Origin: Ruditapes philippinarum
Lineage: Eukaryota
Assembly (NCBI RefSeq): GCF_026571515.1
Contig: NW_026854988.1
Span: 372,001-436,000, forward strand
Length of the DNA stretch: 64,000 nt
Direction of reading: 5' to 3'
Shown here: one piece after another, positions 1 through 64,000 of the stretch
How positions within the stretch are numbered: the stretch's first letter is position 1
Layout: each line of letters opens with the position of its first letter
Notes under the pieces: generated by a model
The model's database searches: none
The model's input: the letters and a program-made list of their open reading frames with translations, nothing else
What the model was told of the DNA's origin: nothing
Position numbers and translations under genes: made by a program

Positions 1-60
1 ATTTATACAACGTCTGTATCAGCTGCAATGATCTAAAGTGTGTTATTCAATATATTAACA

Positions 61-3000
61 GATATTTTTATGCCGACACAACAACGAAGAAAACAAACCA
101 AAAAACGTGGACCACGCTTAAGATAATCGAAAGAATTCTGAAATAGTTATCATTTCTACCGAAAATGTTTCTTGAAATAAAACCGGACAAAGACATAAAT
201 AAAAGAAGAAACCAGAACAAAATCAGTTGCGGTATAGCAGACTTTAAGGCTAAATATAAAATAAGCTGTTATACAACTCATATAATGATCTCAATTTTAA
301 GAGAAGTACATGTTGTCTAGAACATATTAAGCACCTCACAACGATGATGATGTGTCACCAACAATATTAATAAAATAATTTTCAAGCGAACAAAAGAAGC
401 AGAAAAGAAGCCTTCATTAGCTTGTACAACTGTGACAATAAAATTATAGTTATTGAACAGTGTGACAGATACGGTAATATAAACATGCGGTGATGCACAA
501 GGACAAGTAACATTATTGAAAGCGAAGGTACAAACAACAAATGATTGCTAAAATAAAGATGTATTCTTGAACAACCATAGAGGACAATGAACTAATGAAA
601 TTTTTATAGGGAACAGAAATCTGTCGTCGGAGAATGACACTTAAGCAGACAGAATAACCATTATGGTAGTTCTGTTTTAATAACATCAGTGTGGAAATAT
701 AAGCATTTTGTCTTTAATTTATTTAAGCATTCGTTAAAATAGTTATGATAAATTAAGAATTTTTATGTTAATCAGAAAAAATCAATGAAGAAAATAATTG
801 AATTCTCCGCGTAAAGATTTGATCGGATCAAATGGAACACTTAAGAAAAGACTGATTGTCTCGTTTTTTTCTTTATCATCTATCAAACATTTACAATGTT
901 GCATTATTTATATATCAATCAGATAATTGTTTCCATTTCAAAAATCAAATATTGATAAAGTAAACACAAAAAAGAATAGCAGAAAACACAAATATTTACA
1001 AATCATAGAACCCACAACAACATTCTTGTTCTCATTTTTTGCAGTACACGTTGATAGCTTTTTTGCGCGATTAGGTTTTACAGCAATAATGAACGCTGCA
1101 CTTCATTCTTCAAATAACGTTAGCAATTTTATTTTTAGTTAAGATCTTTAAATTAGACATATATATAATATATAATCAATCATAATTCCACTGGTAATTT
1201 CTTGTTTAGAATAATAACAGCATCTAGTGTTCCAATTTGCGCATGATACATTCCTAATAGCTATGTGTAATTATAACGAGAAGAATCGTTATCTTTAACG
1301 GCAATTTAAACCGATTGAAAACCGTCTGTCGACAAAAATAAGAGTTTACTTATTTCCTTTATTGCATTGTAAAGATATGTTTGCTTGATTACGTACGATA
1401 TATGTTAAAAAATGTAGGACATTCTAATTCAACTAGGGTAAAAATTAACACCTGTTTCAAAACATCGTTATTATTCAATCTTTGTCATTATCTTACACTT
1501 TACTATTTCTTAATTTAGAAACAATTGATAACGTTAAACACGCATTGGCATGATGCAATACATAAGTATTTGGCTTGTAACACCGGAAACTGTTGGAAAT
1601 AGGTTCCTCTGTGGTATTCAAAGGTAAATCGAAGAATGTACGCTGTTTGCGTCCAAGAAATAACAACTTTTGATGCTGCTAGAAAATCCATTGTAAAATT
1701 GCCGGCTACAATGTAAATCTTTAAACATGTATGTTTTTTTTTGTTTGTTTGTTTTTCGTTTGGTGTGTTTCTTTGTTTCTTTTTTCCTATGATTTCAATG
1801 TTCCAGGTATCTTGAAAAAAATATGCAGTCATATGTTGGAAAGGAGGTTAGTATCACTTTATAAAGTGAACAAACTGCTGTCAAAGCCTTCGGTACATTA
1901 CACTACAGACACTCCCGAGAAATAAAGAAACAATATATGATATTTGTTTTGGGAAAACCGGCGGACATTTATACAAATTGCGTAGCGCAAAAATTGTTCA
2001 TCTGTAATTTATTATAATAACAAATCTCATATTAAATTTCAGACTAAATGTTGCAAGCATTTACATATACTTCCATCACAAAATACTGATTTTATATCGT
2101 GAGGTTATTGTGTATTGTTCAATCACAAGGGTGTAACAAGTGAATGTTTGTTTGTTTATTTATTTACTTATTTACTTATTTGTTTGTTTGTTTGTTTTAG
2201 GCGTGGAGAAGGGTTGTTATTTTCTTGTTTTTTTAAACAAAATTTATATCCTTGTTGTTAATGTTATTGTTGTTATTTTCATTTTATTGGTGTTGTAGTT
2301 ATCGCTGTGCCTTGTTCATAAAAATGTATCGGCACTTAGATAGATCGCTTCATCATTTAGAAATAGTTTCCAAAATTATCTACTTTTCTTGATTATTATC
2401 ATCGACTATTAATTAAATGAAAGATCAATTGACATTCATCCAGTCAAAACAAATATATTGTTGTTCTAGGTAACATTTGATCGAATACACTTTTGTTACA
2501 TATGCTAAAATTGTTTATTAAGAGCAACATATAATAATGCATTGCTGTGATAGCGAAAAACTCATCGGATAGGACATACAATTTATCCTTAGATCTTGTA
2601 TTATAACTCAGAAAGCCCTAATGTAAAGAAACTATAAGGTTCTTATCAAATGTCCTTCCATGGAATATAAAATATACAGTTGTATATTATATTTTTTGAG
2701 TCGCATTGTGAAAATGTCATATATTTAGTTAAGTAAATGATATATTGTTGTTATAAAGATCATTTTGTCCAAAAGAAAAGTGTCAGACTTCTAACTTACC
2801 AGACTGTTAAAGTAATCTTGACTAAAAGATATAGCACTAATGGGTGTTTACGAAGCATTAAATTGTTCTACATCAATTTAAATATTCGCCAAGAGGTATA
2901 AACGAGTACATAGTTATCTTTATAACAAAAGATAATTCCCTTTAGGTCACGATTTCCAGATTTTAAGTATTATTGCGCAGTTCATAATTCACTAATTAAA

Positions 3001-4890
3001 AAATGCATAAGTGCATCCTGCATATCAGTATACGTCAAAAATCTGTTTTTCATCTTTCGTTATCTTTATTTTGTATAAAGAAAATATTGATTGTTCTATA
3101 CTTTTCACATGTTCATGCTAGTGCGATCGCATTTGACGTACGTGTGCGTGTGTGTGTGTGTGTGCGTGTGCGTTTTTTTTTTTGTTTTTTTTTTTTCATA
3201 ATTATAAAAGTATTATGCCTTATTTTTTTATATTGCACCATTCGTGATGTATATAGAAAAACGCAAAACAACTGAGCTGTCACGAGTTATCTGTTAACCA
3301 ATGTTTTGTTCCGTTAGTATATACCTGAGTGCTCAGATTTTATGCAAGAATACCGGTATAAGTTTGATCATGAGTCAAATATGATAATTGTTATGAGCAC
3401 AGAAAACGAAAAGAAAAGCAAAGTTAAGTCTGGTTATACATGTAAATATCTCAATTTTCGATTGCTATACTTAAAATATAATTGAACACAGTTTTACTTA
3501 TCCGTTATATTAATGGCATCACAAACTGCATAATTATATCTATAATTGCATATCTAAGTAGCCAGTATGAAAAGAAATGATTTATTGACTATAACAATGT
3601 TCATTGTATTCACTGTTAGACACTTTATTTGTGAAAGTATACTTTTTCCGATATTTTATTTCATGCACTTCAGATTATATAAGCGGAAACATGTGTTATT
3701 TTGTTTTATATTTACCAACCGTGACAAAACGTTTGCTATGTTTTACTTGTTGTTTTGTTATATAACGTGATGTATGTAAATGTACAAGTTTAATAACACA
3801 ATTCTACTTCTTTATAATATTGGTGGGTTTTTTTGTGTTTGTTTGTTTTCTTTTGGGGTGTTGCTTTTTGTTGTTGGTTTGTTGTTGTTGTTTTTTTGTT
3901 GGTTTTGTATTGTTGTTGTCTTTTTATAACTTTTTCTTCACGGATTTTGTTGTAATTATATTTATCAAAATCACCACCGTCGTTGTCGTCTTTGTCACCA
4001 TAAACATTACTATCGTCGTCGTGCTTGTTGCTTCATCAGTCGCCAATTTTAAACATTTGAGCAATATAACAACTGCCATGAACCGGTCGTTATGTTGATA
4101 TTACTCGACGAAAGCAGAAGACCGTTCTAAGGATTTAGTCTTAGCTGCGACCAAGTCCTTTAATAAAACAGCCCCGAATTCCTTAACAGAAACCTCTTTG
4201 TCAACAGGATGCCTTAACATTATTGTAACAAGTTTCTGGCAAAATATATTGAAACCATACCGTTAAACAACATCATCAGACATCATCATTTTAGTATAAG
4301 TTGAACAGACAAACATTCCAATCAATTTGTGTAGAACATAAAACATTATAAATTTGTATAAATCATACAGTCTTGATAGGTTCATTACATGAATTGTTGT
4401 AAATGGAATATTGCTGTGGTTGAATAATTAAGTCGTTGTCATTCGGAAATAAAATTCAATGAAAATTTATTATCATTTGAAAGCACCAACCGCTTCTAGT
4501 ATAATTACACGTCTATTCATTGCTTTATTAATCAGTTATGATATGCATTCTTAGAGAAAAAGTATTAATGGAATACAGAAAATTTATTCAACAATTAGGT
4601 TATTTTTTGCATTTATACAACGTCTGTATCAGTCGCAATGATCTAAAGTGTGTTCAGGGGACTGTTATATATACCGAATAAATTAACTATTCCAAAAAAG
4701 GTTTACTTTCATCTAATAGAAACACGTTAATTATAAATAATACTGAAAAAATGTTTAACTATTTGATAGTTTGGTTGTTACGATGTATTTAGAAAAATGA
4801 TCGTACATAATAATATAACAGTGAACAAAAAGTACCAACAACGTTATCTTTATAATTGTCATTATTAAATTAAAAAGAAATATTTTTACA
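61..4890 (+). repeat. Non-coding segmental duplication unit, tandem copy 1
   Basis: Colinear with 4891-9255 (e.g. gatatttttatgccg at 61 and ~4890; atttatacaacgtc..atctaaagtgtgtt at 1, 4611, ~8987); many substitutions and indels. Confidence 0.93.
3142..3172. repeat. (GT)n microsatellite
   Basis: Direct reading; absent from the tandem copy near 7975. Confidence 0.9.
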
Positions 4891-6959
4891 GATATTTTTA
4901 TGCCGGCACAACAACGAATAAAACAAACCAAAAAACGTGGACCCCGCTTAAGATAATCGAAAGAATTCCGAAATAGTTATCATTACTGCCGAAAATGTTT
5001 CTTGAAATAAAACCGGACAAGGACATAAATAAAAAAGAAACCAGAACAAAATCAGATGCGGTATAGCAGACTTTAAGGCTAAATATAAAATAAGCTGTTA
5101 TACAACTCATGTAATGATTTCAATTTTAAGAGAAGTACATGTATTTTAGAACATATTAAGCACCTCACAATGGTGATGATGTGTCACCAACAATATTAAT
5201 AAAATAATTTTTAAGCGAACAAAAGAAGCAGAGAAAAGAAGCCTTCATTAGTTAATACAACTGTGATAATAAAACTATAGTTATTGAACAGTGTGACAGA
5301 TATGGTAATTAAACATGCGGTGATGCACAAGGACAAGTAACATTATTGAAAGCGAAGGTACAAACAACAAATGATTGCTACAAATTAAGATGTATGCTTG
5401 AACAGAAACCATAGAGGACAATGAACTAACGAGGAAAATTTTCATAGCGAACAGAAATCATTCGTCAGAGAATGACACTTATGCAGACAGAATTACCATG
5501 GTTCTGTTTTTATAACATCAGTGTGAATATATAAGCATTTTGTTTTAAATTTAGTTTAGCATTCCTTAACATAGCTAAGATACAATAACAATGTTTATGT
5601 TAATCAGAAATGATCTATTAGAATAAGAATTGATCTCCGCTTAAAGACTTGATCTGATCAAATTGAACACTCTAGAAAAGACTCGTTTTTTCTACATTAT
5701 CTATCAAACACTTCGAGCAAGATAACATTATTCATATATCAATCAGATAATTGTTTCCATTTCAAAAAAACAAATATTGATAAAGTAAACACAAAAAGAA
5801 GAATAGCAGAGAAAACAAATATTTACAAGTCATAGAAGCCACAACAACATTTTTGTTCTCATTATTTTGGCAAAACACGTTGATTGTTTTTGCGAGATTA
5901 GGTTTTACAGCAAAAATGAACGCTGCACTTCATATTTCAAATAACATTAGCGATTTAATTTTTAGTTAAGATCTTTAAATTAGACACATATAAAATATAT
6001 AATCAATCACAATTCCACTGGTAATTGCTTGTTAAGAATAATAACAGCATCTAGTGTTCCAATTTGCGCATGATACTTTCCCAATAAATATTTGTAACTT
6101 TAACGAGAAGAATCGTTATCTTTAACGGCAATATAAACCGATTGAAAACCGTCTGTCGACAAAAATAAGAGTTTTCTAATTTCCTTTATTACATTGTAAA
6201 GATATGTTTGCTTGATTACGTATAAATGCTTAAAACAAATGATAGGACTTTCTAATGCATCTAGGGTAATAAGTAACACCTGTTTCAAACATGTCGTTTT
6301 TATTCAATCTTTGTCTTTATCTTACTCTTAACTATTTTCTTAATTTAGAAACAATTGATAACGTTAAAGACGCATTGGCATGATGCAATACATAAGTATT
6401 TGGCTTGTTACACGGAAAACTGTGGGAATGAGGTTCCTCTGTGGTATTCAAAGGTAATTGGAAGACTGTACGCTGTTTGCGTCCAAACAAAAAACTTTTG
6501 ATGCAGCTAGAAAATCCATTGTTCTATTGGCTGCAATTTAAATCTTTTGACATGTATGTTTGTTTGTTTTATGTTTGATGTGTTTGTTTGTTTCTTTCAT
6601 TCTATGATTTCAATGTTTCAAATATGTTGAAAAAATATGGATTCATATGTTGAAAAAGAGGTTAATATCACTTTATAAGTGAACAAACTACTGCCATAGC
6701 CTTCGGTACATTACGCTACAGACTCTCCCGAGAAATACAAACAATATATGATATTTGTTTTGGGAAAACCGGCGGACAATAATACAAGTAGCGCAAAAAT
6801 TGTTCATCTGTGATTGACTTTAAAACAAATCTCATATTAAATTTCACACTAAACGTTGTAGGCATCTACATATTATTCCGTCACAAAATACTGATTTTAT
6901 ATCGTGAGGTTATTGTTAACTGTTCCATGTGAATGTTTATTTGTTGGTTTATTTGTTTG

Positions 6960-7009
<50 letters not shown>

Positions 7010-9255
7010 TGTTTGTTTGTTTGTTTGTTTGTTTGTGAGCGTTGAGGAGGGATGTTATCATCTTGTTATTGTCATTTTTATTGGTAATGAAGCTATCGCT
7101 GTACCTTGTTCATAAAATATATCAGCACCTAGATAGATCGCTTCATCATTTCAAACTATTTTCAAAAATCAAAGAACTAATTTTTTTGATTAACACCATC
7201 AAGAAATATTGACGACCATTTAATTGAATGAACGATTAATTGAGTCCAGTCCAAAAGAATATTTTGTTGTTCTAGGTAACATTTGATCACATAGATAACA
7301 CACTTTTGATACACATGCTTAAATGTGTATATTAAGAGCAAAACATAATGCATTGCTGTGATATGGAAAAACTCACCTGTCGAATAAAAAATACAATTTA
7401 TCCTTGGATCTTATATTATAACTGTGAAAGCCCTGATGTAATGAAAAATAAAAAAGACTATAAGGTTCTTATAAAATGTCCTTTCCCTGAATATAAAATA
7501 TGCAGTTGTTTATTATATTTATTGATTTGCAGTGTGAAAATGTTATATATATTTAGTCAAATAAAGGATATATTGTTTTTATAAAGATCATTTTGTCAAA
7601 TTGTAAATATATTCTTTAAAGTGTCAGACTTATTATAAACAAGACTGTTGAAATAATATTGACTACTAGATGTAGTGCCCATGGATGTTTACGAAGCATT
7701 AAATTGTTTCACATCAATTAAAATATTCGCCAAAAGGTGTAAACGAGTATATAGTTATTTTATAACAAAAGATAATTCCCTTTAAGTCACGATTTCCAGA
7801 TTTAAAGTATTATTGCGCAGTTCATAATGCACTCATTAAAAAAGATTGAATAGTGCATCCTGTATATAAATATACGTTCAAATTTATTTTTGTCTTACGT
7901 TATCTTTATTTCTTTGTATAAAGAAAACATTGATTGTTCTATACTTTCCTCATGCTAGTGCGATCGCATTTGACAGTTGTCACGAGGACAATCTATCTGT
8001 TCACAAATGTTATGCTCCGTTAATATATACCTGCGTGCTCAGACTTTATGCAAGAATACCGGTATAAGTTTGATCATGATTCAAATATGATGATTGTAAT
8101 AAGCACAGAAAACGAATCGAAAAGCAAAGTAAAAAAATTTCATACATGTAAATATCGTATTTTTCGTCTAAGGGGGGGATGTTTCGTTGTTTGTTTGTTT
8201 TTTGTTTGTTTTTTGGTTTTTTTTCTTATAATAATTATTTCTTCATCGTTGTTGTTATAATAATTTTCAAAGTCACCGCCGTCGTTGTCGTCTTTATCTA
8301 CGTCAGCATCATTATCGTCGTCGTCGTTGTCTTGTACAATTGTAAACTCATTGGTCAGAATATCTCAGGCGGCTTATTTTTCTTGTTGCTTCATCAGTTG
8401 CCAATTTTAAACATTTGAGCAATATAATAACTGCATTTAACCGGTCGTTATGTTGATAAAACTCGACGAAAGCACACGATCGTTCTAAGAATTTAGTCTT
8501 AGCTACGACCAACCATGCGACCGTTCAGAAAACAGCACCCGGATTCCTTCACAGAAACCTCTTTGTCAACAGGATGCCTTAACATTATTTCATACAGTTT
8601 CTGGCAAAATAATTTTAAACCATACCGGTTAACCACATCATCAGACATCATCATTTTCGTATAAGTTTAACAGACAAACATTCCAATCAATTTGTTTAGA
8701 ACATAAAACATTATAAATTTATATAAGTCATACAGTCTTGATAGATTCATAACATGAACTGTTGTAAATTGAATATAGCTGTGGTTGAATAATTACGTCA
8801 TAGTCATTCGGAAATAACATTTAATGAGAATTTATTATCATTTGATAGCACCAACCGCTTCTAGTATAATTACTCATCTATTCATAGCTTTAATAATCCG
8901 TTATGATATGCATTCTCATAAAAAATTGTTAATGGAATACTAAAAATTTATTTTGCATAGGTTTTTAAACAATCATTATTATGTGCACTTATACAACGTC
9001 CGTATCAGATGCAATGATCTAAAGTGTGTTCACGGGACTGTTATATATACCAAATGAATTAACTATTTCCAAAAACGTTTACTTTCATCTAGTAAGAGAA
9101 ACACGTAAATTATAAATAATACTGAGAAATATTTAACTATTTTATATTTTGGTTGCTACAATGTATTTAGAAAATTGATCGTACGTAATAACAGTACAGT
9201 GAACAAAATGTACAAACAACGTTATCTTTTCAAAATAAAAAGAAACATATTTACA
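4891..9255 (+). repeat. Non-coding segmental duplication unit, tandem copy 2
   Basis: Colinear with 61-4890; reverse-complement copies at ~34.6-39.5 kb and ~41.3-43.95 kb. Confidence 0.93.
6950..7035. repeat. Compound (TTGA)n/(GTTT)n microsatellite
   Basis: Direct reading. Confidence 0.92.
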
Positions 9256-9933
9256 AGAATAATAGAATAAAAGTTGATTCATTATGATGTCTAGATTGTT
9301 ATTATGATGCACGTAATAACAGAAAATATGATAATGGTACAAATCAAATGCATGAGGACAATGTTGGTATATGAGTTCGCATGAATATAAATCATGATGT
9401 TTGTCACTTTGCTCAAGAAAAAAAGTGTTTTCTAAATATATGTGAGGAACGCGATATCCGGTTGGATATCCGAGGCTGCGATATAACTAATTATTTACAT
9501 TACAGATAATACATAGGTAATATTACAGCAAACAGTTGCCACAACTGATTTTAAATCTTATCACAAAAACAAATAGATATTTATCATAAGAATGAAAACA
9601 AAGCGAAAAATATCAAAGCTAAAATTATTATAAACAATATGAAAAGATTTTATATTAATACAAATACAACAATGTCAATGTAAGTAAGTAGATTTTTTTA
9701 TATGAATTTACTATATACTGATATAAAAAAGATACTGTAGAGATATAATAAAATTTTCCTAATGTTGATTAGGTAAATGCTTTCCGAGGTCAATTTTAAT
9801 CTCTTTTCGCTAACTTAAAGATGTTATCCTGCAGAACAGGAGATGCTACATGACTAGGATATTTCATTCATAAAAGCCGACATCAAAAATTTAATGAATG
9901 ATAAACATAGAGCACGGACACGATATAAACTCA

Positions 9934-9941
9934 TGACGTCA
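9934..9941. promoter_or_regulatory. Perfect CRE palindrome TGACGTCA, retained in three paralogous flanks
   Basis: TGACGTCA at 9934-9941, 33042-33049 and 40744-40751 in homologous context; function is inferred only. Confidence 0.35.
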
Positions 9942-12061
9942 GTAGCAGCATAGTATAAAGTATTTTATGTTATTGGTTGAAATCTAAAAATACAAAATGA
10001 TTATATCATTCACAATCATTCCAATTTTTTAACGATGTGGGTTAATACTTAAAAAAGAAATAGTTTTACAGTTAAAATGTTAATGTAGACGTTATAGAAA
10101 CCTTGAATGCATTTTTTTGAATCTGTTTATCTTTACATATCGTGGCGTACTGCACGATTTTGAGTTATTAATACCTCTAAGTACACGCCCTATAAAGCTG
10201 GGGAAAATTAAGAGGTTATAACAGGTTTGACTAGCGATATTTATATACGCTTAGTCAACAAGTATTTCGAATCTTTTACCGCGGCTACTAAACCAAATGT
10301 GATGCAAATATGTACTGGGTATAAACAGAATTGTTTAGTAATTGACTAGGCTCCCGCAATTCAAAACAATGACTAGTAATGTTTTTGAAGGGTGAAGTAT
10401 ATTTTACTTCAAAAAGGGATTAAGAAAATATTCGTGCACGTACAATTCTCAAAAAAAAAGAACAAAAATACAATGTTTATTGCTGTAATAATGTTTTAAA
10501 GTAAAGTGAATATTTAACAAAGTAAACGTTATTTTTTTCATTGTAAAATTGTGATCCAAACAAAACAATAACATTCAATGTTTATTCCTCTAAACGTATT
10601 ACGTTTTATTGTTGGTGACAATTGAACGCGTTTTCTTTCCATAATAAAAATGAATTTCTTTTAAGAAAACTACGTACTATTCTTTAAAAATGGCAAATCT
10701 AGATTTTTACTTTTATGTTGCCCGAAAAATTAATCTCAAGGAAGGTAACTAACAACCATACATTTTAAAGGTTTGAAAATGATGCTACTGTAAGTCTATA
10801 TAAATGTAAACCTTTAATTTATTCAATTGACATACTTTTAAGATATTAAGATTTATAAACATTGAATAACCAATATAAATATATCACTTAACATATCGTT
10901 TTTGCTTTATTGCCGGTGGTCACCAACAGAGCAAACATGAAAATAAGTTATGCTGTTTTATATATACTCGTTTTTATTATAATATTAAAAGTTAGAAAGA
11001 GTCAGAAAAGTAATAATTTGTATTGTGACTTAAAAAGCCATGTAGATTATACCGAAATACTTTAATTGACAGAAAGATAAATATGAATAAACAAACATTT
11101 GTAAAAGCCAAAGGCACATACATGAATGTTTTGGAAATAAAAAACAACCTGTAAATAGTCAGGGAACATTATGATAGATAACATTATATTAGGACTTATT
11201 TATAAGAGTCATAAAATAACAAACATGTTCCAATTGCAACTCAGAGAGAAACGATCATACAGCGTGTGTTAACTGTTTTTAATCTTAAAGCAGTAATTTT
11301 AATCTTAAAGCAGTTAAGGGGTTTCTTGCTTTGTTGTGTATTTTATGTTTGTTTTTGTTGTGTTTTTGTTGTTGTTTGTACAATACATTGTAGATCGTGA
11401 ATTTAATCTGACAAAATGTTACAGCTTGAAATAAGAAAATGAGCTAAACCTTTTTCTCTTTACTTTCTTATAAGTTATGTTTGGCGGATTAAAGTGTATT
11501 TGCTAATGTTGAAGGTTTTCCATCAAACGGACCGGTATGTTAATTTAAGCAATATTTATTACAATTTTATTTCAATATGAATATATACAGCAAGCATAAA
11601 CAAACACACTGAGAGATTTTGTGGATTTGAAAACAAGTCAAATGCGAAGTTAATTCCTTTTCACACATAGAGTACTTGTAATTGAGAAGCATGCATAGAA
11701 TAATACAAAGAAAGAGCAAATCAGATTAGATTAATGATTAAAATGAATAAAATTTAATATGTTCGAACATTGTTGTCTAGAGTAGAAAAACATAAGAGAA
11801 ATTCTGTTACACGATTTTTTACAATATTAACATACAGCTTCTATTGCAAAATAAAATATTGCTAGTATTTAATTTAAATTAATTATTCAAATTTTAGTTA
11901 TATATAGAATGCTTTAAAGAAAGAGAAGACATAAATATGTAAAATCAAACATTCATATTAATAGAATCATAAGTAATAGGAGACTTTTAATATAAATATT
12001 TGAATGACTGTGATAATGAAAATATATTCAACAACTGAGAAACTCAGATTTCGTTTTTCCT

Positions 12062-12405
12062 TTAACCTTTCGCTGCCAGAGGGTTATTGTTTTATTGATC
12101 ACCTATTTGTCAGAGGGTTTTCTAAGAAATTACTATATTGTTAATTAATATAATTATTGTTATTATTATTTGTTATTAGTATTAATATAATAATATATGT
12201 TTCAAAATATGCTAGAATAATAATAATTATTGTCGATGGTATAATTTTCTTTTTATTTATTATTATTTTTATTATTATTATTAATTTATTATTATTATTA
12301 TTATTATTATGATTATTATAGAAACGGCAAAAGCCGTCCATATGGCAAATACGCCGAAAAAAACAGGGACGGCATAAGCCGTCCCTATGGCAGTGAAAGG
12401 GTTAA
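12062..12405. mobile_element. Non-autonomous piggyBac-like MITE with internal (TTA)n
   Basis: TTAA-CCTTTCGCTGCCA at left, TGGCAGTGAAAGGG-TTAA at right (14 bp TIR, 1 mismatch + 1 indel); subterminal hairpin GGGACGGCataaGCCGTCCC. Confidence 0.75.
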
Positions 12406-12871
12406 ACAAGTTTGGGTCCGATGATATATTTGAACTACCAAGATATTAATTATAGTGACTCTTTACCAATATGAATAACACATTTAAGAACGCAATATGT
12501 ATATGAATTGCAATTAGATATTTGTATGCGTTGTAAATTAGTCATATTCGTACAATTCATCTTTATAATAAAATATAACTTAATTTTCATAACATGATTT
12601 TAATATTTAACTTTGAAAAATGTATACATATTTTTTGTTCATTTGCTACAATAAAGGTAAACGTTGCATGATGATGCATTTTTTACCGTTCCCTTATCAA
12701 TTTGTTTTCGGTTCATTCTTTTCCTGTTGTATAAATATTTTTAATGAAAAATATTTACGCATTTTTCTTGTTGTAATAAAAAAGGTTTGTTCTCGGATTA
12801 AGATATGAATTTAGTACTTAAGCACTTACCTGGCAAATATACGTGATGCACTAGGACTGTATGCTAATTAT

Positions 12872-13059
12872 GTAAACTACGACTCAAATAAACTTTCATT
12901 TCAACATGATTTATTATCCAATCCCACGAAAATATTAAAGAAAAGTTGCTGCAGCACAGCATTAGATCATTAGATCGGCAGACGGCCTCAGTGTAACAAT
13001 CAGTGAAATATTGCAGGAACTTATTGGATATACCAATTTCTATAAATAATTTGAGCTCC
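12872..13059 (+). other. Putative non-coding 5' UTR exon of GPCR copy A
   Basis: Block conserved upstream of all three GPCR paralogs, ending in GTAAGT donor at 13060; pairs with acceptor ttttcAG at 14359-14360 just before the ATG. 5' boundary approximate. Confidence 0.65.
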
Positions 13060-14362
13060 GTAAGTCTTTATAATTTTTTCATATTGTTTTCAGAATATAA
13101 TCGTGTTCTTTTGAAGGATTTTTACTAAAATTATGATATTGTCTAAACGTTAGAAGAACAATTTAACATTTAATTTGAACAAACGTTTAAGAACATGGAA
13201 AAGAACAACAAAATATATTCGTTATTGTATAATATAATATAATTGGAACAAATGTCTTAGAATATGGAAAAGGACAACACAAAAATATTTGTTATATCTA
13301 AGCTCATCATTGTAGAATTGAAGAATTTCTAAATATCCAGGATCATTGATTTCAATACATTTTATTGGGAAAAGGATGCCGCTTTAGCAGGTTCTAGGTG
13401 CATGAGAGAGCATGAATTTTACATGTTCTCTCATAAACAGGCTCTGCAATATATTACTATTTGATAGTGTTTTCATTGCTCCTAAGTTGTCTGCCCATTT
13501 CAGAGTTTTACTTTTCTCGGAAAGAATTTCGGGCTTTTATTTCAAACATTACCTTTCATGTTCGCATTAAATGTAATAACTTAGAAAGTTTTATATGTTT
13601 TAAGTTAATCTTTTGTAATTAGAAACAATTTAATTCTTAATAAAGGACATTGAAAATTTGATTCTTTTTTTTCAAACAATATTCATTTTATCAAAGTATT
13701 TAAACATGTCAATTATTTTCATGTTCAGAAAATGTCGATTTATTGCGGGTTTTTTTTGTTGTTAATATGTTTAATATATATATTCGAAGCGTTTCTTGAA
13801 AAAGCTAGACTTTAACTGCATGTCATCATTAAAAGTAGATGAATTTAGTTTAATAATGTCTTCTTATCTTCTTTATTCTCATCTTTCTATTTACGAATAA
13901 ATTCATCTTTTCAACAATTGTAACTTAAACAAGTTGCATACATGTTTTATAAACACACGTGCTAAATATTTACATCGTAATTTATACTTTGTTATTGTAT
14001 CATTAATGTCAAAAGGCATACTTCAGCAAACAGTTTTATTTTAACTACAAAAAGAAATGTAAAAGAAAAATGAACTTGAGAAATAATATAATGTTAAAGT
14101 GGTCAAGTTTTATTGCACGTTTATTATTATTTTGAAGATAGTAATGATAATTATATACCTAATTGTTACTAATATTTGATCATAGTACAATTGCATACTG
14201 CAAAGTATTTAACTAATAAATTAACAAAGGAAAATTTCTACGCATCGTTTAATTTCAGATAAATAATAAATTATCTTTCTAATCGTCTTTGTTCATTTTT
14301 TACAATTTTTATAAACTGATAAAATTTTATTCAATTTTTGTATTTGTATTGTATTTTCAGGC

Positions 14363-15388
14363 ATGATGGAAGGTTACTGGTCTTTAAACGGCAGTGTCAA
14401 TTTAAGTTTGAATTCAATGCACGAACAAGATAGGAATTCGTCGGGACAATCAACAAAAGATTGGTATGAACTTTATTATGATGAATATAATGAATTAGAC
14501 AATACGTATACTGTTTCTGCAGTGGATGTGATTTCCATTGTTCTTTGTATTTTAGGCATCATTGCAAACATTGTGTCTATTGGTATGGTAATACGATCAC
14601 ATCAGAAGTTATCCACACATTTAAAACTGATCATTAGTTTATGTTGCTCAGACTGTTTAATCCTGATTCCAACTTTTCTCAGCAAAATATTTCTCATGAC
14701 ACATGAGATAAATCTTTGTTTTAATGTTGCTGTAAGACTTGTAACAGACTTGGCACTATTAGCAACATTGTTGAATCTTCTTGCAATCGCAGTGGATCAT
14801 TATCTGGTCATGCTCAGACTCTTTATGCACAAGAAGCAAATGACAAAGACATGCGTCAATGGTGTGTTTGCAGTGTTTGCAATTTGGTTTGTGAGTGTTT
14901 TAGCAATTGCGGTTGAAATTATTATGGGTATTGTACACCAACGAGAAAAGGAACCTCTGTGTGTCACAATTGCGTATGATAAAGTAAATTCTGAGCTTGG
15001 AATAGTGATTTTCATCTTCATCGTTTTATTGGTGATTTTTGTGCTTTATGGTTGGATCTACATCTGTGTTGTCAGAACAGATCTATACATAGCTAGACGA
15101 GACATGCAAAAGACAATAACATTAACTAGTAACGACACGCGTCGTTACATTTTATCTTCTGGACGCGTTGGAATATTCGTAGTTATACCACAAAATATCA
15201 TGTAATCTGACAATCTAGAGAAAATCGACGAGGTATTTATTATTTGCTGTTAAATCCAGCAGACCCGATCATCATAGTTTCGTCACACAGATACGCAATC
15301 AAATGTTTATATTTGTACCAGAAGAGGCGACGGTCAAACGAACATCACATGACATCGTCGAATTTACCTGATTTAATCCCTCGTTATG
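14363..15388 (+). CDS. Rhodopsin-class (class A) GPCR, copy A; frameshifted after TM5 (pseudogene or consensus error)
   Basis: N-glycosylation sequons in N-terminus, TM1 GIIAN, TM2 SLCCSD, TM3 LLAIAVDHY, TM4 W, TM5; close paralog of 48561-49637. First lost base at ~15076, then many small deletions through the TM6/TM7-homologous DNA up to ~15388. Confidence 0.88.
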
Positions 15389-16163
15389 AAAATTTTGTTC
15401 TATTTATTTAATCCACACTATTGCTGTTTATATACTTTTTCATTCAATTTTAAAAGTTTTGCAACTAGTTTTGTTTTCATTTCACTTTCAATATCTTTGT
15501 ACAGTAATTATTGCTTTGTTTAATATTCTCATAATAGCTTTAATTTACGTTTGTACATTATTTCATTATTATCTTTGTATCTTTAATAGGAAAAGAATTA
15601 CCTTCAAGAACAGTCTTTTACATTTTGAATATGTTTTAAGTATAGTTGATAATGTTAATAATTAAAACATTTTCTAACACTTTTCATCTATCTTATAGCA
15701 AATCGTTGTCATATCATTGTCATATGTACAAATATTTTATAAGATATGTAAGTAACGTTTTCTTTTGTAAATAGCTTTAGTAACTGGTATTGTAAACTTG
15801 AATGTATATTTGAATATACTTTTTATGATTGCATACATAAGATTATGAATTGCTTATAAATATATTCATATGCATATACACTTTTAAGGATGTCAGGTCC
15901 GGATGCGTACGTCTAGGAATCAGCCTTTAGGTATTTGTTTCTATTTTGTTCAGGAGATATAAAACATTTATAATTCAAATATTAATACATTTCATTGCCC
16001 ATTTGAGACGTTTATTTTTCAGTGTCATACTCCCTTTTTGCATTAAGTAGTAATGTCAATGACATAAGCATATTAAGAATTACTACATTTGCTAGTTGCA
16101 TATAAAATCGTTTGAATAAATAGTTATAAATGGAAGCTATGTACATTTATTACTTCCTGAATA

Positions 16164-16320
16164 AATCCAGTTACCCCTCTGGCGTGGGTTCGATCCCCGG
16201 GAGATGCTTTGGTAGTTTAGCGCGGAGGAAGGTAGTCTAATACTGGTGTAACTCTCCAGGAACGATGGTTAGGAAACTACCCACCTACTGTTGGGAAAAG
16301 GCGTAAAATGAAACAAACAA
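16164..16320 (+). mobile_element. 5'-truncated tRNA-derived SINE
   Basis: B box GGTTCGATCCC, (AAAC)n tail, TSD acttc(c/a)tgaataa at 16152 and 16321; matches 54098-54323; empty site in inverted paralog at ~31165-31200. Confidence 0.9.
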
Positions 16321-19151
16321 ACTTCATGAATAAAACTGTATCCATGTTGTATTGTTGTTATTCACTCTATTATAAGATATGAAAACACCAAGTTGGACAC
16401 TATTGTTAGAATAAAATGTCAGCACAATTTGAAATAAAAAATAAGCGTTATGTCACTTAAATAGCGTCTCTGCTGTAAACTGTCCAACTTTATATATGTT
16501 CATAGGCCTTGCATCTTCAAAAAATGATACCAATACAATAAACGTTCCAATAATACATACCAGTAAGTCAGCAGTAGCTATGTAGTGTCACAAATATGAT
16601 AATATAACGTTTCAAATTGTTCTCCTTTTCTTCGATCGAGTATCATCTTTTACACATCCTTATTATTTGTTTTCCTCGTTTTTTTGTATTGACGATGTTT
16701 TTTATTGTTGGTGGGGGTCTTCTTTTTTATGCATTTTAGTGATTTGTGTTTATAAAGTTAAACTTAACTTAAATACGTTAACGTGTTGACATTAAATGTT
16801 TAGATAATGCCATAACTTTTTATAATATTAGACTAAGGGATTTTTTATGATAAAATACACCTTAGTTTGATACAAAATAAATGTATATGTACGAATTGGA
16901 TTGTGTATCATTATCACTTTCCAGTTTAAAGCATACGTAAAGCATGTGTATATAGATATATTTAAATTGAAAGACGTTTCTTACAAAATTTGCATTGCTG
17001 TAATTACACTTCTGTTTAATCAAAACTGCATATAGGTATATACATGTAACTGAAAAGGTTACGATGTTTTAAATGTTTTTTGTTTTCAATTTTGCTCAAT
17101 CTACATTTAAGCCATTGCTATACAACTGATATAACATACTATATCGCATTATATGAAGCTGAAATGATAACACAATCATTTCAAAATATAACTTCATTTT
17201 GTTTTCACTATCATTTATTCCACGTATAACACCGCTATTAATTTGTTGGAACAGGTAAAAGAACAAAGAGTCACGTTGCACCTCATTTCCCTAATTATTC
17301 AAGATTTTTTTTTCTTAAGCAAACTGTTTTCATGTAGATTCCTATAAAATACTCATTACCATTCCATTCAGAATTACTTATTATTGAAAATAGCATAATA
17401 TTCCCTGCCAATTTGGAACAAAAAGTACCATTTACTGTAATTCAGATAAACGAGTTTCCCACAAACCGATTTAAAAACCACCTGTCGACAAAATCAGCTC
17501 ACATTAAGAGATTTGTTAGATAATATCCTAATTTTCAACTCAGCAGATTTGATGTCTTTCCTACGTAACAAATTTATTAAATAACAACTATTCCTGTATC
17601 GAGTAATTAATGAATCTTTGCTGTTATCTAAATGTTCTTAGTTTTTAAAACCATTGGTAACGCTGAATATAAGCTGACATGCAACAATCCCGTACTAATG
17701 TATATTTAATACTGAAACTGTAACTGTTAGGAATGTTTGAGTATCTCTAATACATCCGAAGTTGTATTATATACGGGATGTTGTATTTGTACAGCTAACC
17801 TGGAGGCATTCAGATTAAAAGAAGCATACATTTAAAAAATCATTCATAACAAAATTCATGTTAAATCGTATACAAATGACAGACAAATTTATATGAAAAT
17901 ATGGACTAAATTGTGTAATTCCATCAAAATTTAATCACTTAATGCCGTCGCCGTAGCCGCCACTACCGCTGCTGATGTTGATGCTTATTCATTTTGTAAG
18001 ACGTAAGAAAGACCATTCCGTCATTTTGACTCTTATACAAGTCAAAGAGCTAGTTGTTATACTTGTACGCCGTCTTGGGATAGCAAAATGTATTGATACT
18101 CAAAATAAAATATTACATTGTTCTTATAGAAAATCATTTAGCTGAATAGACAATACGTATTACAGATTCATTAAGTCGGAATGAGAAAATATTATAGACA
18201 TTCATTTAGTCGAATAGATAATATATTTTTGTTGTAAAGAATCCATTAGTTGAAAGCAGAATAAAATGTTATTAAACCTTATTACAATTTTGACAGATAT
18301 CTTATTTACCAGACTTTTAAAATAATCTTGAACATAAGCTATAAAGTTTTCATAAAATTTGATGTTCGCCGAGAGGAATAGATGAATAAATCGTTATCTT
18401 CATAACAAAAACACAACTAAGCACTTCATTTATGTCACGATTTTAAGTTTTTTGCGAATTTTTTGATAAAGCATTAATTCTTGAAAATTTTACAGATGAT
18501 TTTTATTGCTTGATAAAACATCATTGAAGATGTTATCTTCAGCTTTGAAATATTTTATATGTTTCAGATATCCTTATCGCCTAGAAACAGATGAGTTAAA
18601 GCGTGTTTTAATTAGAACTAAGTGATAACACACGAACTTTAAAAAATAGGTTATGCATTTCAGTTTTGTGACCTCTTAAGAACTGCACGTTTAAGTCCTT
18701 AGAAACAAATATCCGTTATCACTAATGTGTATTGGATATCTAAGGCTCATTTAGTAGTTTCCTAGAAACTTTGAAATATTACTTAACTTTCCACTTGTAA
18801 TTTATAGAAATGTAAATATAAGTTACAACAATTCGTGATATAATAATAACGAAAATATCATATTTCATGATCAGGAGTGGAGAGATGGTTTGCCATAATT
18901 GATTTATTCAAAGAGCATAGTGCCGACAAATTTAAGAATTACATCATATTTATCTTAGTTCAATGTACTATGTGCAAAAAAGAATTCAACAAGTCATTTT
19001 AGGCGGGTAGAGCTAGACCAGGTTATGGCAGTATGATTACATTGGTCACTTATAAAAACACAAAACAAAATACATTACTATTTATTTGTTTTTGTACAAA
19101 TATATTTTTGTGACTTTTATAGTGTGCAAAGGAGTACGCATTACATAAATA

Positions 19152-19803
19152 TTTTTATCACATAAACCGCGGCGCAGGAGTGTAATACAGCCATTTATCA
19201 CACACCTGTGCCGATTTTGCGACTCCGTAAAAATGGTATTGCACGGCCGTGCATATATTTTGACGTGACGTCATTAGCGTTATACAAACAAAGACGCGCT
19301 AAATGTTAACGTTATATTATAGGTGCGTCAATGAAAAATGACTCTTATTTCACTTTGAACGGTCTTTACTTTAGGTATGTGATGAATAGAATATTAAATT
19401 CGTGTCAGTTCAATAGTGAATTTCTAGCACTCGTTGAATAAAATAATATTATGCTCGCCAGTATTGAACTTACACTCACTCGATATCCTCTATTTAATAA
19501 AAACGATATTACGCTAGTGTAATTACACTTTGACGTGACGTCATTTGCGCTACATATAAACATAGCTTAAAGCGCGCTAATATTAGAGTTACACTATAGG
19601 CGCGTCATTGAAAAAAAATACTCATTTTAACAGTTTACTGTTCTTTTATATATATATGATAAATAGAATATTATATTAGTGTAGATTCAATACTAAATTT
19701 ATTGAACTCGTTGAATAAAACAATATTATGCTCGCAATATTGATTTTATTCAACTCGTTCAATAAATTTAGTATTTAACTACACTCATTCAATATCCTCT
19801 ATA
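19152..19803. mobile_element. Two related ~300-350 bp non-autonomous elements, one (19194-19493) nested in the other
   Basis: 19152-19193 joined to 19494-19803 reproduces the uninterrupted copy at 43517-43882; both begin TTTATCAC and end ATATCCTCTAT. Confidence 0.8.
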
Positions 19804-22800
19804 AATCTTAAAAATGATTGATATAAATATTTCACTGAAGTAATTAAATGACTGAAACCAATGAAAACAATAACGTACGCACTACATGTTTTGATATTTA
19901 GAAAGTGTTGTTGGTTTGTTTTTTAAAGTACATATCAGAGAAGGCTATTGTTCTGGTCATTTATTTTGGCATTTTGATGTTGTTTCGAATGTGTTAGAGT
20001 GATGTATAATTAGACAAGAACATCGTCCGAATCTTGCACTAGTGTTAGGTCAAAAATACTATCAAAATAGTTTAAAAATCATATCATATGTTCCATTTCC
20101 ATGGCAAATACTTATATATAATTCGTGTATGGAAACTGAGCATTTGAGCGCTACAATAAGACAAACACAAATTAAACCAAAAATAGCTTGCTTTGTGGAG
20201 TATCGTCCAAATCGACCAAAAAATAACAATGATTTAAACACATATCTCTAACCCTGCTTTATATAATACCATCAGTTTGAACATATGTGTTTAATATTTA
20301 ATTCAATATTCGTAAGATTAGTTCTCATAACACGGTTTTATATTGAATTTGTGTATCTAAATCCAATCAGAAATACAATATAATAACTTTGATCAACTTT
20401 TAAATTATTATTTTCCTCTACAAGACACTACTGTAAATCTTATATATAACAGATTATTTGGAACATTCTAAAGACAACTATGCAGTATTTCTTCATAAAA
20501 ATCGTGGAGTTCCTCAAAAAGAAACATAAGTAAGATTTCATACATAATATATGGAGCTGAATGTTTTATAAGCAATCAGAATTGTACTGAGACTGTTTAT
20601 TACTTTGAAATAATTTTGTTCTTGTTGTTGTTGTTGCTGGTGCTGAGTTTCCATTATCTGTGTGTGATGTTTTGTAATACATGAGAGATTCGTGTTGACA
20701 ACACATTATGGAACTGAAATAAAATACATTTTAAAAAGACCATTACTCTTTGTAATTATAGTCTAGGGGATAATAAAGTTAGCTTAATGTAAAATAAAAT
20801 TATATGTATGCTTTTGTAATAACTGCTCTCCAGTCAAAAGCACAAAATACAATACAAATACATAAATATATACAAAAAGCAAAAAAGGTTTGATACATAA
20901 TAATATCCGTTTGAAAAGAAAAAGGTCATTCAACTCAATAGTAGTAAAGTGACTTTCTTTCTTTCTCTTGTTTTCTATCTCTTCTAATTTTCTCTTATTG
21001 TTTCTCCTTCAATGCGCATGTCTTAATCATTAAATTTTCTCAACATATTAGTTTAATAGACCAACCACTAAACTAAGTAAAATATCCCTTTAAAAATGAA
21101 CTCATACTCGTGCTTATACCTCTAATCTAACAGTAATGTATCTTAAATTTAGTTCATGAATACTTGGCATAAACATAGTATGTATAGTAAGAAAGCAAGA
21201 ACAAGTCGATATGATATGTATAGCTTAGTTTAGATATTTTTACTTTGTTACAATTTATTTGAAATTTGATAAATACTGATTACGGAGATAGTTTTCAAAA
21301 AAGCTTAACAAGCTTCTTACTCAATCCGTAAATTGTATTTTATGTACTTTATTATGTAAATATGTGGATTATAAATAAAATATTGTTTTAACTAATAGCA
21401 AATGTGTATCAGCCGCATAAATAAGTATTATGTACATAAATTCTATTTGAACTGTTAATTGAAAAGACTTTTATAACAAACACAAGGCTTTCCCGTCAGT
21501 TCTGTTATATCTAATCGAAACTGAGGATTAGTATATAACTGATAAGGTCTAGATGGACATGTATTTCTTTTAGCATTGTTTAATCTACATTAATGTCATT
21601 TTTATCTTTACTTCATATAACTATTTTATACTACATGAACCTAATATTCGATTTATACCACGAGTTATATATTATATCATTTTTAATGAAATATCTAGAT
21701 CATTTCGGGAAAGGCTACAGAGGTTATCTACAAATTAATATGATAGTTGTTTTTATTTTAAAAATATAAATATGGAATTAAAAAAGTCTTTAAAAAACAC
21801 AGAAAACAGCCAACAAATCATTTCGTTTAGCCGAATAAAATTAAGTCAATGTGCAGCATGGTGGCTGATGTCTTGGATTTAAGTTCACAAATGAAGCCTT
21901 AACGCTGCATCTCATTTTCGAAATCAATTAAGTAAGTTTAATTAAGTAGTTTATTTCTAGCCAAGAGCTTTTATTTAGAAAAGAATCCACGGCTTAATAC
22001 ATGTTAATACTGTTATACAATATCGTGTGCCAATTTGCTTATGATACTTTAAGGATCCCCGGTCAATTTGCGTATGATTTTTAAAGGACATCCACTGAAG
22101 TCAAAAAAAAAAAGTCAAAAGCCTAATAGCCTAAAAACGTTTTAACTCCTAACATAATTCAACTGCAGCACTGAGAAATACAATATAGAAATATACTCAG
22201 AGATAGATTGAATTTCAGTATTTAGTTTGTATCTTTGCCGAATTGTTATAAAAAAAACGTTCATCCTAGGTTATTTTCACAATAAGAATTATAAATACGG
22301 AAACAATATTGAGTAAGTTCTTAATCTAAAACAAATTGCTAGTATAAATCTACATCAAATAATATAAAATTCGTGAACAAGAAGATTCATCATCTCTCAG
22401 GTAAGTGAACTCGTCAAATCATTTACCACAAAACCACCTGCCAATTAAAATATCTGTTTTTAATTCAATTATTCAAATCTATTACATTTTGTATTTACGT
22501 AAGCCTAATAGTTTCGAATGATATAAAGTAAAATAAAGGAAAGCCGTTATAATGCGAATCAAGTCGTAATGGCGCGAATTAAAAGGCGTTTTGAAGCGAA
22601 TAAAGCGTTTAAATAATCTATATATAGTAACAAAATCTAGGATATTTCAAGGTTACTATGACAAGAGTTAGGTCATTATGCAATTTCGGCCACCTTGCTA
22701 CTCGGCATTATTTTAACATGCATTGTTAGTGCCGTTTGCAATGTGTAAATCACAATTTTTTTTTGTTAATTTCGAAATATTTTACTTTTAAATACATTTT

Positions 22801-24673
22801 CAAAAAACATAAACCTGGAGGCATGCTGCTTTAAAAAGGACTTATATTTGTATAAATACCTGTAGGTTTCCCAAAACTGTATGAATTGTTGTTTATGTAA
22901 TATGACTGCTTCAACAATATTTGTTTATTCAATATGGCGATATTAAAATCGTTTCATACATATAGCTAAAACTTGTTTACATGAAAAACGAAACCGTAAT
23001 CAACTTTTGACAAAAATAAACATACTGTATATGTCAGCAGAATCATATTGTAGTTGAAAATACAACAATGTTTTTCATAGCAGCAAAAGAAATGGTGGAT
23101 AAAACTGTTCATTAAACCTCTCTGTCACTGGTTTGTCCTGCTTTGTATACTGAGAAGTCTACTTTTAATACTGGAGAGAAATTCAAGATCAGGGTGCTAA
23201 GAATAAGCATTGAATAGTTCAGACACTGATCGCATGGAAGAGTTTCTGAACTAATGCTATATATATAAACCATGTTAGACAGTTATTCTATAATTTTGAT
23301 GGATCATAATAAATAAGAAACAAAACTTTAGTATACAGACACCTATATTTTAACTATTCATGACATGTACCCAGAAGATTCTGGTTTACCCAACGGCTTA
23401 CAGCGGATCATACAGCATCAAATACACCCAACCCAAAAAGTTTCGGTGTACAAGAAAGCTTTTGATCTCACCAAAAAGCTTCCAAAGTTCCTAACAGCTT
23501 TTGCTACTGCAAGCAATGTCCTTTTGTACCTAACCGTTCCCAAGTTCCTTGTTAGTGTCTGTACAAAGACAGCGCCATGTGTATAATTCAACTTTGGATG
23601 AATCAAAGATTCCCAAACGTTCTAACAGTTCAAGGGTTAAATATCAACTTAACATACATACGGGATTGATGCATGCCAGCTTGTATTCAGCGTTATCAAT
23701 GGTTTTTAAACGAAGAACATCTAGATAACAGCAAATATTAAATAATAACACGTTACTGGAACAGATATTTTTAATAAACTTGCTACGTAAGAAAGATATT
23801 AAATCTTCTGGGCTGTAAACAAGGATATTTTTCAACAATTCTTGTAATGTGAGCTGATTTTGTCGACAGGTGGTTTCCAATCGGTTTGTTGGAAACTGGT
23901 TTATCTGAAATACAGAAAAATTGTTCCAAATTGGCACGGAATATTCTGCTAGTTATAATAAGAAGCAATTATGAATGGAATGGAAATGCGCATTTAATAG
24001 CTATCTACATGAAAGTAGTTTGCTTAAAATAAACATTTTAAATAATTAAGAAAATGAGGTGCAACGTTTACCTGTTTTAACAAATTAACAGCGGTGTTAT
24101 ACGTGGAATAAATTATTTTGCTTTTAATAGTGAAAACAAAAACAAAATGAAATTATACTTTGAAATGATTGTTATCATTTCAGCTTCATATAATGCGATA
24201 TAGTATTTTATATCAGGTGAATAAAAGTGGCTTAAATGTAGATTGCAATATTAAAAACATTTAAAACATATGAACCTTTCAGTTACATGTATATACCTAT
24301 ATGCAGGTTCGATTAAACATTTTTCATTACAGCAATGTAAATTATGTGATTAACGCTTTTAATTTTAAATATAATTGCTACACTTATTTATATACACGTA
24401 TGCTTCAAACTGGAAAGTGATGATGATACACAATCCAATTCGTACATATAATTTTATTTTGTATCAACCTAACCTGTATTATATTAAAAGAAAAATTCCC
24501 CTAGTTTAATATTATAAAAAGTTATGGCCTTATCTGAACATTTAATGCGTTAACGTATTTAAGTTAAGTTTGACTTTATAAACACAAATCAGTATAAAAC
24601 ATAAAAAGAAGACACCCACGAACAATAAAACACATCGTCAATAAAAACAGCCACAAAGCAAACAATAAGTATA

Positions 24674-24700
24674 CTGGGGTCCTACATATTTACCGGACAA
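24674..24700 (+). repeat. Left terminal inverted repeat of pogo element
   Basis: 27 bp, one substitution and one indel versus right TIR. Confidence 0.95.
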
Positions 24701-24924
24701 TCAGTTTACCGGACAAAATTTATTCGTATCAAATAAGCGCTTTATTTTATTATCGATTCTAAAATCATCCGGTCTGGATCACACAGATGCTTTCCGTTTC
24801 CAAGTGAATCACAACAAAACCGCTGTCAGGTAAATAATATTGATTCAATTCTATATTAACTTACATGCCACTTTGTTTACTATGTTATTTCATGACCTTG
24901 TCACGTGGGGGAATGATAATATTA

Positions 24925-24936
24925 TGCGCATGCGCA
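24925..24936. promoter_or_regulatory. NRF1/Ewg-type palindrome TGCGCATGCGCA (with E-box CACGTG at 24902-24907)
   Basis: Exact consensus match ~290 bp upstream of transposase ATG; function inferred. Confidence 0.4.
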
Positions 24937-25222
24937 AATATTGAGGCCCGTATTGTGTTATTTTACATAGGTCATTGCATTATCGTAGCAGACGATATAG
25001 TCATAATGAACATTTTGACAAAAATAGTTGTATTCAAACGAAGTATATTTTGATTTAGTCAGTACAATTTTTCTTCTTTTTTTTTTAAACAAAGAAATGC
25101 ATATTGAAAACTAGATCTATATCATGAAAAAGGGGTACGCCCGATTTTTCAAACCAAGGGAGGAAACTCTTCATGTAACAGTCACACAAATAAAAATGAG
25201 TTGTCTCCCTTTTTCAGGCTTA

Positions 25223-28200
25223 ATGATGACCAAAAGAAAGCAGTATGACGGTGAACAGATGCAAAGGGCTATATCAGCTGTTAAACAGAAAAAAATGAAG
25301 ATAAGATTAGCCGCTAAAGAATTTCAAGTTCCAAAGTCCACTCTGTCGGACAAGTTGAAGGGCAGGTACAAGGGTATGAAACCTGGCCCAAGGACGGAGC
25401 TGACTGATGAGGAGGAGAAAGCGCTTGTCCATTTTCTTCTCTATATGGCCAATCAAGGATTTCCCTTGACAAGATCAATGACAAGATGTTTTATCATTGA
25501 CATCATTAAACAGTCTGGTACGCATTCATTAAAAAAATATCGTCATAAAATGAATCCCCTCTTCAGTATCTTGTAATAAATTTATTTCTAGTTGAAATAA
25601 ACGTAGATAAAATTATCTTTAAAGTCCAAATTATGTAACTTAAAAATTTTATCAACATATTTTGAGTTATATGAGCCGTGTCATGACAAAACCAACATAA
25701 TGGGTTTGCGACCAGCATGGATCCATACCAGCCTGCGCATCCGCGCAGTCTGATCAGGATCCATGCTGTTCGATATCAGTTTCTTTACTTGTTATATGGT
25801 TTGTAAGCGAACAGCATGGATCCTGATCAGACTGCGCGGATGCGCAGGCTGGTCTGGATCCATGCTGGTCGAAAACGCATTACGTTGGTTTTATCATGAC
25901 GCGGCTCATATACTTTTTTTATACAAAAAATAACAAATCAGAAGTTGTCATATTGTTATATCTGTAAAACTTTATTTTAAGGTCGCACAACATCTTTCAA
26001 CATGGAAAAGGGTCCATCTGATGGCTGGTTCCAACGTTTTATGTCGAGACACCCGGATCTTTCTTCAAGGAAGCCGGAAAATTTGGACAAAGGCCGCATG
26101 TCCATGTCAAATTATAAAGTAGTTGGAGACTACTTCGAATTTCTGGACGGAATATTGGGGAAATATGGCATTAAAAACAAGCCTAGCCAGGTACTGATAT
26201 GCGCTTGTTTTGTTTGGTTGTTTGTTTGTTTCATTTTACGTCTTTTCCCAACAGTATTTCAGTCATACAGGCGGGTAGTTTCCTAACCATCGTTCCTGGA
26301 GAGTTACACCAGTACTAGATTTCCTTCCTCCGCGCTAAACTACCAAAGCATCTTCCGGGGATCAAACCCACGCCAGAGAGGTAACTGGATTAGAAGTCAT
26401 CGACTCTAACCCCTAGACCACGGAGGCGGTAACAACATTATGTCTTAAATATGAAAAATAATGAAAAACACAGCATCCTTACAGTTTAATACATAAGACA
26501 ACCAATAATAAGTTTTTTTTCCTAACAATTACTTTTGCATATTTGCAGATCTTCAATTGTGACGAAACCGGGTTCACCGGAAAAGAAATGCCGAGAGCAA
26601 AAGTATTCGGTCCAAAGGGAAAACATGTGTTTCGTCAGAAGATATCGTCCAGTGACCACATCACCGCACACCTGTGTGTGTCTGCAAATGGCAGATTTCT
26701 TCCTTCAATGATAATCTTCCAGGTAAATAACTAAGTTAGTAAGACGGAGATGTAAAAGATTCGTCATTCCAGTTTTCATAAAAGTATTTTAACAAAAGTA
26801 ATTAGATAATTAAGTTTATGAATATCGCCGTGTTGTCATGCTACATTTATGTATTTAATTTTTATACAAAATAGGGATCTTTGCCACACAGAAAGTACAG
26901 TGATGGTGTTCCAGACACATGGTTTTTCAGCCACAGTGATAGTGGTTATATGGACAGAGAGCTGTTCCAGAAATGGTTCAGCAATGTTTTCATACCCCAT
27001 TGCGGAAAAGAGAGGCCGGTTCTCCTCATCATGGACAACCACGATGCACACATAAGCATCCCGCTAATTGAGGAAGCCATTGCAAATGGTGTGGTTCTTG
27101 TGGGACTTCCAGGACATACCACTCATATACTGCAGCCACTTGATGTCAAGGTAACGAATTTACCACTTTAATTATATAAAGTAACAAATATTCCACATTA
27201 AGCCATTTGCGCGTCTAAGACCAAGATTGTCAGTACAAATATGAATAAGTTATAAATCATACATTTATAAAACTGCATCATTTCAAAAATCATTTTAACA
27301 AAAAACATGTACTATAATTGTAGATTATAGGACCATTAAAGGAAAGATATGCGGCTGTCGCTGCCAGTTTGGGACAAACCGGTTCGTCAATGGTAATTGG
27401 AAAAGCAAGGTTCCCATTGGTACTTAAGGTAAAAGAATAATATTAATAACAAATAAAAGATAAATAAGTGATACTACAATAAAAGTTGTACATTTTATTA
27501 AGTCGGACTTTTCCGATACATAATATCTTAACGTTACGATAGGTCCGGTCCGGTAGTAGAATATTGTTTAATAGTCGGTAAGCGAAGTCAAATGTATTGT
27601 TCAAATGCAATAATAATAGCCGTCGAGGTTTTGAATTGAATGCAAAATATTATGTGTCGATTGGACCGCATAAATAAATTGTAGATTATTTTTGATTTTT
27701 TAGCATGCATTAGACAAGGCTACACCTGCATCTATTTCGGATGCCTTTGCAGTGACCGGCATATGCCCTTTCAATCCTGATGCTGTTGACAAGTCACAGT
27801 TGATTGCAGCGTCATTTGAAAAAGGTTTGTGCTTAAGGTTCTAAGTTCTACATGTATATCACCAAAGATAGATATATTTCATTTATGAGCTGTTGTTTGC
27901 ACTTTTAAAGATTATTATAAGTCATAATATACTCCATTGGCATTAATTGAATTTGTGTCATTTATTGTAGACAAGCAACGTACTACGGACAGTGACAAGG
28001 ATGTTGTAACGACGTGTACCACGTGCGGCTCTTACGCGAGAAACCCCCTTGTTGTTCATGGTTTAATTCCCCAGGAGTTGTCTGATATATTAATGCCGCC
28101 ACCAGTTAAACCACAGCCACAGAAGAAAAGTAGGCGGCTAGTAACAGAAGCAAGACTGATAAGTGGTGCAGATATGCTTCAACAACTTAAGGTAAAGTTC

Positions 28201-29039
28201 AAGAATTGTAAATTCAATTTACATCAATATAATTACTTTCAAAAAACAATGAATTTGTTAACGCAAAACTATTCATTCTTATCAAGCGTTTCTTTTGCGC
28301 AACGTCTCGATGTACTCTTGTACATTGCAGGAAAAAAGAAAGAGGAAATTAAGAAACGCGAGGGTATCGAAAGAAGGAAAATAGAATTGAAAGAAAAGAG
28401 AGAACTCAAAACTAAAATGGAGCAGGAAAAGAAGGCTAAAAGAGAGCAAGAGAAAGAAGAACGAGTGAAGAGAAGAGAACAGCAAGAAGAAGAGAAGAGG
28501 CAGAGAAAGATTACCAGGGAAGAACAAAAACAAAAAAGGAATAAAGAAAGAGAAGAAAAACGAAAGCAAAAGCAAAAGTCGACGGTAAAAAAACCTTATG
28601 AGCAATAATGCTTTCTTATATCGTACGGATATTATGTTTTGCGCAAATGTTTCGAGTTTTTTTTATTTGTGATTAATTCCGAAAATTATTAGTATATAAT
28701 TGAAACGTAATTTGCAATTCAGAAAATGCCTTGCCACATTTTTTAGTCATATTAAGTTAGAACAAGTTTATTGAAAATGCTTTTGATGTGTTGTAGGTTA
28801 ATGTAGCAGAGCATCTTGCTGCTAGCTTCTATGTCTGTGATGTATGTGGAATAAGCGGTGAAGCTGATGATGAAGAGCGGGGAATCGCGTGGTATGGCTG
28901 CGACGAAGACTGTTGTCAACGCTGGTACCATGATGACTGTTTAAGTCTTGCTGAGTTGGAATGGGTGCTTGAAAGTCTGGGAGATAGTTCCAGCTGGTAT
29001 TGCAGACTTTGCAAGCCATGGCTCTACCAAGAAGAGTAA
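25223..29039 (+). CDS. Spliced pogo transposase (~630 aa): HTH_psq, CENP-B-type HTH, DDE_1 (DD35D), CxxC, K/E coiled coil, C-terminal PHD finger
   Basis: Exons with GT-AG boundaries: 25223-25517, 25982-26190, 26549-26722, 26875-27150, 27324-27428, 27704-27824, 27971-28191, 28331(or 28339)-28584, 28797-29039. Motifs AAKEFQVPKSTLSD, GFPLT, GWFQRFMSRHPDL, IFNCDETGF, LLIMDNHDAH, HTTHILQPLDV, AFAVTGICPFNP. One phase conflict at exon 7/8. Confidence 0.92.
25668..25912. mobile_element. Palindromic (fold-back) MITE in first coding intron of the transposase
   Basis: ~105 bp arms TATATGAGCCG...GGATCCATGCTGTTCG / CGAACAGCATGGATCC...CGGCTCATATA around a ~35 nt spacer. Confidence 0.9.
26205..26429 (-). 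mobile_element. Full-length tRNA-derived SINE in second coding intron of the transposase
   Basis: Near-identical to 54098-54323; A/B boxes on - strand, (AAAC)n tail; no clear TSD. Confidence 0.9.
28797..29039 (+). CDS. Terminal transposase exon encoding a PHD (C4HC3) finger
   Basis: Translates VNVAEHLAASFYVCDVCGISGEADDEERGIAWYGCDEDCCQRWYHDDCLSLAELEWVLESLGDSSSWYCRLCKPWLYQEE*; acceptor tgtAG at 28795-6. Confidence 0.88.
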   Translation, partial: VNVAEHLAASFYVCDVCGISGEADDEERGIAWYGCDEDCCQRWYHDDCLSLAELEWVLESLGDSSSWYCRLCKPWLYQEE

Positions 29040-29560
29040 ATCTGTGCTTACTGTGACAATTGTGTAACTGTTATTTTATGGTTTTTTTGTGTTTTGATAA
29101 AAAAGCAAACGCAAAGTGAAAAAAAAATTACTGAATATCAAATACGATAAATGATTTATAAAGAATTAATACGTTTATTGTGTTATTATTTAATAGCCCA
29201 TACACCCCATGTACGGGCCTCACCATGGTTCGTGTCTATTTTTAGTGACAACTTGGGGTTTTCCGATATTTTAAACTTGCCTTTTATTAGTAGAAGTTCC
29301 CTTGGTGAGTATTTTTGTGATTTATTTTGATTCACGACTATAAAATGTTATTAAACTAAATGTCCGGTAAATTGAGTTGTATGTACGTTTTTTTGGCTTT
29401 TATAATGCCCCACTTTAAAGACGCTTTTAATGGTCAGAATCATAAATCTTAAGCATGAAAATATATCGAGAACATAAATTGAGAACCAAAAATTAGTTGG
29501 GTAAAATTTCATGATTTTTTATTGTTTTGAATAAAAGTTACAGCTAAAAAACCTCATATT

Positions 29561-29586
29561 TTGTCCGGTAATACGTAGGACCCCAG
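29561..29586 (-). repeat. Right terminal inverted repeat of pogo element
   Basis: TTGTCCGGTAATACGTAGGACCCCAG followed by TA. Confidence 0.95.
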
Positions 29587-30639
29587 TATGTAAAAATGAT
29601 AATCGGTCGAACTAACATATGATTTTTTCTAAACTTTCGATACAGTCATATAGAAATATTAGCAATGATTGCGTTACATGGACATAATGTTTTCTGGTAG
29701 CTAAGAAATATACTGAGAGTACCTGATAAGTTCGGTGTATTTTGGGGTGTTTTTCGATATTTTCATGATGTGCATGAGTAGACTTATAGGATTGCGAAGG
29801 ATTCTTGCGGTCTTGTAAATTTTGACAAAATTTAAAACTCAGTAAGGTCTTGACTGTGCAATAATAAACTCTTAATTCTTATGTAAAATAAAATGTTCAT
29901 ATGAACATGCCATGTGATCTAAACCCAATTAAAGTATTTTAAATAGAAAAATTAATGAACCATCAAGTACATTTCATTAAAAAAATATCCTTTTCATTTT
30001 ATTTCATTACGGAAAAAAAATATCCTTTACATTTTATTTTAGAATGGCCAATACAATGAAGTTATAGGTTTTCAGTTTGTTATTTTAAAATTACCAAATA
30101 AAATTCTTCTTATATTCAGTTCTTCCCTGTAAGGTTAAATTTTACAGGAAGTCAAATTTACTTTAGCCGGCTTTGGCCGAAACAGCAGTCTTTTGCAACG
30201 TTTTGTCTCATGAACTGTTTGTGGATAGAATGTGTACACATGTTTGTTTTTATTTCAGCGGAATATGGTATTTATTATGAAGAATAACTATTCGTTTTTG
30301 GGATGTTCAAATCAATCTGCTGTATTAATACAGTGTAATTTAAAAGTCAATCAATTGCAATTGGATTTAAATACACACCGGTGAATTTTGTTCTGAGAAC
30401 TAGTTTGTGAGGAGTGAATTAGAAATTAAACGAAGTAATCATACCTTGGAACAGATGGGATATAAAGCAGAGTCAGGAAAATTGTGATTTTGTGAGTGTC
30501 ATTTGTTAATGTACAATTTCAATTCTATATGAAAATGTAAATTCACTCTGCTTTGTATTTGTAATGAACAATATATATTGTTAACAACTGTTTGTTTGTT
30601 TGTTTGTTGATGACCCCTTGGTTTCATTTTTTTTCTTGT

Positions 30640-32140
30640 CGTACAAAGGTGAACTATTTGAAACGTTAAATTACCAAATTTGTCTGCATAGCTACTGCTG
30701 ACTGACTGGTATGTTTTATGGGAATGTTATTTTAATTGAAGATACCAAGCCTATGAACATAATATAATTGTTTTGACATTTTACAGATGAGACACTACTA
30801 AAGTGAAATTATGCTTATGTTGTATTGTCAAATTGTGTTGAATTGACTATACATTTCAAAACATGGCCTGATATAATGATGATTGACCAGCAATTGATTA
30901 AATAAAATGTTAATCTGCCCAAGATATAACAAAATAGCCAATATTTTCATAAATTGAACGTTCGGGTATATTCCGATGGATATTGATATATTAATCTATT
31001 TGAAACTCGCCATCGTAAACTTTCTTCGAGACAAATGATTTCGTAATTAATTGTTGACTACTTTACTGATTGAAGCCATATTTATTAAGCTATACGTTTT
31101 ATTCTGACAAAACTTGGTGTTTTCATATCTCATAACAGAGTAAATAACAACAATTTGACATAAACATAGTTTTATTAATGAAGCAGCTTCCATTTATAAC
31201 TATTTAATAAAACAATTTAATATGCAAATAGCAAGTGTAGTTTTTCTAAATATGCAAAGATCATTGGCATTACTACTAAATGCAAAGAGGTGGTATGACA
31301 CTGAAAAAATAATTCTAAAACTGAATAATGAAATGTGTTAATGTTTGAAAACTAAATGCATTTTATCTTCTAAGCAAATTAAGGAAAGTACAAGAAGATG
31401 CCAATCCGGATATGAGACACTTAAACTAAGTATATATACATGACTTTCTATATATTGACTTTCTTTCAAATATATTAGCATTTCATAACCTTATGTATGC
31501 AATCATAAAAAGTATTTCCACATATATATACATATAATACATATTAAAAATACCTGTTACTTCAGTTATTTACAAAAATGTTATTTACATTCCTATACAA
31601 AAGCTAAAGCGGCATCCTTTTCCCAATAAAATGTATTGAAATCAATGATCCTGGATATTTAGAATTTCTCCAATTCTAAAAACGACATTTTAATGATGGG
31701 CTTAGATATAACAAATACATATTTTGTTGTCCTTTTCAATATTATAAGACATTTGTTCCAATTATATTATATTATACAATAACAAATATATTTTGTTGTT
31801 CTTTTCCATGTTCTCAGACGTTTGTTCAAATTCTTTGCTAAATTGTTCTCCTTACTTTGTAGCAATATCATAATTATAAAATTATATTAAAATGCCTTAA
31901 AAGAACAAGATTGTATTCTGACAACAATATGAAAAATTATAAAGACTCATGCCGCTTAAATAATTCATAGAAATCGGTATATCCAATAAGTTTCTGCAAT
32001 ATTTCACTGTCTGTTACACTGAGGTTGTCTGTCGATCTATAATGATCGGATGCTGTGCTACAGATATATTTGTTTCACATTTTCGTGGGATTGGCTAATA
32101 AATCATGTTGAAATGAAAGTTTATTTGAGCTGTAGTTTAG
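30640..32140 (-). pseudogene. GPCR paralog relic lacking the entire coding exon
   Basis: Exon-1 homolog 31951-32140 with donor GTAAGT changed to ATGAGT; intron homology stops at 31603 (=13388) and resumes as 3' flank (=~15735). Confidence 0.8.
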
Positions 32141-34151
32141 ATAACAATTCTAAGTGATCTTGTGATCTAAGTGATCTGTTGGTTACTCAATGTTCATAAA
32201 TTTTAAAATCTTAAAAGCATACATCACTGAATATGCCAATTGAATGATCATATAAACTTACATCAAAGTCAAATTCAAACTTTTAGTGTAAGGTTGTTAG
32301 AAATCCCTCTTGAGATTAAATATTTCATCGACATTACATTCAAAATTTTAGAGACTTGCCATATCTAAGGAATACATGTACTAGTTTCATCGAAAACATT
32401 TAACATGAAAAATATAAATTGTGATAATCAATGTAAACTTAACTCGTTTAAAGGAATAAACATTAAGTCTTTTAACAATTTTACAATAAAATATGTTGTC
32501 TTTAATATTATTTCTTCGAAACATAATTACAGCAATATGCATTACATTTTGTTTGTATAATCGATTTTTGTACGTGCATGTACATTTTAGTATTTTTTTT
32601 TATGTTTATATACTGCACCCTGAAAACTACTTGTTTTCAATATTACCAGTCACTGTTATAAACTGTGGGAGCTAAGTCAATTACAACACAAACGAGATAG
32701 AGTAAATATTAACATCAAACTTTGCTTGGTACAGAAGGTGAAATATGAAACATTCCTATTTACAAAGCGTATGTAAATATATCTGGTTAAACCTGCCAGT
32801 TGTTTAAGCAATGTCGGGCGTGCACTTAAGATCGTGCAGTGCGGCAATATAATAACAGATAAACAGTTTCAAAAATGTTCATTCAAGATTTCATTTACGT
32901 TATCAATACCATTTTACCGTAAAACTATTTCTCTTAAGTTTTAACCTACATCGCCAAAGATGTGAATGATTGTGTATGATATAAACATGTTGCGTTTATT
33001 TATCAAAAGATCGCATTAAAATATGTATATTGTGTTGCTGCTGACGTCATGAGTTGATATCATCTATGTGTTCTTTAAAGGTACATTAAGTGTTTCATTC
33101 AATAAAAAGTAACCTCTTTGTTGTGGTCTGTAATGAATGAATTACTCTAGTGTGAAAAAAATCCCACCTGTTCTCCAGGATAGCTTGTAACCAAGAGAAA
33201 CTAAATCGACTTCAGAAATCATTTATTAAATCTACATTAGCAATGTTTTATGAAACCTCCACAGCAAGATCCATAATCAACTTTCCTTATATCAGTGTAA
33301 ATCAATTTCACATAGAACAAACGACTATTTGATTTATTTATATCAATACAAAGTCCATTCGTTTTAATAATACATTTGAAAGTTCATACACCTGGCCAGA
33401 AGTGATATTTACTTTTTATTTTATAATATACAGGCTGAAAACAATGTATTGCTGTCAAAGGATTTGAGACTTGTCATAAGGCCATGCCACTTGATGTTCT
33501 CAGTTTGATTCCTTCTAAAATAACACATAGCTATGTTCAATGATGTAATGAGATGTGCACATATTGCATATCTTCATAATAATATCCTAGATATAGCAAC
33601 ATTATAGGCGAAAATAATATCTATGCAAGGTAATTGTGTTTGATATGAACAAGTTTTTAATAAAAAATATTTTTTGCTGTAATATTTAATCCATCCCTCT
33701 TTGCTTTTCATTTTACTGATTAATATGTATTTAATTTTGTGATGAGATTCAAAATCACTAGTTACAATATAACTGTTTGCCCTAACACTGATACAAACCT
33801 GGTTCTTTGTTCAAGATATAATTTGTATGATTTTTGTTTGAGTCCTACGTTTTAACATTTTATAAATAAAAAAAACAGCCAATGTGTTGTTATTTATGTT
33901 AATGATATTTTCTATCGCAGCGCCCGATATCCACGCATAGGGTTCCTCACAGATATTTAAAAAACAATTTCTTGATCAGAGAGCAAAGGTTCATTTATAA
34001 AGTAAAAAACTACTTATCAACCTGAACTTGGGGATGATTTCTTTCTTTCAAAATTAATTTAACCATTTTTACAGATGTTAAGAAATATTTTTGGATTTAT
34101 TTAAATAAAATATTAACTGTAAAACATTTGATTCGGATCACAACGGAAATA

Positions 34152-34473
34152 CTATAAATCCGGTATTTTTCGCGATGTTTTAATTTTCGCTATTATTTGC
34201 GAATCGGTTACGTCGCGAATTCATGATAACGCATAAATTTTATAACACAACATACGTTATACAAATTTATATCAGTTACAATTTTTTTTAAATTGTGGTC
34301 AAGTTTGATAATGAATACAATCACTAATTTAAAAATATACTGCGGATTTTTTTTTTAAAAAAGTCGCGAATTTAAAATTCTGACACTGCCCTCGCGAATT
34401 CATGAAGCCGCGAAATAATTCTGGAATGGGGTTTTCGCGAAATAAAGATCACGCAAATATAAAGTGATTAAAG
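34152..34473. mobile_element. TA-flanked MITE rich in TCGCGA motifs (Tc1/mariner/pogo-type non-autonomous)
   Basis: TA at 34150-1 and 34474-5, degenerate TIRs; paralogous empty site cacaacttaaaTAttcatg at ~41262-41280. Confidence 0.75.
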
Positions 34474-36869
34474 TATTGAAGAAGACTCATATACTTACTA
34501 TGTGCACTTTCATATTTCATAGTTCTCACACATTTGATTCATGTTACTTCTACTATGATCGGAGATTTTTCGTTATTATGTGTATAATGAGAACAATTCA
34601 TTCGGACATCATTTTGAGTCATCTATTATAATTGTTTAATTTTTTTGTAAATATATTTAATGAAGTGAATGTGTTTCTCGTAGATGAAAGATAACATCTT
34701 TGTTGAAATAATTAATAAATTTGGTGTGCATAATAGCCCAGTGAACACAATTTAGATTTTTGCAACTGATAAGGCACTTGCATTAATAAACATTAAAACT
34801 TGATTGTTTTATCAATTTTCAGTATTTGATTAATGGTTCTCTTAAAATGCATAATTATCATGACTGATTAATAAAATAATAAATAGGCTAGCAATTAAAC
34901 TGGATGCTGTTGGTGCTTACAAATGATGATAAAATATCTTTAAATTTTATTTCGAATGACTTCGACTTTATTATTCAACATATTGTTCCAATACAATAAT
35001 TCATGAAATGAATCTATCAAGAGCGTATGGTTTATATAAATTTATAATGTTCACAACAAATTTATAACAATGTCAGTCTTTACATATGCCGACAATTCAA
35101 AACGATTGCAATCACAGTGAAATTGATGATGTTTAATGATATTGTTTTTCGGTATGGTTTCAATTTATTTTTGCCAGACATTTTGATAGAATATAAGTAT
35201 GTCATTCTGATGATACTATATATCTAAAAAAGAGGTTTTCGTGTAGGAATCCGGGTGCCACTATATCAATGGTCGCAGACCCTAAGTCATGTAAATTGGT
35301 TTTAAAAGGATGTACATTAAAGTCTAGCTAAAACAAGTTGCATAACATTTTAGAATGGACACTTTTTTATGATTAGTTCGAATTGAAAGTATAATGTTGA
35401 GGTCTTTGTTGCAAGAACATACCTTGTATGCATATAATATTCAAATAAAAAGAGAAATATTTGTAACCGTTCCAAAATAAATTATGTTTATCGACGTGCA
35501 ATTTTATAAAAATGTTTCAAGTATTAATGGTGTATCATGAAATAATACTTAAAACTGGAAATCGTGACCTAAAGATAGTTATCCTTTGTTATAAAGATAA
35601 CGATTTACTCGTTTAATCCCCTCTACGAATATTTAAATTCATGTTTAACAATAAAATACTTCGTTAACACCCATGGGTATCATTTCTAGTAGTCAAGAAG
35701 ATTATTTAATAGTCTGATAAGTACAATTATATATATATTTACTAGTGGACAAAATGATCTTTACAGCAATAATATATCATACATTTGACTTAATCAATGA
35801 CATATTCTTTAAGCGACTCAATGAATATAATATGCAACTGCACATTTTATATTCCATACAAAAAGACATTTTATAAGAACGTATAGTTTATTTTTGATTA
35901 TCTTTTACATCAATGCTTTCTAATGTATAAGACGTATGAATATGTTTATTCCCTATTCGCCAGATTAGTTTTTCTATCACAGCAATGCTCTTGTTCTATA
36001 TATTAATCAAATCTAAGCATCCGATCAATTGTAACGTAGACCAACAATATCTTCTTTTTTGACTGAATATCAATTTAATCCTTCATTCGATTGATAGTCG
36101 TCAATATTTCTTGGCGGCGTTAAGGAAAAAAGTAGATCTTTGACTTTTGAAAGTTATTGGAAATGATCAAAGATTCTGTTTAAGTGATTCAAAAATGTTC
36201 AGTCTGCTAGGAATAAGGAACGGCAATAACTACAAGACCAATAAAAATGAAACCAACAAAATGATAACAACCCTCATCACCCCCTCCCCCCCCCCCCAAT
36301 TCAAAAAGAAAGAAAAAGAAAACAAACAAAAGATTATTAACAACAACAACACAAAAAAACAACAATAAAATCCTAACCAACAAACACAAAGCACAAAACA
36401 AAAGCAATCAAACAGTCAAGCATTCACTTGTTACGCCCCTTTGAATATACAATAACCGATTACCTCAAGATATAAAAGCAGTGTTTCGTGATGGAATCAT
36501 ATGTAGATGCTTAGAACTAGAAGTCTGAAATTTCATATTTTGTTTAACAGTCAGGTATTAAAATATGAGATTTGTTTTCATTGTATATCGCAGATAAAAA
36601 ATTTGATTTTGCGCTTCACAATTTGTATAAATGTCCGCCGGGTTTCCCAAAACAAATATCATAAATTTTTTTTAAATTTCTCGGAGAGTACAGAAGTGTA
36701 ATGTACCGAAACAGCTATGGCAATAGTTTGTAACTTTTATATTTTATAGTGATATTAATCTCCTTTTAAACATATGACTGAATATTTATTAAAGATATAT
36801 TAAGAACATTAAACTATAAAAAAAACAATAAGAAGAAAAAAACAAAAAAAACATTTTAAAATTTTATCC

Positions 36870-38720
36870 GGCAGAAAGAAAAAAAGGAAAACCTGACAGT
36901 ATCAATATGACGAATTCTATAACTACGTTGTCTTTTTCATAAACGGACTTGTGATCCGTTGTATTTGGAAAAATTTTTTGGATGATCAGAGGCTTTGAAC
37001 CATCAAAAAGTTTTAAGAATAAATTAATGGATTGTAACAGAAACTGAAAATGGGACCTACACGCTCAAAAAAATATTAATGGGAAAAATTAACCCAAAAA
37101 ACCCCCGATTGGGGGTTTAAAATGTTTTGAAAAAAAATTAAATTTTTCCCAAATAATAAAACATAACGAAGTGGCTTAAAAAACAAAAATAAAACGCCAA
37201 AAAATTCTAACAAAAATAATAAACAACCTTTTTAAAAGTTTCTTTTGTTTTTTTCACAAAACCTGTGCCGCTTTTTTTCGGCCCGTCAAAGGTAAATTTC
37301 AAAGGCCCCCTTTTTTATATATTTTTAAAGTTTTACGTCAAATTTTTTGTTAAAACATAGTTTTTAAGACGCCGCTTTTAAAAAATTCGTTAACAAAATA
37401 AAGGGGGCCAAATCAAATAAACTTTAAATTTTAGGTATTTATGAAAAGAAAAATTTATAATCCTGGTTTGGGTTTTTTTTTGAAAAATTATTGGAAAGTT
37501 GAAATAAAAATTTTAAATTAGCTTGCCAAGGCCCAAAAAATTTTTAAAAATTTTAAACTCGAAAAATAAATTCAGTTTTTGAAAAATGCCCCTCATATAA
37601 ACCTCTATCCCATTGAATAATTTAAGGAGTCTAATGAAAATTATTTTTGAATAATTTTTAAAAAAGTGAACATTATCAAAATATAATTTCAGAGATTTCA
37701 AATAATGAGACTACTTTTTGTACCTCACTTTGCAATATAGAAGAAAACGCCTTTCTTAGCTTTGGGAATACGAAGTAGCTAATAGCCCAATATGCTTCCT
37801 TTAAATACATGTTTTTACGAAATGTGGGAAATAAATATGTTTAAACTATCAAATTTCGTTGGCATTTGATATACTAATGTCGCTGCCGGTGTACGACAAC
37901 CCAGCATTTTTTTTTGGGGGGGACGCAACCAGCGTACAGCCTTCCATTTAATAACAGATGCCTCAGAGAAACCTAGCAGCTTCCTTTGAAATCCAACGCT
38001 TTCCGATGTAACAAGCATAAATTTTACCTTTTATATTTATGTTTACCGTGCCATTTCGTGTTTAACATTATCATTTGTTTCTAAATTTAGGAATAGTAAT
38101 GAGTAGGATAATTAACAAAGATTTTTTATTTAAAAGAAAATCTTTTTTTTGAAAAGCGGAAAACTTTATTGACCAAAATTTTGCTGCATTGAAAGGCCTA
38201 CACCCCTTTTTTTAATAAAGTAAAAAAACCAAAAAAAACATTAAACGTTTTTTCAATGCTTTTTAAAAGGAAAATTTTTTGGAAAAAAATTTTTTGTTTA
38301 GACATGGGGGTTTTTAATCCGGTTTTTTTTAAAATTGTTTTTTGAGATAAAAGGGTTCTTCTCGTTTCAATTTACATATACTATTTAGGAAAGTATCCCA
38401 AATGATTTTTGTTTTAACAAAGCAAAACAGGGAAATTTTTGATTTAAATTTAAAATTAAAATTTTTTATATGTTGTTTTTAATTTAAAACTCCCCAACTA
38501 AAAAAAATTTGGGAAACGTTTTAAATTTTAAAAATAAAATGCAAAAAAGGTTCCTCATTGCTGTTAAACCTAATCTCACAAAAAGCAACGTGAACTGCCA
38601 AAATAATGAGAACAACAATGTCTTTGTGGCTTTCTATGATTTGTGAATATTTGTGTTTTTTTGTTATTTTTCTTTTTGTGTTTACTTTGTCAAAATTTGT
38701 TTTAGGGAAAAAATTTATCA
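36870..38720. other. Probable low-accuracy consensus region
   Basis: Homopolymer-inflated, garbled version of the reverse complement of ~5740-6530, while flanks align cleanly. Confidence 0.65.
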
Positions 38721-41700
38721 CATTGATATATAAATAATGTTATCTTGTACGAAGTGTTTGATAGATAATGTAGAAAAAACGAGTCTTTTCTAGGGTGTTC
38801 CATTTGATCAGATCAAGTCCTTTAGCGGAGAATTCAATTCTTATTTGATAGATCATTTCTGATTAACATAAACATTGTTATGGTATCTTAGCTATGTTAA
38901 GGAATGCTAAACTAAATTTGAAACAAAATGCTGATATCTTCACAGTAATGTTATAAAAACTGAACCATGGTTATTCTGTCTGCATAAGTGTCATTCTCCG
39001 ACGAATGATTTCTTTTCCTCGTTAGTTTATTGTACTCTATGGTTGTTCAAGTATACATCTTTATTTGTAGCAATCATTTGTTGTTTGTATCTTCGCTTTC
39101 AATAATGTTACTTGTCCTTGTGCATCACCGCATGTTTATATTATCATATATGTCACACTGTTCAATAACTATAGCTTTATTATCACAGTTGTATTAGCTA
39201 ATGAAGGCTTCTTTTCTCTGCTTCTTTTATTCGCTTGAATATTATTTTATTAATATTGTTGGTGACACATGAACACCGTTGTGAGGTGCTTAATATGTTC
39301 TAGATTTCATGTACTTCTATTAAAATTGACAAATATTGTATGAGTTGTATGAGTACAATAACCATTAACAACCTATGTTACACTAAGTCTTAGACTTTTA
39401 TACTGCGTCTATTTTCTCTGGTTTCGTTTTTATTTATGTCTTTGTTCAGTCTTATTTCAAGAAATAAATCTTTACAAACCTGTTCGGTGGTAATGATTAA
39501 GTATTTCGGAATTCAGAATTCATTTCTTGAGTCTTCATAATATTGCTTTACGTTTTCTTGTATAGAAGTTCAAATTCGACAAAATACCAAACATTGAAAA
39601 TTATTGTATCACGCGAACCTTCCTCGAATCATTTTCATAAAGAATTGAGGTTAGCACTGAGGTAAAATCACTAAAAGTTATAATCTTCCAACTAATTAAT
39701 TGCAGGGATTGAATTTAACATTTTAAGCTTTGAACGTTTGTTTACAACCAAAACATATGGAAATAAAGTTTGACGTAGAAAATGTGTTCCAGCACGATAG
39801 TGATAGTTCTTTCTTTTGTTACTAGCTAGTAAAACAAAAACATGTAGTAAAACATATACACAGATTTTTTAGATGTTGTAATACCATGATTTAAAATTAA
39901 TTGAACTCATGCAATTACAATATTGAACTAAATTTTACTGCAGATTTTATCTATTCAGTTTTAAAGAAAATGTTTTCAAATAATTATATGTACACACAAG
40001 AATTTACAATACAATCTGAATAATGTAATGGAAAGGATAAGAAAAAAACAAATATGTGGTATTTGTCTTCAATGAGTACAAAATCAGGTTTTTAATAAGA
40101 ATTAAGCTTTAATTGTGTAAGGAAAACAGGAATAAAACAGGGATTAAAATCTCAATTAAAAACAACTTACGATAAGAAAGGATAGACAAGGTCTTGAGAA
40201 AGAAAAATCGAAGAAATGCGTTTGGGACTTAATTATTTTAATATTTTGCTTTCATTGATGAAGCATTGGACGCTTGTAAAAGTGATCGTATTTTCGTTAT
40301 GTGGGAACAAACGATTGACAATTATTTACACTTACATCAGCGTCAAATTCAAACTTATATTTCGTTTTTGCCCTACGCAAAATGCGCATGCGTGAAATGC
40401 AACATCCGTTACTATGGAAAAATCGTACTGTACAATGGTCTAAAAATAGTTTAATGTCATTATGAGAGAGTTGTTTGTTTTAATATATGAAATTAATATA
40501 AAGAAAGTTATTTATGAATTTTACTGTGGAAATTTAATAAAATATAGCTTATGTAAATTTGGAAAATGATTTCTAAAGAAGATTTAATCTCTATTGCTGA
40601 GAAGTTATCCTGCAGAACAGGTGAGATACTACAGGACTATAGTAATTCATTCATTGGAGTACACATCAGAGATTTGAGATTTTTTTATTTCTTGAATGAT
40701 ACAAAAAAGTACCTTTAAAGAGGACGCAGGTGATATAATATCATGACGTCAGCAGCAACACAATATAAATCATTTATACCATTACAAAATCCATTCAGAT
40801 TGTTTATAACTTAAGGAGTGACATTTATTGCTTTGCTTTTCATTCGTGTAATACACGTTATTTGTTTTTGTGATGAGATTCAAAATCACTGGTTACAATA
40901 TTATTGTTTGTCGTAACATTTATACGAGCCTGGTTCCTTGTTCAACATATTACGTGTTTCAGTTTGTCCAACTGAGACCTACATCTTTAACATTTTATTA
41001 CAAACGATTAATAAAATAACCAATGTATTATTTGTTATGTAAATGATAAATTCTATCACAGCCCCAGATATCCACGCATAGAGATTGTCACAGATATTTA
41101 GAAAAACCTTTTCTTGAGCAAAGAGCAAAACATAATTTAAAAAAACTACTCTTGAACTTGAACTTGGTTTTATATCTTTCTTTCGTAATTAAATTACCTA
41201 TTTTTTTACAGATATTTAGAAATATTTTTGAGTATAAAATATCATTTGTTTCGTATTATTTCACAACTTAAATATTCATGAGAACTCATATACTAAGGAT
41301 GTGCGCTTACACCGTTTTATAGTTCTCATACATTTGAATAATATAACAATGATCAGATGTTTCGTTATTGTGTATAATATTAAAATAATAACAATTTTTA
41401 AATCATAGCTAATCATCTATTTTTTATCATTCTTGTAAATATATTTCTTTTCAATTCGATTTAAACATTATAACTTTAAACGTTCTTTTGGTTCACCGTA
41501 CTGTAAACAGGTACGATCATTTTTTGCATACAATGTAGCAATCAAAGTATCAAATAGTTAAACATTTTGCAGTATTAAATTAATGTGTTTCTTTTAGATG
41601 TGTGATAACACATTGTTGAAATATTACACTCATTGCTATATATAACAGTGCAGTGAACACAATCAAGATCATTTCAACTGATAAGGCCGTTGTATTAATG

Positions 41701-43516
41701 CACATCATAACTTGATTGTTTTATAACTTTTCAGTATTCGTTTAATGTCTGTTCCCTCAGAATTCATATCATAATTGATTAATAAAGCAATAAATAGACG
41801 TTCAATTAAACTAGAATCTGTTGATGCTTAGAAATGATGATAATTTATCTTAAAAATGTTGTTTCTGACTGACTATGACTTAATTATTAAACATATGGTT
41901 CCAATACAATAGTTCATCTATTGAAACGTGCACACAATTATAACGTATCATGTTCAGGATTGATTATAATGTTGGCCTATAGTTATGCTTACAATTCCAA
42001 ACGATTGCAATGATAGTGAAATTGAGATGCTTGTTGATTTTGTTATCGGTATGAATAAAATCTATTTATGCTAGACTTTTTCCAAAATATAAGTATGTCA
42101 ACCTGTTGATATCACATATCTCTACAAAGAGGTATCTGTGTACGACTCTGGGTGCCGTTTTATTGACCGTCGAAGGCCCGGTCGTTGGAAAGTGCGTACA
42201 TTTTCATCTGTTTTTATCAACATGGTCGTAGCAAAACGTCTTAAATATACGTTGAAACACTACAGACGTTTCAATACAGTCTTTATAATGATCAAATGCT
42301 AAAAATGGCGACTGATGAAGCAGCAAGAGAAATAATCCGCCCGGGATATTCTTATTGAGTTACGATGGTGCCAGACAGAGACGGCGGCGATTATGATGCT
42401 TATGGCGATAAAGAGGAAAACAACGGCGGTTACTTTAAAATAATTACAAAAATAACGGTAAAGAAATAATTATTTAAAAACAAACAAACAACAACAAAAG
42501 AATTAATGAATATTTATTCAAGAAACAATAGGAAAAAACACAAACAAAACCAACAAACAAAAAACAAAACAACAACAGCAACAAAAAATGAAAAAGAAAC
42601 AAAAACAAACATTACAAAAACAAACAAACGACAAACAAACAAACAAACAAACAGATAAACATTGTAGTCGGAAAAATTACAATGGATTTTTTTGCAGCAT
42701 CAAAAGAGTTTTTTTTGAGGATGCGAAAAGCGTAAGTCTTCCAATTAATTGTGGATGCATCAGAGAAACCTAGCAGCGTCCTTTGAATTTATACAGTTTC
42801 CGGTGTTACAAGCCAAATAATTATGTATTGCATCATGCCAAAGAATGTTCAACTTTATCAATAGTTTCTAAATTAAGACATAGTAAAGTGTAATATACAG
42901 ACAAAGATAGAATAATAACGACATGTTTGAAACAGGTGTTAATTATTACCCTAGCTGCATTAGAAAATCCTATAAAAAATTAACATAAATACGTAATCTT
43001 TACAATGCAATAAAGGAAATTAGAAAACTCTTATTTTGCCGACAGACAGTTTTCAATCGGTTTATATTGCCTTTAGAGATAAAAATTCTTCTCGTTAAAA
43101 TTACACATATATATTAGGAAAGTATCATGCGCAAATTGGAACATTAGATTTTGTTATTATCATAAACAGCAATTAACAGTGGAATTATAATTGATTATAT
43201 ATTTTATATGTATCTAATTTAAAGCTCTTAACTGCTAGATCTAATGTATGTATGAGAACATGAAAGTTTTTGTAGCCGTCTTTTATTTGTGATTTTATGT
43301 GTTCTCCGTTATTCTTCTTTTTCTGTTAACTTCATGAATATTTTTAAATGGAAAACAATCACTTTGATATATAAATGATGTAACATTGTACGAAGTGTTT
43401 GATAGATGATATAGAAGAAAACGGGTCTTTTCTAGAGTGTTCCATTTTATCTGATCAAGTCTTTTAATGGAGAGTTCAATTCTTATTTTCATAGATAATT
43501 CTGATTAACATAAAAC

Positions 43517-43882
43517 TTTTTATCACATAAACTGCGGCGCAGGAGTGTAATAAAGCCATTTAATAGAAACGATATTACACTAGTGTAATAACACTTTGAC
43601 GTGACGTCATTTGCGCTTTATAGAAACATAGCGTTAAAGCGCGCTAACGTTAGCGTTACACTCTGGGCGCGTCATTGAAAAAAATACTCATTTTAACAGT
43701 TCACAGTTCTTATATTAGACATGTGATAAATAGAATATTATATTCGTGTAAATTCAATACTAAATTTATTGAACTCGTTGAATGAAACAATATTATGCTC
43801 GCCAGAGGCTCGCATAATATGATTTTATTCAACTCGTACAATAAATTTAGTATTAAACTACACTCATTCAATATCATCTATA
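43517..43882. mobile_element. ~365 bp non-autonomous element with long right-hand hairpin
   Basis: Homologous to 19152-19803; absent from paralogous site at ~38870; no obvious TSD. Confidence 0.8.
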
Positions 43883-44086
43883 AATGGTATTTTCACTTTG
43901 TTTAAGAATGCTTAACTAAAATTTAAAGAAACTATGCTTTATAACTTTACACTGAATCAGAAACTTGCTCGAATCATTTTCAAAAAGAACGGTAATAAAC
44001 ACGTATAGTAATATAACTAAGGGTTTTAATCTCTAAACTAATAAATTGCGGGGTTTCTAAACAGGAAATGAATAACAGGGAATGCA

Positions 44087-44375
44087 TTAAAAGATATCAG
44101 ATGGTCTTACTGTCATGCGTTCCCGCCAAAAATTCTAACATCGGCCAATGTCGTAGCAAATCGGTTATTTCCGGAACGTTATTTTTTGTCAAAGTCTTAG
44201 ACATTACAATCGCTCTTCCTTCTTCGCTATGTACAAAATTCCGGTTATAAACGGTTAAAAATTATTGAATACCTGAGATTGTGAAAAATAATATTCCGGA
44301 ATTGATCGATTTAGCACGATATTGGCCGATGTTTGATAGTTTTAGCGGGAAGGCATTGCAGTAAGGCAACCTTAA
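44087..44375. mobile_element. TTAA-flanked palindromic MITE (Kolobok-like, tentative)
   Basis: ~100 bp imperfect arms (cttactgtcatgcgttcccgc..aacatcggccaat / attggccgatgtt..gcgggaaggcattgcagtaagg); TTAA both sides; empty site ttttaagctttgaacg at ~39721. Confidence 0.7.
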
Positions 44376-45819
44376 CCTTTGAACGTGTATTCTCTTCAAA
44401 AAACTGAGCAAAACGTTCCAAGTTTGACGTAGAAATGTGTTCGTGTATGATTGTGGCAGTCCTACTAGTTCTACTGCGTACTGAACGAGGCCATTTTATT
44501 AGGCAACATGTATAACAGGGACAAAATATCTTAAATTGGTATTTTCATATTTAATTACAGTAAATTAAAACAAGACAACATCAATACATTTTCTCGATGA
44601 AAAATAATCACTATTTTTAAAAAGTATCTCTGAAGAAAATATAACTATAAAAATATTCTAAAATAAAAGAATCCCTAAATAAACAATGAAACAAGAAATC
44701 GCAAAGACAGTATTTCAATCAACTTTTTCAACATGATTCTCATTACATTCTTTTGATATTAATTTCAAAGTATTTTAAAAGCAATGATTCTAAAACATAT
44801 ATACAGATTCTGTTACATAATGATCTTCAAAATATCTCAATTTTACAAAATTTTTGGTGATCTAATATAATTTATTTCAATTAAAATTCTGACAAAGAAA
44901 GATAGACAAGGCTTTGAAACGGCAAACTAGGAAAGAAGAAAGCGAGGTAAGGCGTTCTCGTTTTGGACTGAATAATTTTTATCGTTTGTTTTTAATGAAG
45001 GACTTAACGCATTTTTAAACTGGTGATATTTTGTTATCTAGTGAGGTTTCACTTACAAAGAGTTATCATCAATGTCGTAGTTTCGCGGATCATTAGAAAG
45101 CAAACATTGACAAGTCATTTCTATTCAGGAGTATATACAAAGGGGACGTGGGTAAAATATAGATTTCAGTCAGGAAATGGTTTAGTGATGTACATTGAGT
45201 TCGCAATTTTGTAAGGGTAGAATCTTCATTTAAAGTGAACCTTCATAGAATCTGCATTGTAAAAGCACTTGCAGAAATGTAGCTATATTAGATATAATAT
45301 TGAAAACAGGATAGAAAAGGAGTATAGTGGAGAGTTATGGTAAAAATAAAGAGAAAAAATAAATATTTTTTTAAAAAAATCTACATATAAATAGATCTTG
45401 TAAAAGAAGGGTATAGCAATCGTCTGTTACGTATAAGACAAATAAGGGATCAATAAAAACTCTACAATTAGGATATTGTCAGACACTTATAAACAACACG
45501 CCGGGTGTCCAAGCATGATCAAGAACGAAATTGATGTTCGTGAGGAGTGAGTATTTCTTGAAATCAGTTTGACGTCAGAATGACGTCGTGACTTGCGCTA
45601 CTACGGCTGTATCGAATAGATTCAATGCCTATCATTTCTTAAGTCATTGCATTTCATGAAAATGTGTATGTAAGTTTGAATTTGTTTGAATTTGATTTTT
45701 TATATACAAAATGTATGAATAGATTTAAAAACGCTATGACGATTTGGTTTTTATGATGAAATTATTATACAAACTTTCGGAAGCTACCTCATACATATTC
45801 GAATTGTGAACGAACCATG

Positions 45820-46025
45820 NNNNNNNNNNNNNNNNNNNNNNNNNNNNNNNNNNNNNNNNNNNNNNNNNNNNNNNNNNNNNNNNNNNNNNNNNNNNNNNNN
45901 NNNNNNNNNNNNNNNNNNNNNNNNNNNNNNNNNNNNNNNNNNNNNNNNNNNNNNNNNNNNNNNNNNNNNNNNNNNNNNNNNNNNNNNNNNNNNNNNNNNN
46001 NNNNNNNNNNNNNNNNNNNNNNNNN
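45820..46025. other. Assembly gap (206 N)
   Basis: Run of N. Confidence 0.99.
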
Positions 46026-48560
46026 TGATGACAAATTAAAGTTACAGCTATCATGAGAATATTAATTATAGTAAAATTATTATAATAAAGCACAAAACGA
46101 TTGACAATGACAAGAAAACAATTTAATGATATACATAAATATATAAGCACATATAAGCTAAATTTCTTTAATAGGTTTGACATCGGTATGTAAGTTATAT
46201 ATATATATTTAGAAATAAATATCATAGCTTTGTGTTAAGAATCATAAAAACTATATCCACGTATGCAAACAAATTTAACTGTCTGTTACAATAGTTAATT
46301 ACAGAAGTTATTTATATTTTTATAACGTTGTATGACAGTAATTTGTTAGAAAAAGATGCACTATACTGTGTGAGCCAAATTTAAAATAATTATCATTATT
46401 AATTGTTAAAATTTCAAAGTTTAACTAAGCACAAGTATTTTTCTTGCGGAGCTTCTCATGGACTGGCACTAACGTGTAACATCAAAATTCAAAATTTTAC
46501 CAGTTCATGTTAAATGTTGAATCTGCTTAAGCTGGGGCTAGGGGGCGTGGATGGTAACTTGCACTTTCCAGAACTGTCCATGAACAGGCCTAATCAAACT
46601 TAGACTGCAATATTTTCAATTGTGTCGTTTTGGGCGTTAAGGAATTTCGCTTTCTCTTTTCTGTAAGGAATTACTTTGATATGAGAAACGATGATTATTT
46701 GCAAAAGTTTGCCACACCTAGTACAAGAAAAAACAAGGAGTTGATTACTGTAATGAGGTACAAAATAATGGCAAACTTGTAAATCATCAAATAATGAACA
46801 TATTTACAAACGCATACTTTTACTTCTGTGCGACAGCTATATCATGGAAGTTTAATTATATTTGATAAAACAACTACAAAAAGCAACAAATATACTTATT
46901 TTAGAGAAGGTAACATACATTTAGTTTACACAATAAGAGAACAATAATAATAACGAACTGTGTATGTTTGAATTTTTAAGCAAAGCATATATTTATGTTT
47001 ACTATCACACGAAGTATTTCAATGTTTTAAGCATTCAATATATTCCTCATGATCTTATAAAGGAGAATCATCAGAGCTTGAACTCTGAGATATTATTGCC
47101 GACAAATGATCATAAGTAGATCTTACAGTTACAAATACATCATGATTTTATGATGCTTCTGTAAGGATATTTCCAACGTGGAGATGTATTTTAGTAATTA
47201 ACTTGTACAAGAAAGATAAAACAGTGAAGCGACGACTACCTATCATTATTTAAATGAGAAACTGATAAAGGCGAAAGCATTATTTAATAATTTTGAGGGG
47301 AAAAACACTTATACTCGTATTAATTATTATTGTTGAAGTAACAAGTAACATTAATATATAAAATTCAAAATCGATAAAATGACTTCTTTAATTCATTTAA
47401 AAAATATGAATGTTTTAACTTTATTTTACAAACTCAATATCTATTTTTATACACTGATCAAATTGTAATAGCAAAATGTTTGATAGTAAACAGAACAAGA
47501 AGAATAAGTATGCATCGAAAGTATACTACATGTATACTACATGCATTTATTTTATTTTTCTGTACATCTGTCAAATACTAAAAAGTATTTTGTATGTATC
47601 TTAGTCACTTAAACTGATGCTTTTACTTTATATTTGTATATTAACTTCTTTCTGTACTGGTATAACAAATCAAATTGATCATGTCTTTGATTATTACGCC
47701 AAATTCTTTTGTCACATTTAGACGCCGCAACCATTGACGTCATGTGAAGCTAGCATAATTCCAGTTTAGTGTTTATTATCTAATCTATTTTGTGCATTAA
47801 ACACCGTTTAACCTAAATACAGTACATGAAATCCGTTTAATAATTATTTATATATTCTGATAGTAATGACACTCTCATACTTTTGGTACATAAAAGTATA
47901 TTGCTTAACATTAAATATTCGACAGTAATCTTCGTTTAGTAAGTTTACTATATATAGTTTTTTAACTATTTTCGTCGTCTTTAAAAAATGTCATTTCATC
48001 AGTGGTTTACGTGCCGATCACAAACTATCATGTTTAATACATAAGCTATGATCAGATTTTAGTGAAATCCTCAGTTATGAAGGATTGGTGTTCAAAAGTT
48101 AAAGATATTTCAGCAAGCTTCATTAAAAAATATCTTTACGTATATAGGAATCTAAATACAGATTTTTCTATATACAAATTGAACAAGAAAATATAAAAAA
48201 TAAAAATTAAAAATAAATTAATGTTGTTTTTTTTTCTGAGTACCCAAAGTTCTTGACCGAAAAGTAATAAATTATACAGATAACTTTTCAACAAATGTCT
48301 TAAATAAAGAATTTGCATTTCTTTAACAATTTTTACAAAAAAATCTGGCAAATTGAATTGTAAATTTCTAGAAAATAGTTACACTAACATTTTAAAATAA
48401 GTACAAATCAGGACAATATAGCTTTCATAAGAAACATAAAGATTATTCTTTTGATAAAATGAGGTATAAACAAGATATCAAATGCATGATAATTATCTAT
48501 GATAAATGGCACTAAACGTGTTTGAACGACAGCGATAAAACAAGAATAAGCATTTAATTA

Positions 48561-49637
48561 TCACCTTAGGGGCTTCTTCAAATCTTGTAATTCAGATGTC
48601 AATGTACTCGTTTTCGTAGACTGTCGCCTCATGGTTGTACGAAATATAAAACATTTTCTTTGTATTTGTGGCAGGCGAAACGTGTAGATGATTGGATCTG
48701 CAATGGCATTTAATAACAAAATTACATACAAAATATCACCAATTTGTTCGATTTTCTCTAGATTGTTCAATATATACATGTTATCTTTGTTGTATAAGTA
48801 AACGTTGAATATTCCAATCGGTGTCCAGAAGAATACAAATGTCAAAACGAACAGCGATGTCGTTACTAAGGCCTTAATGTTACTTGTTTCTTTTTGCCGA
48901 TGTCTCGTCTCGCTATGTATAGATCTGTTTCTGACAACACAGATGTAGATCCTACCATAAATCACAAAAATCACCAACAAGACGATGAAGATGAAAATCA
49001 CTATTCCAAGCTCAGAATTTACTTTATCATACGCAATTGCTTCACACAGAGGTTCCATTTCTCGTTGGTGTGCAATACCCATAATTATTTCAACCGCAAT
49101 TGCTAAAACACTCACGAACCAAATTACCAATACAGCGATCATACCACGAATATTTGTCATTTGCTTTTTATACATCAACGGTCTGAGTATGGCCAGATAA
49201 TGATCCGCTGCAATTGCAAGAAGATTTAACAATGTTGCTAATAGAGCCAGGTCTGTTACCAGTCGCACAGCAACATTAAAGCAAAGATTTATTTCATGTG
49301 TCATGAGAAATACTTTGCTGAGAAAAGTTGGAATCAGGATTAAACAGTCTGAGCAACATAAACTTATGATCAGTTTTAAATGTGTGGACAACTTCTGATG
49401 TAATCGTATTACCATATTAATAGACACAATGTTTGCAACAATGCCTAAAATACAAAGAACAATGGAAATCACATCCACGGAAGTAACAGTATACGTATTG
49501 TCTAATTCATTATATTCTTCGTAATAAAGGTCGTACCAATTTGCTGTTGATTGTCCCGAAGAATTTCTATCTTGTTCGTGCATTGAATTCAAACTTAAAT
49601 TGGCACTGCCGTTTAAAGACCAGTTACCTTCCATCAT
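48561..49637 (-). CDS. Intact single-coding-exon rhodopsin-class GPCR, copy B (358 aa; melanocortin/adenosine-receptor-like features, ligand unknown)
   Basis: Seven hydrophobic segments; GIVAN, SLCCSD, LLAIAADHY, IW, FVFFWTP, NAIADPIIY; true start likely ATG 49637 because a splice acceptor (ttcAG, 49654-6) lies 16 nt upstream and copy A starts at the same MM. Confidence 0.95.
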   Translation of the reverse strand: MMEGNWSLNGSANLSLNSMHEQDRNSSGQSTANWYDLYYEEYNELDNTYTVTSVDVISIVLCILGIVANIVSINMVIRLHQKLSTHLKLIISLCCSDCLILIPTFLSKVFLMTHEINLCFNVAVRLVTDLALLATLLNLLAIAADHYLAILRPLMYKKQMTNIRGMIAVLVIWFVSVLAIAVEIIMGIAHQREMEPLCEAIAYDKVNSELGIVIFIFIVLLVIFVIYGRIYICVVRNRSIHSETRHRQKETSNIKALVTTSLFVLTFVFFWTPIGIFNVYLYNKDNMYILNNLEKIEQIGDILYVILLLNAIADPIIYTFRLPQIQRKCFIFRTTMRRQSTKTSTLTSELQDLKKPLR

Positions 49638-52457
49638 GAGGGATCTTTTAAACCTGAAGACACAATACAAACATGAAATTAAATTTGCATCTTATTCATA
49701 TCAGTTAAATTGAAATAAATAAAAAAGACAAAAATATATCAATATCAATTAGAATGAATAGCTATTTTTCTTTTGTAATACTTATAGGTTTGATTTACTC
49801 ACCATCATTTAATATTATCATCAAAATTTCGATACGAGAATATTATATATCTACCTTCAAAAAAGTATAATATATTGTACAACAATTTAGGAAGTTTCCT
49901 TCTTAAAAGGATTTAACAGTTAACCATTGAGAAGAAAGTCAGTTGATTAGTAAAAAAATTGAAAAAAGATGATACGAAGACATTGTTTAAACACATTCAA
50001 AGAAATAAGAAGATTTCATTGATAAAGTCAAACTATTTTCAATAAATAAATAAGTAAGTAAATAAATAGAAATAAAATAAATAAACCAATCAAAAAATAA
50101 ATAATATAAAAAAATGAATAAAACTAAATTTTAAAAAGATAGAAAAAAAATTTACAGCAAACGTAGTAAATGCATTTTCAGAACATGATATTAATTTATT
50201 CCATGCAGTAAAACTGATAAGATAATTCGAGACTTGGATCACGTAAATGTGTTTTGATGAAAAGCCAAGATTTAAATCAAATTTTCAATATCCCTTCTGA
50301 AGAATGATTTTTTTTCTGATTACTTGTTTCAGATAAAAGCAAGCTACATTAACTTAAAAAAACCTACATTAACTTAAAAACCTTTTACACCTGACATACT
50401 ACACTTAACACTTGTTGTTTTGAGTATTAAAATTCTTGAAAGGGGAGATCTCTAGAGGGCAATGAAAACAAATAAAAGTTGAAATTCTCAGTCCAACCAA
50501 CTCAATAAATTGCATGGCGGTATGAAGAAATAATGCAATAAAGTATTAATATTTCAGCTTTCAACATACTTATTTAACATATTTAAAAAATATTTTGAAA
50601 TAGAATATTTTTATAACAAATTTTACTTTTGTCAATAATGCACAGATAGTTCCTTGACTAGTTTAATTCTAATTATCAGATTAGTGAATACAATAAGAAT
50701 TCCACCCCAACATGTTTCTCAATGGAGCACATGTCCATGTCTGTGGTAAAATGTATTGTTTTTCAATTTAAAGGTCAGGGAAGGGATCTATCAATAATAA
50801 GTGCAATTTCCGGCAATTTCAAATTTAATTAGAAGTATATTTAATTAAAATAAACTCAAGATACTACATGTACATACATGTTTATGTGTCCAATTAGAGC
50901 GAAAAGAAGCAAATACCTGTTGTATTCCAAACATATAAATTACATGTGTCTGCATTTCAAAATATTTTACTCAACGGCGAATAAATTTTATAACAAGTTC
51001 TTGTTTTTTAACTTGAAGATAATCGAAATAAATGTCGATTATAAGATGCTATTTTTAATTATGTAAACATTCTATTAAATAAAAATGCAGAATTAACTTA
51101 ATTATGTAGAAACAGCTAAATTGGATTCTTGATATGCAAAGAAAATGATATGCAAAGAAAAACATGTCATTATTTTTTCCTACAAATGTTCCGATAGCTT
51201 ACATTTGGAGAAGTCTTACATATAACTCCAATGTTTCAATATCCTTTCCGGTATTTTAAAACTTTTATTTTCGGTATATATCCGTAAAGGACAGTTATAC
51301 AGTTCTTCTAAAGATGAAAAATGGAGTAAATTTACTTGTCATAATGTAAGATATTATAAAAAGTGAACACCAGGTGTAGTATTTTCATGAGAAGCATAGC
51401 CAATAGTGAAAATATAAGAGCTGGTGTTCTCTAGAGAAATATTATGTGGTTACTATAAATTGTTAAGTACTAAACTGATTTCTGATTTTGGATCGGTACA
51501 CAGCTGTCAAAACTATATTGAACGAGGCGCTAGGCGCCAAAAGAATCATAATAGTTCTCAACCATTTTTAATGATCTCTTTATTCCACATCAACATCACC
51601 GCATAACTAGGCTATATTAAAATAAATAAGGATTTGTTTTTTTATTATGAACTTTCCAAAAATGAAAACTAGGCTAGATGGAAATAAAATAAATGCTATA
51701 TAGGGTGTGATATGAATTTGATATGAACCTTTCGGACTCAGGAAATGAACACAAGGATATAAGGGGTGTGATATGGATTTGATATGGCATTTTTGCCTTC
51801 CAGAAATGAAAACGGGACTAAATTGATAAGATCAGATCCAGTAATTAATTTCATTTGAATATCACGTGGTGAAAACGCTGACACTACATTGGTTAATATA
51901 TTTTACACGGTGTGAAATAAAATTTGATCCATCAAAAAAAAAAGGTTTTCGATTTATTTCATGCTTTTTTGTAGCTTTAAACAGTTTTGTCCTACAACGA
52001 ATATATTTTCATTCATGTCTTTAGCAAAACACGATGTCAAATTGTTCATGTTGAAAAATAATTCTGTTAAACTTCACAAGTTTTATTTCATGTTTTTACA
52101 TAATAAGTGCAGACATTCTGTGCGTCTGATTACAAAACCTATTCAAACAACGAAAGTTGTTCCTATTAATGGCATTTTTCTCATCTGCTTTCAAATATAG
52201 TCTGCCTACAGCAAAAATATTATTTTGACATTTCAAATGAGAAAATATCAAAATATAATATCACTATCTTATGAAAAAACGTGTAACAAAATATGATAAT
52301 TATTTTAATTTCGGCGTCATATTTAAAAGAACAATAAAAAAAACAGAAACCAAAACAGACAAAAGTAAATACAACAACATCCCCAAAGAAACACCATTTA
52401 AAACGCGAAATTCTGTTGATAATTAAGCAAACATATAAATATTTAAAAGTGACTTAC

Positions 52458-52630
52458 GTCGCTTGCAATATCTGTAAAATTGGTATATCCGATTATTCCG
52501 TGCTAACACTGACGCTGTCTGTCGATCAAATGATTTGATGTTATGCGGCTTCAATATTGGTTTAATATCTCTACTGGATTCAGTAATAAACCATTCAAAA
52601 TGCTAGTTTAATATCAGTCGAATTTAAGAT
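52458..52630 (-). other. Putative non-coding 5' UTR exon of GPCR copy B
   Basis: Homologous to 12872-13059 (gatcgacagac, tcagtgt, ggatataccaattt) and ends in GTAAGT (acttac 52452-52457); implies intron 49654-52457. Confidence 0.65.
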
Positions 52631-52799
52631 AAAAAGTTAACAGCCGCTTAGATGTGCATCACTTGTATTTTTATCTACATGGTTCTTAAATGAAGACAGT
52701 TTGAAGTTTATTATCAGCAACTATAATGCGCCAATACACATTTATTAATAATGAAAAATATAAAAGAACCACCACAACAGAAATCTCTCTGCAGTGGAA

Positions 52800-53460
52800 C
52801 CCGGTCAAAATCGTTTTATAATAAAGACACCTAAACAATCGTATTTAAACTGCCACTGCTGAAAACACGCCCGGTATTCGTAACAACCGAATATCTGCTC
52901 AAAGTATAGGCAATTCATTTGCGCGAGGATTGTTTAAGTGAACGTCGTCCTTACGTTCGCTCTGTTTAACGCGTAAATCGTGTGAATTGGGCATGAAAAC
53001 ACCATCGCTGGAAAAGGCAACAACAGGATAGAATTCTTTTCTCTGACGAGTCAAGATTTTTATCATTCATCGGGATGATGGCAGGTTTCGTGTTTACGGT
53101 AGAAAAAATGAATGATATATCAACTGTTGTGATCTTGAATAAGATTGTTTTGGCAGCGACTGTTTCGCTTTGGGAAGGCAGGCATTGCGCATGGTAATTG
53201 GCCATGGAAATTTGAAAGCAAACCGTTACTGAAATGTGATTCGTGACAGGCACGATATCCCACTGATTCAAAAAAATACCAGTTTCCAAAATCTTTCAAC
53301 TGGAAATTTTGCAAAGAGCCCTTTTTCAGAAGGGGATACTGTGAATTTCCCCCGTCGAAAATATTTTTAAAGCATTAATTTCGGCCCGGCACAAGGGTCT
53401 GAAACCAATCAAACCCCCTTGTGGGTAAATTTTGATCAGCTTGTTAGACGTCGCCTTGAA
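52800..53460 (+). pseudogene. Degenerate Tc1-family transposase fragment
   Basis: Fragmentary translations NNRISAQ, RRPY, RVNWA, RILFSDESRF, DGRFRVY, DCFG with stops and frameshifts; no TIRs found. Confidence 0.8.
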
Positions 53461-53532
53461 ACTATTCCACAGGCACAATACAACACACTTCGATCGGTTC
53501 TACGCTTCTACGCACAAACTATAACAGACACA

Positions 53533-53709
53533 ACTCCATGCTTACTGGCGCCCATACCTAGTAATAATGTATGATGTTGGTATATAATATTTTCAACTCG
53601 TCAGTTTTTCGTTAAATTCTTACTACATGCTTACTGGCGCCCATACCTAGTAATAATGTATGATGTTGGTATAAAATATTTTCAACTCGTCAGTTTTCCG
53701 TTAAATTCT
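53533..53709. repeat. 89 bp tandem duplication (2 copies)
   Basis: catgcttactggcgcccatacctagtaataatg... repeated. Confidence 0.92.
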
Positions 53710-54097
53710 AAACACATTCATTCTGAAATACTCTTGGAATACATGTAAAAAAAGGTTTAATTTATCCCTTCATATTTACGCCAATCTCTTTTTGTTTAGT
53801 TTCTATACGTATTTGTCTTTTTGTTAGACATGGAAACATAACAGTAAACTTCATTCGTATTAAGAGGAGCTAGTATTATCTTAAGTATTATCTACCGTCA
53901 CACAATGTTCTAAATGTAAATACTTTAAGGCACGCGTCTTTTACCTGTAACAACCTTTGAATATTCTAGAAAAAGATATATTGTCTGTTCATGATTAATA
54001 ATGTAAAGCACGATATCTCAAAAGCTTCGTAACACAGGATGACGCAGTTTTCAATCTTCAACTCTCAAAGTTTTAGAATAATCGTCCCTCCCGATAG

Positions 54098-54323
54098 TTT
54101 GTTTGTTTGTTTGTTTGTTTGTTTCATTTTACGCCTTTTTCCAACAGTATTTCAGTCATATAGGCGGGTAGTTTCCTAACCATCGTTCCTGGAGAGTTAC
54201 ACCAGTACTAGACTACCTTCCTCCGCGCTAAACTACCAAAGCATCTCCCGGGGATCGAACCCACGCCAGAGAGGTAACTGGATTAGAAGTCATCGACTCT
54301 AACCCCTCGACCACGGAGGCGGC
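54098..54323 (-). mobile_element. Full-length tRNA-derived SINE with perfect 12 bp TSD
   Basis: A box TGGTCGAGGGG, B box GGTTCGATCCC, (AAAC)n tail; TSD CCCTCCCGATAG at 54086-54097 and 54324-54335. Confidence 0.95.
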
Positions 54324-57300
54324 CCCTCCCGATAGACCAGACTTTTTACAATAGATATATCCCATGCAATTCATAACATCATTACATATACGAACATGTG
54401 GTATTATAATTACTATTTAAACATAGACTACATGTATTGATATTAAATAGTATTTAAAGAGTTAAACTGCATGTCAGCAGATAAACCATATTTTTTCAAG
54501 AAAATCAAACTTGAGAAAAAGATTTTTAAAAGAGTAGAAATATTTAAGATCTAAGTAATAATTTACATGTTATGTGTGATCAATAAATGCATCTACATAT
54601 TTCTACTACGTGCCTAAAGCAGTAAAAGCTATTTTGCATTTGACATCTTTTTTGGTAATTTACGGGCGTTGTAAGTTGCAATATGTAAATTATTTTCGAT
54701 TGTTTACTTTAAAATATATTACTTGTTAATATATTGTAAGACTTTAACATTAAAATAAGCATGAATCTGGAGATATAATGCTTTAAGATTTATGTAGAAT
54801 AAAACTTGTTTAATATATAATATTTAATTTTCTAATGTATGTGTGCCACTATTACAATATTTACAGTACTGATCTTAAAATTGTAATTTTAATTATAAAT
54901 AGGTCTTTAATTGGAAAATGTTTACTAATAAAATGTTTGCTGTTAATTAAGCAAGCAGAATTGAATAGTGTTGCAATTTCTGATCGGCCGCTTTAATTTC
55001 TTTGAAAGTAAAGAGTGGAAAGGTAATGCCCCATCGTAAGCGTAAACTGTCTGTCATAATAAAACCTTGTCCTAGTATTTATCTACAATAATTTCAGTTT
55101 TAAGGATATATGTTTTTAAACGGTAAAGTCATGTGTTCACATAGTTTAACTTACTTATTAAGGACAATTTTTGTATCTAATTACTCTTATATAAGTAAGT
55201 TTAACTAAATATCCACTAAATATACACTGACGTCGAGTTTGCTATTGTTTGCGGTGTTTGTCACGCATACGCCCATGTCTTTCTCAAGATTTATCAACAT
55301 CATTCTGTTAATAAAGGTTCGTTGGTTCATTTCCAATCACGATTCAAACACATTTTCTTCATTTTATTATTATTATATCATTAATGTACATGTTTTCTTT
55401 GTTTGTTACCACCCATACTGAAGGAAAATGATATTTAAATTGATACATGGCTGCTCGTTGTTCAATAATGTTGAAATCTTAAAAGCATACGACACTTCAT
55501 GTGTCAATTGAACAAAGTAACGAATTATAGCCAGATACATTGATACCAGTGTCAAATTCTAACCTGATAGTGTAAGGTTGCTTGTCAGTTCTGAAGAGTT
55601 TATATAATTTAAATGCTTCATTAATATAGCATTCCATGGTTAGGGAAATGACGTTTATATTAATCAATATTTACATTAAAAACAATGTCAGATATAAAGA
55701 CTCTTTAAAGTGAAAGCGTTTATATAATGATTGCTTGAAAAGTAACAATGTTTGTGAATTGTTTTAGACTTAAATTCTGTTTGACATTAAGGTTTGGGTT
55801 AATAATGATATTGTGAACGGTTCAAGAAATATGAAAGAATTTTACCATACTCAATAAGACTGTCTATTAAAATATTTTTCGTTACAAAATATCATGTGCA
55901 TGTACGCTTAATGCAAAAGGCAGTATAAACAATCGTGTAAATTCAGAAAAAGTCTGTAATAATAATTCTGTAATTTATTATTGTCATGCTTAGTGACCCA
56001 ATGCTGAAATGCTTAAAATGAAAAATTTAAATTCCAATCATGTGAAATTGTAAAGAACAATAATATAATAATAAATCAATTCAGTCTTAATGAACGAAAG
56101 TATTCCAAATTTATTAGGAAACATGAAAAATAAAATGACGTATTCCATTATATGATGCGGACACGCGTTAATCACTTATTAGCTATAAAAAAATAATTTT
56201 GTCCAGACTACAAATGCTTCACAAAACAAAATTATTTGAAATCTCTGACTTCATTATCAATATATTTATAAGCCCAATCCATCATGACAAACTGCTTTGT
56301 CTTAGGAAAAAATAAGACGACTGATACTTTTATATCATATTTGTCTCAGATTATAAAATATGATATAAGCGCCTAATATATGCCAATTACTCACTTAGGA
56401 GAAGAATTTCATAAGACACGTTGTCTTTCATTCTAATCCTGTTTATAAGAATATTTGAATTGCTCTCTGTATATTGAAAATTGTAACATGTACATTGTAT
56501 ATATGTTCAGAGAAATAAAATATGTTTAAACTAAGACGACTGATGTGTAAATGCTTGCACCTTTAAGATAATTCAAAATTGCACGAGCTATTGTTCGAAA
56601 ATCAAAATGAATATCAACGTTATAGTTATTTTGACTTAACATCGCAGATGAAGTTGAAGCATTTACTTAATTCTTTACTCTTATATTGTATTATTGTATG
56701 CTTAATTAACACCCCATTATGCTCAAGAAATGCTGTTGTTGTTTTTTTGTTTTTTTTTGTTTTTTCAACAGTTTCATTTGTTTTTTTCATTTTGTGCCCT
56801 GTTACAGTTACCAAAAAATAAGTCATTGATTAATTACCTGAACCATCTTTTGCTTCTGTTTATTTTTGTATTAAGTTATAGTGATCAAGTATTTTTTATG
56901 GAAATTGAAATACTTCTTGGTTTACAAAACCCATGTTTCCCTTTTTCCAAATAATGATATTTGTCTCATTTCTAACAATACCGTTTCTGTTGAACACAAT
57001 TTTCCAAAGATGGTGTTTTTTTGTATGATGAACATTCAATCTCAAGAGAGTTAAATTATAATAACCTTACACTAAAAAGGTCTGAATTTGACGCTTATGT
57101 CAGATACGTGATATAACAAAATTGGCATCTTAAGTGGTGTATGCGTTAAATTAACATCTATAAGCATCGAATAGTTACCACTTTCAATATAATTTCCCCT
57201 CATAATCGGTGGAAGTAAACATTATGTTGCACTCAGCTTTTATAAAGAAACTTACCAAAATGTAGCATCATAATTTACACTTTGTTGTTGTAATCCTAAT

Positions 57301-59418
57301 CCAAAGAAACATTCAGTCTTCAGAAAAATAAAATCAACAAGATTAACAAATACTTGTTTGAATGATAAAATGATGTTGATAATGATCATATTATGACAGG
57401 ATTATTATTTTAAATTTTGATAACAGAACATTTGCATCCTGTTAAATATTGTCAAATACCTAACAAAGAAGAAAAAAGTGGCATAGATTTTATTTTGGTT
57501 AGTTTTATTATGTGTGTCTTCTTTTTTCATCCATTTCAATTTAACTGTTGAATTTATTTTTATTTTAGAAATTACACAGCATCCCGGGAAACTTTTAAAC
57601 ATAATGCACCATGTTTTCTTTTATTTATAAAACTCGCCGCTTTTAGGTGCAAATGTTTTAGAGAAAAATAATACTCTCGATATTTTAATGTTCCTCGGTT
57701 TCTGTCAATTTTACATGTCAGATTATTTTGCTTTGTTTTAAGTTTTGATCTAAAGTTGACCTCGCTGATTGACCTCAAAGGGATCTGTTATTTATATTGC
57801 TGCATCCTATAAACACACGTATAAATAACTCGTTACTATTCCACTCCCAATTACTTGTGATGATAATAGATAATTTTGTGCTAGTTTCTAACAAGTAGTT
57901 ATATAATCGTTTTACCAAAAATCGTTTTGCAAACACACCTGTCGACAAAACATTAGCAGAATTAGATTTGTTTGATTATTTGTATATATCCGGGATATTT
58001 AAAGTCTTGCTTATCTAGCCAAGGTAGTAAATAACATCTGTTCTTGTAACATTTTATTATTTAATTTTCGCTTTTATTTTAATATTGTAGTATCAAAATT
58101 ACATTGCCTCATTAATTAATTCTTTAGAAATGTCAAACATGTGTTTAATTATGTTAAAGAAATGGTTTAAGAGGATGTTTTACAACTGCAAAAAGTTGCA
58201 CTGAAAATGCAGTCATGTGTTTTTAGGGTAGATAAAGATAAACAAAGGAGTATACTTCCATACATGACAAAAGTAGCTCTATTTATAAAATTATTTGTCA
58301 CAAAAGAAGTAAACAAGTATTATTTTGACTTCGATACAAAATACTAAATCGCTGTAATTATACTCATTGCAAAAGAAGCAACAGAAGAACAAGATTGTTT
58401 GCATAATTAATCTGACGGGCATCAATAGAAGGTCGCCTTCTCGTGACCTTCAAACAGCCAATCTTCAGCATAACCGCTGGAAAAGCAATACCGAGTAGGC
58501 AATTTTCACGATTTCGAGAACAAACATGCCTAAACTGGCAAAGCAACCATGCACATTAATAAATAAGTCTATTAGTTCCAATTTATTTGTTTCAAATTAA
58601 CTAACAAAAATCAACATAAATAATTGATTTACTTGATACATCGTCTTATGCCTATCTGTGAAGGACGGTTTAATTGCATAGCTACGATGGAGATCAGATC
58701 TACATGCAAGAACTAACTTTAGTAGTAGATCTGAACTTTATTCATATTGCTCTATATTTGTAAAAAGTTGACACAGTTAAATTTGTCACGTTAAAATTTC
58801 ATGTCAATAATGAGTGATAAATTATGTATAAAAAAATTTAATTTTGTCACATTTAATAAACAACTATTTCCGACGCAATCATACACGCCCCAACAATTTA
58901 TGATATTAGCTTTGGGAAACCTAAAGACATTAATAAATACAAATATAATTCATTATATATGCGGCGTAAACAAAATTAGTTGTTCTCTTGCGACTTTAAA
59001 TCATAATGAATTTCATATTCAATTATTCACAAATGCGGTAAAATGAATATAACATAAAGGACTTAATATAACCATTTAATGTCATGAGGTTACTGTTAAT
59101 TGTCTGTTCCAAATGGAGGACACAAGTCACCGTTTGTTGTTGGTGTATGATTTCTATTATGTGTTTTGGTCGTGGTTGTAGTTGTTAATGTTTCTGGTAT
59201 CACATGTGTATGCAGACCGAACAGTTTTAAAGTACATAGAATAATCGGTTTATCATTATAAAGTCAAAGATTTATTGTTATTTTGTACGGTGTTTTGTCC
59301 GGCTGCTAAGCTCAATAGGGACAGCATCGGACTTGTAATTCGGACGAAGCGAGATTTCTCCGTGACAATTGATATCAGAAATTCCTTTCACTTTTATGTT
59401 TCCTACATAGTTGCTTAA

Positions 59419-61390
59419 GGTGACAACGGAGTCAATTATCACTGAAAATACCTAAAATGAGATTTTTTGCTAAGTAGATTTATCAACCTTTTCTGAACAC
59501 ATTCGTGATTTAATTTTGGAAGCAGTTAGTCCAAAAAATGTGTTTTTAAACGTTTTAAAACGGATCCTATATTATTTGTATCTGCTATTCGCGTAACCTG
59601 TCGATTATCGATAACGCTCCGCCCCCTGTTGAGGCATCAATGAGGGAAATCGGTAGTTCCATATATCCGTGAATTACAGGTCCATACTGGTCCATACTTC
59701 TCGTAATACATGTATCGTACAACTAACGTACATCTTTTTATGAATATCTCAACATTTAGCCTTTTTTATAAATTAAGAAATTGTCGGCCAATGTACACGT
59801 GTAACATAATGTATGAAACATAAAAAATTAAGCATAGCGGCAAATCGCACGACCACGGGGTTGATTAAAAATGTAGTTGCTAAAATATCCATAATGTGTG
59901 AAAATAATTTGTCTGTCCCGTTAATCTGAAAGATATTACGTTGAGTTGATAGACTCTTGTACGGATTCAAGGGCTTACTTTACATTCAACCTCGTTTTCT
60001 AACAATGTCAAGTAAAACAACAACAAAAACAGACAACATTTTTTTATGTGAACGCCTATGTGACTTGTGGTAAGGTGTCCTGACAAATTTCTAAACCATT
60101 TTAGATTGTCTAAGGATGATTATTTCTCTATAAATTAAAAAAAAAGATATTAAAATATATTCTCAGTGAAAATAAATTGTTCGCCAGTAAATCGGACACA
60201 GTACTAATAAATCTGGGACAAAGTATGAAATTTATTGTCTATCCCGGTAGAAACTGGATCTCTATGCCGTGCATAGATGATATTCATAATAGAAGTCAAG
60301 AAGGCCAGATCATAATGATCGAGTAATACCTTTTATTTCTATTAAAATGTGTGAAGCATTATCAATTTGGTGGAAAAAATATATAATATCCCGTTCTTAT
60401 TTGTACATCTACCATGGACTTTAAAAGACTGTCAGAAGCTTAGTTTTTTGTTATTTTATTTTATATTTTAACGGAATTTCATACACGAATACACGGGCAG
60501 AGTGACACTGGTATAATACAATAATAATGCTGATGATAATAATATTAAACTTCAAAAAGGAAACAATTAAATACCCCGCTAGCGGTGCGCAAATGCGTTC
60601 CATTTCCCCCTACTGAGTGCCTCAAATTTTACCGATAGTCACGTGACATGTGCGACAGATACCAGACGGACAGGAAATCACGTTAAGAATTGAAGAAATT
60701 TCGGCTATAAACTGATATTAATCAGCAGCTTTTTAATTGGTCAGATGTCACTGGGTCATAAAATGTTGTTAGAGTATGTTACCGCAACTTGTGACCCTCT
60801 CTGGTGCGATATTTGTGTATTATGCAATTATTTAGCGTGAAACGTAGGGGTCCGAGAGAGAACAGCCGATTGATGACACTTCGTTTGATGCGGGTCGGAC
60901 TAATTTTGAATCGGCATAACTTTTTTAATAATCAAGCAATTAACATGCGGTTTAAAGCACATAAAAGGAAATTCATTTACGGAGGGAACCGTGTCAGGGA
61001 TTTTTGTTTGCTCAATAGGCGACTTAATTATCTTTAATTACGTAATATGTATGGTGAAAAAAGTCGCATAAAATGTTTGACGTTACGTAATATATTTTTG
61101 AGAAAAGATAGAAAAAATTTGAGACACGGTTCCCTAGAAAATATAAGTATGGTTATTTTCAAAAAGTTTGATGACAAAAAATTAAAAAATGACTTTGATA
61201 TGACGATTTAAAATTTTAGGATTTTTATTCAAAATCAATCATTTACAAAGGCATTTTTTTCAAATATGTTATTTTTTATGATGATCAACGACATTTAATG
61301 CACAAAGATTAAATAAATAACAATTATTACTAAAATAACTTTGTTTAAATGACATTTATGTGAGTTCCATGGAAAGTGTCTGTTGTCACC
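59419..61390. mobile_element. ~2 kb non-autonomous Kolobok-like DNA element
   Basis: TTAA|GGTGACAACGGA ... TCTGTTGTCACC|TTAA; interior richer in CpG than flanks; no transposase ORF. Confidence 0.65.
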
Positions 61391-63674
61391 TTAAAGGAGC
61401 TCTTTTGAGGTCAAAAGTATAAAAACGTTAAAAAGGTAATTTATACAAGGATCAACCTAGGAATTAAAACGGAAAAAAATCAAACGATAAAACAGAAAGA
61501 TTCTCTGAAGTAAATATCTCTTTTCAGTAATATGTGATAAAAGCGATTAGTTTTAGAATCATTTTGTAATTCAAAATGGTCTCAGTGAAACCTCAGTGAA
61601 ATCACTGCATATTAAGTTTGATATTATAGCTTTAAGGGTAAGGAAATCAACATAAACAATTTTTTCATGAAAAAGTTATGCTCATTAGACCGTCATAGTC
61701 ATTTTCTGCCAATCACACATAGATATAAATATATATTATTTCATCTTTACTGAGACACAAGTCTTTGTTCATGCATAACCGGACATCCGAAACAAATGCT
61801 GTATTAACCTGTATAGATTTATCAAAAAACAACTCAAAAGTGTGAGATGAGAGTGTGATTTGTGTATTTAAGGAATCTCAACACTTTATTGCAGCGAGAA
61901 CACAAATTAATAACCATTGCATGGTTTCTGGTGCAGTTGTTAATTTTAATTAACAGTTTACACGAAACGACATTATACACATACTTCGCTAATTTCCTGC
62001 AATAAAATCATAGAACAACTAATCGTTTGTCTCTTATTTTATCCACTGTCATTATCTTTTGTTTGATGAAGTGATTAGTCAATTTTGAAACAAAGCAGCA
62101 ATTACGATATGCATATGCCATTGTAACCTTTCAATTTAACTAAAATTTATTCAAGTTAAAATATTTTTATGTTTTGACAATTATGTTCATCTAACACGAA
62201 TGGCAATAAATGACATTTGTTCTTGTTTCAGCTGCTGCTGCTCTTATTGTTTAACCTTGTTCTGCTGGACATTATTAGGCATATATTTATTGTACTAAAA
62301 TTTTCACAAAACAGTTTCCGGAGATAAATCCATAAACTCAAAGATACACGTGATTCCTATTCCGTAAAATATTGAAATGTGCAGAATTGTTGGTCGTTTT
62401 TTTTTCAAAATACCCTACGACTTAACGTTTTGTAAATTCATATATTGTTGACATTTATATAGAATTTAGGTATATATGTAATAAGTGCATAACATCATTG
62501 TCTGTTTTTTTTTCTTTTTAAATTATTTCACCATTATTGACTTCGTCAACGTCTTCGTCCTGCACGACCTCTAAACAATCGGTCACAACGTCAAGACTCG
62601 GGCGTTCTTGTCTTGCTGGTACAACGCCAACATAATAAGACTTTAAGCGTTATCACGACTGCTCTGAAACGGTCGAAGTGTAACGGAGTAAATTAACGAC
62701 ATCTTTGCTGTAACCATGATTATTTAATAATACGTAAGTATAGGATCGATCTTACGATGAGTCTTAAGTCGATAGAGAATACATCAAAGATAGTACCACA
62801 TAGGAAATTGATGATTTAAATTATTATATTATATCAACAGGATGACACCTTATATTATTTTATTTACTACTTTTCTGTCAGAAATTAATCTAATATCATT
62901 CAGATATAAAGGCAGGTCTGAATATATCATTCTACAAGTAATTTGTAATTTTAATATCGTGCATAGTTAATTTGTTTAACAAGGAAAGATGATATTGAGT
63001 AGCCTCGGGTTAACAAATTTAAAGCAACCCAAGAGGTCACAACCACCTTACCTGTTAGAACAAAGAGATGCATAGACTCAAGTAATTTGAAACTTTCGAG
63101 TCGCCTCTTACGATCACGCAGAGATATAAGGTGGCCACAATTCTGATGCCGCAAAAATCGTTGCCTCCTGATACATTTGTTGAGTAGTTAAATTAAATTT
63201 TATTGGAATCATTTATCACAATTGTTCAATAGTGTTGTAAATATCATCGGGAGACACAATTAAAATGCATTTTATCTTAATTTGTTAGCACGTTTCTCTT
63301 TCGTTTCAAATGACAGGTCCTTTGTAGCTTTTTACAACCAAAGATGTTATGATGTGCATTATTAAAACTGCCTTTATAATTATCAGTTGCATTGATCTAA
63401 ATGGACTTTACTGAATTGTTTTATTTTACTTCTTCATTAAGCTACTTCAACAAAATTTTATTAATAATATAAGAGAAAAAAATTCATTTAATACTGTAAA
63501 AATTTTTTTACTGCTTTATCCATTGTTTAATTTAACTTATTTGAGAACTATATTATCTTATAACACTACAATGAACAAATAGTACTTATAAAGTTATATT
63601 GTCATTATCAAAATGAAAAGAAACAATAAATGCTTTATTATGATTAAACACATATTTTGTTCTTCAGACCAATC

Positions 63675-63811
63675 TGATCAAAGTACAAGTAAAATGAATC
63701 AAATGTATTATATATATGAAATGTGTAACTGAACACAGATTTTGTACTTACGATAAATTTGATCAAATTACAAGTAACATGAATCAAATGTAATATAAAT
63801 ATGAAATGTGT
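63675..63811. repeat. ~85 bp period direct repeat (2 partial copies)
   Basis: tgatcaaa(g/t)tacaagtaa(a/c)atgaatcaaatgta..atatgaaatgtgt twice. Confidence 0.8.
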
Positions 63812-64000
63812 GAAAGACTCATATACCCATATATAAATGTTGAATTCTGCTGTAGCCGGTACTAGAGGGCATGGACGGTACCTTTCACTTTCAAGAACAG
63901 TCTATGGACAGGCTGAATAGAAACATGTTTACGAATTCGTTTTCTTTCTATTTCATATTTTTACTGTAAAATCTTGCTTTGTGTTCAAAAAACCTAAAAC

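Follow-up and report, generated by a model that had tools for sequence, protein, structure and literature searches.

The locus and its three element copies

The window, by which we mean the whole 64,000-nt stretch of DNA analyzed here, is about 30% GC and contains two rhodopsin-family GPCR genes together with a pogo/Tc5-like remnant, contents that mark the stretch as animal DNA. Extensive direct and inverted segmental duplications, with 65-85% identity, relate positions 1-18500 to positions 23500-50000, and GPCR paralogues lie within them at 14315-15205 (plus strand) and 48561-49691 (minus strand). The pogo/Tc5-like transposase remnant (25115-28608; HTH_psq, HTH_Tnp_Tc5) is broken and holds a 245-nt palindromic element at 25668-25912.

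Three short elements are found in this setting (Table 1), and all of them begin with the same start motif, TTTATCAC (at 19154, 19194 and 43519). The end motif, ATATCCTCTAT, occurs exactly at 19483-19493 and 19792-19802 (2 matches versus 0.05 expected), and copy B ends in a variant of it with one mismatch (43871-43881). Between its ends, each element carries an internal reverse-complement copy of the junction that would form by joining its own end to its own start. At two or fewer mismatches, the window contains exactly three such copies (19377, 19654 and 43721), one per element, where 0.04 are expected and none of 100 shuffles reaches three. The original prediction had described these motifs, with coordinates correct to within 2 nt, and had proposed that the elements carry a copy of their own circle junction; this copy is present once in each element and, as shown below, is conserved and co-varies across families.

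Without its insert, the outer element is 88% identical to copy B over 330 nt, whereas the inner element shares about 75% identity with each of them, and we therefore distinguish two related families, O and I. The element bodies contain palindromes of the CACGTG or TGACGTCA type (window 19266, 19536 and 43602), as do the metagenomic loci L032 and L038, and L009, in families that are otherwise unrelated; these palindromes could be promoter or binding sites. A MITE-like 260-nt element with inverted ends (44106-44365) is located 225 nt downstream of copy B.

Table 1. Element copies, fold components and empty sites in the window
Feature	Position	Strand	Remarks
Outer element (family O)	19154..19802	+	Inner element inserted 40 nt from the left end; loose ends of reads ahead of 19154 and past 19802/19803
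Inner element (family I)	19194..19492	+	299 nt counting one shared T; boundary slides within the 5-nt ATTTA identity
Copy B, uninterrupted family O copy	43519..43881	+	Intact target site ccATTTAata at 43556
Outer left end (arm a)	19154..19166	+	13-nt palindrome TTTAT-NNN-ATAAA
Inner element's junction copy	19377..19395	+	Differs from the 43721 copy by one mismatch; 12/14 positions paired with left end
Outer element's junction copy	19654..19672	+	
Copy B junction copy	43721..43739	+	Left-end complementarity 10/10
Outer terminal hairpin	19664..19802	+	Extends to last base; unpaired CC at 19796-19797; arms 19686-19720/19744-19778 are 91% complementary
Copy B terminal hairpin	43730..43881	+	Arms 43753-43803/43807-43857 are 82% complementary
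Empty paralogous site 1 for copy B	38873..38879	+	
Empty paralogous site 2 for copy B	5587..5593	-	
Empty paralogous site 3 for copy B	755..761	-	

Read evidence for ends, nesting and copy number

We mapped sequencing reads to window positions 18700-20300 at 80% likeness, using two raw-read runs and two contig runs; between-letter rows and loose ends refer to the best 12 of 772 and the best 24 of 2959, respectively. The element is present in 20 sequencing runs, all of them under a single species label. Read depth is about 2.6 in the flanks but 1,700-6,100 inside the elements, which gives copy estimates, rough ones because flank depth is low, of about 1,900 for family I and 650-720 for family O in run X21, and of about 3,000 and 900 in run X24. 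The elements are real, abundant and widespread.

A joint from 19192 to 19492 skips 299 nt, with five letters that fit either side (605 X21 reads, 396 X24 reads and 8 + 6 contigs), and backs the original proposal that one element is nested in another. Loose read ends pile up before 19193 (990 reads) and 19194 (1362 reads), as well as at the two edges of the outer element (Table 1). Flank agreement at these loose ends is 0.41-0.44, indicating that the ends do not reach past the motifs; the longer termini that the original prediction had named as evidence against itself are thus not seen. A second joint, from 19461 to 19743 with 16 extra letters, comes from reads of other family members, and the inner element has a deletion in its right hairpin arm near 19461. 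Two X12 contigs contain end-to-start joins of junction length; the first differs by a single letter, and in the second six letters replace six others. Taken as a circle signal, however, such head-to-tail joins could be tandem insertions, and the raw reads contain no end-to-start joint among the best 15 of 1084 joints.

One strand folds into two abutting arms

One strand of the element folds into two abutting arms, according to the layout a...a'b'...b. In the first arm, the left end pairs with the first half of the inner copy, over 10-14 nt in the window copies. In the second arm, the inner copy's second half and the right end form the foot of a 45-70 bp stem that reaches the last base. Close to the end, two nucleotides do not pair; in the outer and inner copies they read GG on the minus strand. 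The left end is itself a palindrome, TTTAT-NNN-ATAAA, in 7 of the 10 left ends compared, though with only five A-T pairs.

The outer terminal hairpin has a z-score of -8.9 with its end motifs removed, and the minus-strand fold of copy B has a free energy of -65.5 kcal/mol (z = -8.3; 0 of 100 shuffles are as good). The inner copy folds weakly (z = -0.9) because part of its right arm has been lost near the deletion described above. On its own, the short left pairing did not pass a shuffle test in two window copies (p = 0.08 and 0.17). The left body and the right arm do not form an inverted repeat, their best match being 11 nt (copy B), and neither end is an inverted copy of the other; the ordinary terminal inverted repeats (TIRs) that the original prediction had named as evidence against itself are absent.

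These features invite comparison with Helitron2/Helentron-type HINEs, a match to which the original prediction had also named as evidence against itself and which provide the strongest rival to the explanation that we favor below. Under this rival, an HUH Rep-helicase would move the elements by a rolling circle, a and a' would be asymmetric terminal inverted repeats, and the long stem would be an enlarged 3' hairpin; we judge it unlikely, but serious. It would account for an inverted repeat of 10-14 nt at the extreme 5' end with its partner directly upstream of a 3' hairpin, for the T start and for the missing target site duplication (TSD) (PMC3627910). The palindromic left ends resemble the palindromic subTIRs of mite HINEs (PMC4067079), circles with joined ends have been reported (PMC5148889), and the copy-out mechanism accounts for the copy number. 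However, the partner repeat in the inner copy is located 107, 139 and 151 nt from the element end in the window copies, as compared with 20-30 nt in the accessible descriptions of Helitron2, 38-60 nt in mite HINEs and 20-51 nt in Fusarium. The palindrome described in those accounts is 5-10 nt long and lies 8-35 nt inside the end, whereas the stem here continues to the last base.

Target sites retain a single T

Copy B sits in a segmental repeat, and three element-free paralogues of it, about 20% diverged, are found within the window (Table 1). When the flanks of copy B are rejoined, they align without gaps to 3/3 paralogues only if one T is kept; keeping no T, two Ts or a 5-nt duplication creates a gap in the alignment. 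The elements accordingly lack a TSD and a fixed 5-nt core, both of which the empty paralogues rule out at copy B. The same one-T rule also fits the nested site, whose target happens to match the junction over ATTTA. The shared ATTTA core of the original prediction therefore holds at the nested site as a 5-nt identity, which the outer copy and copy B both lack, and falls as a fixed core. A fixed-length TSD, another observation that the prediction had set against itself, does not occur either, the copy B paralogues sharing one T only.

That the element is an ordinary DDE MITE or a foldback element, and the junction copy a by-product of an internal inversion, is accordingly highly improbable. Such an explanation suits short, gene-less elements of high copy number with inverted repeats, but here the ends are not mutually inverted, the empty sites already contradict the TSD that it calls for, and the inner copy co-varies in several families. 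In its denial of a DDE transposase, the original prediction is upheld by the absence of TIRs and TSDs; its second half, movement through a circular or folded single strand, has the standing of a proposal.

Across 19 independent metagenomic loci (described below), the bases that follow the element are not C in 19/19, then T in 17/19 (P = 2e-7) and then A in 14/19 (P = 1.6e-4); by read consensus, 19802 is followed by TTAT (1366 reads) or A-TAT (1112 reads, X21). This flank preference (T, then D-T-A) matches the element's own left end, T-T-A; the target preference merely echoes the junction. The T|T rule of Helitron2 is not followed, as the next base is T in only 5/19 loci and in neither family O copy, and X21 reads show T in 1366 cases versus A in at least 1112. 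At window positions 43882-43883, copy B is followed by AA where its three paralogues have TT, and the outer copy is likewise followed by AAAT; the AA after copy B is possibly carried over from a donor site.

The junction also bears on whether the elements are miniature DIRS-derived retroelements, which would be transcribed, reverse-transcribed in trans, restored at their ends, joined end to end on their internal complementary region (ICR), then integrated by a DIRS recombinase. The inner copy has the same order and sense as a DIRS ICR, and the overlap AAT, together with the ATT that bounds the nested copy, are the values seen most often in DIRS1-like elements (PMC3266345). Proteins of DIRS work in trans, the ICR being essential to the element (PMC7192593), and the body palindromes (TGACGTCA or CACGTG) could serve as promoter sites. 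Still, we consider a DIRS origin quite improbable: there is no inverted terminal repeat (11 nt at best between left body and right arm, versus 66-316 bp in DIRS) and no coding remnant, and the same 3-nt junction word is present at both ends of the nested copy only, being absent in copy B and the outer copy.

Metagenomic relatives conserve pairing

A metagenome search with a pattern in which 81-141 nt separate the inner motif from the end motif returned 35 loci. Complementary arms continue beyond the searched pattern in 33 of them, and 19 loci are independent by their flanks; the two loci without a hairpin (L026 and L035) are chance matches and were dropped before the flanks were counted. The bulge and the range of hairpin lengths in these loci are imposed by the search pattern and are not independent evidence. 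Neighboring ORFs include LIM, PET, PAN and immunoglobulin domains, which identifies the loci as animal-type DNA. Matches from a viral scan (L001 and L039) were, by eye, chance hits in phage-like DNA, those in prokaryote genomes (L002 and L003) have no hairpin and are likewise chance, and matches to Rfam microRNA hairpins are sub-threshold (30 bits against a cut-off of 90).

With the searched motifs removed, all 19 loci retain z-scores of -2.4 or below, compared with -1.3 to +0.2 in four chance hits (40 shuffles each). Across eight families, a hairpin's own arms are complementary at 21-31 of 35 nt, while identity between families is 13-25. The hairpin is conserved by pairing, not by sequence. 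Of the 18 loci whose upstream DNA is long enough, 7 have a left end with complementarity to the inner copy at p <= 0.005, and six further loci reach p <= 0.05, several of these not at a true end. The variable left-end positions 6-10 match their own inner copy at 4.7 of 5 nt, versus 3.0 across families (4 of 720 permutations, six hand-picked families), a figure that is inflated because the metagenomic left ends were themselves found by their match to the inner copy; the window ends were fixed independently by reads.

Other long-terminal-hairpin families of unrelated sequence are common, both adjoining the searched element (L009, L013 and L019) and elsewhere (L022, L029, L036 and L007). In 3/19 loci, another hairpin family abuts the searched family's end within about 20 nt, hinting that hairpin elements may target each other's ends. 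Two related elements in L032 (166-323 and 632-802, oriented) have the same orientation and are about 140 nt apart. In L005, L008, L021, L027 and their relatives (seven contigs), a hairpin copy lies between a THAP-DDE transposase ORF and the YqaJ/PHD ORF of another transposon; we rejected this transposase as a partner, as it is a mere neighbor and the short element body is complete there.

According to a further alternative, the elements are non-autonomous Cryptons that leave as ordinary double-stranded circles, and the inner copy, instead of serving as a splint, provides a second recombinase-binding site in inverted orientation. This is the standard, untested model for Cryptons, and it includes microhomology with the target (PMC13565253, PMC13465315). 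The junction-like target preference fits it, as does L013, where the inner end of the other hairpin family runs straight into the left end of the searched family, as if that end had been the target. The model nevertheless appears improbable to us, since it leaves unexplained both a 45-70 bp stem that stays paired despite sequence turnover and the easy amplification to thousands of copies.

The search for a linked enzyme

We scanned 92 ORFs with Pfam, consisting of 87 of the 147 ORFs of at least 90 aa from the metagenomic loci and 5 of the 13 window ORFs. These 92 ORFs include neither a recombinase nor a Rep or reverse transcriptase, and 0/92 match DUF3504 or an integrase family. A search with DUF3504 for a recombinase likewise returned nothing in two prokaryote genomes or 14 controls. 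The elements themselves are non-coding, and the original prediction of a non-autonomous family is supported.

Two PIF1-helicase ORF pieces, about 1 kb upstream of the L016 hairpin, would favor a Helitron2-type Rep-helicase. However, they are located past a breakpoint and are not tied to the element: 5/5 comparable sister loci carry other DNA at this position, and no left end of the family lies between helicase and hairpin.

A proposed mechanism on a folded single strand

Our favored explanation, which we hold tentatively and with a confidence just short of even, is that these are two related gene-less families whose ends pair with an internal junction copy and which are moved by a Crypton-type tyrosine recombinase acting on a folded single strand. 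The stem is kept by pairing despite sequence turnover, and the left end tracks the inner copy; together, they suggest that the substrate is single-stranded. The junction-like bias of the targets would fit a homology-sensing strand exchange, as performed by a tyrosine recombinase.

In the proposed mechanism, one strand, exposed at replication, would fold so that the inner copy sets the last and first bases side by side. The enzyme would then cut both ends of the folded strand and join end to start, using the inner copy as a splint, and the 2-nt bulge would set the choice of strand. A closed single-stranded circle would be released. The folded junction would swap one strand with an AT-rich, junction-like target, and replication would resolve the product. 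As the donor would stay intact, thousands of copies would be possible.

Several observations count against this explanation. No enzyme is linked to the elements in the 92 ORFs. Animal Cryptons are reported to have no terminal repeats, and other groups to have 4-6 bp direct repeats (Kojima and Jurka, PMC3212892), neither of which is the layout found here. The short asymmetric inverted repeats, palindromic left end, T start and absence of a TSD suit Helitron2/HINE equally well. Copy B is also followed by AA in place of the paralogues' TT.

More broadly, and more tentatively still, a widespread class of animal DNA transposons may build its recombination site on one folded strand, with an internal splint that brings both ends into line, a fixed 2-nt bulge that identifies the strand, and a tyrosine recombinase by which the element is copied out as a single-stranded dumbbell circle. 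If true, integron cassette recombination would have a counterpart in eukaryotes; the mechanism would be the one that animal Cryptons really use, and it would give the DIRS internal complementary region a DNA-only origin. A partner recombinase would explain the thousands of copies and tie the elements to DIRS ends and integron chemistry; a partner Rep-helicase would extend the Helitron2 end structure well beyond what has been described. Either way, these abundant repeats become annotatable by their layout. An element of about 300 nt whose ends are defined, whose splint co-varies and whose targets are biased offers a minimal substrate with clear mutational predictions.

Comparison with known systems

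Animal Cryptons (CryptonA, and CryptonV as named in Repbase tables) resemble the present elements in having no TIRs, no true TSD and target microhomology, and Crypton derivatives include short, abundant, non-autonomous animal families of 353-709 bp with a proposed circular intermediate (PMC3212892, PMC5753468). In contrast to Cryptons, the elements here have no linked recombinase gene and no 4-6 bp direct repeat of the kind found in fungal and oomycete groups, and share one T with their target. The words hairpin, stem and palindrome are absent from the accessible text of PMC3212892 (2011), whose supplement 1 gives 'n.d.' for animal termini, and Crypton transposition has never been shown experimentally, according to the available part of PMC13565253. 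An alignment figure of the termini of Eulor5/6 and salmon Cryptons may show this layout, judging from the accessible part of PMC5753468. In the literature outside subscription journals and Repbase entries, we found no account of such a layout in Cryptons. Some animal repeats with long hairpins are entered in Repbase as non-autonomous Cryptons, and the present families may already be filed in repeat databases.

Helitron2/Helentron elements (HINE, DINE-1) share an asymmetric 8-15 bp inverted repeat with its partner just upstream of a 3' hairpin (PMC3627910, PMC4067079, PMC11417382, PMC5148889), in addition to the palindromic left end, the T start and the absence of a TSD. They differ in having a short subterminal palindrome instead of a 45-70 bp stem that extends to the last base; here the partner is more than 100 nt from the end, the T|T rule does not hold, and the three window copies contain no microsatellite or central tandem repeat. 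Replitrons, which we also considered, have 6-bp direct terminal repeats; the accessible text of PMC10288648 does not mention metazoa.

Tyrosine recombinases can use folded single strands, with replication resolving the product, as in integrons (PMC3458562). The integron attC site is a mechanistic analogue, not a relative, and resembles our elements in its imperfect long hairpin, unpaired bases, proposed single-strand exchange and replicative resolution (PMC3458562). It is bacterial, however, and has one hairpin per site, whereas the site here would consist of two ends and an internal splint. Extrahelical bases play a role in attC.

The internal complementary region of DIRS has been proposed to bring the last and first base together and has been shown to be essential (PMC7192593). 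In the DIRS study, amplification of an end-to-start junction did not succeed. Within the accessible text of the sources consulted, we found a splinting junction copy described only for the tyrosine-recombinase DIRS elements (PMC7192593, PMC3266345). DIRS1-like elements share with ours an internal region complementary to both ends in junction order, the AAT overlap, the lack of a TSD and self-insertion (PMC3266345, PMC7192593). Unlike them, the present elements have no inverted terminal repeats and no gag, reverse transcriptase, RNase H, methyltransferase or recombinase; they are 300-360 nt long rather than 4-6 kb, and their right inner arm pairs straight back to the end over a short loop. By analogy, a likeness rather than family membership, the elements would work most like a DIRS end placed on a DNA element.

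Follow-up and report, generated by a model that had tools for sequence, protein, structure and literature searches.

Eight spliced coding introns in a pogo-superfamily transposase gene bounded by intact terminal inverted repeats in Ruditapes philippinarum

Transposases of the Tc1/mariner/pogo kind are usually taken to be encoded by a single open reading frame (ORF), and many mining pipelines rely on this. Relatives with several exons are, as a matter of routine, taken for domesticated host genes. The Drosophila P element, a member of another superfamily with an 8-bp target duplication, is bounded by terminal inverted repeats (TIRs) and contains three introns. Its transposase mRNA must be spliced by the host, on which its transposition therefore depends, and regulation by splicing has been demonstrated. 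Intron-bearing elements of the IS630-Tc1-mariner (ITm) group are already known from bivalves, and their representative TLEWI (Puzakov et al. 2019, bioRxiv 10.1101/656579) is the closest precedent for the element described here. TLEWI elements are Tc1-like, encode DD36E transposases of 322-378 aa in 3-6 exons and are found only in Pteriomorphia; nearly all are without TIRs and target-site duplications (TSDs) and are read as domesticated.

The pogo superfamily is described by Gao et al. 2020 (PMC7386202) as elements of 1.2-5.2 kb with a TA duplication and a transposase in one or two ORFs, short TIRs of at most 40 bp being 'type 1'; the words 'intron' and 'PHD' are nowhere used. Passer is an animal DD35D family with BrkDBD and HTH_Tnp_Tc5. 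[quoted passage not shown] CENP-B_N is listed for Tigger and pogoR. The domesticated pogo-derived genes POGK, POGZ, TIGD1-7, CENP-B and JRK are single-copy, syntenic and TIR-less (PMC7386202).

The window analyzed here, a stretch of 64,000 nt from R. philippinarum, contains a pogo-type element of 4913 bp (24674-29586; Table 1), in which intact TIRs enclose a transposase gene of the pogo superfamily interrupted by eight spliced coding introns. Like TLEWI, it encodes a bivalve ITm transposase, has GT-AG introns at conserved positions and spliced transcripts, and is low in copy number. Unlike TLEWI, it is a pogo element (DD35D/DDE_1) with nine exons and a protein of ~630 aa, it resides in a heterodont, its TIRs are intact and flanked by TA, and it is accompanied by several transposed copies and MITE-like derivatives. 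The DD36E signature and the Tc1-type PAIRED domain of TLEWI are absent from the element, which has DD35D and HTH_psq + Tc5. It agrees with the pogo survey in the TA duplication, short TIRs, length, DDE_1 and DD35D, and departs from it in having nine coding exons and a C-terminal CxxC motif, K/E coil and PHD finger. The one-or-two-ORF trait, which the element does not share, is a description in the survey and not a definition of the superfamily. Compared by description only, Passer fits in its DD35D spacing but has BrkDBD in place of HTH_psq; Fot/Fot-like elements, compared in the same way, fit in the HTH_psq + Tc5 pair and the spacing, but not in the 27-nt TIR, the TA duplication or the animal host. 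The P element is alike in being TIR-bounded with a spliced transposase gene, and control of the clam element by splicing is a possibility.

Table 1. Features of the element and of its empty site (window coordinates)
Feature	Position	Strand	Remarks
Empty site, inverted paralogous segment	16645..16665	-	no element at the insertion point
TA target-site duplication, left	24672..24673	.	TA flanks
5' terminal inverted repeat	24674..24700	+	27 nt; followed by a second TTTACCGGACAA subterminal repeat
5' subterminal region	24674..24972	+	element 1-299; 80-85% identity with at least 363 candidate derivatives; raised read depth
Proposed 5' UTR intron	24830..25217	+	not supported; unspliced in two contigs
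Coding exon 1	25223..25517	+	start codon, HTH_psq, first part of Tc5 HTH; phase 1 end
Nested palindromic MITE in intron 1	25668..25912	.	very abundant in genome and RNA runs
Coding exon 2	25982..26190	+	end of Tc5 HTH
Nested SINE-like repeat in intron 2	26209..26429	.	further copies at window 54102-54322 and 16164-16322
Coding exon 3	26549..26722	+	first catalytic Asp, NCDETG
Coding exon 4	26875..27150	+	DDE_1 core; second and third Asp (MDNHD ... QPLD)
Coding exon 5	27324..27428	+	
Intron 5	27429..27703	+	family-specific; spliced in X6 record 14; exons 5+6 a single exon in at least 5 sister families
Coding exon 6	27704..27824	+	phase 1 end
Coding exon 7	27971..28191	+	CxxC motif and conserved basic stretch (RRLVTEARLISG)
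Coding exon 8	28331..28584	+	K/E-rich coil; 254 nt; frame breaks at exon start
Intron 8	28585..28796	+	family-specific; spliced in X5 record 10; K/E coil and PHD in one exon in sisters
Coding exon 9	28797..29039	+	PHD finger and stop codon
3' subterminal region	29142..29586	+	element 4469-4913; 72-76% identity with derivatives
3' terminal inverted repeat	29561..29586	-	26 nt
TA target-site duplication, right	29587..29588	.	TA flanks

Element ends, insertion site and further copies

Both ends read CTGGGGTCCTAC[A/G]TATT(T)ACCGGACAA and differ by one mismatch and one one-base indel. The near-perfect TIRs, the TA duplication and the empty paralogous site reported in an earlier note on this DNA are all borne out. 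An inverted paralogue of ~80% identity (window 16656-17794) is uninterrupted across the insertion point: the empty site reads ...AATAAGGATGTGTAAAAGATGATA, and the element locus reads ...AATAAGTA[element]TATGTAAAAATGATA. About 1 kb at 29620-30644 is likewise absent from the paralogue and represents a separate indel. As the earlier note has it, the element inserted after the local duplication. The duplication is old (~20% diverged), however, so that this order of events says little about recency.

The genome-wide search for copies proposed earlier found five more copies in which both ends are present; their termini match those of the window element, TA lies on either side, and the DNA around them is unrelated. 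In all six, the window copy included, homology stops exactly at the termini. These flanks show that the element has moved as a DNA unit, introns included. The same TIRs and TA flanks were found in six non-autonomous, MITE-like derivatives of 768-1034 bp that were read, out of at least 363 candidates of 0.8-1.0 kb.

Splicing and the encoded protein

All eight coding introns are GT-AG. Junctions were sought in contigs of public runs that are presumed (guessed) to be RNA, X21 being the sole certain RNA run. The presumed-RNA contigs join the exons at the sites predicted earlier. Exons 1 and 2 are joined in X6 record 12, exons 5 and 6 in X6 record 14, and X5 record 10 (1638 nt) contains the junctions E2|E3, E3|E4, E5|E6, E6|E7, E7|E8 and E8|E9. 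The E4|E5 joint is deduced by arithmetic only, from a 105-nt stretch of X5 record 10 that is outside the listed matches and equals exon 5 in length. In X21, of which 4% of the reads were sampled, the exon depth is only 0.1-0.7. No intron-less copy of this family was found in the genome, where exon 4 has three matches at 96% identity or above, each in a short exon-sized frame; the joined form is therefore RNA and not a retrocopy. The additional 5' UTR intron that had been thought likely found no support, as X6 record 11 (24690-25205) and X1 record 1 (24696-25670) show this stretch unspliced.

The domains were searched exon by exon against Pfam, with hits taken to E 0.1. Exon 1 matches HTH_psq (7e-8), exon 4 DDE_1 (1.3e-13) and exon 9 a PHD finger (PHD_NSD, 4e-5). 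The HTH_Tnp_Tc5 profile is matched partly by exon 1 (positions 1-26) and partly by exon 2 (47-66), and each half alone stays below the gathering cut-off, which is passed in full-length relatives. Neither BrkDBD nor CENP-B_N was hit in exon 1 (E up to 0.1) or in 46 long relatives. The D-D35-D triad was correctly called intact: NCDETG, MDNHD and QPLD fall in columns that are conserved across 46 relatives, and 35 residues, counted on exon 4, separate the second Asp from the third. DDE_1 with its D,D,D triad, the TA duplication, the short TIRs and the HTH pair including HTH_Tnp_Tc5 are traits of the pogo superfamily. Natural full-length relatives (Pecten; ENA records) have the same whole architecture, including the CxxC motif, the K/E coil and the PHD finger.

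The PHD finger is nearest by sequence to those of Pygopus, CFP1, DIDO and BPTF (E 7e-4 and weaker). These four fingers read methylated histone H3 lysine 4. The finger of the element may have a chromatin-reading or tethering role. PHD-type fingers are also known from the C-terminal cysteine-rich domain of piggyBac (PMC5861402) and from RAG2 (PMC4411706), which are alike in that a DDE recombinase carries, or has as a partner, a C-terminal cross-brace zinc finger, although the superfamilies are unrelated.

Mobility and the state of the copies

We propose, with a probability of roughly 85%, that the element is a cut-and-paste pogo DNA transposon of the ITm group whose transposase gene was split by introns while the lineage stayed mobile. 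The element would be transcribed and its eight introns removed by the host spliceosome, and the mRNA would be translated into a protein of ~630 aa consisting of HTH_psq and Tc5 HTH, the DD35D core, the CxxC motif, the K/E coil and the PHD finger. The two HTH domains would bind the ends, the expected targets being the CTGG...ACCGGACAA terminal and subterminal repeats. The whole 4.9-kb unit, introns included, would then be excised and inserted at TA, and the 0.8-1.0-kb derivatives with the same ends would be mobilized too. Transposition would in that case depend on host splicing, and a catalytically competent transposase may exist today.

A fully open coding sequence is present in none of the assembled copies. 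Exon 8 of the window copy measures 254 nt, one base less than the 255 nt of the RNA contig; at its start, one more base is present in four other copies. With the canonical exon 8 acceptor, only 17 codons are read in the window copy before a stop, which precedes the K/E coil and the PHD finger. The earlier count of clean joins at seven of eight junctions was accurate, the E7|E8 exception being a real one-base defect of the assembled copy. The label 'complete' is overstated, and the window copy as assembled is probably not autonomous. Frameshifts, stops or a deleted exon 4 affect copies C15684, C15717 and C14688. Assembly noise may account for part of this damage; in C15684, substitutions are at 0.4-2% but small indels are many. 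Among the copies of the family, exons show no excess of conservation over introns, the pattern expected of copies that decay after insertion.

These defects are what would be seen if the family were extinct, i.e. once mobile and now left with no functional source of transposase, its transcripts being non-productive read-through or decay products of dead copies. The small number of close copies (four full-length or near-full-length and a few fragments), the age of the derivatives, which are 72-85% identical to the element ends, and the very low expression in X21 point the same way. We consider extinction unlikely, though it is the most serious alternative. X5 record 10 comes from another individual, matches exons 2-9 of the window copy at ~99.6% identity and has a 255-nt in-frame exon 8, its exon pieces being free of indels. 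Substitution divergence between the window copy and two others amounts to only 0.4-2.7%. Contigs X1 record 8 and X6 record 16 diverge from the window right at the 3' terminus, which hints that, in other individuals, copies lie at other sites or the flank is polymorphic. The note's idea of a recently active family is therefore kept on other grounds than the local duplication: copy divergence and the in-frame contigs of other individuals are the better evidence, and, judged from these sequences, activity appears to have been fairly recent.

Sister families and the history of the introns

The element is no isolated case: its clade is deep and made up of intron-bearing families. Introns 1-4, 6 and 7 recur at identical codon positions in at least five sister families of this genome. 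Introns 1, 2, 3, 4 and 6 are common to the sister loci L063-L073, and the sharing of intron 7 was checked in L066, L067, L068 and L070. The shared sister introns are bounded by GT or GC ... AG. Introns 5 and 8 are missing from the sister families, and more distant PHD-bearing relatives are intron-less. Between families, synonymous sites of exons 3+4 are saturated (pS 0.8-0.9) and pN is 0.17-0.25, which indicates long purifying selection on the catalytic core. One sister family, C7776, is 4957 bp long, with three copies at 94-95%, TA flanks and its own 24-bp perfect TIR, CTGGTTTCCTAGCAGTTTCCGG. The persistence of six introns across saturated families, with TIRs and TA in those that were read, means that the intron-bearing structure is compatible with long-term mobility.

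The several TIR- and TA-bounded copies with unrelated flanks and the empty paralogous site speak against a domesticated transposase gene. Domesticated pogo genes resemble the element in having DDE_1, HTH and accessory domains, and some are multi-exon; the element differs in being multi-copy and TIR/TSD-bounded, with copies that decay neutrally. A domesticated intron-rich pogo gene could, however, have been re-mobilized after capture by the ends of a MITE family that already existed; the introns would then date from its time as a host gene. An abundant, older-looking MITE-like family indeed shares the terminal 299 bp and 445 bp, and most transposase genes with heavy splicing are domesticated (bioRxiv 10.1101/656579). 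This is improbable, given at least five further families with the same six intron positions and the restriction of introns 5 and 8 to a mobile family. The TIRs of C7776, moreover, are different from but related to those of the element (CTGGTTTCCTAG... vs CTGGGGTCCTAC...) and are likewise flanked by TA in several copies, which argues that ends and transposase diverged together as mobile units.

It is still less probable that the 'introns' are nested transposable elements (TEs) spliced out of an ordinary single-ORF pogo. The MITE in intron 1 and the SINE-like repeat in intron 2 (in which ARAGORN found no tRNA) could be taken in this sense. The MITE, however, is absent from C15717, C9784 and the older subfamily, and the SINE-like repeat from the older-subfamily copies, and the copies without them keep introns 1 and 2. 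Introns 5 and 8 have no dispersed copies, their only matches in the 1.4-Gb genome being copies of the same family, and the other six positions are common to families with saturated synonymous sites. Finally, an ordinary host gene placed by chance between short inverted repeats, which the gene-like exon-intron structure and a RefSeq protein-coding model of a sister copy might suggest, is refuted by the empty site, the six copies with the same 26-27-nt ends, TA and unrelated flanks, and the hundreds of short derivatives with the same ends.

Introns 5 and 8, in the exon contexts AAG|C and ACG|G, occur only in the family of the window element, and thus arose after its split from the sister families. 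In a tree of exon 4 (91 columns, with many unresolved forks), the intron-bearing loci all fall into one group and the intron-less loci lie outside. The evidence is evenly balanced on whether an old bivalve pogo lineage, possibly still mobile, gained its introns stepwise while TIR-bounded, from none (outgroup) to six and then eight. If so, introns 5 and 8, which are without dispersed copies, would be clean, recent, lineage-specific gains inside a selfish element, datable from copy divergence, and the clade would be a natural multi-copy system for the timing and mode of intron gain and for a splicing gate on transposition. Heavy splicing of a transposase need not mean that it has become a host gene, and intron-richness would then be an unreliable mark of domestication. 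A splicing-dependent transposase with a histone-reader-type PHD finger would also make host control and target choice open to test in the pogo superfamily.

The earlier suggestion that such a family is invisible to ORF-based TE annotation is plausible. The RefSeq model of the sister-family copy is a multi-exon 'uncharacterized protein' gene, and TE annotation in molluscs probably misfiles such elements as host genes.

Ends, copies and mobility of the element

The observation of an intron-bearing pogo-superfamily transposon in the window is confirmed, and the main interpretation of the earlier note holds, with corrections. The element (see the table) begins with CTGGGGTCCTACATATTTACCGGACAA and ends, read on the opposite strand, with CTGGGGTCCTACGTATTACCGGACAA. 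These TIRs, of 27 and 26 nt, differ from each other by one mismatch and one one-base indel. TA stands directly outside both ends, and the motif TTTACCGGACAA is repeated just inside each of them. An inverted paralogous segment, 16656-17794, about 80% identical, matches the left flank to the last base before the element and then follows the right flank over about 30 bases, with one TA-equivalent site and the element missing. The empty site is therefore real, and the alignment across the insertion point bears out what had been claimed of it, as the two ends do for the TIRs and the TA duplication. A further stretch of about 1 kb (29620-30644), to the right of the element, is likewise missing from the paralogue and represents a separate indel. 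The empty site stems from an inverted segmental duplication (15763-17794 versus 23559-31577). That the element jumped after this duplication is the correct order of events, but the duplication is old (about 80% identity), and the insertion is therefore not dated as recent.

The earlier note had proposed a genome-wide search for copies. In the 1.41-Gb assembly of 15,874 contigs, where the window is C3475:372001-436000, this search yields five further two-ended copies, as well as fragments in contigs C9784, C988 and C13036. Homology between the copies and the window ends exactly at the element termini. Each of the six two-ended copies has the TIRs with TA next to both, and their flanks are unrelated. 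Because these copies carry introns, the element must have moved as DNA, introns included. Measured against the window copy, substitutions amount to 0.4-2.0% in C15684, 1.1-2.7% in C14688 and 3.1-5.5% in C15717. Among these close copies and the window copy, exons are conserved no better than introns, the pattern expected when copies decay neutrally once inserted. Frameshifts, stops or deletion disrupt all the other assembled copies; many small indels against few substitutions in C15684 suggest that the breakage is in part assembly noise. Recent activity of the family, which the earlier note had considered, is favored by the divergence of the copies and by an in-frame transcript in other individuals; the local duplication provides no basis for it.

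Genome-wide, the first 192 bp of the element give at least 363 candidate matches. Six of the derivatives were read; they are 768-1034 bp long, consist of the first 299 bp and the last 270-445 bp of the element, and all share its TIRs and are flanked by TA. This non-autonomous derivative family accounts for the increase in read depth over the 5' end of the element.

Positions of the element and its coding exons in the window, and of its two-ended copies in other contigs of the assembly
Feature	Position	Remarks
Whole element	24674-29586	4913 bp
Coding exon 1	25223-25517	HTH_psq (7e-8) and first third of HTH_Tnp_Tc5 (Pfam)
Coding exon 2	25982-26190	last third of HTH_Tnp_Tc5 (Pfam)
Coding exon 3	26549-26722	catalytic NCDETG
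Coding exon 4	26875-27150	DDE_1 (Pfam, 1e-13); catalytic MDNHD ... QPLD
Coding exon 5	27324-27428	
Coding exon 6	27704-27824	
Coding exon 7	27971-28191	ends in phase 0
Coding exon 8	28331-28584	
Coding exon 9	28797-29039	PHD finger (PHD_NSD 4e-5, Pfam)
Copy C15684	447133-452024	full length
Copy C15717	98711-103812	without the nested MITE; about 440 bp extra
Copy C14688	9615-14070	without element positions 2177-2605, including exon 4
Copy C75	110386-114083	older subfamily, 12-15% substitutions
Copy C4490	105342-110890	older subfamily, 12-15% substitutions

Coding exons, splicing and the frame of exon 8

Homology searches were run exon by exon or with natural full-length relatives, no joined protein being searched or folded, and the dN/dS counts are sums over separate exons. 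The catalytic Asp of MDNHD and the Asp of QPLD are 35 residues apart, which gives the DD35D spacing and, together with NCDETG, upholds the intact triad that had been described. Among solved structures, the PHD fingers of Pygopus, CFP1, DIDO and BPTF come closest in sequence to that of the element (E 7e-4 and weaker). These fingers read methylated H3K4; that the finger of the element would do the same is a lead drawn from this resemblance.

All eight coding introns have GT-AG borders. The element was detected in 20 public runs, all from one organism. Contigs or reads of four of these were compared with 24300-29900; the runs are only guessed to be RNA, except for X21, a certain RNA run. A contig of 1638 nt from run X5 (record 10) covers 26043-26187, 26546-26720, 26873-27148, 27702-27822, 27969-28196, 28340-28583 and 28796-29135, that is, exons 2, 3, 4, 6, 7, 8 and 9, connected where the junctions had been predicted, apart from an ambiguity of one to three letters that could be placed on either side of a joint. 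Between exons 4 and 6 the contig has another 105 letters that are not listed, and exon 5 is exactly this long. Two contigs from run X6 contain the joint of exons 1 and 2 (record 12) and that of exons 5 and 6 (record 14). The eight coding introns that the earlier note had predicted, and for which it had looked to RNA junctions, thus agree with both their borders and the joined contigs. The genome contains no intron-less copy of the window family, and the three exon-4 matches of at least 96% identity found genome-wide each lie inside an exon-sized open frame. The joined form is therefore a spliced transcript and not a retrocopy. Coverage in run X1 is even over exons and introns, which is consistent with pre-mRNA or DNA. 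In X21, of which 4% was sampled, exon depth is only 0.1-0.7; expression in this run is therefore low. The proposed 5' UTR intron (24830-25217) finds no support, as no splicing of it occurs among the joints listed, and contigs from X6 (record 11) and X1 (record 1) read straight through it.

In the window copy, exon 8 read from its canonical acceptor meets a stop after 17 codons. At its acceptor the window copy reads CAG|GAAAAAAGAAAGAGG, one base shorter than the CAG|GAAAAAGAAGAAGAGG of four other copies, one of which is 12-15% diverged. The extra base is also present in the unspliced X1 record 8, and in the spliced X5 record 10 exon 8 measures 255 nt by the contig's own coordinates (5 + 5 + 245 letters). 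In the family exon 8 is normally in frame; the base missing from the window copy is either a derived loss or an error of the assembly. This explains why the earlier note found that seven of eight junctions joined cleanly. The element that it called complete is near-intact, but the missing base breaks the frame of the window copy. An AG at 28337-38 is a candidate acceptor that would keep the frame if used. Retention of intron 7 as a coding segment was also considered, since in the window copy the exon-7 frame continues through it without a stop, but this idea was dropped because the same frame has stops in C15717 and C4490.

The intron-bearing clade and known pogo elements

A full phmmer search with exon 4 returned 7891 relatives, the best of which, at 60-70% identity, belong to amphioxus and to the bivalves Ruditapes, Pecten and Mercenaria. 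Proteins of Pecten that bear the name 'tigger transposable element-derived protein 6-like', and ENA proteins whose records do not state their origin, match the element over its entire architecture, with CxxC, K/E coil and PHD finger included. Among 46 long relatives, HTH_psq is found in 24, Tc5 in 19 and the Pfam PHD in nine, with PHD_NSD in one more; CENP-B_N and BrkDBD are found in none of the 46.

With a natural full-length relative as query, the genome of the window gives at least 3487 candidate loci, many of them uninterrupted ORFs of 500-760 aa. These intron-less elements show 45-49% identity to exon 4; a PHD finger is present in three. About 25-30 loci, at 58-77% identity to exon 4, lie in exon-sized open frames. 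Eleven sister loci (L063-L073), comprising at least five families, have exons 1 to 7 in order, with GT or GC ... AG at identical codon positions for introns 1, 2, 3, 4 and 6; exons 5 and 6 are contiguous, without intron 5. In the four sister loci checked, intron 7 is at the identical codon position, and a single exon encodes both the K/E coil and the PHD finger. Introns 5 and 8 have no match in the genome beyond the window family's own copies. Between families, exons 3 and 4 have pS of 0.8-0.9, which is saturated, and pN of 0.17-0.25. In a tree of exon 4, based on only 91 columns and with many open forks, all intron-bearing loci fall into one group (support 93/83) and the intron-less loci lie outside. 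The most parsimonious account gives the clade's common ancestor six introns and adds two later gains in the window family. One sister family, C7776, the only one whose TIRs and TSDs were examined, is 4957 bp long, has three copies at 94-95%, and is bounded by a perfect 24-bp TIR, CTGGTTTCCTAGCAGTTTCCGG, with TA flanks; this TIR is related to that of the window element, yet distinct. Far from being an isolated curiosity, the element belongs to a deep clade.

Three loci at 61-68% identity to exon 4 (C11388:8895-9572, C11623:45215-45895 and C14714:123482-123937) seem to have the exon 4, 5 and 6 regions within a single open frame (191-254 aa). These loci may represent a family lacking intron 4 as well as intron 5, which, if true, would be a further step of intron gain or loss within the clade.

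RefSeq models the sister copy L070 (C15098:218274-221549) as a multi-exon 'uncharacterized protein'. The Ruditapes philippinarum protein XP_060575632.1 aligns to this locus exon by exon at 91-100%. At position 1776 of L070, AT replaces the GT donor after exon 4, and the model continues into the intron and terminates there (...DVKICNVHVIF). This is a decayed transposon copy annotated as a gene.

The element has the features that define the pogo superfamily: a DDE_1 domain with the D,D,D triad, the TA duplication, short TIRs and HTH_Tnp_Tc5. Its length is inside the range of the 2020 survey, which describes one or two ORFs and says nothing of introns or PHD (PMC7386202). DD35D is the spacing given there for Passer and Fot/Fot-like (PMC7386202), and its presence in an animal suggests an affinity to Passer. 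The pair of HTH_psq and Tc5 in the element is the combination listed for Fot/Fot-like, which the survey did not find in animals (PMC7386202). The closest precedent for introns is TLEWI, a group of Tc1-like DD36E elements found in pteriomorph bivalves, which have 3-6 exons and yield spliced transcripts; TIRs and TSDs are missing from nearly all of them, and the authors took them to be probably domesticated (bioRxiv 10.1101/656579). A different signature and different domains set the element apart, so that it is no TLEWI; unlike TLEWI, it kept its ends, multiplied and gave rise to short derivatives. Repbase and Dfam deposition aside, no literature beyond TLEWI was found on intron-rich pogo elements, including those of bivalves, or on pogo with PHD.

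Nested insertions and other repeats in the window

Intron 1 contains a 245-bp palindromic MITE (25668-25912) with two 105-nt arms, each itself a hairpin. It has thousands of candidates in the genome and a depth of 10^4-10^5 in RNA-type runs, on both strands. Its absence from C15717 and C9784 places its arrival in the family after the split of those lineages; later transpositions then carried it along. A SINE-like repeat of about 220 bp in intron 2 (26209-26429) recurs at 54102-54322 and 16164-16322, and shows 96% identity to one further copy in the window. It is highly represented in RNA-type runs and missing from the older-subfamily copies of the element; ARAGORN found no tRNA in the intron 2 insert.

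A tandem duplication at 49-9229, whose two units share 81-95% identity and follow each other at a period of about 4.83 kb, comprises repeat families D1, D2, D4, D6-D8, D10-D13, D15, D17 and D18. The spacing of its units shifts from about 4830 to about 4365 partway, so one unit has an indel of about 460 bp. A local direct duplication, about 7 kb apart and 80-82% identical, pairs 33728-33964 with 40859-41105, and 34721-34835 with 41633-41747. A run of 206 N occupies 45820-46025. Short repeated elements with the palindrome TGACGTGACGTCA are found at 19222-19738 and 43558-43805, and two 89-bp tandem units of 96% identity at 53533-53710.
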